DNA from: a virus | Reading direction: 5' to 3' (one strand) | IMG/VR virus record: IMGVR_UViG_3300045988_176357 | Span: 96,001 to 160,000 of that record | Length of the DNA: 64,000 nucleotides | Shown: positions 1-64,000 of the stretch, in pieces | How the letters are laid out: the number at the start of each line of letters is the position of its first letter | Position numbering within the stretch: position 1 is the stretch's first letter | Notes under the pieces: generated by a model | What the model was told of the DNA's origin: nothing | What the model saw: the letters and a program-made list of their open reading frames with translations, nothing else | Databases searched by the model: none | Program-made: the position numbers and the translations under genes

Positions 1-2
1 GT

Positions 3-398
3 GCTTATGGTTTCTGGCGTGTCGGACAGAATGAAGAGGGTGTTGTGATCAGTCGCAGACAGCTCACATCCGCTGCAGCCGATGATGTCAATCTCGACGA
101 GCAGTCTATAGTCTGCAACATCGACAGCATCTGCATTTCGCTTAAGACCACCGGAAGAGATCTTGTTGGAAACTCGAATATCTCTCCGATGCTCCTGACA
201 TTGCTTAAATCTACGCTGCTTACGAAACTTGAAGGTTTCCAGCAGTATGTTACGGAGCTCATAGGTCCTCAGCTGCTCAGCGCATCTCTGGATTCGATCG
301 AACAGGACGAGATACATAAGGATAGAATCTATGCGGACATGTCTGGATAGCCTCCGAAGCCGTTCAACAGATTCCATATGAGATTCTATATGAATTGA
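3..398 (+). CDS. Hypothetical protein, 5' partial. Frame open from the window start, one in-frame TAG at 348, ends at TGA 396-398 (TAG-recoded).
   Basis: Manual frame trace: no TAA or TGA until 396; the track ORF 45..350 is a TAG-terminated fragment of it. Confidence 0.4.
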
Positions 399-409
399 GG
401 TGACAGAGA

Positions 410-925
410 ATGAAAAGCGTTTTCAATAACCCGTATACACAGGCTCCTTAGGTATGGTCTGCACAGGGTGCGGCTGTCACCTGGGGACAGACATAGGCTG
501 TCGCACAGGCGAATCAGGCTACAGCGAATAAAGTGTTTGCTGCTCTTGGCGGCATCACGATTAATTATCAGCGTCCTGTCAGCACGAGATATCCGATTGG
601 CGGATCTGCTCCGATTCAGCTTATCGGAGCCCCTTCCGGTGTAGTGCAGCTTAATACGCTCATCGGACCGTCTACGGAACTCAATGACTTCCTGGATGCT
701 CTGGCAAGTGCCTGTAAGCCGATAACGATTATCGTTACCAACTCTTCCAGTACATCGGGCTAGGATTGTGCTGTCAAGTCTAAGCCTCAGGAAATTGTAT
801 GTAACGGTGCGATTGGAAGTCAGGTGCAATACAATCTTATCATTGCTTAGGGTGGCATGGCTATTGCACAAGGTACATTTGTACTGCAGTTCACTGAGAT
901 GAAGTGGTCCAGTACGAACAGCTGA
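410..925 (+). CDS. Hypothetical late protein, TAG-recoded (4 in-frame TAG).
   Basis: GAGGTGA RBS then ATG 410. Frame runs to TGA 923-925 through several TAG codons; the track ORF 533..763 is an internal fragment. Confidence 0.5.
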
Positions 926-997
926 CACACAGTACATTGATGTTCAATGATGCGCATGTAAGTTACTACATGCGCATTTTTTATATAGGAGCCAACC

Positions 998-1879
998 TTG
1001 AGCGTTCTTAACAGCTTCACTCCATAGAACCAGCCTCTCACGTATGTGGGCAGCTAGGTTATAGCTGGTGTCATATAGGCCTGTCTGCCGAATACAGGTA
1101 CAGCAGTGGTTCGCACCCAGTCGGCAGGTGTCGACAGACAGTTCTCATGTAAGATGTGTGGTGGCGGAGGTATCTTTGGCGCGAGTGTAGCTGGTCTGCC
1201 TGCTGTCGGTTCATCTGTCATAGCCTGGATAAATAAAGCAACAGGTAAAGGCTACATTCTATCTGTGAATCCAGGCGGAGGGTAGCCTAAATCATACAAA
1301 CTATTCTCTTTGCTGCATACCTACAGATGGAACACACCTGTAGGCGACCTGACTTTTTCCACATAGCTGTAGACACTGATAAGCAAGTATGCAAACAGTG
1401 GCGTGAATTCGACTCCCTGCGGTGCCACGTAGGACACATATCCCGGCGACCTTGTAATCGGTGATAAGTATGGACCGTCTGCGTTCTTCGGGAGAGCTCA
1501 GATAACAATAAAGGGTTCCGGACTTGCCTATACAGAGTTCTCCGGACTGGACAACAGTATAACAGTTGTAGCTTAGCACGCTTAGTTCGACTCTTTCAGT
1601 CAGCTGATATAGCACAGTACAGATATAAGCAGATAGCTAACAGCATCTGGTGCCAAATAGGGTCTTGGTGTCCTGCAGACTAATAGCAGTAAACCTGTTG
1701 AGAATAATCCAGGAGACGGAAACACACCGTCAGTTGACTACAGTGCGTAGTCAGGTGATCCTATTTACAGAACGCAGGAATTTAAGGGCGGACTTGTATC
1801 CGGCCAGTTCAGTTCGGTACTGTCTCCTCTGCAGGATTAGTAGTATCAGGACATGGATATACCTGTGCTTGCTACTAAT
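998..1879 (+). CDS. Hypothetical Gly-rich structural protein, TAG-recoded. The TTG start is tentative.
   Basis: Frame 2 is open from 962 to TAA 1877-1879 with many in-frame TAGs. AGGAG sits 6 nt before TTG 998. Confidence 0.35.
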
Positions 1880-1930
1880 CATGTATCATACGATGGGTAG
1901 ACAGAAACAGTATCGGCAAAAAGCATCAGA

Positions 1931-3502
1931 ATGATAAAGACACCTGATATCTACGCTCCTCAGCAGATATCAGACTAGACAGCGGCTTAGTTATCCTAGA
2001 AGTAGATTCCTAAGTTTCAGACTCCTCAATATACCTCGACAGATAAAGCGCTGCAGATGGATGCGCTGCTGCAGCAATCAGGAACACAGTACATACTTAG
2101 GAACCAACTTACGGATTAGCAGATTCTCAGTTTGTATTCCAACAATGTACAGTGTCTTGCGTAGCCTCTGACAGCCAGGATAACGGATTGGACAGATTCT
2201 GGACAGGCGTCACAGCAATAGTTAGCTCCATGTCAGTACGCATAGATAACGGATACGTATACAGGACAGCAGAAGCGAGTGTATAAATGCGCGTCATTTA
2301 TCACTCAATAGTAGGATGGGTCTATCCTTATCAAGGATGGTTGGGGAAGTTAGATACGAATGACCGGAGGCAACATCTACATATCCAGTGCGCTCGATAC
2401 CTTTATTCGTCCGGGTCGTGACTGCATAGGTTTGATACCAAGACGTATGTAGCTGGATGCCAATGGAGCAGCTGTTATCGCCTCCAAGAAGTCAGTAAAG
2501 GTAGCTGCCTAGGGCAGTCTGTATCTGTCTTCTGCTGTAGGAGGACAAGATGGTTACACGGTGCTGTAGAACAGATCTAAAACATCGTCTGCCGGTATGG
2601 TGATACGCAGTAACGGCAACTTATCTCTCACTTCATCCAGAGATATGTACATAGGACTAAACGATAAGACAACTACGAACGCAGGAGATAAAGCTACCAG
2701 AGGCTCCGGTTCGATCTGCATCGATGGAAGTGTGCTCATGCTCAATGCGGACAGCTATATGAAAGCCACATCCGGATCCATAGGCTTGTATGGATATTCA
2801 GGTGGTACAGGAGCTGGCGTCGTCATAACGCCTAACGCAACAAGTGTGCTGTCACAGGCTTTCTATGTTAATGTAGGATCTACATTTGTTGGAGCACTCG
2901 GAGGAAGGAGCACTGTAACTGTCGGCAATACTGATCAAACTTTTACAGTCAGTGGAGGTTCAGGTTCAGGTATCATGCATGTCAGAGGCTCTATACAATG
3001 CAAAGATATCACAGCTGACGGCACTATGTCTGTAAATGGATCTTTCGGAGCCGCCAGCTATATGGTACTGGGAACAGAACAGGTAGATATAATACCTAAA
3101 GTAACAATAGATTCATTGCGAGCCTTCAAGCAGTCCATTGCTCGTATATTCCAATATAAAATAGATACTCCATCTATATCGTATCCAGAACAGACACAGC
3201 AATGGTACAACGACAACTATATCTGCAGCAAATAGCTGAGCTTCACCTAGTCAGGTGTGTTGAGCTTTGGTGAATACAAAATGCCAAAGATGTGCTGGCA
3301 GACAAATACCTAGTCCGGTCAGATCTTTTAGCCTGTAATAACAATGGAAACAGGTCAGGATCAGCCGACATCCAAGTCATATCCTGGTAAGTCTGCATGG
3401 TAGGCTGGTACAATTTCAACTCTAGATTAGAATTACTCAGTCAAATACGAACTGCCGCTACAGGGCAACTATACAGTGAATACAGATAAGGAGGACCAAT
3501 AA
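1931..3502 (+). CDS. Tail-fibre-like Gly/Ser/Thr-rich protein, TAG-recoded (about 25 in-frame TAG in 524 codons).
   Basis: Direct codon-by-codon translation shows no TAA or TGA from 1880 to TAA 3500-3502. The track ORF 2597..3235 is a fragment; the GSGSG/TVTVGNT-type composition is typical of fibres. Confidence 0.55.
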
Positions 3503-4080
3503 TGTCATAGACGAACACTTAGAAAGAACTGCTTACATGTCCGTGCTGTGGAAAACCGACATTCCAGGCTCCGGCTAAAGTCGATGACTAGACTAAACAC
3601 AGGTATCTTGCATGCATTATATCAGGCATGCCTTACAAGCAGACTTACAATCTTTTCGATCGGACAGTAAAAATAACTGTTACATAGTTATCCCCTCAGG
3701 TGACTGATAAGATGGTTCGTCTCGGTGCGCTTACTTCCTTGTAGCAGGATAAAGACAGGAAATCCGTCTTATCTGATCTGTTATCAAGACTGTATAGACT
3801 GCTGCCTGTATAGAACATCAGCATCGTTACAGACACCAGTGTATCTGATTACCACGTGAGCTCCGTATGTCTGTAGATTCTGGAGAAAGCTCTGCAACCT
3901 GACTGTACAACACAGCAACTGTCTGAAATGTACGCACGGCTTGTCGATCCTTCCGTTGTTACATCATTGTCAGCAGGTATTCTCGACAAGGTTCTGGTTA
4001 CACATTCAAGAACCATGGAGCTTCTGATTTCCAGTGGATTTGATGATTCTTTTTATCAGGGTATTCCGCACGCCTGTTAA
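3502..4080 (+). CDS. Hypothetical late protein, TAG-recoded (9 in-frame TAG).
   Basis: AAGGAGG RBS. ATG 3502 overlaps the upstream TAA as TAATG. Frame is open to TAA 4078-4080. Confidence 0.5.
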
Positions 4081-4184
4081 TGCTATCTCAGCAACGGGAT
4101 ACCTACGGAGCAATAAAAAGATACGCATAGCGCCCAACGGATCGCAATTTCCTGGCTGTTAAACTGCTGGCATCCTCCACGTAG

Positions 4185-4373
4185 ATGCTGTTAAGGGCTG
4201 CTGGTATTCAAATAGCCGCATAGCTTAATATCTAGCTCAATAAGGGTGTGCCTGCTGCAATAAATGACATACTTGGAAGGGCGAGTAAAGAGCTAGAGAC
4301 AGACCTTACGGTAGACGCAAAAAGTATTTATGAGAACACATTACGCGCTGCCGGATTCAAATTACCATAGTAA
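4185..4373 (+). CDS. Small hypothetical protein, possibly a tail-assembly chaperone by position. TAG-recoded.
   Basis: Frame 0 is open from 4083 to TAA 4371; ATG at 4185; 3 in-frame TAG. Confidence 0.25.
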
Positions 4374-4392
4374 TAACAGTTGAAAGACGTGC

Positions 4393-6891
4393 ATGAGTCA
4401 ATAGTCAAATATACTTAATCAAATTCTACAGGTGCTGTCATCTTTTGTTCAGCGTCCGCAGACTCAACTTGGAGATGACTATTGGCGCAGTGTATCCGGT
4501 ATGCAGACAGGCCCATACTCAATGCATAGCCTGTTACAGTCCACAGTTACATCCGCACTTGGTCCGCTGTTTGGCGGAATTGTAAACAAGCTGATCATAG
4601 GCGACTAGTTTAACAGAGCCGGAAATTTCTCCAGTCCCCTGGCCGGTATGCTGCTTCCAACAAATGGAGGTACATACAGCGGCGCTTTTGCCAGTATGGT
4701 TCAAGATTCGATGCGGACTGCTGCATACTGGAGTAGACAGCAGAACTAGAATGCTTTGAAGCGTGATTTCTACAGATCGTATTTTAATACCTTGTATCCT
4801 AACTAGTCAAATGCGCAGATATAGCAGCGTATATATGGTGTATAGAGAAATCCAATACAGGCTGCAGGGCTTATACAGGCATTTGCCGATCCGTACGAAG
4901 TAACAAGGACAATGCAGGGCATGTAGCTGGCTCAGGCAGGTGTCCTTCAATGGAGTACAAGGCGAAACCCGTTAGATACAAGTGCTGTTACTCGTGCCAA
5001 TCAGTTAGCTGCAGGTATCAGTCAGCTTTCGCAGCAGGCACAGCGCAGAGCAGTACTCGGACAAGGGGAATCTTTTGGGGGGTTCTCAGGAGGAGCTGTT
5101 GCCTAGCTCGCAGGCATAATAGCCAATGCCAGTGATCAGTTCGGTAATGTCAGCGGACAGTAGCTGGCATCAAGCATATAGCGATTCAAGACCAAAGTAA
5201 GAGACACTACAAGAGCTCTGCAGCCGTTAAGAGATATCTTTGGTCAGGACATTCGCTCTATGGTAAATGCCATACAGGGATTTACAGGTCAGAATATATC
5301 TCAACTGAGTGTGTCTGCTGTACAGAACATTTCGACAAGAATCGCCGATATACAGAGGTATGCTCCAGGTGTGTCAATGGGTCAGCTGGCTGATATGGGC
5401 GGTGCAATGCGCCGTATGCTGGCTAACAACGGAATTAGAGGATATGCCGGATTGGGAGCTGGCGTGCTTGGCGTTGAAGTTGCAGGTATGCTTATTCCGG
5501 GCAATACGTCCTATGGTATGACTCCTTAGTAGTTCCAGCAGGGAACGCTTAATGCCTACGCCAGTGCGCAAGGCAGCCGTGGCGTTGACTTCATGTCGAT
5601 GGCTTACAGTCTGTGGAGACAGAGGAACAGAACAGGAACAATCCAACAGTTCAGAGACAGAATCAGCTAGGCACAGGCTAACGGACAGGATGCACTTACA
5701 GCTGCCCGTAACCTTGCTGGCGTAAGCTCCAATGGCTAGCTGCTGAGAGGTCTGTAGTACTCTGATTACAGAGAGGCTCAGATGTCCGGCGCATTTGCTT
5801 CATCCGGTATCAGATAGCAATGGAGACAGCAGCGAGACATCAAAGAACTGCAGTTAATGCAGACAGGCCGCTGGACAAGAGCACAAATCAGCGCTGCCAT
5901 GCGTTAGTTCAGCAACCCTTAGGTCATGGCATAGCTCAGTCGTTCAGGTAATGTTGACCAGGTTCGTGGACTGAACTAGACATCCAGACGCATCATTAAC
6001 TGGGCTGTAAGTACTGACACGAATTTCCTGGCAGGTGCACGCAGAGTATCTCAGATACAGTAGCAGTAGCAGTTCGGACGTACCATGTCCACTATACGCA
6101 ATACATTCAAAGACATGGATGCCACAGGAGGAACAGGTTGGAATACATTTTTCAACAGGTTCATGACAAATAACTGGGGAGATCAGTCCGCTGTCTATAA
6201 GATGTTTGCTCAACAGGTATATGGGTAGACAGATGAGGCAAGAATAACTGAACGCAATACACAGCTGCGAAGTGCTTTAGGTTCGTCAGGGATGCAGTAG
6301 GCACTCCGATACGGGTTTCTTGGAGCCGGAAGGTCAGATAGCGACTATAGACAGCATCTAAAAACGCTCACACAAGCCGATAAGAGTACTCAATAGTACA
6401 AATAGGCGCAGAGATATGTTCTGTCCGCAATCGCAGTAGGCTAGGATAAAAAGCTTAAAGATCTGGCTGCAAGTAAATAGGGGCAGGATGCATACAACGC
6501 TTTTGCAGCAGCCCTGATGCAGGCTGACAACTAGACCGATCAGACAAAGCGTGCTGATGCTGTTCTCACTGCCAGAAGCAACTACAGGTACAGACTGAAT
6601 GCTCTCAGCCGCAGAAACGCACTTAAATAGAGCACTGATTAGTAGTTCACACTGCAGACCAGAAGAGATATGTAGACTCTGCTTAAGGCTTAGTCTGAAG
6701 GCACTGTTGTCAACTAGCAGTATTTCAATACCAACAAAGGCAGATTCAAGTCAATATAGTCTTTCAGCTAGTACAGCAGACTCAGAGCAAAGCTGGGCGG
6801 ATCAGATACAAACAGTGATCTGGCAGGCAAGTTGAACAGTGTTCTGTAGCGTATAGCCAACTTCCTCAAACAGATAGCTTAGAAGAAATGA
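4393..6891 (+). CDS. Tape-measure-like large tail protein, TAG-recoded (about 45 in-frame TAG in 833 codons). Start codon uncertain; ATG 4393 or 4501.
   Basis: Directly translated frame 1 has no TAA or TGA from 4384 to TGA 6889-6891. The track ORF 5260..5529 is an internal fragment. Size, Ala/Gly/Gln-rich composition and position after fibre and chaperone genes support the call. Confidence 0.5.
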
Positions 6892-6904
6892 ACAAGGCTG
6901 CTCT

Positions 6905-7387
6905 ATGTCAACTACGGTTTTCCCTATAACAAGTTATATACAATAGACAAAGCTGAAAGGTTACACATACGTTACGCTGAGCCTTGGATCTAAATAGCTG
7001 TATATAGCTCAGGCTCCGATAATGGGCATATAGATATCCTAGCAGATAGACTACAATCTAATAAAGTCTCTTTCAGGCAACTTTGGTATGCTTACCTTTG
7101 AGGACCATCCTGTCAGTATAACTATCTCCGGTTTGCGTATGGCCTTGTAGCCTACGTGCAGCTTGTCTTCTGCTAACCGCAATGCGACCACTATATAGAG
7201 CTTGTCTAAACTTTACATGGACTATAGAGGTTCTATAAAAAATGCTTCCCAGCAATCGCTGCTCACTATAACTGTAGGTACAGATACATATAAGGGAGTC
7301 ATTGTCAGTTTACAGCAGAGTTCAGCCAGCTAGAGTATGCCCGGAGTTATGCAATACCAGCTGACCATGTACGGAGCCAGAATATGA
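6905..7387 (+). CDS. Hypothetical tail protein, TAG-recoded.
   Basis: ATG 6905; frame 2 is open to TGA 7385-7387; 8 in-frame TAG. Its stop overlaps the next gene's ATG. Confidence 0.4.
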
Positions 7388-9072
7388 TGACGTTATACAC
7401 ATCCGGCTCATTTGTACTTTGTGTCAAGGTGTCCGGAGCTGTAAAGTATTACGCTGTAAAGAACTTCTATCTTCGCAAGGCTAAAGGCGCAATAACTCAG
7501 TGCCGGGTGAGCCTTATGGATGTTACCTGGCAGGTGGAAGTCAGAAATCTGTCTACATATCCGAAACTGTCGGCATTGGCATAGCTGTATAACAGTGCAT
7601 GTCAGCCTGAAACTAAACCCATGTAGTGCCAGCTGCTGTAGTACAACTCCAGATAGAACAGTGGACAGCCTGTACAATGGTTTACAGGACGTGTGTGCGT
7701 CGTAACTCCGGTTCTGGCATAGCGCCCTGGAATTACATCTTAGTATACATGTTTCTGCATGGGAAAGGCGTGCTAGCTGATGTTCTCCTATGTCAGCGAC
7801 TATAAGTATGTGGATGCTAAGTCTGCAAACAATGTGCCATAGCTGTAGAAAAACGGCCTTATAGGAGCCAACGCACAGGCAACCAATATATTCAGCACTG
7901 AAAAACTCGATACAGCGTTGCTGATTTCCAACAGCGGCCAGAGCATATAGGCCGACACCGTAGATCAGCTTTTTACCAAAGCATTCAATTACTTGCAGTA
8001 GATGCGGGCAAAACTGGCTCTTTTCGCATAGACGCCTACTATAGACTTATCCAAATACATAACCTCTCAGTACAAGATAAGTTCTGTAATCAAGTAGGCT
8101 ATCAAGGCGCCTGTAGACTTAGGACATAGTAATCCATATCTTATAGCCTTTGATCAGATGTTCGCATCAGGTATCGATAACAGGCAGCTCATCGATGCTA
8201 TAATGACTACTCTGGCCGGTTAGCGGTTCCTGACAACTGCGCCTGCTTAGCGAACACTTCCCGACGCTTAGGACAAATTGTTTATCATCCCTAATTATGT
8301 ATTGCCTGTTTAGACTCAAGATGCCATCATAACACCGGAAGACATCAATCTTGTACAGGTTACCGCCAATCCGTTGTCCCATTTAAGTATACCTGATAAA
8401 TTGTTTGTCAACCTGACGATGCTGTCGGCTTTCGATATGGGAACAAGATTGATACAGAATATACCTGGATTATATGGTGAGTACGAAGCGGTTACACCAG
8501 CCTCCAAGATAAAGCAGGCAGGTGCTCCGTGGTGGTTACTTACCATAGCTGTATAGAAGTCCAGATTCAAAACATATAAAGCCGATATGAAGAACATTCC
8601 TGTTGGTCAGTCGGTTGTCACATAGATATAGTAGAACGCAAGCTGGGCAGACGGAGCTAAACAGATGTTTGATACATATGCAAAGACACTGTATTTCAGT
8701 ATGTATGCTGCCTAGAAGCAAGCTACTGTGAGTCTGCTGCCGACTGATAAAGCTAAGGATATGGACAGGTATATAGGTAAGTCCATAGCTTTACAGCTTC
8801 CTTTAGATCAACAGAATCTGAATGACAGGAAATACAGTAAATTCTTCGGTGTTCTTGATTCAGTTACATATTAGTACGGATGCTCTACATCACCTCAGCA
8901 GTCGTCATATCTGACAATAACGGCAAATGTGACGGCGCTGACTCCATAGAGCTCTGCCTTCGCCAAGGCTATATTTCAGGATTAGCGGACACCTCTGCTC
9001 TATTAGAAAAGCCTGGCTACATCTGATATGTACGATTACAATAACAGCTCTGATTACAGTGGTTTAGCGTGA
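7384..9072 (+). CDS. Hypothetical large structural protein, TAG-recoded (563 codons).
   Basis: ATGATG at 7384. Directly translated frame 1 is open to TGA 9070-9072. The track ORF 7384..7584 is its N-terminal fragment. Confidence 0.5.
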
Positions 9073-9080
9073 GGTTTAAG

Positions 9081-9854
9081 ATGCCGGGTATATTTGAACA
9101 AATTAAAGGTCTGAATACTTCTTCTCAGAATATTGCGCCTAAACCTGTAAAGCAGCCGCAAGAAGATATCGTACAGACCATAGCCGATTGGCAGAAGAAG
9201 AGCACGCCTGAAACCACCAAACAGATATTGGACTTCATCAGGCCGACTATCGACAGTGCGCTTCATACCTATACACCTGGACAATAGAACACATTCAGAA
9301 TAAAAGCTACATCCTATGCCTTGCAGAGTCTGCGTAACTACGATGTGACAAAGAAAGTGTCTCCAAAGACCTTCGTGTTTTCAAACCTTCAAAGACTCAA
9401 CAGACTCAGAAGGTAGCGTTAGAATATCATTCATATCCCTTAGAATCAGGTCTATATGAAACAGATGCTGGACAATAAAACAGCTTAGCTGTAGAGTGAC
9501 CTGGGAAGACCGCCTACTGATTAGTAGCTGAGCTAGGCTCTGTATATCTCCAAGCGCAAACTGGATAAGCTGCGTTAGCAGTCCTCTGTTACCATAAGTT
9601 AGACAATGTCTCAAGATCCGTAGGGACACTAGATGCTTGGAGCGTCTGATGTCACGGACAGGGATTACTATAATTATGTCTACTCATCTGTATCTCCTGT
9701 AGATAAAAAGATAATGTAGTGGACATCCGGGTACAAAACAAAGCCGCTGTCCAATAATCAGATAGCTGAGAAACTGCATATATCACCTGGGGCTGTATCA
9801 CAGAGAAAGAACAGGATACAGCAGCTCATGGGTTAGGTCAGAGGTCTCGTATGA
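9081..9854 (+). CDS. Sigma-70-family sigma-factor-like protein (region 2 and region 4.2 HTH), TAG-recoded (about 17 in-frame TAG).
   Basis: GAGG RBS then ATG 9081. Frame 0 is open to TGA 9852-9854. The C-terminal LSNNQIAEKLHISPGAVSQRKNRIQQL matches the sigma region 4.2 pattern. The N-terminal IADWQKK..ILDFIRPTIDSALHTY resembles region 2. Confidence 0.45.
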
Positions 9855-10255
9855 GAAAACTTATACAGGAAGGCGGAGAAAAGCCAACCGGCTGCTCATT
9901 GCAGCAGCACGATAAGTTTATCAGGTATGCGATGAACCTCCGTTTAGAATCTCTATAGGATATAGTGGACGGCAGTCAGCAATACCGGGCAACTTAGGCA
10001 CAGAAACCTGCATAGGCATAGCTGTACCTGACAAACCTGGATTAGATTCTGCAGCCTCAGTTCTTGTCCCATCTGCAGAGTAATAAGGATCAGTCTGCAC
10101 AGGTATCTACATTTTAGCAGTACGGCTAGATATTCCGTATAAGCAGAGACTTACTGACTTGCACTTAGAAAAGAAAATCGAGACTGCTTGCCGGTGTCCA
10201 GGAAACGCTTGGAAAAGCATGGGCTAACAGTACAGCTGGAGATGTGTACTTATGA
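9851..10255 (+). CDS. Hypothetical protein, TAG-recoded.
   Basis: ATG 9851 overlaps the upstream stop as ATGA. Frame 2 is open to TGA 10253-10255. Confidence 0.35.
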
Positions 10256-10260
10256 AGGAT

Positions 10261-10614
10261 ATGCAGTTCACGTAGCCTAAAACAATGCTTATATAGCCAC
10301 ATGTGCTTGGAGTAACTTCTGTACAGGGGCTTATTCTGTATCAGAAAATACTTGTGCTTATGCTCAGCTCGTCTTCCTCCAGCTACAGAGAAAATGCCGG
10401 AACACAATTGATAGACTTGTTATCTGGCTCGAATACGCCATCTGACTAGCTTCTTACATCTCTCGGTTCCAACGCATGTGCACAGGCGAGATCTCTGCTG
10501 GACTCATAGGATATTGACAAAATGGACTCACTTACAGCATCTGCAAGTAATGGAGTCTTAAGTATAACCCTGCGGCTCAAAGACGGCTAGACATATACTG
10601 GAGAACTGTCGTGA
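10261..10614 (+). CDS. Hypothetical protein, TAG-recoded.
   Basis: AAGGA then ATG 10261; frame is open to TGA 10612-10614 with in-frame TAGs. Confidence 0.35.
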
Positions 10615-10673
10615 ATTTAACAGAACCAACAAATACTCAATTTCAGCAGGCCTAGTAGACACTGACCAATTTG

Positions 10674-12158
10674 ATGCAGGACTACTCTCAGCAGCTTGAT
10701 GTAAAGAAAGCATCTACCATACGGTAGCTGTTGATAAGACCCTATGCATATGTATTCGCAAAGATAAATCAACTGATGTAGACATGGTTAAGAACTACGT
10801 CTGTAGGTTACCTGTCCTAGTCACAGCTTACACAGAACCAGACTGCGGATATAGTTGCAAGTAATTACTTTGTCACAAGAAAGCAGGGCACATACGCAAA
10901 AGGTGTTGTGACTCTTACCTGTACTGCCTCTTCTGTTCGAGTGACTAAAGGCGCGCAGTTTACTATAGACGGACATATCTTTGTTACTTAGAAGACAACT
11001 ATAGCCTCTGTGAATCCTCTATAGGATACTGAAGACATCAATTACACAAAAATGTACAGCATTAATGGCCAGTACAAGACCAATGTTCCTGTTGTTTCTG
11101 TTGTATCCGGCTACATGGAGATACCGGAAGGGGCTCTGGTCACAGTATCATCGTACATAGCCAATGTCAACCAGGCGTAGCTTACATCTCCGATAACAGG
11201 TGGAGCTTAGAGCTAGACAGACGCATCTATGATGAGCAGATGTAAGGACAGGTGCGGATCTGCTATAGGAACATTAGGAGCTCTACGGATAAAGATGTAG
11301 GAAGCTCCTGTACAGGTTATGAGCTGCAACGCAATAAGCAGCAAAGATCCTGGATGCTTCAGAGCCAGAAACAACAACCTCGATGTGCCTTATGGCGGCA
11401 TAGTTGATGTCTATGTGAAAACGGCAAATCAGACATCATTCGGTAAGCTTCTGTTCTAGTCTATGAAACATGACAGTGATGGCTACTATATATAGGTGTC
11501 CGCAGAAGATGACAGATAGATTGCCGGTTTCACACGCGTAACAAAGGTAATTTCTGCCCGGCAAGGCACATAGATCGGCACATACACTGTATAGTATGGT
11601 TCATCCAACACACTTGTATCTGCGTAGGCAGCAAGACTTACTGTATATCAGACAGCTAAGATACGCTTCCGCCAGTCCCTCGCAGCTTCGGTTCCGGTAT
11701 AGGTGACTGTGTAGTATGTAAACGGCATTACAGACCTGCAGTAGTATATGGACAGTTCTTCAGGCGCCTTCCTTGGACAGGATTGCCTTGTGAAAGCTGC
11801 TGTACCTGCAACAGTACATATATCCGGCTACATACACAGCACACAGCCGATAACATAGGATACCTTATAGTCACTTAAGGTTTTCATATCTCAATATGTG
11901 AACAGCAAACAAGTCGGTGACTATATATTGAATATGGCTTAGGTTGGCTAGGCTCTGCACCAGCAGTATCCTGACATCAATTTAAGACTTCCATATGGTA
12001 TTCAGACAAGCTTGCCGATGACTAATGGTGGCAACTATAACTTTACCACTTCTGACGGCTAGATCGACCTGACATACAGACAAGGTTTGTATATGTGGGA
12101 TCCTCAAGCATATTACTTCTCAACAGTGCCAGCATATATCACACTTGAGGTACTGTAA
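10674..12158 (+). CDS. Baseplate-like structural protein, TAG-recoded (495 codons).
   Basis: Direct translation: frame 0 is open from TAA 10548 to TAA 12156-12158; first ATG at 10674; about 30 in-frame TAG. Confidence 0.45.
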
Positions 12159-13483
12159 TGTAGAAATGGGCTAAACTTGTTCGCAGAATATGCGGATATT
12201 TCTGGACTACGGTATGGAAAGATACATGGCTGATCTAGCTGCTTGGCAAGTTCTTTCAGCACGTGTCTGGATAGGTGCTGTAGGATAGGCTGCTGCAAAT
12301 AGACAATCAGTTGCATGTTGCATATACGGTGCAGCCTGATAAGTGGCACCCTGTGCGTATACTGGTTGATGCTTAGACATAGAGCAGCGCTGTAATACCT
12401 ATAACACAGTTCGTAATTGGATCATCTTCCATAGGGCAAACTGTGTAGGGCACTAAGTACAGTACTTTGTAGCAGCTTGGTATCCCGATAAAGATACAGA
12501 ATAAGGTGGACACACCTGATATCCTGCTCAATATCGATACCGACTATACTGTGCAGGACGGATGTATTAAGTTCAACCAGCCGTTGGATCAGATCGGATT
12601 CCGATCTACTGTAGTCACTGTAGCCGGTTAGATAAAAGTCTGTTACTAGCTGTGGGGCATCTACTAGAAGTATCAGACACTGAGGGATGCTTTTACCGGT
12701 ATCCTGTAGGTTCCGAATTATTGGTTGTATAAGTATCCGGGAGCTGTGGAGGCGGCCTGGAGCATAAAGCTTAACGGCAGCAACAAGCGAGATGTTCTGC
12801 GGTTACTTGGAGCTGTCGGACAATGTCCTGTAGCTTGGCAGTAGGGCACTGTATCAGATGTACAAGGCAGCACAGTCATTATAGGTGACCACACATATAC
12901 CGGTGAAGGTTCTCCGATAGTTACTAAAGGTCAGTATGTGCTGAAGGGTTAGCCTTTATTTGTCGCAGCTGAAAACGCACTTGACTATCCGAGAGTGATA
13001 ACATGGAAAGATACCATTCCATCTGATATCGCGAGCATACCTGTTGTTACAGATGCCGGAGTGCTTACAGCTTCAAACAGAGACGGACTGAGTCCTGTAA
13101 ACAATGTACTGCCGCTAACAGGTTAGAACTACATACAGTATCAAAGACTGTGTGCATAGTTAAATGCTGATCTGAATATACCGTATATACAGCTTCCAGC
13201 CAATATGAATCCAGCGCAATTCCTTCTGTCCACAGTATGGAAGCATTCTGGCTTTATCGTTGTAGCTCCGTCTTCCAACTACAAAGACATGTGTATAGCT
13301 GCTCGTGTGATTGTTTAGAACACAGCGCTAGGTGCTATACCTATAATATACAGATATGCTGCACAGACATACGTTACGATATAGCCTGACTTACAGGTGA
13401 CGTCTAAAGCGATAGCTTATTACAGTGAATCCGTGAATAACGGCTTGCAGTATAAGGAGAGGTACAATGACTTTGACAAATAA
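12158..13483 (+). CDS. Hypothetical structural protein, TAG-recoded (442 codons). A TAG codon immediately follows the ATG.
   Basis: ATG 12158 overlaps the upstream TAA as TAATG. Directly translated frame 2 is open to TAA 13481-13483. Confidence 0.45.
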
Positions 13484-13782
13484 AGGATCTGAGCTGTTGT
13501 TGCGGGCTCTTCTGCAGGCAGTCAACTCTTGTACAGGACTTACAGATACAGGTAAAGTAGTAAGGAACGGAACTGTCTCTGTTGAGGATAACTCTATAAA
13601 ATGCTGCTTCGATACATACAAATTAGATCACTCGTAGATTGAATAGCAAAAAGATAAAATAGTACATATATGTCTGCTGGATGAAAATAGCTGGTAGCTT
13701 GCCCGCGTGCCGGTATAGCCAACGTGCAGACTCAATGGTGCTGGACTTATATTCAATCTGAGCATGAATATTGGAGGCTTAC

Positions 13783-15366
13783 ATGGCTGAAAGTTACATG
13801 GTACCCAAGTACACATAGGGGATGGCTACTGTTGATAAGCTCAACCAGCCTCTTGACTACATATAGACAGCACTCAACGATATAAGTCAACGTGTTGACC
13901 AAATTTCAAATAAAAGTGCTGTCATACAGTGGTAGGCTGTGCTCGACGCATCTGTACAGACAGGAGACCTTGTATATTTCGATTCTGAAGGGTCGTCAGC
14001 ATGTTTCAAGCCTGCGAAAGCGGCTCTGTTGGGCATTCCCGGAGCACAAGGGCAGTCTGTATAGGCGCCGCAGAGCCGAGTATAGGGCATCGTGCTTTCC
14101 GCAGACCCTGCGGTTATATTGCGATCTGGATACTACTAGTCACCCATCATCTAGGCTACATTAGGTACTGGAGCTTAGGCTGGAATCTATTATTTATCTC
14201 CTTAGACAGCTGGTAAAGCTACAAAGACACCGGGATGGAATCTCAGGCAGCCATGCCTAAGCTATTACGGGGACGGCAAGTTCAGTCTGTTCTCGAACTA
14301 TCTTGCACATGACAACCATCATCACGCAAGTTTGGTTATAGGGTAGTGGCAGTAGCGCGCAGCGTATGACGGAGAGTACACGGCACAAGGAAATTACTTC
14401 TATAAGATATCTGATGCAGACATACTTGGACAGCTGTCCGCAGATACGACCGCTGTGTTCTACAGAGGTCTTCTCAATACTACTGATTTTTCCTTCCAGC
14501 CTGATGCTGTATGGTGTACAGCATCTGATGCACCGCAGGCTGGATAGGTTGTCGTGTTCAATGACTATCCGTTCGCCTATGGGGACTCTGTTGTAAGGAC
14601 TGTAAGAAGTTCTTCTCTCAGTGTGAATTCTCTTAACGGCACATATGAGATCAACCTGCCGCAGTACGTAAAGAACAAAGTTGTTGGTTCGGCCACAGCC
14701 GTTGCCGATATTTCAGGCAAGAATATTTCCATAACACCTATCGTTTCCAGGCTGTATGCAGGTATGGGCATCAAAGTACAGAAGCTTGGATTGGGTATAT
14801 ATCAGATTTCGTCTGCTCAGCACGACGGAGCAAACATCGCCGCTTCTGACATGCGTATGAACGGTACACAGAGAGTTGCGGACGGACTGCTGACGTATAC
14901 TGTCTTCCCGAGATCAGCGACAACCTCGTTCATCATATCTACACCTGTTACGTATTCCGGATAGAACCTGAAAGGACAGACCAAAATATGGTTTACTACA
15001 AGAGGTCCCGGATCAGGACGTGTCAACATCTCTGTGTACTGGATACCTGTAGACACGTCTGGCACTGAATATACTACTATTCCAGGAATACACATAGGCG
15101 ACACAACTGCAGTGTTCTCCAACACCAGCACGTCTATGCTTGCTTACACATAGACAGCTTACATCGGCAACTTTGATCTGAGTACACATGGCACGTTGCT
15201 GGCAAAGGTATAGGCTGTAGCGCCCGGCAGCGACATGTATGTGTATCAGACAGGATTCAAGACAACCGCTGTTGCATAGGTGCAGGAAGACGATACATCC
15301 GATGCTGTATCTCAGGATATCCTCGACCAGCTCGCCAAGGTGCTCACCTACAACGCTAATTACTGA
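13783..15366 (+). CDS. Tail-fibre-like protein, TAG-recoded (527 codons).
   Basis: GGAGG RBS then ATG 13783. Frame 1 is open to TGA 15364-15366. The track ORF 14554..14964 is an internal fragment. Confidence 0.5.
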
Positions 15367-15374
15367 GGTGGTAA

Positions 15375-16307
15375 ATGACAGACTATTAGTGGATGAGCCA
15401 TATGGCCGCCCAGACATATCCTCTGGCGGATTAGGTAACAGGACTGTCTGTTACAAGTCAGCTGTTGCCTAAGTATCTGATTTTGGATATGCGCATATTG
15501 GTCCCTGAAGCTACCGGAACTGTAGACGGCGATGCTTTTTATATAAGCAGAGTTCAGGACTAGGGAGCATCTCTGTCTATCTACATAGGATACAACGGTA
15601 TCTAGGTTGCTGTAGGCTCAGGGATTCCAAAAACACTCACTATGACATAGCCTGCTGTGCAGCATTGGTACACATTGACTGCACTATAGGGAGGATCACT
15701 GTCGTGGGCAGCTAAACTTACAGGCTCCATATGTGTAGGACCTACGAATACATATGATATCGGCACACAGGTATACACAGCGAGCAACACTAAGCTTAAC
15801 CGGAATGTCATCAGTGTAATAGGTAAACTGACATATCTTTAGGCGATAAAGGTTAACTAGGTCTATTATGATGGAGTTGTGTAGATCCAGGCAGGATAGG
15901 GGGTCAGCATATCCGCTGCTGTTGAAGGCTAGGTAACGACACTTACTATATCTGTCGACCAGACTTATGTTACCTAGACTGTGCAGTAGTCTGTGGTGCA
16001 ACAGCTGAACGCCTCGACAGGAGCGACACCCATCACCTCTATCAACGGCGTAACTCCTGACTCCAACGGCAATATACAGATTTCAGGTGTTGACTGCGTT
16101 GACGTTGTCGCACAGGGACAGGGTGGGCTGATTGTGAAAAATCCATGTTCCAAGCCGTGCTGTGATTCAACCAATATGTAGAGCACAGTGATTGCTTTGT
16201 AGGCCTTGAAGCAGCAACAGAGTGTCCTGCAGAGTTACTTCACAAATCAGGCCAATACCATTAATTATATGCAGGCGAATTTATCTACGCTAATGAACCA
16301 GCACTGA
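15375..16307 (+). CDS. Hypothetical tail or fibre-associated protein, TAG-recoded.
   Basis: GAGGTGG RBS then ATG 15375; frame is open to TGA 16305-16307. The track ORF 15993..16181 is a fragment. Confidence 0.45.
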
Positions 16308-16308
16308 T

Positions 16309-17607
16309 ATGATAACAGAATTGCGCATAGCAGGATATCCTGTAAGTACAAAATACTTAAAGATACAGGGAAAGGATGACCTTAAGGTCACACCAGGAAC
16401 ATCCGGACCGAAGATATCTTATATATTGACTAAGCAGGAGTCTGACAGTTAGTCGGAAGCTCCTGTCGTGCCCATTATAACAGGATCTTACTTAAGGACT
16501 ATAAATGGAGTGTCGCCTCTGTAGTAGGGACAGTTCATGCTGATGGGCGATTACTGTACGTCTGTTGTTTAGGGCGGTGACGATTCAGATCCATAGATAT
16601 CCAAAGTGTCTGGAGCAATAAAGATCTTCGATGGCTGTCAGGCATGCGTCGACTGCAGTTCCCAGTGGTATGTGCAGTCTATGCTCCAGTAGTGTATGTT
16701 GTGGCTTGCTGGGTTGAAGGATTGTATCCTGTACTATGAACCGGCTGCAGCCAGGCTCTGGAACTAGATGCTGCAGAAACGAGTATTGTAGATATAGAAC
16801 TGCGGCAAAAGCGAAATAGATGCGGAGTACAGACAAAGAGAGTTCGGCAAGGCTGTAAAGCTTTTGTATCAATATAAAGCAGTTGTCGCCATGTGGAACT
16901 ATCTGGTGTTTACAAAAGCCAGATCGATAGAAGTGGTTCAGGCGCCTGAGACACACCTGGGCTTTATAATGCAGTCAAAGCGAATCATAGACTTCTGCGA
17001 TGCCGGGCTGAGTACTGTCACACTTCACTTAAAAGCGACATTATAGTCAGGACAGACACAATCTTTCCTTGCGGCGCAAGGCAGAGCAATGCTGCTCTCT
17101 GTTACCAAAGTCACATAGAACACTTACATCTAGTACGGTAAAGATACCGGAAGCCTGGGCGGAGGGCTTGATACAGGCAGCCTCAGTTGTGACATATCGG
17201 CTACGAACTAGCCTGTAATAACGTGCGCTATACAATTCTTCCCGACAAAGTAGTGCAGAGCTGTGTTCTCAGGATCCATTAAAGTGCTGCCTGTCATTGT
17301 ATAGGGAGGCAGCGGCAGTGACGCACAGTTATATTCCAGCCCGCTTGTTGATCTCGGAACATATGCTGAAGCAGCTTATGATGCTACTGATATCGACAAA
17401 GGATAGCTGACAATGACAAACAGGTGGCGTATATAGCTTGCCTGGTAGTTCACACAGGGAGATATGGTGGTCAGCAAATAGGACACCTAGTAGGTAACTT
17501 ATTTCACATCAGGATTTGGTTTGTATCCTTCCAGATCTGATTCAGGGTCTGGATCGGTAAACGTCGGAGACGATGATACCGGCGGTGGCGGACTTATTTA
17601 GATATAA
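16309..17607 (+). CDS. Hypothetical structural protein, TAG-recoded (433 codons).
   Basis: ATG 16309 lies 1 nt after the upstream stop. Frame is open to TAA 17605-17607. The track ORF 16864..17046 is a fragment. Confidence 0.45.
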
Positions 17608-17623
17608 TCGGTGAGAGCAATAC

Positions 17624-18574
17624 ATGAGCTTTGTAACGACAGAGACAAGCGCACGTACAGATACGTACCCTTTCACATGTTAGGTGCCTTTCGGCAATTA
17701 CTTTATATAGTCGATAAAGTTAGCCCTTAAAGATGTACAGCAGCAGCCTTCTCTTAACATATTGACATCTAAACAGGGCTAGTGCTCGATAACACTGATG
17801 TCGGGTTCTGTAGTGTTGGCTACTGTATAGTATGCAGGCAATCTGTGGATGACTTTTGATACAGCACATGCTTTCGGTTTCGTTAAGTTGCGTGTCAGAC
17901 CTTCTCACACTATAAATTTTTCAGGAAAGCTGCCTCTCCATCCGCTTACATATACATATAGCTACAACAATAAAGGTATCACCAGTATTCAGGCTAACGA
18001 CGACGTGAAGCCTGTCGGAGATACATTAAACATTACTGTGATAGGATCTATCCAGTGTGATAAAGACTAGTTAAACTTTACGAACAAGGGTGCTTTAGGT
18101 GGACCTGACTGGCCTTTCAGTATTCAGAGATTTGACATGGCAGGCAATGTTGTCGGCTATCCGGGAACTCTTACAATAACGCCTGTAGTTAAAAACTCAT
18201 AGCTCATAGCTAACTAGTATGTTGGACAGAATATATGGTATGGTGACACTTACGGTGGTGTAACCCATGCGTATCTGCCTAGTGCTGATTATATGTATAT
18301 AAGACGTACGCAATAGTCATTGTACAACTTCATATAGACGCCTATAGAATCCAATTAGGTAGTATATACAAACACATAGGTAGGAAAATATATACAGAAC
18401 ATCAATGGGACTCAGACGCAGAACCTGAACATAACAAGTGTATGCGAGCAGATATCTGTTACAGGACCCGTTGCTGTTGGAGACTCTGTCTATGTGATCT
18501 ATGTCTCATCCAATCCGGGCTTCCCTACATGCGCCTAGTATGACAGTGATTCCTTGTCATCTACTGGAAGCTGA
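17624..18574 (+). CDS. Hypothetical protein, TAG-recoded.
   Basis: ATG 17624; frame is open to TGA 18572-18574. The track ORF 17849..18070 is a fragment. Confidence 0.4.
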
Positions 18575-18599
18575 TCTGCAATAAACAAAAGAGGTAATA

Positions 18600-19370
18600 A
18601 TGAACATTCTTAATGCAGATACGCAGCAGGTGCGGACATTTTCGAAATATCCGTTCGATTAGGCTTCCACTATGCAGATATATAACTACATAGTAAAATC
18701 TACGTGGATACCATCTGTAGGTATTTGTGTATAGCAGGCTAGATTCCCTCTATATATAAGCGGTTTTACACACAACAGCGCCACTACATGCAAGTTACAT
18801 ATAAGTGACAATACAGCTACTGAAATAGCTTATGCCGTACTGTACAGATAGCGCAGTACGGCCCAGACAGCAGGTATATAGAGTGCCGATAAAGTTGTAG
18901 CTTCGCTAGTGGATGTATATGGACATGTCTGTGGGCAATTAATGTATGATGTATAGTTTTCCGGATTCATTCTGAATGTGCTTACTACGGAGCATCTCGG
19001 ATAGATAGCACTGAGCGCGAACAACCTCATACTGTCTCCATAGTGTATAACATGTACACATACAGTGGGGTGTAAACAGGTCATATTTAATGGAAAATAC
19101 AAATATAAAGGGAGTACAACTCTGATTTTCCAGCGCAATGTGACACTCACCGACAGCGGAATACTATCAACACCGTCTATAAATGTGTATGGGGATAAAG
19201 ATACCACAGATGTATCCGCCATTGCATATCAGGCACCGAAGTACCTCAAATATGTGAACGGTAAAGACCTGTCTGGCAGCCATGTGCTGATTAAACCGAT
19301 TGCTCTTTCAGATCTTCGAGTGATAACCAACACAGGAACTATAACGTTCTCAGGGGTACGGAATGCTTGA
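18600..19370 (+). CDS. Hypothetical protein, TAG-recoded.
   Basis: AGAGG RBS then ATG 18600. Frame is open to TGA 19368-19370, the same end as the track ORF 19065..19370. Confidence 0.45.
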
Positions 19371-20127
19371 TAAACTGTACAATATATCTGCTGTATATCC
19401 ATTCTATAACCATACTGGATTGTCTGATACAGACAGACAGACAGCCGGATGTATAGCTTGCTGCAGAATATAGATACGAAAACCGAGACTCAGGCAATTT
19501 TTAGCAGGCTAGGATTACTACAAACCTATTCAGGATACAAATATTCCGACGCAGATAGTTCTTGAAAGAACAGAACCGGGCAAGGCTGTATTTAAAGTGC
19601 AATACGGTTACTATGAGTAGCCGTGGTACATAACATGGACAAGGGATGGGACTTGCTCAGGCACTTTTCTTGTTTCATGCTATATGTAGCTGACAGCTTA
19701 GCTGCCTACATATACAGGCAGCTCTTTAATTCTCCTTAATTAGTGCATGATAATCAGAACGCCTGGAGTAGTGCTGCATGCCGCATCGGATGGAATCCAA
19801 TAGACAGGCGGGATATATCCTAACCAGACCATGTATACGAATGTCAAAGGTTTCTGTGACGGATATAACTGTCAGGTAAGTGCATAGGATTCCAATTTGA
19901 TTATACTGTCGTCGGCTGCAGCAGGTAAAGGGAGACCTAAATACAATGATGTGTGGGGTTCAGACTCACAGGAGTCTTAGTTACCAGCGGAAGCTCCGAC
20001 AGGTGTGCGCACTATAAACACAAGCACGGGAAGCGTAACTTTTCTATCTATAGGCGATGTAACGCAGAACGTTGTTGTTACTTAGTAGGATGACGAAGTT
20101 ACAACTACAGTACAATTAAGTATCTGA
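19363..20127 (+). CDS. Hypothetical protein, TAG-recoded.
   Basis: ATG 19363 overlaps the upstream gene end by 8 nt. Frame is open to TGA 20125-20127. Confidence 0.4.
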
Positions 20128-20133
20128 GCTTAT

Positions 20134-21129
20134 ATGAAACACCTTAAGAAAGACAGATGCGGATGGAAAGAGTATTAGTGTGTAGGCATTAAAGACCTGT
20201 TCTCCGACTCTATATCCATATGCTGTGACACGACAAATTATGATTAGACTGGCGGGTAGAGATAGAACGACTATAACTACCTGAATCTGCCTGTATCTTT
20301 TTAGGGTGTAGTCAACATAGTTCCATTTGCCAACCTGTAGTCACTTGGAGGTGGCGTCGGATGTATATCCAGCTACGATCCGATGGGGGACGGCTTGCAG
20401 GACTGGTTTGACAAAGTCAGTAAAAATTCTGACTACATAGCGGCATATGGTAACTTCAGAGCTTCTCTGGCTTGCTATTTTGATTCTTAGAAGTAGCGTC
20501 CGGGGATAATGACACCGAAAGCTACGCTGAGTCCGTTTAACACAGCACCTTCAGTAGTTGTCCCGACGTCTTAGCTGCGTGTATAGCCTAACGTGGGCGG
20601 CGGAGGTACAAGTTCGTGGGATGGACAGAGTGCCTGCGCTAACGGGTTCGCTATAATACCGCTGGATCACAAGGGCTCTGGATATAGACTGTATGTAAGT
20701 TCAGGCGATGCTATACCTTCTGTAAATGCAAACGGATAGGCTGTATCCTATTACGTAGAAGGAAGATATCCGGAGGGATAGGGTGCTAGATATAAGTCTG
20801 ATCTGTAGGTATACCTGACAGCCAAATATGACTTTACCACCGCAAAATGGGACTTCGGAATTGCGGTCGTGCAGCAGGATCAGGATTGGTAGACTGCTGT
20901 GGACAGATAGTAGTGGGAAAAGGTGACTCTGCTGGGCACTGTAAGTTGTGTCCGGAATGGTAACGCGAAGGTATAGACATACGTAACGCAGACAGCTTGC
21001 TCTCCTGTCGATATGCGCGACTTTGTTTCTTAGGTTCCTATGCCGTCAGGTACTGATACATCAATGTATGTATTCGCTTATCTTGGCAGCAGCAAGATAA
21101 AGAAATGGGTACAGGTAAAGGACTGTTGA
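20134..21129 (+). CDS. Hypothetical protein, TAG-recoded (332 codons).
   Basis: ATG 20134; frame is open to TGA 21127-21129. Confidence 0.4.
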
Positions 21130-21180
21130 CTTACATGTAACTTCAGCTAGGCTTAATGAAACTAACTGAAGGAATATAAC

Positions 21181-21894
21181 ATGCCAAACTGTCCATGTCC
21201 GTAGTTCGACATTTAGAAGTACAAAGATAAGCCTTACTAGGAAACTCCTTGTGCCAAGTGTTTCCTGTCAAAGTAGACTACCAACACACATAAACACTCA
21301 TAGCTGTTCGACACAGACGGTGTGTAGTCTCAGCAACCTGTCAAACGTCCGTAGCCTGTGTAGATATAGGATATCCTTCCTGAAAAAATTTCTCCTGACA
21401 CGTTGGCTATAATCGTATAGGCGTGTCAGCAGAACTTTATTCTTACACTCAGCAATCTGGTGCTCAAACTTACACGTCTGTCCAAGACATATCCTGTACT
21501 GTTTTAGATTCTCACATACAAGATGCAGCATCCATAGATGTCTTACTTCGAGATAGGCAGGAAGCTTAATCCGCCGTGCTCAAAGCAGAACGTGCTGTAT
21601 CACCTGTCGCACGCTGTCAGATAGTTCCCTCAACTGGAGAAGAGCATTGTTACAGATACAAGGTTCTCAGGAGGAAGATACGCACTGAAGACCATAGCAT
21701 AGCTGGCATCCAGGATCAAGCAGGTGTAGATCGTGCGGCGTAAATTATACGAGCAGAACTAGTACAACACACGTAAAGAGTTCGACGAACTGAAGAGATA
21801 GCTGTAGAGACCATATAAGGTTAACATCATCAGCGAGTTCGACAGCTATCTTCATGAATCCGACAGCGGAGACGACAATGTTAAGAGCAGATGA
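21181..21894 (+). CDS. Hypothetical protein, TAG-recoded. Very TAG-dense, about 24 in 238 codons.
   Basis: ATG 21181; frame is open to TGA 21892-21894. Confidence 0.4.
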
Positions 21895-21991
21895 ATAGGT
21901 ATTCAAACTTAATGATTCAAGAGTTAAGGCACTGTCAACAGGTAAGCTGACTGTAGCTGCACTTGCATATACTATCAAACCTGGAGACTAC

Positions 21992-22981
21992 ATGATACTG
22001 TACAAGAATACAGTATATGCACTGACAGAAGACTAGTACTATGCCGCTCAACAGATGGACATGTAGAAGTATCTGACAAAAGAAGCATTCTAGCAGGTAC
22101 TCAAATAGGATATAGACAAGCTCGATACAGTAGACAGGAAAGCCGCATAGAGAATCAAGAACAGCAAGACCAATTGTTCCACCTGCCAGTACAACTCGTA
22201 CAAGACTCAGCTGCTCAGAATCATGCAGAAGTATCCATGGCTGCTCAGCAAGTACAATCTTGTGAAGATAAAGCGCCAGATACGGCAATACCCATAGGTA
22301 TCGTAGCCTGTTATATCGAAGGTAAGCGCTCTGTTCCCTACGTTCTTCCAGAAAGTTGAATACGACAGGAAACCGTGTCTTGACTGCGTGTAGAAGCACA
22401 TAGGCATGGCGTACATAAAAGGATGCTAGGCGCAACAGGGCTATCCTGAGCATCTTGTACTTGCAGTAGCTAATTTGCAGGAAGCATATGAGGAATGCCC
22501 TAAGGACTGCTCCGCTATAAGAGAGATGCTGCTGTTCTGCATAGGCAAGACAAAGATCGAGAACAAAGCGTTTATTCCGCTGGATAATCTCCTGTATCTT
22601 ATATAGATAGCCAGACAGGAAACAAGCATGTCGTAGGCTCTGGATAAGAATAAAGCGGATTAGTCGTTCGACCTGTAGCTCGATTAGCAGATGAAGCAGG
22701 AACTTGCAGAGATTCCTGTGCTTAAGAAGCTGGATATAATGAACGAACTTAAGGCGCTCATTGCACTTGAGTACAGCAACAAAGACCACATATCTGTCAA
22801 GTATCAGGGATACATGGGCAGTCTTGCAGACATGATATTGCCGTTTTCTGTGAAGGTAAGTAATCTGATCAGGAACAGGCGCCTTATGTTCAAGGCGTGT
22901 CCGTAGTTAGTGCGTCAGACTGAGTATGATTGCAAAGATTTACAGGAAGCGTTGAAGAGTCCGATGGCGAAAAAGGACTGA
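21992..22981 (+). CDS. Hypothetical Cys-motif protein with CxxC pairs, TAG-recoded.
   Basis: ATG 21992; frame is open to TGA 22979-22981. The track ORF 22691..22906 is a fragment. The antisense ORF 21935..22789 is a shadow. Confidence 0.4.
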
Positions 22982-23243
22982 TCTACTACAGAATATCAAA
23001 TTCCATGCCGTAGATGCACATTGTTCCGCTGTTGCTTGTATCGGACTGTGATTCAGAGCTCTAACTGTAGCTTATGCTGTAGCTGGAGCTCTGTGACTAT
23101 GAACCTGACAATGACTGCGAATATGACACAGAGTCGGAGCACGCTGTTCCTGTTGTAAACTAAAAGGCAGTGGCCTGTGCAGAGTTCAGATAGTTCAGAG
23201 CTTTAACAAGCGCTGTTACACCTGTCTTTATTCCGTTTATAGC

Positions 23244-23486
23244 ATGCTGAGCCTGGAAGTCGTTACGAACTCTGAGCTTTATACTGTCTGTGCGGAAATA
23301 CGCGTAATCATCCATAATCTCGGACGGATAATCCTACATATCCACAGGATCTGCAATATGACTGAATCTGTAGTCAGGCTACTTATTGAAGTTCTTCGGC
23401 AGCTTCTATATTACAAAAACATTTGTATCTACGTTACAGGCGGAGGTTGCTTTGCATTCAATATCAACAGCCGCCTTATATCCTGA
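23244..23486 (+). CDS. Small ORF with no TAG, embedded in the recoded region.
   Basis: ORF-track entry ending in TGA. The absence of TAG over 80 codons is unusual here. May be spurious. Confidence 0.2.
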   Translation: MLSLEVVTNSELYTVCAEIRVIIHNLGRIILHIHRICNMTESVVRLLIEVLRQLLYYKNICIYVTGGGCFAFNINSRLIS

Positions 23487-23815
23487 TCGCTGATATCTTT
23501 TGACACTGAAGTGCAGAGTTATGTTCATTGCTGCTCCGTAAATGTGACGCCGCCAATTGTAATTGGCAATTTGAAATTCTATTTAAGAAAAGCATTAAAG
23601 GCTTTATTATATTGTAAGCGCAAAGCAGCTGCTTTCAGTATAGTATGCTTATTTACCTGTTTATGCGGGCACGTTGGACAGCCCTTGATAGCGGCTGACG
23701 CAGCTGCCATAAGAGGGAAGGACTTTAAGTCCATATTGAGTAATTTTTGCTAATCAGGTGTTAAAAACATTTTGCGCTCCTTATGAGCTGGGCGCGTTCA
23801 ACTGGAAAGAATAGA

Positions 23816-24712
23816 ATGGGAACATTGAGTAAAGACTGTTACGCGTATCCTGCCAAGGAACTCTATCCTATACACACCAAATAGGCTGCGCTTAATTCTT
23901 ACAAAGAGTTCTAGCACGATATTGATAAGTATTCAATTGACAGCATCAAGATGATTGCAGCCAATTTCATAAAAGCTGCGTCTGTACACGACATCAAATA
24001 TCCTTGTGCACAGGCTGCGAAATCCAGACAGTGTGTAGACATATAGCTGGATAACGGCGCTGTAGTGTCTATGACCAAAATATAGAACTTGCAAGATGCG
24101 GATAAAGCTGTAGCCATGCTGGATCAGATCAGAGACAACATTGAGCTTAAATCTCTCAGAAAGGTTGCGAGGTATATTGTCAATGAATGTGAGAAACTCA
24201 GCCTGTATCCTACTGACAGCATAAAGCTTCATAAGTACGCTGGTTTTGGTCTTGGCAATGCCTAGTAGATGGCTGCATAGTTCCGCAAGCGCGGTACGCT
24301 CATACTGTTGCCTGAAAGCATCAAATCATAGTTCTATCAGGCATATAGAAACCTTGATCAGCAGGATGCATAGACCATGTACAAGCAATCTGCAGCTATT
24401 TGCGATATGCTTGATGGTATCGACAGACTGTATAAGCTCGAATCTCATTACGGTAACGAAATCAGTAAACCGTAGGATGTGTGCTTTTCGTAGACACTCG
24501 ATACTATGATCAAGTAGGCTTCTGACTATCTCGGAGTCGAGTCGACATCTACCATTCTATCCAAAAAGGCTCTACTACAGGACAAATAGAAAGTAGCCAA
24601 ATTCTTTGCTGATAAATACGGCGCGTAGATAAAAGATGACAATGATATGCTGAATAAGGTAGCGACACTGTCTTCAACCGGAATAAAAGCACTCATAAAG
24701 GAACTTGAATGA
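23816..24712 (+). CDS. Hypothetical protein, TAG-recoded (299 codons).
   Basis: ATG 23816; directly translated frame is open to TGA 24710-24712. The antisense track ORFs 23933..24232 are shadows. Confidence 0.4.
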
Positions 24713-24735
24713 ACCTATTCTAGCGCAAAGACTGT

Positions 24736-25326
24736 ATGGTTCCTGTATATGCTCTTGCTGCTGTATCCAAGTTTCAGTAGTAGGCTGTAAACTGGGACCC
24801 TCTGGTACTGCGCGACGCATTTTAGGCTCAGTTCAACTGCAAACTGTCACAGCGCGGTTTTGACAAGCTGATGGCAGGTACGTCCATGATAGGTACAAAC
24901 CTGTTCACAGCATCCATATAGAGCTTTTTAGCCTGTACTGCAGCTTGTGCCAACAGAAGCATACAGTCATCACAGCTGAACTATGTATCTCTGAAAGAAT
25001 GCTGTTGGTCTGTATTCGTGTACAAAGATATGATCGGATACAACCAGCAGGAACAGCAAGATCAGTTCGATCCGGATATAGTGATGTATATACAGGGCCT
25101 TATGGATATATAGGGTATATCCAAACTACCTTCATACATGTCCTTTGTCTAGCTGCCGACGTAGAGGATGGCGACTATATAGCAGGCTCTGGTAGGTGAC
25201 GTCACATCGTTCTAGGCCTACAACACAAGGCAGCTGAACTAGATGCAGGATATAAATGCCTACGTGATGCAGATGCAGGCAGATCTTGTATAGCAGCTGA
25301 AGCTGTTGGATCCTATTATACACTGA
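24736..25326 (+). CDS. Hypothetical protein, TAG-recoded. Last late gene on the + strand.
   Basis: ATG 24736; frame is open to TGA 25324-25326. Confidence 0.35.
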
Positions 25327-27115
25327 ATTATTCTCAAAGGGAAAAGTGTGTATTTTCCTTTGAAAATAGCTAAAAAATGACCACTTTTTTGGCATAATAA
25401 TATGGAGAAGCTTTTAGAGCTTTTCTATGGATGGACTTATCCATCCGGTTTCACGGTGCTGTATTGAGGTCGACTTATGTTGACTGTCAATACAGCACCA
25501 TTCGAATTTGTGACTATTGTTTTCTGTTACCCTGCTTAAATTTTTACTTAGTAGTCGTATATGCATCAGCTACTGTTGCTCGCTGGTAAATTACAACCTA
25601 AGTAAGTTTAGCTACGATGTGAACAAGAAGCTGCTACGGCTTCGATTTGTAGAAGGACCGCCGCGTGTCCGTTACTGATTTCCACTGGAAATTTCATAAG
25701 CGATCTGCCTCTCGTGGTTACGAAGGCCAGATCGCACCTGAAATTACCAAAGAAAATACAAGACATCGTTATCTGAGCATGCAGTTGTTACAACTGCTGT
25801 AAACACATACTAATGGTGGTATGTGATCATATTTCCTGGTACTAGGTATTATGTACCAGGAAATCGATAGATATACAGGTGAACAGTTCGACAAGCAGTC
25901 GGCTGGATATGTCACACTATTTTATTTATGCGGATTCTGTTGCTCTTGTGTCTTGGTTCATTTTAATATTCAATAGACTTCGTATCAGTTACTGATACAC
26001 TTAGAGACCATGTGAGACACATATGTGTGTCTATTACCCTCAGCATACCTCCAGAGTGATACTCTGGAGGTTAACTTTAGGGTAATAAAAGTATTGAATA
26101 TGTTGCCAACAGATGACTAGTACGTGAAATAGAAGTCGTTGCGACTTCGCATCGGATTTGATAAATACCTTATCAAACAAATGAACGGCTGAGAGGCGAC
26201 CCGCCAGGCCCAATTGAGGCACTTGGCTACAGCCAAGTGACCACAAGTGGGCATCGGCGTACGCCTCCCGCCTATCGTTGAGACGTTAAAGCCTGAATCT
26301 ACAATCGTTACGATTGCTTGTATGCTGGCTAGGACAGTATATATGTTATAATTGGAAGGATCATGCTATTATTGATCCTTCCAATTTTAGAGGCGATGAC
26401 TAGTTTATTTATTTGGTAAAACAGATGCACACTAACACGTTACGTGTTATTTTACAGCATACAATGGACAACGTTGTATCGCGGTATGTTCTTACTTATG
26501 AAGCCTGCGGCGAGCGCAAAACTCTGCTGTCTATCGACGCAGACTTCAGCGCACCGACGCAGCTTCAGAACTAAGAACAGATCAGATCTGTAAATAAAGC
26601 TGAACTCGAGTCCGTTACGGATTCACAAATGTGTATTACTCAATGCGTGATACACAACAATCCTGGTGCTGCATGGAGCACCTCCGAACAGCACCAGGAT
26701 TCAGAGCTTATACCCCAACACAGCTAAAGCTTTCTCAAGCTAAGCTATAAACTTGGCATCAGGAACAACAGAATTCGCAAACCCTCCAAGCCCGTCCCAC
26801 TGTCCTGCAAGACGCTGTTTAACAGCCTATCTTATCCGCACACCAAGATCCTACAGAACCAGTTTGATCTATTGGCTCTGCACATGGAAGCCTTTCTGCT
26901 CCCATCTGACCCAAATCGGGTACCACCTTGCAAACCGCTTGCATGCGGTAGGCAGAGGATATATAGTATCCCTTCTTCCCTATTTGCCGCGCAACACAAC
27001 GTTGCCGTTTATTGACTAGAGTCTTCTGACCTAGTCAAAAGTGAACTTAGCGTGACTCATAGACTAGTACTGCGTTGCTTCTTTTTTTAGCCTATAGTCA
27101 TTGTTACTGTCAAGT
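25327..27115. other. 1.8 kb non-coding, hairpin-rich region between the convergent late-gene block and terL.
   Basis: No long ORF in any frame even with TAG read as sense. Several strong perfect inverted repeats, e.g. the 13-bp arms near 25455-25500 and the stem near 26042-26064. Confidence 0.5.
26042..26075 (+). terminator. Candidate intrinsic terminator.
   Basis: A 10-bp stem cctccagagt/actctggagg with a GATA loop is followed by TTAACTTT. Confidence 0.3.
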
Positions 27116-28936
27116 TTAATAACTTTCATATACATCCTCCTATGGGTCTATTACAACAGGGTGACTGGAGACGGCCTGCACGAACTGACTGAACTAGGAT
27201 CTTGGACTGAAGTTCTGATACTAAGCGGCCAGCACAGAAGTGTCGAACTTCTAGCCCAGCACAGGAAATATTCCGAACTTATGCCATAAGGCTGAGCAGG
27301 CAAAGTTGACGGCATGTGCAAAGTCATCAGGCACACCTGGTTTCTTGCCTATGAAGACAACTGTCCTGTTGCCTATATACGCTCTTGGATCCTACTTAAG
27401 CGCAAGAAAGTCATAGGCAAGCTAAGTCTTATCCTATACATTGAACTTCATTATACGTACAGACGTATCTTTCAGCGCCTGCACAATAAGAGCAAGACTT
27501 CTGGACTTGTCTATTGTATAGTTATAATAGTCAGCCTGCTGCTGAGCTTTGTCGTAGCTTATGATGTCGCCTTTCTTAGGTCCGGTATATGTGAACGGAA
27601 CAGGATACGTGCTTGTGAGCAGCAATCCTCGCTGCTTCATGATCTACATGCGCACAAAACCCGCACCACCGTTATCGTGTGCAAATATATCAGGATGCAG
27701 GATATCTATCCATTGCATCAGCTACTAGGCCTGCTATGTCGGCGTCGTTCCTTTAGGGTATCTCTTGCCGAACAATATATCTATGCGGTCTGTATCCGTT
27801 CGCAACCCTGCTACACACGCAGTTGTGAACGACTATGATACAGCGCCCCCTCCGTCCCAGTCTACACCTATGACTATGCATCTGTACATGTGCCTGATAC
27901 CGAGTATATCCTGTACTGAAGCGATGTTGTAGTCATGTTGGGCTGCAACAAGATCACGCAATGTCAGAGGATTGACTGACTAGTCATACGGCCAGCCGAA
28001 AACTTCATTGTACACACGCAGCTTGGAATAACTGTCGACTTTAGCCAGAAGGTCGTACCATTTTCTAGGTTCATTGGTAGCCTAGTCGATCGTAAGATGC
28101 AGCGGATGTATCGGCTGCCCTATATGGTAGCCTGGGAAAGTGAACTGTCTCTAAGGTACGGCATGTACGAAGCCTCCGTTATGTGGAAACACAGTGCGCC
28201 CACACCTGGAACACACAAGGCCGTTCTTTCCGAGCATTCCAAGAAGATCGTGCTATGGATTGGGTATATTGAAATGGTTGCAGTGTGTGCATCTTATTAT
28301 CCACTATGCCTGCGATGACTTATCCCACAGGATACCGCAAGTAGTATCTGTCGTAGTCGGAGTACCCGCATACATGGAATACCCGTGCCGCAGGTTGGCC
28401 GACATAACCTCACGTATGACAGGCACGAAACTGAAATCCACGTCGGCAAGCTCGTCTATGACTATCTGTGAGCATCCGGACAGGCCTCGCAGAGCATCTG
28501 CGTTGGCGTAAGCGGTGCCCAGATACATGAACGAGCCGACATTGAACTGCTTCAGCAGAGTTTTGCTGAGCTATACTTTTTTGATAAGAGATCCGCATAT
28601 CGGACTGGACTCAAGCAGAGGTTTCAGAATGGTAGTGTGATATCGTGTCCTCTGTTCATCTCTTGGTTCGATATGAAGTATATCATAAAACGGTATCAGA
28701 CTGGAACGCAGTACAGACGACTAGGCTATCTGATAGGTCTTACCGACCTGTCGTCCAGTCATCCATACCTGCTATCTAGGATATATAGTGTTGAACATGG
28801 GTGCGAACTGATAGTGCAGATCCAATGTCAGAGGTTTCCCCTTAAGAGAGAAGATACTCAACAGTGGAATGAACGTCCTCAGTTTGTCCTAGGCGATAGC
28901 ATTCAAACACGATTTAACAGCATCAATTAAAGTCAT
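27116..28936 (-). CDS. Terminase large subunit-like ATPase, TAG-recoded (606 aa with several in-frame TAG).
   Basis: Minus-strand frame traced from ATG 28936 to TAA at 27116-27118. Walker A is QVWMTGRQVGKT; a Walker B-like IVIDELADVD follows. The size fits TerL. Track ORFs 27434..27640(-) and 28304..28528(-) are fragments. The + ORF 27314..27838 is its antisense shadow. Confidence 0.5.
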
Positions 28937-28972
28937 AGTAATTCAAGCATAAAACAGAAAGGAAAAACGAAA

Positions 28973-29335
28973 ATGAAAAGCAAACGGACACCGGAACCAG
29001 ACGCAGAACTCGTAACAGCAATCAAGTGTGCGCCAGACAATGGGGCTTGCGTTACCAAAGTCATCAGCGTACACAAGGCTGCAGCCAATCTGAGCTCGAG
29101 AGCTGCCGCACGTAAAGCTGTACTGGATATAGTTAAAAGCCTGAAACTGAACCATGCCAAAGTCCAGCTGGATTCGGCTGCTTATTTCGATGAAGATATT
29201 TTCAGAGTCCGAATCTGGAAAGAGAAAGCAACAGCAGATGCATGGGATAAGACTGTAATTTACTGGCTCGAGACGATGCCTCTTATAAAGCCGGTCAGGA
29301 ACAAGCTTGCCAAACTGGGATTCAACCTGGACTGA
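28973..29335 (+). CDS. Hypothetical early protein. First standard-code gene.
   Basis: Complete ORF in the track with an A/G-rich RBS. No internal stops in the standard code. Confidence 0.6.
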   Translation: MKSKRTPEPDAELVTAIKCAPDNGACVTKVISVHKAAANLSSRAAARKAVLDIVKSLKLNHAKVQLDSAAYFDEDIFRVRIWKEKATADAWDKTVIYWLETMPLIKPVRNKLAKLGFNLD

Positions 29336-29366
29336 GCTTTACTGTAACAAATGAAAGGAATAAAAG

Positions 29367-29627
29367 ATGAAAAGAAACAATTATGTATTCGCAGTACTGA
29401 GCTCAGGTATATTCCACACGTATATCGAAGCTGCATTTGATAGTGAGCTGTTGGCAATTGCGTACATGCAGAAACGTCTTGATGCTGTGCGGGCAAAGCA
29501 CAAACGAGGATATGGTGGCAGATGGCGTACTGAACCTGACGGGTCGAGAACTGTCATGCTCAGGATGTGTAATCAGCCACACATCCAGCTGAATCTGCAG
29601 AAACTCACCATACAAACCCACCTGTAA
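29367..29627 (+). CDS. Hypothetical small early protein, paralog of 29664..29960.
   Basis: Shared motif AYMQ.R.D..R.KHKRG.GG.W between the two ORFs. Confidence 0.6.
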   Translation: MKRNNYVFAVLSSGIFHTYIEAAFDSELLAIAYMQKRLDAVRAKHKRGYGGRWRTEPDGSRTVMLRMCNQPHIQLNLQKLTIQTHL

Positions 29628-29663
29628 CCAACACATATACGAAATAACTGAAAGGAAAGACCC

Positions 29664-29960
29664 ATGGCAAAAAATAAGAAATGCGCATACATTGTACTGA
29701 GAGATGACAGATTTTATGACTGCCTGTCAGGAGTCGAAGCTTTGTTCGACACAGCAGAAGCAGCTAAAGCCTACATGCAGCATCGTATCGACATGTACAA
29801 AAGGAAACACAGGCGAGGATGGGGCGGCAAATGGAACACTAAGGCGCCGATGAATGAAGAATGCGAAGCCGAAATACGTGCAGGTGACGGCTATTGGTAC
29901 ACACTGTATGTAGAGAAATTTATCATACACACAAAAGAAGATATAAAGGAGCTTGAATGA
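29664..29960 (+). CDS. Hypothetical small early protein, paralog of 29367..29627.
   Basis: ORF track; AAAGGA RBS. Confidence 0.6.
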   Translation: MAKNKKCAYIVLRDDRFYDCLSGVEALFDTAEAAKAYMQHRIDMYKRKHRRGWGGKWNTKAPMNEECEAEIRAGDGYWYTLYVEKFIIHTKEDIKELE

Positions 29961-30364
29961 TCGTTATCAGTCGTCTTTATGTCTCCGGACTTCCTTTAGA
30001 TAAACTCGAGCAACTGGCAGATGAAATCAGCCACAAAGACTTCACAGACGGCTGTGTCTTCGCATGCTCTGTCCACAAGGATGCTGCTAGGATGTACATA
30101 GACACCTTTGAAGGCGTCGCTACCGACCAGATGGACGATGATCTCAACGAGATTGGCAGACTCGCGCTGAATTATGGTTGCCGCATTGCAGGCAAAATCT
30201 TCCAATTTGGTGAATTTGCAGTATGGTCCGGAAACTTCAATGATGTGAATGAGATCGAATGGGTTGACATGACTCTGTTCATGGAACTGCCCACACACGA
30301 GCTCAGAAAACTTGCAACATATGTAGGTGCCGACAATGTCGTACAAGCTCAACACAAATGTTAA
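29957..30364 (+). CDS. Hypothetical protein.
   Basis: ORF track; start overlaps the upstream stop. Confidence 0.55.
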   Translation: MIVISRLYVSGLPLDKLEQLADEISHKDFTDGCVFACSVHKDAARMYIDTFEGVATDQMDDDLNEIGRLALNYGCRIAGKIFQFGEFAVWSGNFNDVNEIEWVDMTLFMELPTHELRKLATYVGADNVVQAQHKC

Positions 30365-31136
30365 GCCGCTTACTGCTGCACAGGAAAAAGAGGCATTCGC
30401 AGACTTCCATTCCCAAGATACAAAGAAAAGCGAGGCTGCTGCCGACCTGCTGCTTTCCGCTAACTCAAAATTGATCTTTAAATTGGCGCAGGAATTCAAG
30501 CACCATCCCATTCCTTTCGACGATCTCATAGCCGAAGGTTGTGTAGGTCTTATGGTAGCGGCTGGGAAGTTCGACATCAACAGAGGAACACGCTTCATTA
30601 CATATGCAGCATGGTGGATAAAACAGCGGATGCGCAAAGCTGTGGAAACACAGAGCCGCACAGTGCGAGTACCTGCAAAGACACATGTGACCAAGTCCAG
30701 ACTCCTCAGGATGCAAGACCAGCTGAGAGACGAACTAGGTTACCAGCCGGACATCTATCAGCTGTCCGAGTACACGGGCATGCCTGAATCCAAGATCAAG
30801 ACGCTGCTGAACAGCCTTGGGCACGGTGTGTCTGTAGATGCGGAATCAGAAGACACTGAAATGTCCAACCTGGAGAAGGCACGTGTAGCCATTGCCGATG
30901 ATCTTGGTGACCTGCTGGACGACTCCGAGCTGCTGGACGAGATGCGCAAAGCTTTCAAGCGCCTTCCTAAACGTGACCAATTCGTGCTTGGTATCAGGTA
31001 TGGACTTGATGGCGGCGGCGTATCCACACTGGAGGAAGTCGCGCAGGAAGTCGGCAGGTGCAGAGAACGATGCAGACAACTTCAGGAAGAAGCCTTAAGG
31101 AAGCTTCGCAGAGAAATCAGAAAACGAACAAGTTGA
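30327..31136 (+). CDS. Sigma-70 family RNA polymerase sigma factor.
   Basis: Region 2 DLIAEGCVGLMVAAGKFDINRGTRFITYAAWWIKQRM matches sigma-70 region 2.1-2.4. A region 4 HTH follows (TLEEVAQEVGRCRERCRQLQEEALRKLR). Confidence 0.8.
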   Translation: MPTMSYKLNTNVKPLTAAQEKEAFADFHSQDTKKSEAAADLLLSANSKLIFKLAQEFKHHPIPFDDLIAEGCVGLMVAAGKFDINRGTRFITYAAWWIKQRMRKAVETQSRTVRVPAKTHVTKSRLLRMQDQLRDELGYQPDIYQLSEYTGMPESKIKTLLNSLGHGVSVDAESEDTEMSNLEKARVAIADDLGDLLDDSELLDEMRKAFKRLPKRDQFVLGIRYGLDGGGVSTLEEVAQEVGRCRERCRQLQEEALRKLRREIRKRTS

Positions 31137-31142
31137 GGCACT

Positions 31143-31448
31143 ATGAAAAACGTATACACAGTGTGTGTCAGCAAACCGGGCAAAAGTCTGATGCGTTCTG
31201 TCACATGTTCTACAGCGAGCCTTGCCAGCTATTACATGCTGTACATGGTCGAGCAATACAATAAGGAACACAAAGACGTGGCGATCAATGCTATGGAAGG
31301 TCCTGACGGCAATATCGACGAAGTGCGCATTGCGGATAAGGATGGCAAGCAGATAGCCTGGATCTTCATTGTTGAAGTTCCTGTACACGCAAAGAAATCG
31401 GATACAGCCAAACTCGGTATGGCTCCCATATTGAAGTGGCTGGAATAA
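31143..31448 (+). CDS. Hypothetical protein.
   Basis: ORF track. Confidence 0.5.
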   Translation: MKNVYTVCVSKPGKSLMRSVTCSTASLASYYMLYMVEQYNKEHKDVAINAMEGPDGNIDEVRIADKDGKQIAWIFIVEVPVHAKKSDTAKLGMAPILKWLE

Positions 31449-31686
31449 AACTCAAATCAAAATCTAAAATGTCTTCAAAGTAAATGAGAATGACGGTGTG
31501 CAGCTATTAAAAGGAGACACCATGACAAAGTCAGCCTTGAAATTCCTCACCAACATTCACATAGCCCCCTAGGAACGCCTTATAAGGCAGAATACGTTTG
31601 CCACATAGAGAACACAGTAGCGCAAGCGTAAGCCCACGGCTAAGGTAAGACCGACACAGGGTGTAAGCCGATAACCGGCACACCTA

Positions 31687-32064
31687 TTGCAAGAAGACAT
31701 CATCAAGTTCCTTCGTAAGCTGCTATATATAGTCACAGGTATTATTTACACACCTGAACGCAACAAGCTGATTCATAAGCTAACAGCAGAAGCATCCAGG
31801 TATTGTAAAAGACAAGTCACTGAAGACGAAATATACAGCTCCGAATGGAGTAAACCGAACAAAGTAATAAAAGTTTATAACTGTAAAAAGGAGAATAAAA
31901 TGAAACGTTGGATTCCAGCACGAAAAGCAGTGCTTCTCCTGCTGTTGGTGCTGGTCGTTGCGGCATTCATGCCGACTACAGTGATAGCTACACTGGTGGC
32001 TATAGGCATATGCTGGCTCGTTGTTACAGGCAGTGACGATAAGGATGGACCAAAGCAGGCCTGA
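31687..32064 (+). CDS. Hypothetical protein with a C-terminal transmembrane helix. Alternative start at 31899 after AAAAAGGAGAATAAA.
   Basis: ORF track; hydrophobic LLLLLVLVVAAFMPTTVIATLVAIGICWLVV segment. Confidence 0.45.
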   Translation: MQEDIIKFLRKLLYIVTGIIYTPERNKLIHKLTAEASRYCKRQVTEDEIYSSEWSKPNKVIKVYNCKKENKMKRWIPARKAVLLLLLVLVVAAFMPTTVIATLVAIGICWLVVTGSDDKDGPKQA

Positions 32065-32150
32065 AGCAAAAGGAAGCCCGTAGAGGGCCGCTAAAGGGGT
32101 CACCCCCTCTCGTTATGTAGGGTTACCCTCTAACAGAAGCCAGAGAGGTC
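32057..32150 (+). promoter_or_regulatory. About 90-nt structured repeat element, copy A, immediately upstream of ATG 32156.
   Basis: About 90% identical to 32757-32837. Two small hairpins (gcccgtagagggc; aggggtcacccct) and the palindrome agggttaccct, then GAGAGG and ATG. Confidence 0.5.
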
Positions 32151-32155
32151 TAAGA

Positions 32156-32386
32156 ATGCAAGGAACGGTCTTGGAGGAGGATATCGGAGCATGTAGAAGA
32201 CAGCAGTATGCTTGCCAGACACCACTGTCGATGGTTTCGGTACTGATTTTGACGAGATTGAGGATGCACTGGCTTAACAGTTACGACGTAACTGTTACTG
32301 ACATGTCGCTATTTTCAAGACACCAGAGGCAGCAGAATATCATAATCCATGCCGAAAGGCTGTTTCGTGGGTATCTTCCTCCTTAA
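32156..32386 (+). CDS. Small hypothetical protein.
   Basis: ORF track, preceded by the repeated element and a GAGAGG RBS. Confidence 0.4.
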   Translation: MQGTVLEEDIGACRRQQYACQTPLSMVSVLILTRLRMHWLNSYDVTVTDMSLFSRHQRQQNIIIHAERLFRGYLPP

Positions 32387-32756
32387 TGGTCCTCCTTCTC
32401 CTCCCCTTAAGGTTCCCTGCACCTTCCTAATCCCCTCTATAGTCTCCCCTTAATGCTCCATCTGCCATAAGGTACTTTTTTTATTAGTTTACCTAGTGTA
32501 CCTTGAAGAAGTACCGTAAGGTACTCTGAAAGGTACACAAGATGGACCTGTATATTAGGTATTATTTATTATGATACCCCTAAAGGGGTATCGTAATAAT
32601 ATAATACTGCGCACGCGCATAATGCGCGACGCATATACACGTATACGCAACACATGCTGCGTCCGGGCTGCGCCCTGTCTGGCATGTGGAGCAAGGATTT
32701 TGATTTTCCTTTGTGTGGCACCATATGTTGCCAGAATCCCATCAAACCTAAAAGAA
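32387..32756. other. Non-coding region with a CT-rich tract, five AAGGTAC-type direct repeats and perfect palindromes. Candidate origin or regulatory region.
   Basis: Pyrimidine tract 32395-32470; (a/g)aaggtac repeats 32468-32540; palindromes gataccccTAAAggggtatc, gcgcacgcgc and atgcgcgacgcat. Confidence 0.4.
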
Positions 32757-32837
32757 AGCCCGTAGAGGGCTCCCAAAGGGGTTACCCCCTCTCGTTGTGT
32801 AGGGTTACCCTCTAACAGAAGCCAGAGAGGCCTTAGA
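32757..32837 (+). promoter_or_regulatory. About 90-nt structured repeat element, copy B, upstream of the sbcD-like gene.
   Basis: Near-identical to 32057-32150; ends AGAGAGGCCTTAGA then ATG 32838. Confidence 0.5.
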
Positions 32838-33923
32838 ATGAAACGAAAGATATATCTTGTCAGTGACTGCCATGTGAAGTCACGATTATGGACCAACTTT
32901 GCTGCTGTGCAGGGCGACGCCTACATGGCAATGCGCAAGATGGCATCCGAAACCGACCCGTCAAGTGTGCTGATCTCCTGTGGAGATTTGCTCGACTCGA
33001 ACAGACCCTCCAATGTCGACCTTGCCGAGACAGCCGAATTCCTGAACCACTTTCACAGGGTGCTGTACATAGCTGGCAACCATGACGACTGTCAGCCGTC
33101 TATCGTGCCTGTGATGTGTCCTTATGCGTTGCATCTGACACCTGATGATGTCGTTCGTGAAGGCAATCTCGTCATCTGCGGCATTGACTGGCAGCGCAGC
33201 AGGGAAGCATTCCTTGAGTGCCTTGCTCAGGCTGCACAAACACTCAGTGACGAGACCAAAGATGGCGGTCAACCCGTATTGATCATGCACCAGGCTGTGC
33301 ACGATTTCCTGTCCATCGACGGCGCCAGCATGTGCACAGCAAAGGAAATCCTGGATACCGTAGGACAGGACGTCCTTGTGTACTCAGGCGACATCCATGT
33401 TGTGCAGCATGTCGCTTCCAGCCTTGGCAAAGGCAGAGTACAGTCTCCAGGTCCGCTCGTCCCTCAGGACACTTTGCAGGCCCGTAGACAGCAGGTTTAC
33501 TGGGAACTCGACAGTGACACCGGGGTACCCACCCGGCACCCCGTCAGCGTGCGTTCTTTTGCGTTTCTTGACAGTGCCGCTCCCGACTTCGACCTTGCAG
33601 CGTCTCTGGATGCTCTTGACAGAAGCCTTGAGCTGCCGCCTGTTGCGATACTGCAGGTGCACGGTGACTATGTGCCGCCTAAAAGTCAGCTCAACAGAGA
33701 GGACTGCATTGTAGTTGTCCGTACGGAACGGACTTCGACAGAAGTAAGAACTGCAGATGAGTCCAGTGTAACTACACTGGAGGAAGCCATAGCTCAGGAA
33801 ATTGAAGCTACCGAACCGCTGCTTGCTGACGTGTTGAAGCCGTTGGTGGACAGGCTGACAACTGCGGATAAACCTGACGAGCTTCTATCGACATTGCTTA
33901 CGAATTGGGAGGTGACCACATGA
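32838..33923 (+). CDS. sbcD: SbcD/Mre11-like metallophosphoesterase nuclease.
   Basis: Phosphoesterase motifs LVSDCHV, GDLLD and GNHDD. Overlaps the SbcC-like gene, as in sbcDC operons. Confidence 0.7.
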   Translation: MKRKIYLVSDCHVKSRLWTNFAAVQGDAYMAMRKMASETDPSSVLISCGDLLDSNRPSNVDLAETAEFLNHFHRVLYIAGNHDDCQPSIVPVMCPYALHLTPDDVVREGNLVICGIDWQRSREAFLECLAQAAQTLSDETKDGGQPVLIMHQAVHDFLSIDGASMCTAKEILDTVGQDVLVYSGDIHVVQHVASSLGKGRVQSPGPLVPQDTLQARRQQVYWELDSDTGVPTRHPVSVRSFAFLDSAAPDFDLAASLDALDRSLELPPVAILQVHGDYVPPKSQLNREDCIVVVRTERTSTEVRTADESSVTTLEEAIAQEIEATEPLLADVLKPLVDRLTTADKPDELLSTLLTNWEVTT

Positions 33924-34166
33924 TACAAGTCAAACACATGGATCTGTTTCATTTCTGCCGGTTCGACAAGCTGTCGCTTGATGTACAGCCAGGTCTAACC
34001 AGAATAGCAGGTCCCAATGGCTCAGGTAAGACGACGGTCTTCAGAGCCCTGATCTACGGTCTGACCGGTTGGTGTGATCCGACATGGGGCACACAAAGCG
34101 ACCTGCAGCAGGACGATGAAAGCGTTCCAGGCTATGTCGAACTGACACTGTCGGTAGACGGCGAGG
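33905..34166 (+). CDS. sbcC: SbcC/Rad50-like ATPase, exon 1 (Walker A GPNGSGKTT). Interrupted by IStron copy 1; the apparent TAA at 34169 lies in the shared element sequence.
   Basis: The N-terminal ABC/SMC head and the C-terminal half at 35832..37514 are each incomplete alone. They fuse in frame when the element is removed. Confidence 0.6.
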
Positions 34167-35835
34167 CTTAACAACCTCCATTGAGGAGTGATCCTCATTG
34201 CAAAGAAAGTGAATTGCTAATAGATCCCAAGAGCCTCACGATGCCTGTAACAAGGATCGAAAGAGAAAACAAAGAAGTGAGGATACCGCAAGGCGACAGT
34301 AAGCCTAAACGGGAGTGACAACGGACGTTTAGCAGCCGAGCCTTGTATCGAGAGATACCCGGTACAAGGAAGGTTCATCGACTAGGACATCGTGTCCGTA
34401 CCCGAGCAGCCGTGTGCGTGATAACGCACGAAAGCAAGGGGAAGTACTCTGGCTCAGGAATGAGTCAATGAAATAGTCAGTGCTTCATGGAAACATGAAG
34501 AGTGGTCAGGAGTGACAACCTGAAACCTGCTACTGGGCGGCAACCGGTAGTGAACAGAACCATGGACTTCAATTGTATTGTTATTTCGTCAAGTTTTATT
34601 TACCGTTTTGATCTTTACAGAACGGAGTTATAATACTCTCAGTAACTGGAGAACACTTTGGAACCAAGAGCACACATAATCAGATTGTACCCGACAAGGG
34701 CACAGGAGAAGCAGCTGAAGAATACCATCGGCTGCGCTCGTTATGCGTACAATTGGGCTCTCGAGAAGTGGCGGGAGATGTATGCCGCACATGATAAGGA
34801 CAAGGCTTCTCCAAAGCCAAGTGCCTTGAAGCTGACCAAGTTATGGACTCAGGAGAAGCCTGACTGGGCACATGAGACAGCTTATTGCAGCCAGCAAAGA
34901 GCGATACATAACGTAGGCGTCGCTTATCAGCGCCTTTAGAGGGGCTTATCGGCGAAGCCGAAGTTCCATAAGAAGGGCGGCAAGGAGACGTTTTACGTTG
35001 ATAATGCGAAGGTCGCATGGTACGGCAATAGAATCCAGTTGCCCGACATCGGACGTGTCCGCGTAGCGGAGCAGATCCGTTTCGAGGGCAAGGTAATGGG
35101 CTACACAGTGTCCCATTATGCCGGACAGTGGCATCTCATAGCTCAGGTCAACGCCGAAGGCGACGTGAAACCTTACTGCGCCGATCCCGAGTCCGTCGTC
35201 GGTATCGACGTAGGACTTCTGAATCCGGCTGTAGCCTCCGATGGAACCGTCTTGCAGCTCCCCATAGAGAAGCTCCAAAAGCTTGACGCCAAGCTCAGGC
35301 GGCAGCAGAAGGCACTCTCCAGAAGTCAGCGCAACTCCAGAAACCACGCGAAGCTTCTCGTAAAGAAGCAGCGTACGCAGAATAAGATCAACAACATCCG
35401 AAAGGATGCAGTACATAAGTTCACGACCACCATTGCCAAGAGCCACGGCAAGGTAGTCATCGAAGATCTGGACATCCAAGGAATGAAGGATAAAGCTCCT
35501 TCAAGAGCCGTCAGAAGGGCGCATAACAGTTCCCTCATGGGCGCCATCCATCGGCAGCTCTCCTACAAAGTCCAGCACCTGATCAAGGTGAATCGCTTCT
35601 TCCCGTCTTCCAAGACCTGCAGCAACTGCGGGCACATAAGGAGCGCCCTTGATTTAAGTGAACGTACATATCATTGCGACCACTGCGGAGCGGTCATCGA
35701 CCGCGACCTCAATGCCGCAATCAACTTGATGAAATCAGGGCTGGTCAAGCCCGAAGCGTCTGTGGAGCAAGTCGGTACCGACTTGCGTTGAAGCAGAAAG
35801 TACAAACGGACGCAACGTCCGTAAGTTCATGACAG
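34167..35835 (+). mobile_element. IStron copy 1: structured 5' group-I-intron-like RNA module (about 34167-34650) plus IS605-family tnpB, inserted in the sbcC-like gene. Boundaries are within a few nt.
   Basis: Shares about 370 nt of structured 5' sequence, including the R-like GGTTCATCGACTAGGAC core, and a common 3' end ccgtaagttcatgacag with copy 2. The host gene reading frame is restored on excision. Confidence 0.65.
34658..35791 (+). CDS. tnpB: TnpB (IS605 OrfB family RuvC-like nuclease) inside IStron copy 1. ATG lost; TTG start tentative.
   Basis: RLYPTRAQ N-terminal HTH; RuvC-I GIDVGL, RuvC-II IEDLD, CxxC..CxxC zinc finger, RuvC-III DRDLNAAINL. 83% identical to the protein at 43225..44340. 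Confidence 0.8.
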
Positions 35836-37514
35836 AATACGTCCTGAAGAGGTTTGCAGGGACTGGTACGAAGCTGGTCGACACATTATGTAAAGACGAT
35901 GCAATAATTGTTAAGAATCGTCAAAAAATAAATGCATGGTTAGAGCAGTTCACAGGCATCTCTATGCCGGTAATGGCACAGTTGATGTGGTTGCGACAGG
36001 AAAACTCATCTTGGCTGCTGACGGCTACAGCTGCTCAGATCAACCAGTTCCTCGGTCTCATTTTCGACACCAAAAAGCTTGAGACCTACAGACAGCATCT
36101 GAAGAATGCCTGTGACAGCATACCGAAGCTGCGCGATGACTTTGACACAAGAAGGAAGCAAGCTGCAGAGACATTGCACCAGCAGTCCTCGCAGAAGGAG
36201 CTGCTGTCACAACAGCTGCAGGAACAGCAGGCACTTGTACAGGCTACACGGGAAACGCTGCAGGCATTTGGTAACAGCATGTCTGTAGCCGACCGTGACA
36301 AGATGCTGCGTCTGTGCGAACAGGAACTGGCAGTCTACAACAGAGACCTCGACAAGTATAGGGATCTGCAGGAAGCTCCTGTCGTGGATATTGAAACCGA
36401 GACAGCAGCTGAGACTGCATTGGTCTCCAAAATATCTGCACAGCGGCTTGAAAAGTCAACTTGTGAGCGGATGCTGAACAGTGCCCGTGCCGATAGAGAC
36501 AACAGCAAGTGGAGGCTTGATCAGCTGCGTCATATACATACGCCTGACACCTGTGAACTATGTGGTTGCAACCTCAGTACCAGTCCGGAAACGTACCGTA
36601 ACAACAAAGTAAAACTGTTACTGCAGCAGTCTTTAAGCTACGAAGAGGCCATCAGAACCTTTTCTGAGACCTACGAAACCAGTGCACATAAATGCATTGA
36701 ACTGGAAAAGCGTATGGCCCTGCTTGAACATGCTATTGCTTCAGATAATAAAGTGCTGGAATCAATCGGACAGAAACGTGCTGAAAGACTCCGGTACATG
36801 GAACAGCTGCAGCATAAAACAGAGCTTCAACACAAGATTGAACAGGTGACTGCTGAAATCGAAAAGCTCAAGGCAACACCTGTGTACGATGCGTCTATAT
36901 CGAAGCAGCAGATTGAAAGCATGCTTCGCAGTGCCGAAGCCAGAGAGACGGAACTGAAATCCGCATATGAGACCTGTATTGCTTCTATTGCGTCTGCACA
37001 ACAGATAATACATGATGCAGAAGAAGATGCTGTCAGGTATAAACGTAACGAACGTGTGCGCCAGGTTCTGTCGACTTTGCGTGATGTTTTGTCACAAAGC
37101 AGAGCACAGGCAAGATACCTTAACAGCAAGATATCTGCCTTGAATGGCAATATAGCTCACTATCTGCAACTGTCCGAGATGCCTTTCACAGTCTTCCTCG
37201 ACCCTGCAGAGCATGTTTTCAAGTACAGGATGGATGATTGTGATGTGCAGCATCAGGCAGGCATGCTGTCTGGTGCACAAAAGGCTGCCGCCGCAATTGC
37301 AATACAGATGTCGCTCGTTGTTACGGCAGTGCCGGATCTGACATTGCTTCTGCTGGATGAAGCGGATGCTTCGTTGTCACCGGAGAACAAAGTAATTGCT
37401 ACCAAGCTTTACAGGGTCCTTGCAGAGACGCTCAGTGGAAGCGATGGCAGCACATTCGTCATAAGTCAGTCAGACACTGTTGCTGCAGAATGTGACAGAG
37501 AAATAACACTATAA
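35832..37514 (+). CDS. sbcC: SbcC/Rad50-like ATPase, exon 2: coiled coil, ABC signature LSGAQK, Walker B LLLLDEAD.
   Basis: Continues exon 1 in frame if 34167..35835 (or 34169..35831) is spliced out, giving the junction VDGE(E/AT)YVLKRF. Coiled-coil-rich middle section. Confidence 0.6.
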   Translation, partial: TEYVLKRFAGTGTKLVDTLCKDDAIIVKNRQKINAWLEQFTGISMPVMAQLMWLRQENSSWLLTATAAQINQFLGLIFDTKKLETYRQHLKNACDSIPKLRDDFDTRRKQAAETLHQQSSQKELLSQQLQEQQALVQATRETLQAFGNSMSVADRDKMLRLCEQELAVYNRDLDKYRDLQEAPVVDIETETAAETALVSKISAQRLEKSTCERMLNSARADRDNSKWRLDQLRHIHTPDTCELCGCNLSTSPETYRNNKVKLLLQQSLSYEEAIRTFSETYETSAHKCIELEKRMALLEHAIASDNKVLESIGQKRAERLRYMEQLQHKTELQHKIEQVTAEIEKLKATPVYDASISKQQIESMLRSAEARETELKSAYETCIASIASAQQIIHDAEEDAVRYKRNERVRQVLSTLRDVLSQSRAQARYLNSKISALNGNIAHYLQLSEMPFTVFLDPAEHVFKYRMDDCDVQHQAGMLSGAQKAAAAIAIQMSLVVTAVPDLTLLLLDEADASLSPENKVIATKLYRVLAETLSGSDGSTFVISQSDTVAAECDREITL

Positions 37515-37524
37515 GGAGAACAGG

Positions 37525-38565
37525 ATGAAGTACAAGAAAGGTGAGTTCGGTTACTGGTGGACAGTAATTAAGGGTAATAAGGATATAGAAGGCAAAGTGT
37601 ATGTAGGTATTATATCTTGTCGTCGCTCTAGCTTGGTATCTCTTAAAGGCGCACCAAAAGAGGTTGGCGGTAGTTTTTATTGCTCTGGCAACGCTCTGAC
37701 ATCACTTGAAGGCGCACCAAAAAAAGTTGGCGGTAATTTTGACTGTTCATATAACAAGTTGACATCTCTTAAAGGCGCGCCAAAAGAGGTTGGCGGTGGT
37801 TTTGACTGTTCGTGCAACAAATTGACATCTCTTAAAGGCGCACCAAAAGAGGTTGGCGATGGTTTTGACTGTTCATACAACAAGTTGACATCTCTTAAAG
37901 GCGCACCGAAAAAAGTTAGTGGTTATTTTTATTGCTACAACAACGCTCTGACAACACTTGAAGGCGCACCAAAAGAGATTGGCGATGGTTTTGACTGTTC
38001 ATACAACAAGTTGACAACACTTAAAGGCGCACCAAAAGAGGTTGGTAGTTGTTTTTATTGTTCCGGCAATCCACAACTCAAAGAGCTCCTAGATAAGATG
38101 CCTACACAAGCTATATGTGGAGACGTGTATAAGTGGTGTGGAAAGATCTGGAGCTTCTTCGACGGCGTGCAGAAAGAGGTAGCAACGATACGCAAATCCG
38201 GCAGCATTACGGTGTACAAGATGAAAGACGGCACCTATGCTATGCACGACGGAGAGGCGTACGCGCATGGCAAAACACTCAAGGAAGCCAAAGCGGATCT
38301 CATCTATAAGCGCACATCAAGGGATCTCAGTGAATACAAGAAGTTCACCATGGATTCCAAGCTGCCGCTTGAGGAGTGCATCAAGATGTACCGCTCGATA
38401 ACAGGAGCGTGTTCTCTGGGCACAAAGGAGTTCTGCTCGAAGAGGAAGCTCAAGAAGGCGTACACTGTTGGGGAAGTCATTGAGATCACAGATGGTGCGT
38501 ATGGGAATGACAAACTTAAGGAGTTCTTTAAAGAAGGCAAATGTCTACAACAGATGAAACCGTGA
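37525..38565 (+). CDS. BspA-like leucine-rich-repeat protein with seven 21-aa repeats (LTSLKGAPKEVGGxFDCSYNK) plus a C-terminal domain.
   Basis: AAGGAGAA RBS. Repeat periodicity is visible in the translation. The N-terminus MKYKKGEFGYWWT is shared with 41601. Confidence 0.6.
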   Translation: MKYKKGEFGYWWTVIKGNKDIEGKVYVGIISCRRSSLVSLKGAPKEVGGSFYCSGNALTSLEGAPKKVGGNFDCSYNKLTSLKGAPKEVGGGFDCSCNKLTSLKGAPKEVGDGFDCSYNKLTSLKGAPKKVSGYFYCYNNALTTLEGAPKEIGDGFDCSYNKLTTLKGAPKEVGSCFYCSGNPQLKELLDKMPTQAICGDVYKWCGKIWSFFDGVQKEVATIRKSGSITVYKMKDGTYAMHDGEAYAHGKTLKEAKADLIYKRTSRDLSEYKKFTMDSKLPLEECIKMYRSITGACSLGTKEFCSKRKLKKAYTVGEVIEITDGAYGNDKLKEFFKEGKCLQQMKP

Positions 38566-38673
38566 AAGCGATGAAAGAAGCTCTGGAAGGTGACCCTAAA
38601 GAACTGTTCAGTGCTCTGGCACACATTATGGTGCAATTCTTCAACAGAGAACTGGTAAACTAAGGAGAACGGA

Positions 38674-39423
38674 ATGAAAGTGACAGAACTTGAAAGAAAA
38701 GAAGTTTGTACGCAAGTAAAGTATGCGTGGAATAAGAAGGTATTTGAGCTTGACGACTGCCCTGACTGGGCTCAGTACGCAGCTGTTGACAAGGATGGAA
38801 CCGCATTCTGGTGCAGTAACGAGCCAGATCTGTGTTCCTTCGGCTGGCTAACCTCTCTGAAAGACAAATATAAGTCCATATGTGACGCTGATAAGCGTCC
38901 GCTTCTGTTCAAGACAGATGGCTGGGTCTACAGTCTGATAAAGAGACCAAAGTCTGCACACAAGAACGTATCGGCACACTTGTGCAGAGACAGCAAAGGC
39001 AGGTTTGTCAGCAGGGTCAAAGACGCCACACCCGATCTGCCTCAAACCCAGTATCAGACAACAGAAGGCCACTATGCCTATGGCAGATGCAAATTGCTCG
39101 AATTCTCCGCACGTGAGCTCAGCGATGAGTATGGTAATGCAATGCTGCAACTGAAACTGCTGCTGAAGAACAAAAAGGGCGTTGTAGAGCTGGTCATAGA
39201 TGTGCGTCCTGTCAGTAAGGAAAAAGGCGCACTGCGTTATTTTGTAGTGCAATCAGGGCTTGAGCATGCACTCTTCAGTGCTTTGTTGCATAAAGACAAA
39301 GAGATCGACGCGGACTTATCTGCGATATGTCCTGTACTTTATATATACAGTAATACTGACATACGTGAAATCAGGTTTCCAGCAGCATCATGCTGGAGAA
39401 TCGAGCGTGAAATTGCACTGTAA
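38674..39423 (+). CDS. Member of the CPDWAQYAAVD paralog family.
   Basis: ELDDCPDWAQYAAVDKDGTAFW motif; AAGGAGAA RBS. Confidence 0.6.
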   Translation: MKVTELERKEVCTQVKYAWNKKVFELDDCPDWAQYAAVDKDGTAFWCSNEPDLCSFGWLTSLKDKYKSICDADKRPLLFKTDGWVYSLIKRPKSAHKNVSAHLCRDSKGRFVSRVKDATPDLPQTQYQTTEGHYAYGRCKLLEFSARELSDEYGNAMLQLKLLLKNKKGVVELVIDVRPVSKEKGALRYFVVQSGLEHALFSALLHKDKEIDADLSAICPVLYIYSNTDIREIRFPAASCWRIEREIAL

Positions 39424-39434
39424 CAGAAAGGAGC

Positions 39435-40139
39435 GTGAAAATGAAAGTAACAGATCTCGATACAAAAGACGTCATAGTAACACGTACAGAAAAACGGTAC
39501 GTACTTAATGAGAAAGTGTTCGAACTTGATGACTGTCCTGACTGGGCTCAGTACGCAGCTGTTGATGAGTGTGGGACTGCGTACTGGCACGAGAACAAGC
39601 CATGTCATATGTTGCACCAATGGTTTCACAGATCAGATAGCAGGTATAAGGCTATTGCTGATTACAGCTTTGATACCACCGACTGGCAGCACAGTCTTAT
39701 CGAGCGACCCAAGAAGGTACTCGAGGTCACTATGGCTGACCTGGAGAAGAAATATGGGTGCAAAGTCAAGCTTGTAAAGGGCTACGATACGCAAGAAAAG
39801 ATAGATGTTACATCTGACGCTGTAGCTGAGACCAGCAGTAACTTAAGTACAGATGTTTACAAGTTGGATACGCAAGTGTTCCTGCTTAACCAGTGTCCGT
39901 CTTGGGCTAAGTGGGCTGCTGTGGATCATGACGGTATTGCAAGCTGGTACAACACTAAGCCAGTTCTCAGCTCAGACAAAAGATGGCAATTGCCGAAAGG
40001 CGTTTTAGGGTGCTGTATGCCAATTGAACGTGTCGGTACTGGACAATACATGCGCTTCGATGCATCGTCTTACTATGATAGTGTAGTGGAAAAGAAAGCG
40101 TGTTTGAGTCCATACAAAGCACGTAAATCCAATGCCTGA
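39435..40139 (+). CDS. Member of the CPDWAQYAAVD paralog family, with two motif copies plus a VTMADLEKKYGCKVKLVKG module.
   Basis: Motifs at residues about 30-50 and about 150-170. Confidence 0.6.
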   Translation: MKMKVTDLDTKDVIVTRTEKRYVLNEKVFELDDCPDWAQYAAVDECGTAYWHENKPCHMLHQWFHRSDSRYKAIADYSFDTTDWQHSLIERPKKVLEVTMADLEKKYGCKVKLVKGYDTQEKIDVTSDAVAETSSNLSTDVYKLDTQVFLLNQCPSWAKWAAVDHDGIASWYNTKPVLSSDKRWQLPKGVLGCCMPIERVGTGQYMRFDASSYYDSVVEKKACLSPYKARKSNA

Positions 40140-41649
40140 CAGCCTGACTATAAAGCTCAGCTATACTGTATGCTCGTGTACCCCGTGGCCTGTGAGCTTG
40201 CGGGATACAGCTCGTTTCACAATGCGTGAGCCAAAGACGCCGGAAGAACTTCGAGCAGAACGAGACGCCATTAAGCGTGCAGGCAGCACAGGCAAACCGA
40301 AGCCCTACAAGTTTACAAGTCACAGCTGCGTTGAAACAAGGAGTGGCTCAGGCTACTTCCTTATAGGCTTTTGGCCGCACCTCAAAGCAGAACTCGAAAA
40401 GCGCAATATACCTTACAGTGTAGACGACCAGCGAGATCGTTCACTCAGACCTGATCCTGATTATAGCTGCCTGTCGGGTATACAGTTCCGAGAAGGACAG
40501 GCAGAAGCATTGGCAAGTATCATATCAAGTGATGGCGGTCTGTTGTGCTCCAATGTTTCGTTCGGTAAAAGCTTCCTTATTAAGGTGCTCTGTCAATTAT
40601 ATCCTACATTGAACATACTTGTCGTATGCAATGCGGGCGAAGTCGTACGGGAGCTGTACAGAGCCATCTCTGAGGTGCTTCCCGGTCAGGTTGGCCTGCT
40701 GGATATGAAACACAGCGAGATCAATGGCAAACGCATCATCGTTACCACAACGAAGTCCATGACGAAAGTCAAACCGGAACAGGTACAGCTGATGCTCGTG
40801 GATGAATGTCATTGCGCTGGGTACAACGAGACAGGATTCCAAATCCAGCAGTTCTGCTTCTGCAGACGATTCGGATTCACAGCAACCCCGATCAGAAACC
40901 AAGGCGATCATCTGTACTTTGAATCGTTATTTGGGCCTGTGCTGCAGCAGCAGACATTTGAGCAGTCTGTAGCGGCAGGTTCGGTAACTCCGATTGAGTA
41001 CACTATGGTACCGATTGAGAAAAAGCTGACATATCTTGACGACATAAAGCAGCTGCCGAATGCAATTCAGTACCGACTGATGTATACCAACAACCCTGTA
41101 AGGAACAGACTTATTGCAGGTGTGTTCAACGATATCAGACAGGCGAATCCTGATGCACAGATACTTATCATGACTCAGACTATCGAGCACTTGATACGCC
41201 TATGTGAACTTATTCCGGGTTTGCATTTCGCACACGGTGAAAGAGGCGATCTCAGTTCATATAAGCGCAAGAAGGGGCTCGAGAATGTCGACATGTTCAA
41301 GTACAGACAGTCAGCTGAGCAACTGTCGTACGTGAAAAAACAGGCCGAGCTTGGTGAGTATAAGTCGCTTATAGCTACAGGCGTCTGGTCAAAGGGCATC
41401 AACCTGCACCACTTATCCGTACTTATAAGAGCGGATGGTGCTGTATCCGGGATACCGTCTGTGCAGATACCTGGACGACTTGCGCGGCTTGACGATGGAA
41501 AGGAAATTGCGTTTCTTGTGGACTTTTCGGACGAGTTCTGTGAGTCTGCAGGTAACAGAGCAGTAGCCAGAACCAGGCATTACAACAAGGAAGGATATGC
41601 GTGCGTATCTTATATAGATATGCTGCAGGAAATAAGAAGGACAAAATGA
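40132..41649 (+). CDS. Superfamily-2 DNA helicase (DEAH-like). Alternative start 40222.
   Basis: Motif I GKS, motif II VDECH, motif III FTATP, motif VI PGRLARLDDG. Confidence 0.6.
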   Translation: MPDSLTIKLSYTVCSCTPWPVSLRDTARFTMREPKTPEELRAERDAIKRAGSTGKPKPYKFTSHSCVETRSGSGYFLIGFWPHLKAELEKRNIPYSVDDQRDRSLRPDPDYSCLSGIQFREGQAEALASIISSDGGLLCSNVSFGKSFLIKVLCQLYPTLNILVVCNAGEVVRELYRAISEVLPGQVGLLDMKHSEINGKRIIVTTTKSMTKVKPEQVQLMLVDECHCAGYNETGFQIQQFCFCRRFGFTATPIRNQGDHLYFESLFGPVLQQQTFEQSVAAGSVTPIEYTMVPIEKKLTYLDDIKQLPNAIQYRLMYTNNPVRNRLIAGVFNDIRQANPDAQILIMTQTIEHLIRLCELIPGLHFAHGERGDLSSYKRKKGLENVDMFKYRQSAEQLSYVKKQAELGEYKSLIATGVWSKGINLHHLSVLIRADGAVSGIPSVQIPGRLARLDDGKEIAFLVDFSDEFCESAGNRAVARTRHYNKEGYACVSYIDMLQEIRRTK

Positions 41650-42729
41650 AGTACAAGAAAGGTGAATTCGGTTACTGGTGGACCAGGAAAAATGAGGATA
41701 TTGAAGGCGGAGAGTATGAGGGCTCCATATGTTGTCCTGAAAATCTTACGTCTTTAAGAGGAGCACCACGAATAGTGACAGGTGAATTCTTTTGTCACCG
41801 TTGCCGTATCACAACACTGAGAGGAGCGCCTGAGAAAGTAGGCGGAAATTTTAGCTGTGTTGAAACGAAGCTGACAGATCTGAAAGGAGCTCCTAAAGAA
41901 GTCGGCGGTAACTTCTACTGTGACATGTGCGGGCTGATATCTCTGGAAGGAGGTCCTCGCAGGATAGGAGGAAGCTTTTACTGCGATAACAACAAGCTCA
42001 CTTCGTTAGAGGGCGGTCCCACTGAGATTTTCGGTGACTACAGATGCAGCTATAACGAGCTTAAAAATTTGTTAGGCGCACCAGAAGTTATTCCTGGCGA
42101 TTTCATCTGCAGTGAAACCACTCTTAATTCACTGGAGGGCTGTCCAAAAGTAGTGAAGGGCTCATTGATCCTGGACTATAATTCGCTCATATCCTTGGAG
42201 CATTGCGCTAAAAGTGTAGGAGGGGACTTCAATGTAAACTTCAATGGGCTTAAGTCGTTGTTAGGCGGGCCCGTATCTGTAGGAGGATCCTATAAGTGCG
42301 TGAACAATGATCTGCGTACTCTTTTTGGTTGTCCGTCAGTCATAAACGGAGACTTTGAGTGCGCAGGCAATGCACTGAATGATCTTGCCTCCTGTCCAAG
42401 TAAAGTAACAGGTAATTTTGATTGCTGTAGTAATCATCTGGTTACCTTGGAAGGAGGTCCCACAGAGGTAGGCGGCGACTATGACTGCTCCGTCAATAAT
42501 CTACAGACGCTTAAAGGAGCTCCATCGTGTGCTAACGGTGATTTTGATTGCAGCTTCAATGAATTGACAAGTCTTGAAGGCTCTCCTGATGTGGTGGCTG
42601 GAGAATTCGTCTGTCATAATAACAAATTGGAGTCTTTGGTCGGAGGACCTAGCGTAGTGTCCGCTCACTATTGCTGTTCGTACAATAACTTGAAGTCCCT
42701 GAGAGGGATTGCTCATAAAATCGGTGGAG
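41601..42729 (+). CDS. BspA-like LRR protein, exon 1 (16 or more 21-aa repeats). Interrupted by IStron copy 2.
   Basis: Repeat pattern GxPxxVGGxFxCxxNxLxSL. The apparent stop lies in sequence shared with the copy 1 insertion site. Confidence 0.55.
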
Positions 42730-44405
42730 CTTAACAACTCCCTTTAACCAGTGATGGTTATTGAACAAGAAAGTGAATTGCTAATAGATCCCAAGAGCCT
42801 CACGACGCCAATAAAATGGATCGAAAGAGAAAACAAAGAAGTGAGGATACCGCAAGGCGACAATAAGCCTAAACGGGAGTGACAACGGACGTTTAGCAGC
42901 CGAGCCATGCGTTCGACAGAACGCCAGCGCATGGAAGGTTCATCGACTAGGACATTGTGTCCGTACCCGAGCAGCCATGTGCGTGATAACGCACGAAAGC
43001 AAGGGGAAGTACTCTTGGTTGGGAACAACCAAATGAAATAGTCAGTGCTTCATGGAAACATGAAGAGCGGTTAGGAGTGACAACCTGAAACCTGCTACTG
43101 GGTGGCAACCGGTAGTGAACAGAACCATGGACTTCAATTGTACTTTAATTTCATCAAGAACATTTAACGTTTTGATCTTTACAGATACGGTGTATAATAC
43201 ACCTAAACTGAAGGTGTAAATTTCATGATCAGAACAAACGTCATAAGATTGTACCCGACAAGGGCACAGGAAGCGCAGCTGAATAACACAGCTGGCGCTT
43301 GTCGTTTCGCATGGAATAAAGCCCTCAGTTACTGGGATGAGCAATATGAAGCTCATCTTAAGGATAAATCCATTCCGTTACCGATTTCTTCCAAAGTAGC
43401 AAGCTGGTATAAAGACAACCGCGAAGAATGGGCGTCCGAAACATCTTCTGTCTGTCAGCGCCAGGAAATACTTCACCTTGGCAAAGCCTTCCACAGCTAC
43501 TTTAGACGTCCGGACCATTTCGCACATTCGAAGTTCCACAAGAAGGGAATTAAGGACTCATTCGAGGTTCCGAATGACAAGGCGAAAATCAAAGACGGCA
43601 GACTTTCATTGCCGAAGATAGGCGAAGTCAAAATGGCTGAGCCGCTTCGCTACCAAGGCAAGATATGCAGCTACACAGTAAAGAAGTCAGGCGGCAACTG
43701 GTATGTTCACATACCTGTGGAAACAGGTAAGGACGAGAGAGTTCGTTGCATCAATCCAGAGTCCGTCGTCGGTATCGACGTAGGACTTCTGAATCCGGCT
43801 GTAGCCAGCGACGGCACCAAGCTGGAGCTCCCAAAGGAAACCTTGGACAAGCTCGACGCCAAACTCAGGCGACAGCAAAAGGCACTCTCCCGTTCACAAA
43901 GGAACTCCAGAAACCATGCCAAGCTTCTTCTCAAGAAGCAGCGTACTCAAAATAAGATCAACAACATCCGAAAGGATGCAGTACACAAGTTCACGACCGC
44001 CATTGCCAAGAGCCACGGCAAGGTAGTCATTGAGGATCTGGATATAAAAGAGATGAAGGCCAAGGCCCCCGCACGTTCAGTGCGTCGCGCCTACAACAGC
44101 TCCCTCATGGGCGCCATTCGCTGGCAGCTCTCTTACAAAGTCCAGCACCTGATCAAGGTGAATCGTTTCTTCCCGTCTTCCAAGACCTGCAGCAACTGCG
44201 GGCACATAAAGGGCGACCTCACCGTAGGTGAACGTACATATCATTGCGACCACTGCGGAGCGGTCATCGACCGCGACCTCAACGCCGCAATCAACTTGAT
44301 GAAAGCAGGGCTGGTCAAGCCCGAAGTGTCTGTGGAGTAAGCTGGTACCAGCTTACGTTGAATCAGAAAGTACAGACGGACGCAATGTCCGTAAGTTCAT
44401 GACAG
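42730..44405 (+). mobile_element. IStron copy 2: group-I-intron-like module plus tnpB inserted in the LRR-protein gene. Boundaries are within a few nt.
   Basis: Starts with the same cttaacaac...gaacaagaaagtgaattgct sequence and ends with the same ccgtaagttcatgacag as copy 1. Excision fuses ...KIGG(D/AT)IYCADNELP, continuing the repeat. Confidence 0.65.
43225..44340 (+). CDS. tnpB: TnpB (IS605 OrfB family) inside IStron copy 2. Intact, with ATG start and TTGATC-17-TATAAT promoter upstream.
   Basis: Same motifs as copy 1. Promoter-like ttgatctttacagatacggtgtataat at about 43170-43197. Confidence 0.85.
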   Translation: MIRTNVIRLYPTRAQEAQLNNTAGACRFAWNKALSYWDEQYEAHLKDKSIPLPISSKVASWYKDNREEWASETSSVCQRQEILHLGKAFHSYFRRPDHFAHSKFHKKGIKDSFEVPNDKAKIKDGRLSLPKIGEVKMAEPLRYQGKICSYTVKKSGGNWYVHIPVETGKDERVRCINPESVVGIDVGLLNPAVASDGTKLELPKETLDKLDAKLRRQQKALSRSQRNSRNHAKLLLKKQRTQNKINNIRKDAVHKFTTAIAKSHGKVVIEDLDIKEMKAKAPARSVRRAYNSSLMGAIRWQLSYKVQHLIKVNRFFPSSKTCSNCGHIKGDLTVGERTYHCDHCGAVIDRDLNAAINLMKAGLVKPEVSVE

Positions 44406-44506
44406 ACATATATTGCGCCGATAATGAGCTGCCTGTTGCTGACAGCAAAAGAGCAAGATACGCTTTCGAAGCCAAGGATAATCTGCTGGAGGTATGTGGT
44501 GGCTTA
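44406..44506 (+). CDS. LRR protein exon 2: short C-terminal continuation IYCADNELPVADSK...EVCGGL.
   Basis: In frame with exon 1 after element removal, and matches the repeat consensus IGGxFYC.NxL. Confidence 0.45.
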
Positions 44507-44619
44507 TAACAAGAACGTCGAGTATTTGTACTCCGTCGTATTTCCTTCGTTTAGTTCCAGCAAGGCGGTGCATGATGAGCTGGTGCACAGACACAGGAAA
44601 GAGACGGAAAAGGTGGGAT

Positions 44620-45066
44620 ATGTCCGAAGCAAGTTTGACTGAGTTCACGATGTTCGGCAATGAATACGAGGCTGTCGACAGCAACATATGCGATGGCTGC
44701 GTCTTTTTCAGTAAAGAGGGGCGTAGGTGTCACAGATACGAGATTGTACGGTCAGCTTCCGTTCACGGCGATCTTTCTTGTAGCAGCGTCGAAAGGACTG
44801 ACGGCAGGGATGTTATTTTCGTAAAGAAGAGCAGCAAACCCTATAAGACTGACTGCGGTTCAGTTACCAATGGCGACCTGCTCAGGCGTATGAACAACAG
44901 GGAGCTGGCAGATGTCATAGGGTTCTTTGCCCGCTGGATGCAGAGGGCCGACATAGGCGAGGACAACTACAGTGAATATATGCTGCGCTGGCTGAGCTCG
45001 TTGGGAACACCTGGAGATGCTGACGCAAAATCAAGGGGTTTTTATGAGAATCAAAAAGGTAACTGA
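44620..45066 (+). CDS. Hypothetical protein. The track ORF 44494 is trimmed to the RBS-supported ATG.
   Basis: AAGGTGGG RBS before ATG 44620. The upstream part of the track ORF overlaps exon 2 out of frame. Confidence 0.45.
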   Translation: MSEASLTEFTMFGNEYEAVDSNICDGCVFFSKEGRRCHRYEIVRSASVHGDLSCSSVERTDGRDVIFVKKSSKPYKTDCGSVTNGDLLRRMNNRELADVIGFFARWMQRADIGEDNYSEYMLRWLSSLGTPGDADAKSRGFYENQKGN

Positions 45067-45352
45067 CGACTATATAGAGTTCGACACAGGTGATACGTTG
45101 CGTTCGTATCACATGCCTGCATGCTGTGAAGACAACTACGCTGCATTTAAGGAGGTCGATGATCTTGCTCTTGAGGCCGACTTCGATCAGCCTCTGATGT
45201 TTGAGGCTGTATTTGGCGGGTTTCGTTTCGGCAACGAAGGCAAGATGTTCTTTGTTCCTTGCTATTCAGAGCAGAACGGATACTACACAAACGAGGTCGA
45301 TATCGAGCTCAATGGGAGTCGGGTGCTCAGCTGCGAAGGTACGCTTATCTGA
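45044..45352 (+). CDS. Hypothetical protein.
   Basis: ORF-track frame; second Met preceded by AAGGGG. Confidence 0.4.
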   Translation: MRIKKVTDDYIEFDTGDTLRSYHMPACCEDNYAAFKEVDDLALEADFDQPLMFEAVFGGFRFGNEGKMFFVPCYSEQNGYYTNEVDIELNGSRVLSCEGTLI

Positions 45353-45467
45353 TGTCAGATGTGAAACATGTAAAAGTAAACAAGGACAGAAAGAGGGGAC
45401 TTAAGATGCCTAAGAAAGCGGCAGGCTTACATAGTCAACAATAAGGAGCACAAGAAAGGAGAACAAA

Positions 45468-45818
45468 ATGAAAATAACAGACCTCGACACAAAAAATGTA
45501 CAGGTAACACGTACAGAAAAACGGTACATATTGAACGATAAGGTCTTCCAGCTTGACTGCTGCCCTGACTGGGCTCAGTATGCAGCTGTGGATGAGGATG
45601 GACATGCTTACTGGTACGAGTATAAACCGAACCAATATTCTGCCAGTTGGAGAAATACGGCACCTCGTTTAGTGTCGCACATACATACTGACACACTTTT
45701 CGATGCCACCGACTGGTGGAATAGCCTTATCAGGCGCCCACAGAAGGTACTTGAGGTTACTATGGCAGACCTGGAGAAGAAGTTTGGATGTAAAGTGAAA
45801 ATTGTAAAGGATATTTGA
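45468..45818 (+). CDS. CPDWAQYAAVD-family small protein with the C-terminal VTMADLEKKFGCKVKIVK module.
   Basis: Motif LDCCPDWAQYAAVDEDGHAYW; AAGGAGAACAAA RBS. Confidence 0.6.
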   Translation: MKITDLDTKNVQVTRTEKRYILNDKVFQLDCCPDWAQYAAVDEDGHAYWYEYKPNQYSASWRNTAPRLVSHIHTDTLFDATDWWNSLIRRPQKVLEVTMADLEKKFGCKVKIVKDI

Positions 45819-45819
45819 T

Positions 45820-46209
45820 ATGCTGACTGCAGATGATGTCTTGTGGCGTCTGGAACGTAACGCATATGAATGTGATGCAATCATACTGGACGGTCAGCTG
45901 GAGACTGTAAAGATCAGCTGCGAATCACGTGACTATATCTTATTAGACATCTCCATAGATGTTAAGCAGAAAACCCAGCGCCTTTTGGTTAGGCTGTATT
46001 ACAGTGAATTGTTCAAGCGTAAACTCTCACAGAAAGATATCAAAGACACTGTGTCAAACCTTGTATGCAGGTTGCTTGAATATCCGAATTCATATATTAC
46101 TGTAAGCAGTATAGACACTGATGGAGTGGTTATCACTGATGGTAACAACAGTAATATCTGGTTACCTTCTGGTGATTGGCAGCTGCTGCCTCCTGTGAAG
46201 GAAGCATAA
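45820..46209 (+). CDS. Hypothetical protein.
   Basis: ORF track; start abuts the upstream stop. Confidence 0.5.
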   Translation: MLTADDVLWRLERNAYECDAIILDGQLETVKISCESRDYILLDISIDVKQKTQRLLVRLYYSELFKRKLSQKDIKDTVSNLVCRLLEYPNSYITVSSIDTDGVVITDGNNSNIWLPSGDWQLLPPVKEA

Positions 46210-46308
46210 GCCGTGATCTTCTTGAACGGCAACAGTAAATTAACTTACAGTGATCTTTTCAAGCATGAATGCCTGTTGCAACTTGGACAAGATCAGAAAA
46301 ATAAACTC

Positions 46309-46336
46309 TTGACAAACGTCAATTTTGTGCTATATT
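46309..46336 (+). promoter_or_regulatory. Sigma-70-type promoter: TTGACA, 16 nt, TGcTATATT (extended -10).
   Basis: Consensus hexamers seen directly; followed by AAAGGAGAC and ATG 46360. Confidence 0.55.
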
Positions 46337-46359
46337 ACCTCACATAGAAAGGAGACGAT

Positions 46360-46545
46360 ATGGAAGATACAACCTACAGCGCTACAGTCAATACACCTGT
46401 GGAAGACATCAGCGATGTCAAAACGGTCAGTGCGGATCAGTTCGACGCAGGAGCATCAGTCAGTGTTAAGGCATCTTGTGCAGGAGATATCACTGTGGAT
46501 GACTTCAAGGCTACCAGAGAAACAGCAACAATTACAGTAAAGTAA
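46360..46545 (+). CDS. Small acidic protein (61 aa) behind a consensus promoter.
   Basis: ORF track; strong promoter and RBS. Confidence 0.5.
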   Translation: MEDTTYSATVNTPVEDISDVKTVSADQFDAGASVSVKASCAGDITVDDFKATRETATITVK

Positions 46546-46557
46546 GAAAGGAACAGT

Positions 46558-46935
46558 ATGCAGAAGAGAGACAGTAAAGGAAGATTCATGAAAGCTGATA
46601 AGGCATATGGCAGAGGCTGCAAGCGCAATCACGACACTTGTAAGTGCAACAAGCCCGCTGACAGTGTCAAGGACGAAGGTCCGCAGCTCCCTGTCGACTG
46701 CTCAAATATGAGTGATGACGAGCTTGAACAATTCATCAAATCGCTTGTAGCAGAACTCGCCAATGCAGTCTATATCCCAGGCAAAACCATGACCATCGAT
46801 GTTACCATCGAGGATAACGACGAAGCTGCTTGTACAGGTGACGATGCTGACGCAGATGACGACAAAGGTCACAGTGATAACTTCATGGATTCCTTCAGAG
46901 CCTTCTTGAAGGAGCGTGGAGTGGCACTTGATTAA
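46558..46935 (+). CDS. Hypothetical protein with a Cys/His cluster and an acidic C-terminus.
   Basis: ORF track. Confidence 0.5.
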   Translation: MQKRDSKGRFMKADKAYGRGCKRNHDTCKCNKPADSVKDEGPQLPVDCSNMSDDELEQFIKSLVAELANAVYIPGKTMTIDVTIEDNDEAACTGDDADADDDKGHSDNFMDSFRAFLKERGVALD

Positions 46936-47731
46936 GGCGGCAGCTGCCGGTTTCCTGATAAGCATTGGTTGCAAAGTGGCCGTTATGGAAGGATCGTTCT
47001 TAGGGGCGATCCTTTTTTCTTTGGCCCTGTTGTGTATCATTCACTACAAGTTGCCTTTGTTTACAGGAAAGGTCGGTTACAGGACGCCTGTGACGATACT
47101 CGTGGTCGTACTTGTGTTCAACATGATTGGCGCATTCTCCGGCAGCCTGTTGTTCGATGCCCAGCTGTCTGCTGTAAATCTGTATCAGAGATGCAACGCG
47201 CCCTGGTACAAGGTATTGTGCAACGGTATAGGTTGCGGAGTGCTCATGTTCATCGCAGTGGATTACGGTAAGCGCAACCCGTTGATTGTTATCATGGCGA
47301 TCACCACGTTTATACTGTGCGGTTTTGAGCACTGTATTGCAGACATGTCTTACATAGCTACGAAAGTCGATACATATTGGGCATTCTTGTTGCTTGTTAT
47401 TGCAGGCAACGCAATAGGCGGCAAGCTTGCGTACTATTTAACAGGAGCACATAATGACAGAACGAGAATTGCGGCTCCGACTGAAGCGTCTCCTGGGTAC
47501 GGACAGGGGACTGCCGGTCGAGAAGCTCGCTGCAGAACTGACGACACACAAGGTGGACATTTTTCCGTACATGACATGGCTGTGGAAAACGCAGGGACAG
47601 AAGTTTCGAGTGCTGCTGACAAAGAAAGTGGCGGACTACGCAAAAGCAGCGGAAAAGGAAAAACAGAGCCTTCCGCAGCTGATCGTAAATGCTGGCACAA
47701 TTTTCTTGCATCTCTCAGAAGGCTCGCTTGA
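46916..47731 (+). CDS. Integral membrane protein with about 6 TM segments. The 3' extent is uncertain; the last 280 nt overlap 47454..47930 in another frame.
   Basis: Hydrophobic segments through residue about 175; the LCGFEHCIADM motif is noted. The tail of the ORF is probably fortuitous read-through in GC-rich sequence. Confidence 0.35.
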   Translation: MEWHLIKAAAAGFLISIGCKVAVMEGSFLGAILFSLALLCIIHYKLPLFTGKVGYRTPVTILVVVLVFNMIGAFSGSLLFDAQLSAVNLYQRCNAPWYKVLCNGIGCGVLMFIAVDYGKRNPLIVIMAITTFILCGFEHCIADMSYIATKVDTYWAFLLLVIAGNAIGGKLAYYLTGAHNDRTRIAAPTEASPGYGQGTAGREARCRTDDTQGGHFSVHDMAVENAGTEVSSAADKESGGLRKSSGKGKTEPSAADRKCWHNFLASLRRLA

Positions 47732-47930
47732 ATCCGACAGGACAATTGAGATACTAGGCGACATGTGTGAACCTTATGCACTGTACTTCTTGTTTGCAGG
47801 CGTAGGATTGCCTTGCGACAAGTACCGTGCAGCTGCCAAGGAATACGCAGCCATGTTTCCGGATGCAGTACGTGCTCTGCCTGAACCATATAAGAAACTT
47901 GGAGAGGCACTGACACATGATACCACTTGA
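47454..47930 (+). CDS. Hypothetical protein.
   Basis: ORF track; plausible globular composition. Confidence 0.5.
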   Translation: MTERELRLRLKRLLGTDRGLPVEKLAAELTTHKVDIFPYMTWLWKTQGQKFRVLLTKKVADYAKAAEKEKQSLPQLIVNAGTIFLHLSEGSLESDRTIEILGDMCEPYALYFLFAGVGLPCDKYRAAAKEYAAMFPDAVRALPEPYKKLGEALTHDTT

Positions 47931-50415
47931 CAAGCATGACTTGACTATGCTGCATGTGCTAAGTTCCGAGAAACTGATGCTGAAGTCACTGAAGGCGGCT
48001 AAGGCAGGACAGGAACTGTTCCCTCCGAGACGTGTGCCTCATCTTGATCTGTTGTGGCGGCACTTCATACGTTTCGCCATACAGTCCAAGAAAGAAGGAC
48101 ACTGGCTGCAGTGGGACAGACAGGCATATGTAGCCGATTGTCTTGAAGAGCTGAAGCAGCGTGACGACATCAGCGACGAATGCAAGGCGCGATTCCAGGC
48201 AATATGCGTGCAGTATATCGGCGCTGAGCCGTTGGATGCAGCGGCAGGTGATAAGCTGCTGATGGATGCTGTAAACGAGGCAATCAGAACACAGATCAGC
48301 AGAGCTGTGTACAACTCCGAGGCCTTTGACGGTATCAGACAGCTGGTCAATAAAGGCGTCGAGCTGAAGGAATCTCTTGAGACAGCGGATGAGAAGCAGA
48401 AATTGTTTGTGAATCCGTTGCTTGACGTCGAGACTTACCTGCATGTACTGCCTAAGATGCCAACAGGTGTACGCTATTTCGACAGGGTGACTAACGGTGG
48501 TATGTCTGAAGGTGAGGTAGCGTTGATTGCTGGCTTGATGGGCGGTGGAAAGTGCCTTGGGAAAGACACACCCGTTCTCATGTACGACGGAACTGTAAAG
48601 AAAGTTCAGGATGTACGTGTAGGTGATCAGCTCATTGGTATGGACTCTACACCAAGGACAGTATTGTCTTTAGGTAGAGGCCGTAGTGAGATGTATAAAG
48701 TCACACCAGTAAAAGGTGACTCATTTACAGTTAACAGGTATCATATTTTGACGATGATATGCAGCGGTCCTGTGTTGTGGAAAGGAGTTAGATATAAACC
48801 AGGCGAGCTTATTGATATCTGTGTTGAAGATTTGTACGCGCAGTCCGACAGCTTTAAATCACTCCTTAAGGTGGTCAGAACAGGTGTGGACTTTAAATCC
48901 AAGTCTGCGCCTGAGTTAGACCCTTACTTTGTAGGTCTGTATTTGGGTGATGGCACAAAGGGAAAGGCACAGATCACAACTGCCGACACGGAAGTTGTTG
49001 GCTACTGTGTTAAGTATATGCAAGGTCTAGGGTTTAATTGCAACATACATAAAGATCCCAGACACAATTGCATTTATGTAAATATAAGTAAAGTCAGCAA
49101 CAAAACCGAAGGGGCGTTAACTATAATCCGTAGGAATACGTTTATAGATGGTGAGAAGCGAATTCTGGATGTGTATAAGACTGGAAGCAGAGAGGTTCGC
49201 ATGAAAATACTTGCGGGTCTAATTGACTCCGATGGATACACGCACCATGGTTTCCATGAGATAGTTACGAAGTATAGCAGTCTAGCAGATGATATATGTT
49301 TCGTAGCGAGATCATTAGGGTATGCAGCATATGTTAAAAAGTGTGAGAAAACATGCTATAATACAGGTGCTGCAGGCACGTACTATAAGGTCAGTATATC
49401 TGGAGATTTCTCAGACTTACCTGTTTTGTTACCTAGACATAAGTTGTCAAAACGTAAGCAAGTTAAATCTGTGCTGAGGACAGGGTATACTATAACCAAA
49501 TTACCCGAGGATGAGTATTATGGGTTTACCATAGATGGTGATCACAGATTTCTTCTGGGTGACTTTACAATTACACATAACACAGCAACAGCAATCCAAC
49601 TTGTCGGCAGTCAGTTGCTTGTAGGCAATCCAGTAGCATGGTTCACCTTTGAGCAGCCATTCGATCAGGACCTGATGCAGCGTATGGTATCCTTCATCAC
49701 AGGCTACAGCCTGGACATCATACGTGGCCGAGAGTTTAAGGATCTGCCAGAGGATATCCGAACAAAGTTCCTTGCACTCAGCAACCAGATGTCGGACAAG
49801 CTGATAGCAGCAGACTTCTCGAACAACAACATGCTTGACAAGAACGATCCTGAAGACGATGGCTCTGTGTACAGTCTGTGCAAGCGACTTGACATATGGG
49901 CGGACCAAGGTAAAGTGCCAAGTTACATCATGTTCGACTGGGTAGGCGCGGCAGTAAAGAGACTGGCTGCTGTACGCAGCATAGACATTGGGCAGATCAC
50001 CAATTACATCGCGCTTGCCAATGAGATCATCGATGGTCTTGTGCAGCTTGCCAAGCAGTACCATACGCGTGTGATCTTCTTTCATCAGCTGGACCCGGCG
50101 ATCAAGAAGTCGCCTCCGTCCAGAAAGCCCACAACTGTAGAGCTTCAAATGATGAAGACCATGTCGAACTACACGCAGTATGCAATGGCAATCGGCAAGC
50201 GCGACGAAAACCAGCGCTGTTGGTTCATCTGCGACAAGTGTCGTAACAGTTATCCATCGGAATGCGTGATCGAACTTGATGGCGCACATGCCAAGTTCAA
50301 TCTGCTGGAAGGCTATGCACCGGGTCGCAATGGTCAGTTCATCAACATCAACGAGCTGCAGGAAGAGCTCAGTGAGAACAGCGACACGGAAAACAGCTAC
50401 CAGCCTATAATCTGA
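47917..50415 (+). CDS. DnaB-like replicative helicase / RecA-superfamily ATPase, interrupted by an intein in the Walker A P-loop.
   Basis: Extein GVRYFDRVTNGGMSEGEVALIAGLMGGGK|TATAIQ matches the DnaB H1 box when the intein is removed. Confidence 0.55.
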   Translation: MIPLDKHDLTMLHVLSSEKLMLKSLKAAKAGQELFPPRRVPHLDLLWRHFIRFAIQSKKEGHWLQWDRQAYVADCLEELKQRDDISDECKARFQAICVQYIGAEPLDAAAGDKLLMDAVNEAIRTQISRAVYNSEAFDGIRQLVNKGVELKESLETADEKQKLFVNPLLDVETYLHVLPKMPTGVRYFDRVTNGGMSEGEVALIAGLMGGGKCLGKDTPVLMYDGTVKKVQDVRVGDQLIGMDSTPRTVLSLGRGRSEMYKVTPVKGDSFTVNRYHILTMICSGPVLWKGVRYKPGELIDICVEDLYAQSDSFKSLLKVVRTGVDFKSKSAPELDPYFVGLYLGDGTKGKAQITTADTEVVGYCVKYMQGLGFNCNIHKDPRHNCIYVNISKVSNKTEGALTIIRRNTFIDGEKRILDVYKTGSREVRMKILAGLIDSDGYTHHGFHEIVTKYSSLADDICFVARSLGYAAYVKKCEKTCYNTGAAGTYYKVSISGDFSDLPVLLPRHKLSKRKQVKSVLRTGYTITKLPEDEYYGFTIDGDHRFLLGDFTITHNTATAIQLVGSQLLVGNPVAWFTFEQPFDQDLMQRMVSFITGYSLDIIRGREFKDLPEDIRTKFLALSNQMSDKLIAADFSNNNMLDKNDPEDDGSVYSLCKRLDIWADQGKVPSYIMFDWVGAAVKRLAAVRSIDIGQITNYIALANEIIDGLVQLAKQYHTRVIFFHQLDPAIKKSPPSRKPTTVELQMMKTMSNYTQYAMAIGKRDENQRCWFICDKCRNSYPSECVIELDGAHAKFNLLEGYAPGRNGQFININELQEELSENSDTENSYQPII
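48553..49581 (+). mobile_element. Intein (343 aa) with a double-motif LAGLIDADG homing endonuclease.
   Basis: Starts CLGKDTPV directly after GGGK. LAGLIDADG blocks FVGLYLGDGTK and ILAGLIDSDGYT. Ends ...TITHN followed by the +1 Thr that restores GKT. Confidence 0.75.
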
Positions 50416-50416
50416 C

Positions 50417-50444
50417 TTGCATTTTGTTGAATCTGTGCTATATT
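50417..50444 (+). promoter_or_regulatory. Sigma-70-type promoter: TTGCAT, 16 nt, TGcTATATT, same -10 context as 46309.
   Basis: ctgtgctatattac is identical in both promoters; followed by AAAAGGAGACAGAT and ATG 50469. Confidence 0.5.
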
Positions 50445-50468
50445 ACTATCCCTAAAAAGGAGACAGAT

Positions 50469-50972
50469 ATGGACAGATTCAGCACGATATTGCAGACAGC
50501 CAAGGCAAACTACAGCACAACACATGGCGTTATTCTGAACCTGAGGAGCTCGAATAAACGCATACCGATCACGTTATGCGTATCCACAAGGCGCAACAGA
50601 AGCAAGATTGTACCTACAGACTGCATTGTCTGGAGTAAGGATCGCATACTGTATCAGGGAACGTTGAATGGCAAGCGACTCAGGAACCTTATAGAGAAGT
50701 CTGACTTGTGCTGCATAGAGGTGACAAATGCTGTGGACATGGATTATGGTCCTGGCAAGTATATATGTCTTAATGATAAGAATACCTGTCAGTGTACATC
50801 ATGTTTGTGCCACAAGCAGGAGGACATAAGCTCAGTTCAGTGTTCAGATGCTGTATCATACAGAACAAATGTACTGGATGAACTGTGGCGGCAAGGAATA
50901 AAAGAATCACGAAAAACACTAAAAGCAAAAAGAAAGGAAGCATTGCGTTATGCAACTGCTTTTTCTGGCTGA
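50469..50972 (+). CDS. Cys-rich hypothetical protein. Track ORF trimmed to the RBS-supported ATG.
   Basis: AAGGAGAC RBS 8 nt upstream. Confidence 0.5.
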   Translation: MDRFSTILQTAKANYSTTHGVILNLRSSNKRIPITLCVSTRRNRSKIVPTDCIVWSKDRILYQGTLNGKRLRNLIEKSDLCCIEVTNAVDMDYGPGKYICLNDKNTCQCTSCLCHKQEDISSVQCSDAVSYRTNVLDELWRQGIKESRKTLKAKRKEALRYATAFSG

Positions 50973-51249
50973 TGCCGGATCAACAATACACGCCTTTAAG
51001 AGCCCTGAAGCATGCGTTAATCATGTCTTCAGGGTTTTTGCTGATGCCGGTAAAGGGCCGCATATAGAGAAACAATTGTTCAGCAACTCAGACGGACTCC
51101 ACATGGTAACAGTGAAGTCGTTCGACAAGAAGAAGGTGACAGACTTCATCAAACAGATGCACCTGCACGCCTCATTCATTGTCGTACTGAGAAACAGAGA
51201 GCTGGATACAGAGGAACGGTACACCATCCGTAAGTCGTACTTAATGTGA
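50950..51249 (+). CDS. Hypothetical protein.
   Basis: ORF track. Confidence 0.45.
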   Translation: MQLLFLADAGSTIHAFKSPEACVNHVFRVFADAGKGPHIEKQLFSNSDGLHMVTVKSFDKKKVTDFIKQMHLHASFIVVLRNRELDTEERYTIRKSYLM

Positions 51250-52646
51250 ACAAAATAAGGAGCACTATGCAGAAAGACATTACAAGATCAACACAGACAA
51301 CATCTTACATAAGAACCAGCATTGTAGACAACGAAGCTGCCGGAACTGATTTCCAGCAGGTTTTCCCATATCAGAAGAAGCTGTTCGGCCGCATTCTGTG
51401 GCCCAGCAAGGACAGCATATTGCGTATTGTGCCAGGCAATGACGGTACGCATACATTCCCGCAGGTTATCAACGCAGACACCTGGACCACAGACGGTGAC
51501 CAGACAAATTACCTGTCTGACACCTTCTACATGACATATACCCTTAGTGGTTTCGGTGACAGCAAGTGCGATATCTGCAGCAACTTGAAACCCGGCAGCG
51601 ATGAAGCTGCCATGTACCCAGAATCTCCGCTAAATTACTTCTGCAACAAGATACATCGTACCATGAGGTATGTCTTGCAGGGCAAGGGCACCAAAGTCAG
51701 GTACAATGACAAGTGGCGCATGTGGACAGGGCTGCAAGGTACATTGCCGTTCCCGAGACCTACACTCATGTTCCAGGCTATCTGTGTACATCTGTGCGGA
51801 AGGGACTGTCTCAAAGAAGGGGAAGGAACCGATCCGGCACCTTTGTATGGTGTTATAGGCATCAACAACAAGACATCCATTGGCGAACTTGTCAAAGCGC
51901 TTGTCGCACCTATGGACAGACGTAGACCGATCGGGACAAACAACAATACATATGGTGCACTTGCTGAGGCGTCAGGGAATGTGCTGTATCTGAACAGTGT
52001 ACTGGATACGCAAGGTCATAAGTATCTTCAGCCCAGTATCCAGAGTTCGTCCGCACCGGCAAACAGCTGGGAACCTCAGCAGTACGACCTGACAGAGGAT
52101 CTGTGCAAGCAGCTGTGGGTTCCATGGGACAAGGTGCTGAAATATTACACAGTAAAGGAACAGCTCGAACTGATAGCATCTGAGTTTGGCGCCGATACTG
52201 TTAATTATGTGTTCTCTCTGTCCCCGCAATGGGAAGGGCTGCAGATTCCTGAGCGTATTGCCGCTGTAGGTATGGGGCAGTATGCAGAGAATGCTCAGAG
52301 AGCCCCTTCATACAGTGCTTTCGGACAGAACATGCAGAAACAGGCATTTGGCAGTACTCAAAGACAGGCAGCGCCAGCTTCAGTATCAAGCGCTGTTCCT
52401 GGCTTCGGCAGGGCTGCCCAGCCGTCTTTTGCACCGCCGAACACGACACCGTCAGCCGGTGCTTCAGCAAGTCCTGCTGTAAGCATGGACAGCATCAAAG
52501 CAGAGCTGGCAAAGATCAGAGCGGCCGCCAACACTGTACCTAGTGGTGCGGGAGCATTGGCAAGCGCTATGCTGAACGATCTCGAACTGCCGCCTGATGA
52601 TGACGTATACGAAGCTACAGGTGAGGAGAGCTTGGGAATCGAATAA
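51246..52646 (+). CDS. Hypothetical protein with a low-complexity Ala/Pro/Ser linker and an acidic C-terminal tip (DDDVYEATGEE), an SSB-like architecture.
   Basis: Architecture only; no motif-level support. Confidence 0.3.
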   Translation: MNKIRSTMQKDITRSTQTTSYIRTSIVDNEAAGTDFQQVFPYQKKLFGRILWPSKDSILRIVPGNDGTHTFPQVINADTWTTDGDQTNYLSDTFYMTYTLSGFGDSKCDICSNLKPGSDEAAMYPESPLNYFCNKIHRTMRYVLQGKGTKVRYNDKWRMWTGLQGTLPFPRPTLMFQAICVHLCGRDCLKEGEGTDPAPLYGVIGINNKTSIGELVKALVAPMDRRRPIGTNNNTYGALAEASGNVLYLNSVLDTQGHKYLQPSIQSSSAPANSWEPQQYDLTEDLCKQLWVPWDKVLKYYTVKEQLELIASEFGADTVNYVFSLSPQWEGLQIPERIAAVGMGQYAENAQRAPSYSAFGQNMQKQAFGSTQRQAAPASVSSAVPGFGRAAQPSFAPPNTTPSAGASASPAVSMDSIKAELAKIRAAANTVPSGAGALASAMLNDLELPPDDDVYEATGEESLGIE

Positions 52647-52671
52647 CTAAAACATTCAGCCGGGTACTTAT

Positions 52672-53943
52672 GTGCCCGGCATAAGGACAAACGAAATGAA
52701 AACAGAAAAAGTGCTGAAGAAGAACGCAATCAAGGCCTATAAAGCCTTTAACAGTGACCTTACCTGCAAAGGCTTCCAATATGAAGTCGGGAAGGAATAC
52801 CACCATATAGGCGAGATTACAGTATGTTGGGCAGGCTTCCATGCTTGTGAAAGTTTGGCTGACTGCTTCCGCTTTTACCCGTTCAGTGAAACTAAAACCA
52901 GAGTGGCCGAGGTGCTCGCCTGGGGTAAAGTCAAGTACGAAGATACAGGTGTAAAACTCTGCGCCTCAAATATCAAGGTAGTCAGAGAACTCACATGGAG
53001 CGAGGTGTTGTCTCTGTGTAACAGCGGCGACAATAATACCGGCGACTGTAATAGCGGCAACCATAACACCGGTGACTGGAACAGTGGCAGCCGTAACAGT
53101 GGCAATTGGAATACAGGCAACTGGAACAGCGGCAACAATAACACCGGTGACTGGAATAGCGGCGACTATAACACCGGCAACTATAACAGCGGCTACTGGA
53201 ATTCCGGCAACAGTAACAGTGGCGAAGATAATAGCGGCAACAGTAACACCGGCAAGCGGAATAGCGGTGACAATAATAGCGGCAACAGTAACACCGGCAA
53301 CTATAATACAGGCAACGGTAACAGCGGCAACCAGAACACCGGCTGCGGTAACAGCGGCGACTGTAACAGCGGCGACTGTAACAGCGGCGACTGTAACAGC
53401 GGCAACCATAACAGAGGCTGCGGTAACAGCGGCGACTGGAATAGCGGCAACTGGAACATTGGCAACTGGAACATTGGCGACCGGAACAGCGGATACTTAA
53501 ATACTTCGGCACAGAAATATTGCTTTATCTTTAACAAACAAGTTGAAAAGTCAGTCTTGGCTCAGATTGAGTTTCCGGAGTTCATGTGCTTCACTTTGAT
53601 AGAGTGGATACCTGACTACAAAATGTCACAGCAGGAGAAAGAGCGGCACCCTGAATACGTCACAACAGGAGGATACCTAAAGGAGTACACATATAAGGAA
53701 GCCTTCAGGAAGTCCTTCGAGAAGGCCAGACGCAAATCTGACTGGCCCAAGCAGCGTCAGAAGCTGCTGGATCTGCCCAACTTCGATGCCAAGGTATTCG
53801 AGGAGATATCAGGCATCACATCTGAGGAACTTGGTGTCAGCGCTAAGGAGCTGGCAGACAAGCCAAAGACAGCCATGGAAGTCACAATGGCGGACATAGA
53901 GAAGGTATTCGGTTGTAAAATCAAGATTGTAAAGGATAGGTGA
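52672..53943 (+). CDS. Period-5 Asn/Gly repeat protein with about 27 [ST]-G-x-x-N units, between a conserved N-domain and a C-terminal VTMADIEKVFGCKIKIVK module.
   Basis: Pentameric periodicity is visible across residues about 115-250. Antisense track ORFs 52966..53512 are repeat shadows. Confidence 0.6.
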   Translation: MPGIRTNEMKTEKVLKKNAIKAYKAFNSDLTCKGFQYEVGKEYHHIGEITVCWAGFHACESLADCFRFYPFSETKTRVAEVLAWGKVKYEDTGVKLCASNIKVVRELTWSEVLSLCNSGDNNTGDCNSGNHNTGDWNSGSRNSGNWNTGNWNSGNNNTGDWNSGDYNTGNYNSGYWNSGNSNSGEDNSGNSNTGKRNSGDNNSGNSNTGNYNTGNGNSGNQNTGCGNSGDCNSGDCNSGDCNSGNHNRGCGNSGDWNSGNWNIGNWNIGDRNSGYLNTSAQKYCFIFNKQVEKSVLAQIEFPEFMCFTLIEWIPDYKMSQQEKERHPEYVTTGGYLKEYTYKEAFRKSFEKARRKSDWPKQRQKLLDLPNFDAKVFEEISGITSEELGVSAKELADKPKTAMEVTMADIEKVFGCKIKIVKDR

Positions 53944-53944
53944 T

Positions 53945-54343
53945 ATGTCCGTAAATTCTTTCTATCCACATACAGAAAGGGAGCAGCTAGCTCCTTTTGC
54001 AAACAAACGTGTGTTGGTAACTGGAAAAGTGCAGCATATTGCGGCTTGGATGTCGGGTAAAAGGTGGGGGTTGCGAGCTAACCTGGTTCAGTGCAAAGTA
54101 AAGCATGGTAATATTCAAGTAAGTGTCGACCATTTTACAGTCAATGTCGGGAAACAATTTATCGCTGTTCGAGCCAAAAGGAACACAACAGTATCTTTCT
54201 ATGCCACAGTCAAGGCATATCAGCCTGACAAACAACTGAAATATGTACCTGATGACGTCAAGATCGCTCTCGGTCTTACACCAAGAGTACCATCATATGG
54301 CATCAAGTGGCCTACAAGGGTCGAGGTGGTCAGTAGATGTTAG
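53945..54343 (+). CDS. Hypothetical protein.
   Basis: ORF track. Confidence 0.5.
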   Translation: MSVNSFYPHTEREQLAPFANKRVLVTGKVQHIAAWMSGKRWGLRANLVQCKVKHGNIQVSVDHFTVNVGKQFIAVRAKRNTTVSFYATVKAYQPDKQLKYVPDDVKIALGLTPRVPSYGIKWPTRVEVVSRC

Positions 54344-54825
54344 TACGTGTAATTCCAAGGTACCTTATGGTACAGCTGTATAACAAGCATGTAGAAACTG
54401 GAGATACTGATGCCTTTCTTGACGGAAACCACTTTATTTCCGTTTACAGCACCAGAGACACGTCACCTTTGCCGGACCATCCACATGTACTTAAATTGAT
54501 GTGTGATGACCTGACACTTGCTGATATGCGTACATTTACAGAGGATGGCTGGAATCATGTTACACTGTTTGACGAGGACATGGCAGACAAGACCGCAGCT
54601 TTCATAAAGAGTATTCCCAGTACATGCAATTCACTTATAGTACACTGCGACGCAGGTGTCTCAAGATCTGGGGCCATAGGCATACTTGCCAACAGATATT
54701 TTAACGAAGAAGGCAGTGCTGACGATGAAAAGTTTCAACATGACTCAATGCCCTGGCTGTCGCCAAATCCGCACATATTGATGCTTCTCAGACCAAAGTT
54801 ACAGAGAAAGGAAAACAATGTCTAA
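54337..54825 (+). CDS. Cysteine-based protein or polynucleotide phosphatase (CX5R P-loop).
   Basis: VHCDAGVSRSG matches the PTP/DUSP signature HCxxGxxRS. Confidence 0.6.
   Translation: MLVRVIPRYLMVQLYNKHVETGDTDAFLDGNHFISVYSTRDTSPLPDHPHVLKLMCDDLTLADMRTFTEDGWNHVTLFDEDMADKTAAFIKSIPSTCNSLIVHCDAGVSRSGAIGILANRYFNEEGSADDEKFQHDSMPWLSPNPHILMLLRPKLQRKENNV

Positions 54826-64000: not shown

Follow-up and report, generated by a model that had tools for sequence, protein, structure and literature searches.

A predicted class-1 intein with a LAGLIDADG endonuclease splits the Walker A motif of a DnaB-like helicase in an uncultured gut phage

Introduction

Inteins are known to favour P-loops, and in DnaB the P-loop constitutes insertion site b (PMC4760082, PMC6195587), with insertion between its lysine and threonine having been termed the 'classic P-loop insertion' (PMC5050341). 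At DnaB-b, the P-loop serine or threonine doubles as the +1 splice nucleophile (PMC4760082, PMC6195587). The best-studied DnaB-b intein, the mycobacterial DnaBi1 (for example that of M. smegmatis), is a class-3 mini-intein in which both the residue-1 nucleophile and the endonuclease are absent and which carries a WCT triplet and a block F cysteine (PMC6195587). It has been proposed to act as a switch through conditional protein splicing. 'Classic P-loop' inteins also occur at site TerL1-a of mycobacteriophages, where the host protein is a terminase rather than a helicase. Among gut phages, stop-codon-recoded crAss-like phages of the Delta and Zeta groups have core genes that harbor an intein alongside several group I introns; the crAss-like inteins listed in this source lie mainly in TerL, and its listing describes no helicase intein of the kind considered below (PMC7886860).

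Two further systems provide closer points of reference. The first is PI-SceI, the VMA1 intein of S. cerevisiae, which combines a Hom_end_hint and a Hom_end domain. Block B of PI-SceI takes the form NxxH (Asn76/His79). The second is a set of inteins found in helicases of superfamily 2 (SF2) from Klebsiella phage JD001 (Jedunavirus), Salmonella Jerseyvirus phages and E. coli phage Bas95, the Salmonella protein being annotated as 'intein containing helicase precursor'.

Here we describe a 343-aa insertion in a gene carried on a 64-kb stretch of phage DNA, referred to throughout as the window. Very probably, this insertion is a true intein of class 1 that is able to splice and that includes a LAGLIDADG homing endonuclease. 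It lies between the Walker A lysine and threonine of a DnaB-like (SF4) replicative helicase from an uncultured gut phage that recodes TAG; both splicing and DNA cleavage are predictions from sequence.

Results

The helicase gene (positions 47917..50415, plus strand, as are all of its parts) is a frame of 832 codons that ends in TGA and, in the standard code, contains no in-frame TAG. Its N-extein (aa 1-212, 47917..48552) comprises a DnaB-like N-terminal helical domain, a linker and the start of the RecA-like domain up to Walker A Lys212, the last residue of GLMGGGK (aa 206-212). The insert occupies precursor residues 213-555 (48553..49581), beginning with Cys213 (CLGKDT, nt 48553) and ending with ITHN555 (nt 49581), after which the C-extein (277 aa plus stop, 49582..50415) supplies the rest of the RecA-like ATPase domain from Thr556 onward. 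The first-pass annotation had described an 832-aa ORF with a 343-aa insert that starts with CLGKDT, ends in Thr-His-Asn and is followed by Thr, and we could confirm each of these points in the sequence. Its claim that excision recreates the Walker A motif likewise holds: deleting the insert yields a 489-aa protein with a continuous GGGKT, in which the junction reads GLMGGGKTATAIQ. The GC content of the insert is 41.2%, against 51.1% and 50.5% in its flanks, and the intein is compositionally foreign to the helicase gene. The same precursor protein was found, without a single difference, on independent human-gut metagenome contigs.

Once the insert is removed, the protein gains above-cut-off matches to Pfam DnaB_C (31.4 bits against a cut-off of 27) and KaiC-ATPase (38.1 bits against 26.6), along with one to phrog_19 (E 1.2e-21). 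Its AF2 model (pLDDT 82) displays the two-domain architecture of DnaB, with an N-terminal helical domain, a linker and a RecA domain, and the best 50 Foldseek matches in the PDB are all DnaB, T4 gp41 or G40P, aligned over ~460-490 columns with E-values down to 4.7e-17. The initial label of a DnaB-like helicase is therefore borne out by both domain and fold matches. Against NCBIfam, however, the host protein matches DnaB and KaiC models only, all far under threshold, and it scores far below the DnaB equivalog cut-offs (27.7 bits vs 385 for TIGR00665 and 23.3 vs 499 for phage_DnaB TIGR03600), and for this reason we regard it as DnaB-like and not as an orthologue of bacterial DnaB. A PDB sequence search with a profile of the host protein matched KaiC alone, around Walker A; the possibility of a KaiC/RadA-like ATPase instead of a helicase was rejected because the full-length model folds like DnaB.

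Within the insert, a Hint splicing domain (Pfam Hom_end_hint, E 8.6e-23, above the curated cut-off) is split by the endonuclease domain. C1, H64, D133, D227, H342 and N343 (intein numbering) are invariant in an alignment of 41 homologs. Cys1 in block A (48553..48555), the putative nucleophile of the N-S acyl shift, is also the first residue of all 98 full-length intein homologs. Block B (48733..48744) reads N61-R-Y-H64, an NxxH variant of TxxH whose N61 is found in at least 90% of homologs, and block G consists of His342-Asn343 followed by the +1 Thr (49576..49584), with HN present in 86 of the 98 homologs and Thr, Ser or Cys at +1 in every one. Thr556 would double as the splice-junction nucleophile and is also the Walker A threonine of the mature helicase. 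Block F reads YYGFTIDGDHRFLL and lacks a cysteine. Class 3, to which the known DnaB-b inteins belong, was rejected on account of Cys1 and this cysteine-free block F; Cys1, the NxxH of block B, the C-terminal His-Asn and the +1 Thr mark the element as a predicted class-1 intein. An AF2 model of the intein (pLDDT 94.9) superposes on PI-SceI (E 1.7e-26, TMq 0.78-0.80) and also matches the TliVMA and Prp8 inteins, which share the Hint fold. When the 64-kb window was searched by tblastn with the intein as query, no further copy turned up. That the insertion does not splice, leaving a helicase pseudogene or a permanently interrupted protein, is highly improbable given that the catalytic splice residues are all intact, that the frame is open over 832 codons, that an identical protein recurs on independent contigs in a cluster of 269 sequences, and that the extein changes described below are mostly synonymous.

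The endonuclease domain is detected by Pfam as Hom_end (1.6e-11) and LAGLIDADG_3 (2.2e-7), both above curated cut-offs. The two LAGLIDADG blocks reported earlier are present, the first being FVGLYLGDGTK at precursor aa 338 (intein residues 126-136, 48928..48960) and the second ILAGLIDSDGYT at aa 431 (intein residues 219-230, 49207..49242), and their respective catalytic residues, Asp133 and Asp227, are both invariant. The domain matches PI-SceI and I-DmoI in fold, in keeping with the pseudo-dimeric alpha-beta-beta-alpha-beta-beta-alpha arrangement of two-motif LAGLIDADG enzymes, and intein K202, which aligns with PI-SceI K301, is conserved across the intein family. Judging by these motifs, the element encodes a two-motif, intein-embedded LAGLIDADG endonuclease with both catalytic aspartates intact. 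The first-pass annotation had proposed a search for Hint and homing-endonuclease domains, and the Pfam matches above threshold, together with the superposition on PI-SceI, now provide both. The intactness and family-wide conservation of the aspartate pair and of the K301-aligned lysine also argue against a reading in which the intein splices but its endonuclease is inactive, such that it persists as a fixed, vertically inherited passenger becoming a mini-intein; the allelic data that bear on this reading from both sides are given below.

PI-SceI is the best match of the phage intein both by PDB sequence (E 2.5e-24, from intein residue 1 to 343) and by fold. The two elements have in common their two-domain architecture and motif order, Cys1, two LAGLIDADG motifs with catalytic Asp, the K301-aligned Lys and the C-terminal HN. 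Sequence identity is 22-24%, in an alignment that does not span the block B stretch of PI-SceI. By contrast, PI-SceI is 454 aa long whereas the phage intein has 343 aa, and block A is separated from the endonuclease by ~152 aa in the former and by 67 aa in the latter, which indicates that most of PI-SceI's extra DNA-recognition region is missing from the phage intein. The two also differ in host protein (V-ATPase vs helicase), +1 residue (Cys vs Thr) and source organism (eukaryote vs phage).

The insertion falls at GGGK|T, between the Walker A lysine and threonine, and the earlier description of the DnaB P-loop as a classic intein hotspot agrees with the literature (PMC4760082, PMC6195587, PMC5050341). 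All 98 full-length relatives of this intein are likewise located in a Walker A motif, distributed over at least 12 ATPase families, many of them unrelated, and a second register used within the family lies between Walker A positions 4 and 5. Two DnaB_C proteins (P0051 and P0098) carry relatives of this intein at GK|T. In annotated phage genomes, the nearest relatives are the JD001, Jerseyvirus and Bas95 inteins, which are equal in length, share 45-48% identity with the window intein along its full 343 residues (E 1e-75 to 1e-94) and also sit between the Walker A lysine and threonine (GGGK|T or GSGK|T). Their hosts, however, are ResIII/SNF2-type SF2 helicases that are unrelated to DnaB beyond the P-loop, and the flanking DNA that their sites have in common with the window site is GGNGGNAAR|ACN only. 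DnaBi1, conversely, matches the window intein in its DnaB-type host and P-loop insertion point but differs in that the window element belongs to class 1, starts with Cys1 and has a complete LAGLIDADG domain; the two share a site but not a lineage.

The first-pass annotation also named helicase homologs with this segment as native sequence as an observation that would refute it, and the homologs show the opposite: the segment is missing from about 25 clusters of them (484-491 aa), and among these is an intein-free allele from other gut metagenomes (P0001/L001) with 99% protein identity to the window helicase. Its DNA runs uninterrupted through GGT GGA AAA|ACA GCA, that is, GGTGGAAAA|ACAGCA, and the empty site around the junction reads GCTGGATTGATGGGCGGTGGAAAA|ACAGCAACAGCAATCCAACTGGTC. 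Intein-bearing alleles make up the largest cluster (269 member sequences vs 69 intein-free). One further protein (P0029), in which an ATP-grasp N-terminus is fused to a helicase C-terminus, was set aside as it resembles an assembly chimera. The exact empty site and the presence/absence polymorphism at 99% protein identity refute the idea that the segment is a native, lineage-specific helicase domain that does not move, and with its closest relatives in unrelated ATPases and its GC content foreign to the gene we give this idea next to no credence.

A second intein-bearing allele (L008) allowed us to compare divergence inside and outside the intein. Between this allele and the window, the exteins differ at 117 of 1464 nt (8%), with 101 of 489 codons changed synonymously and 13 non-synonymously, and the mostly synonymous nature of these changes indicates purifying selection on the helicase. 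The inteins, by contrast, differ at just 11 of 1029 nt (1.1%; 6 of 343 codons synonymous), making them ~7-fold less diverged (Fisher p = 5e-17). Moreover, in extein DNA the intein-free allele is nearer to the window (64/1464) than L008 is (117/1464), which places it, as the sequences suggest, between the intein-bearing alleles. Because conserved intein DNA resides in diverged exteins and an empty allele nests among them, this pattern of divergence requires recent lateral movement of the intein and is indirect evidence for recent homing. The identical flank shared by the window and L008 amounts to ~12 nt upstream and ~20 nt downstream, and long co-conversion tracts between the two intein-bearing alleles were sought and not found; with flank identity this short, classical co-conversion tracts are invisible and later recombination must be assumed.

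Several of these observations could also be accommodated by the inactive-passenger reading introduced above. Five of the 11 nucleotide differences between the two intein copies are non-synonymous, a share that might reflect weakened constraint on the endonuclease, and the intein-bearing cluster is the largest. In addition, the intein found at this site in a sister lineage (P0028) is 262 aa long. It has lost 67 aa of the endonuclease and carries the substitutions D133S and D227V but keeps intact splicing blocks, and thus already lacks the endonuclease core; we interpret it as an endonuclease-dead remnant of the homing cycle. Nonetheless, the ~7-fold lower divergence of the intein relative to helicase DNA and the nested intein-free allele call for recent transfer, and empty sites persist in the population, so that an inactive passenger is, in our estimation, possible but unlikely for the window element itself. 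The splicing blocks retained in the decayed P0028 intein, along with the P-loop site shared with DnaBi1, at which the precursor must be ATPase-dead (PMC6195587), might further suggest that the intein now serves as a post-translational switch, recruited to gate the helicase through conditional protein splicing, a role that would be compatible with an active homing intein. We consider this improbable: any intein in an essential gene must keep splicing, and retention of splicing therefore proves nothing about regulation, while the 99%-identical intein-free allele and the other intein-free clusters indicate that the phage works without an intein, and no regulatory feature was identified.

The window also harbors three group-I-intron-like elements, which score 26.9, 21.6 and 22.3 bits against Rfam Intron_gpI, all under the gathering score of 50; at the gathering threshold, Rfam returned no match in the 64-kb window. 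Core segments of the three are 76-98% similar to an intron that passes Rfam at 51.2 bits. Two of the three contain TnpB genes (TnpB domains at 35039..35791 and 43225..44340), and the third copy is cut by the window end. An sbcC-like gene is split by one element and a PolA-like gene by another, and the remaining element comes after a leucine-rich-repeat-like ORF, which is not an obvious replication gene. The first-pass annotation had claimed three IStrons, group I introns with an embedded IS200/IS605-type tnpB gene, in essential replication or repair genes. This is supported in part: there are three group-I-like elements, two with TnpB and two in genes of that kind, but the element beside the leucine-rich-repeat-like ORF lends it no clear support, and the Rfam scores are sub-gathering.

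An intron of the same IStron-like family, which is the phage's own, occurs in another helicase allele (L002) as a 309-nt, ORF-less group I intron located two codons upstream of the intein site. We considered whether this intron occupies the second intein register at Walker A positions 4 and 5, but it sits between positions 5 and 6 and this was rejected. A rather speculative reading, which we think doubtful, is that, within a single phage population, two selfish elements of unrelated kinds contend for the P-loop coding DNA, such that the intron may block intein homing by splitting the recognition site or may spread via the break made by the intein endonuclease (trans, or 'collaborative', homing).

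The host of the intein is an uncultured human-gut phage in which TAG is recoded as a sense codon in late genes. When the whole gene was searched by blastn, none of 50,697 phage records matched, consistent with a phage that has no close cultured relative. Relatives from metagenomes reach 183-191 kb, and neither tRNA nor suppressor tRNA genes were found in the 64-kb window. The TerL gene (27116..28942, minus strand) encodes an uninterrupted GRQVGKT motif, and its product resembles Bacillus phage terminases at no more than 22-25% identity. A baseplate-wedge (J-like) protein is also encoded in the window. Like the Delta and Zeta crAss-like phages, as far as these are described in the source cited, the window phage comes from the gut, has late genes that need a reassigned stop codon and has an intein as well as several group I introns in its core genes (PMC7886860). 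Recoding and intron/intein density led us to consider membership in Crassvirales, but neither the baseplate-wedge gene nor the TerL relatives support it.

Discussion

Homology to PI-SceI and to further inteins of class 1 allows us to outline how this element would operate; its splicing chemistry, present-day endonuclease activity and cleavage site are what we infer from the conserved residues. The gene would be translated as an 832-aa precursor that, with its P-loop split, would be unable to bind ATP. Splicing would begin at the bond between Lys212 and Cys213, where Cys213 would undergo an N-S acyl shift. The resulting thioester would be transferred to the hydroxyl of Thr556, and cyclisation of Asn555 would free the 343-aa intein, leaving an O-N shift to form a normal Lys-Thr peptide bond and restore GGGKT in the 489-aa helicase. 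The freed intein would then act as a site-specific DNA endonuclease that, upon co-infection, cuts an intein-free allele around GGT GGA AAA|ACA GCA, and recombinational repair off the intein-bearing genome would copy the intein in. The phage's UvsX-like recombinase and SbcCD-like nuclease could carry out this repair.

In annotations, the 832-aa ORF should appear as the precursor of a helicase, composed of a mature DnaB-like helicase of 489 aa and an intein of 343 aa, rather than as a large protein of a novel type. The element belongs to a familiar kind, within which it is unexceptional, and leaves the current understanding of inteins unchanged, adding one more data point to their preference for P-loops. 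What is new are the details, namely the contrast in divergence between intein and extein, the dead remnant in a sister lineage, the neighboring intron allele and the 98 Walker A relatives. As a compact PI-SceI-type intein with a defined, 99%-identical empty target, it makes an easy candidate for biochemistry. Overall, a single site is found in four states: without any insert, with an intein that is apparently active, with a remnant whose endonuclease is dead, or apparently blocked by a group I intron. An uncultured gut phage thereby provides a clean natural view of the homing cycle. If the P-loop coding DNA is indeed contested, this phage population would present a natural system in which an intron and an intein compete or cooperate at one site.

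An intein interrupts the Walker A motif of a phage helicase

The helicase precursor (832 aa) is encoded on the plus strand at nt 47917..50415, with an ATG start and a TGA stop. Its GLMGGGK stretch (residues 206-212) is followed directly by a 343-aa insert that opens at Cys213 (CLGKDT, nt 48553) and closes with ...DFTITHN at residue 555 (nt 49581), after which Thr556 resumes the helicase. The insert therefore lies between the invariant Lys and Thr of GxxxxGKT, and its in silico excision yields a 489-aa protein reading ...AGLMGGGKTATAIQLVG.... Two LAGLIDADG-like blocks are found at precursor residues 338 and 431 (insert residues 126 and 219), and the G+C content of the insert is 41.2% versus 51.1% and 50.5% for its flanks. 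All of the sequence features described in the first-pass annotation, namely the ORF, GLMGGGK, the ends and length of the insert, the following Thr and the LAGLIDADG blocks, were re-located and are correct.

Searches against Pfam bore out the expected intein and LAGLIDADG domains, with Hom_end_hint (8.6e-23, 81.9 bits, cut-off 32.1), Hom_end (1.6e-11) and LAGLIDADG_3 (2.2e-7) each exceeding the curated cut-off. Among PDB sequences, PI-SceI, which is the yeast VMA1 intein, matches the insert best (2.5e-24), and the alignment runs from Cys1 to Cys1 through the terminal His-Asn of both proteins, spans both LAGLIDADG motifs and places insert Lys202 opposite PI-SceI Lys301. Residues C1, H64 (block B), D133, D227, H342 and N343 are invariant across an alignment with 40 relatives, D133 and D227 being the acidic residues that close the two LAGLIDADG motifs, and N61 is kept in at least 90% of the aligned sequences. 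An AlphaFold2 model built from this alignment (mean pLDDT 94.9, pTM 0.92) finds eleven PI-SceI chains as its top structural matches (E 1.7e-26 to 5.6e-23; TM on query ~0.73-0.80), followed by the TliVMA intein, Prp8 inteins and I-DmoI. The distance from the first splicing block to the endonuclease is 67 residues in the phage intein compared to ~152 in PI-SceI, indicating that the additional DNA-recognition region of PI-SceI is mostly missing. Because residue 1 is a cysteine and the phage intein has no block F cysteine, we assign it to class 1; these same two features rule out class 3.

Intein-free homologs identify the segment as an insertion

If the segment were native to the helicase, homologs should carry it. 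Using the spliced helicase as a query against 5.8 billion proteins, we instead recovered P0001, a cluster of 69 member sequences whose 489-aa protein is 99% identical to the spliced helicase over its full length, and ~25 further insert-free clusters (484-491 aa, 52-65% identity). The empty-site DNA of L001, a metagenome contig encoding P0001, reads ...ATGGGCGGT GGA AAA|ACA GCA ACA... and is collinear with the window on either side of nt 48553 and 49581. Together with the domain, alignment and fold evidence, the empty site upholds the original interpretation of a LAGLIDADG intein in the P-loop of a DnaB-like helicase. A protein identical to the window's precursor is also present on human-gut metagenome contigs. 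A separate protein, P0029 (465 aa), in which an ATP-grasp N-terminus is fused to the final ~225 helicase residues at 98% identity, most likely arose through chimeric metagenome assembly.

The spliced helicase matches DnaB_C (31.4 bits, cut-off 27, residues 181-400) and a KaiC-type ATPase (38.1 bits, over threshold) in Pfam, in both cases only once the insert is excised in silico, as well as PHROG 19, 'DnaB-like replicative helicase' (1.2e-21). Since a profile search of PDB sequences returned only KaiC, around the P-loop, and NCBIfam DnaB equivalogs scored far under threshold, we modelled the fold. The fifty top Foldseek matches of a modelled intein-free homolog (pLDDT 82.4) are all bacterial DnaB, T4 gp41 or phage G40P, with alignments covering ~460-490 columns and E down to 4.7e-17. 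Based on these fold matches, the host protein is a divergent SF4 DnaB-like helicase with an N-terminal helical domain and a RecA-like domain; the earlier 'DnaB-like' label thus holds by Pfam after excision, by PHROG and by full-length fold.

The intein has probably moved recently between helicase alleles

Contig L008 (cluster P0002) carries a second intein-bearing allele, whose extein DNA differs from that of the window at 117 of 1464 nt (101 synonymous and 13 non-synonymous changes in 489 codons) and whose intein DNA differs at 11 of 1029 nt (343 codons, of which 6 changed synonymously and 5 non-synonymously; Fisher p = 5e-17 for intein versus extein divergence). In extein DNA, the intein-free L001 is nearer to the window (64/1464) than the intein-bearing L008. 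Vertical inheritance predicts equal silent divergence of an intein and its flanks, and the mismatch seen here, taken together with the insert's low G+C, points to the intein having recently spread laterally from one diverged helicase allele to another, a likely signature of homing. The flank identical in both intein-bearing alleles is short, reaching ~12 nt on the upstream side of the intein and ~20 nt on the downstream side, and no long co-conversion tracts were found between the two. Conserved residues, the fold and patterns in the population together lead us to infer that class-1 splicing would restore the P-loop of the helicase and that LAGLIDADG-mediated homing would copy the intein into empty alleles.

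Other alleles of the same gene carry an intein remnant or a group I intron

The Lys|Thr junction is also occupied in the P0028 helicase (L003 471..2345; L004 275..2149), which is 70% identical and holds a 262-aa intein there. This intein has lost the core of its first endonuclease half to a 67-aa deletion, and both catalytic-motif aspartates are replaced (Asp133 to Ser, Asp227 to Val), with Cys1, NxxH and HN|T unbroken; judged by these residues, the remnant would represent the endonuclease-dead stage expected in the homing cycle. The helicase reading frame is interrupted after GGC GGT in P0030 and P0031 (L002; 57 and 72 member sequences). At this break, which precedes the intein site by two codons, a 309-nt ORF-less insert (L002 6084..6392) separates GGT from GGA AAA ACA. 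Its excision gives back the intein-free L001 sequence exactly, and it scores as a group I intron in Rfam (RF00028, 51.2 bits versus a gathering score of 50; E 4.8e-12). One phage helicase gene therefore exists as empty (L001), intein-bearing (window and L008), remnant-bearing (P0028) and intron-bearing (L002) alleles.

The L002 intron has relatives at three places in the window. The first (34168..~35828; Rfam 26.9 bits, sub-threshold), whose core is 76-98% like the L002 intron, lies in an sbcC-like gene between an N-terminal exon with an unbroken Walker A GPNGSGKT (33905..34171) and the rest of the gene (35829..37514), and its architecture is IStron-like in that it encloses a split TnpB (34658..34939 and 35039..35791; OrfB_IS605 and Cas12f1-like TNB). 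The second, also IStron-like (42735..~44410; group I, 21.6 bits, sub-threshold), contains a full TnpB (43225..44340; phrog_506, 1.9e-98) and is directly preceded by ORF 41601..42734, which has ~23-residue leucine-rich-type repeats (L-x-S-L-x-G-x-P...) and is no obvious replication or repair gene. The third (63768..64000, cut by the window end; Rfam 22.3 bits, sub-threshold) interrupts a PolA-like ORF whose exon (62318..63767) ends ...SDGRVRCRFGIVESG. This intron and the L002 helicase intron share 82% identity and a common 5' junction (GCGGT|CGGTTTGGCC / GCGGT|CGGTTTGGCCGC), and so one intron subfamily seems to target sites ending in GCGGT in both of these replication genes. The first-pass annotation had counted three IStrons in replication or repair genes. 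Three intron relatives do exist, two with TnpB, but all three score below gathering, which leaves the count partly supported; likewise, the sbcC-like and PolA-like hosts fit that description but the ORF preceding the second element does not.

Relatives of the intein occupy P-loops of many NTPase families

A tblastn search of annotated phages with the intein matched 704 records, the best at 45-48% identity across all 343 residues in SF2 helicases of Klebsiella phage JD001, E. coli phage Bas95 and Salmonella Jerseyvirus phages, part of which are already annotated 'intein containing helicase precursor'. These inteins occupy ...GGGK|T or ...GSGK|T junctions, and the only flanking DNA they have in common with the phage helicase intein is GGNGGNAAR|ACN. 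Among the metagenomic relatives that align over the full intein (from proteins P0036-P0155), the insertion point is the Walker A motif in 98/98. It falls directly after the Walker A Lys in 59 (56 GK, 1 AK, 1 RK and 1 TK) and at a G|[TSC]GK[TS] junction in the other 39, two registers that stand two residues apart. Eleven relatives end in Arg-Asn and one in Lys-Asn instead of His-Asn, all in the GKPG|TGK group. The hosts come from a dozen or more families of P-loop NTPases, including thymidine kinase, dTMP kinase, PhoH, AAA, ResIII/DEAD, UvrD, DnaB_C and KaiC, suggesting from insertion sites that the family is a P-loop specialist.

Genome context and relation to known inteins

On the plus strand of window 1..25326, back-to-back ORFs emerge only when TAG is translated, each gene containing 16-39 of these codons in frame; under code 11, almost no ORF of at least 150 aa exists between 3235 and 21935. 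Reading TAG as Gln gives Gln-rich products from the recoded genes, and no suppressor tRNA genes were found in the window. The TerL gene (27116..28942, minus strand) contains TAG and is likewise readable only with this codon as sense; its product shows just 22-25% identity with terminases of Bacillus phages. The replication module (~30-64 kb), helicase included, uses the standard code. A baseplate-wedge homolog is encoded between 1 and ~25.3 kb, and a recoded ORF among the structural genes (9054..9854) weakly matches an RNA polymerase sigma factor (phrog_351, 3.4e-7). Two paralogous genes of the replication module (52672..53943 and 56700..57677) match phrog_14105 (2.7e-110 and 5.4e-69); the source annotation of contig L009 describes their products as DUF7666 with pentapeptide repeats.

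DnaB is the commonest bacterial intein host, with the P-loop as insertion point b (PMC4760082), and the insertion described as 'classic' for P-loops separates the invariant Lys from the nucleophilic Thr (PMC5050341), in agreement with the initial description of this site as an intein hotspot. At DnaB-b, the P-loop Ser is the +1 splice nucleophile, and the inteins found there in mycobacteria are class-3 mini-inteins that lack an endonuclease (PMC6195587); the phage intein shares their site but belongs to another lineage and another mechanism class. Some crAss-like gut phages have been reported to combine stop-codon reassignment with a high density of inteins and group I introns (PMC7886860), although the baseplate-wedge homolog and the TerL matches do not support a crAss-like affiliation for the phage studied here. 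Given these precedents, the phage helicase intein is of a known kind and ordinary by the standards of intein biology, to which its relatives' strict preference for Walker A motifs and the four allelic states together at one site are useful, though unsurprising, additions.
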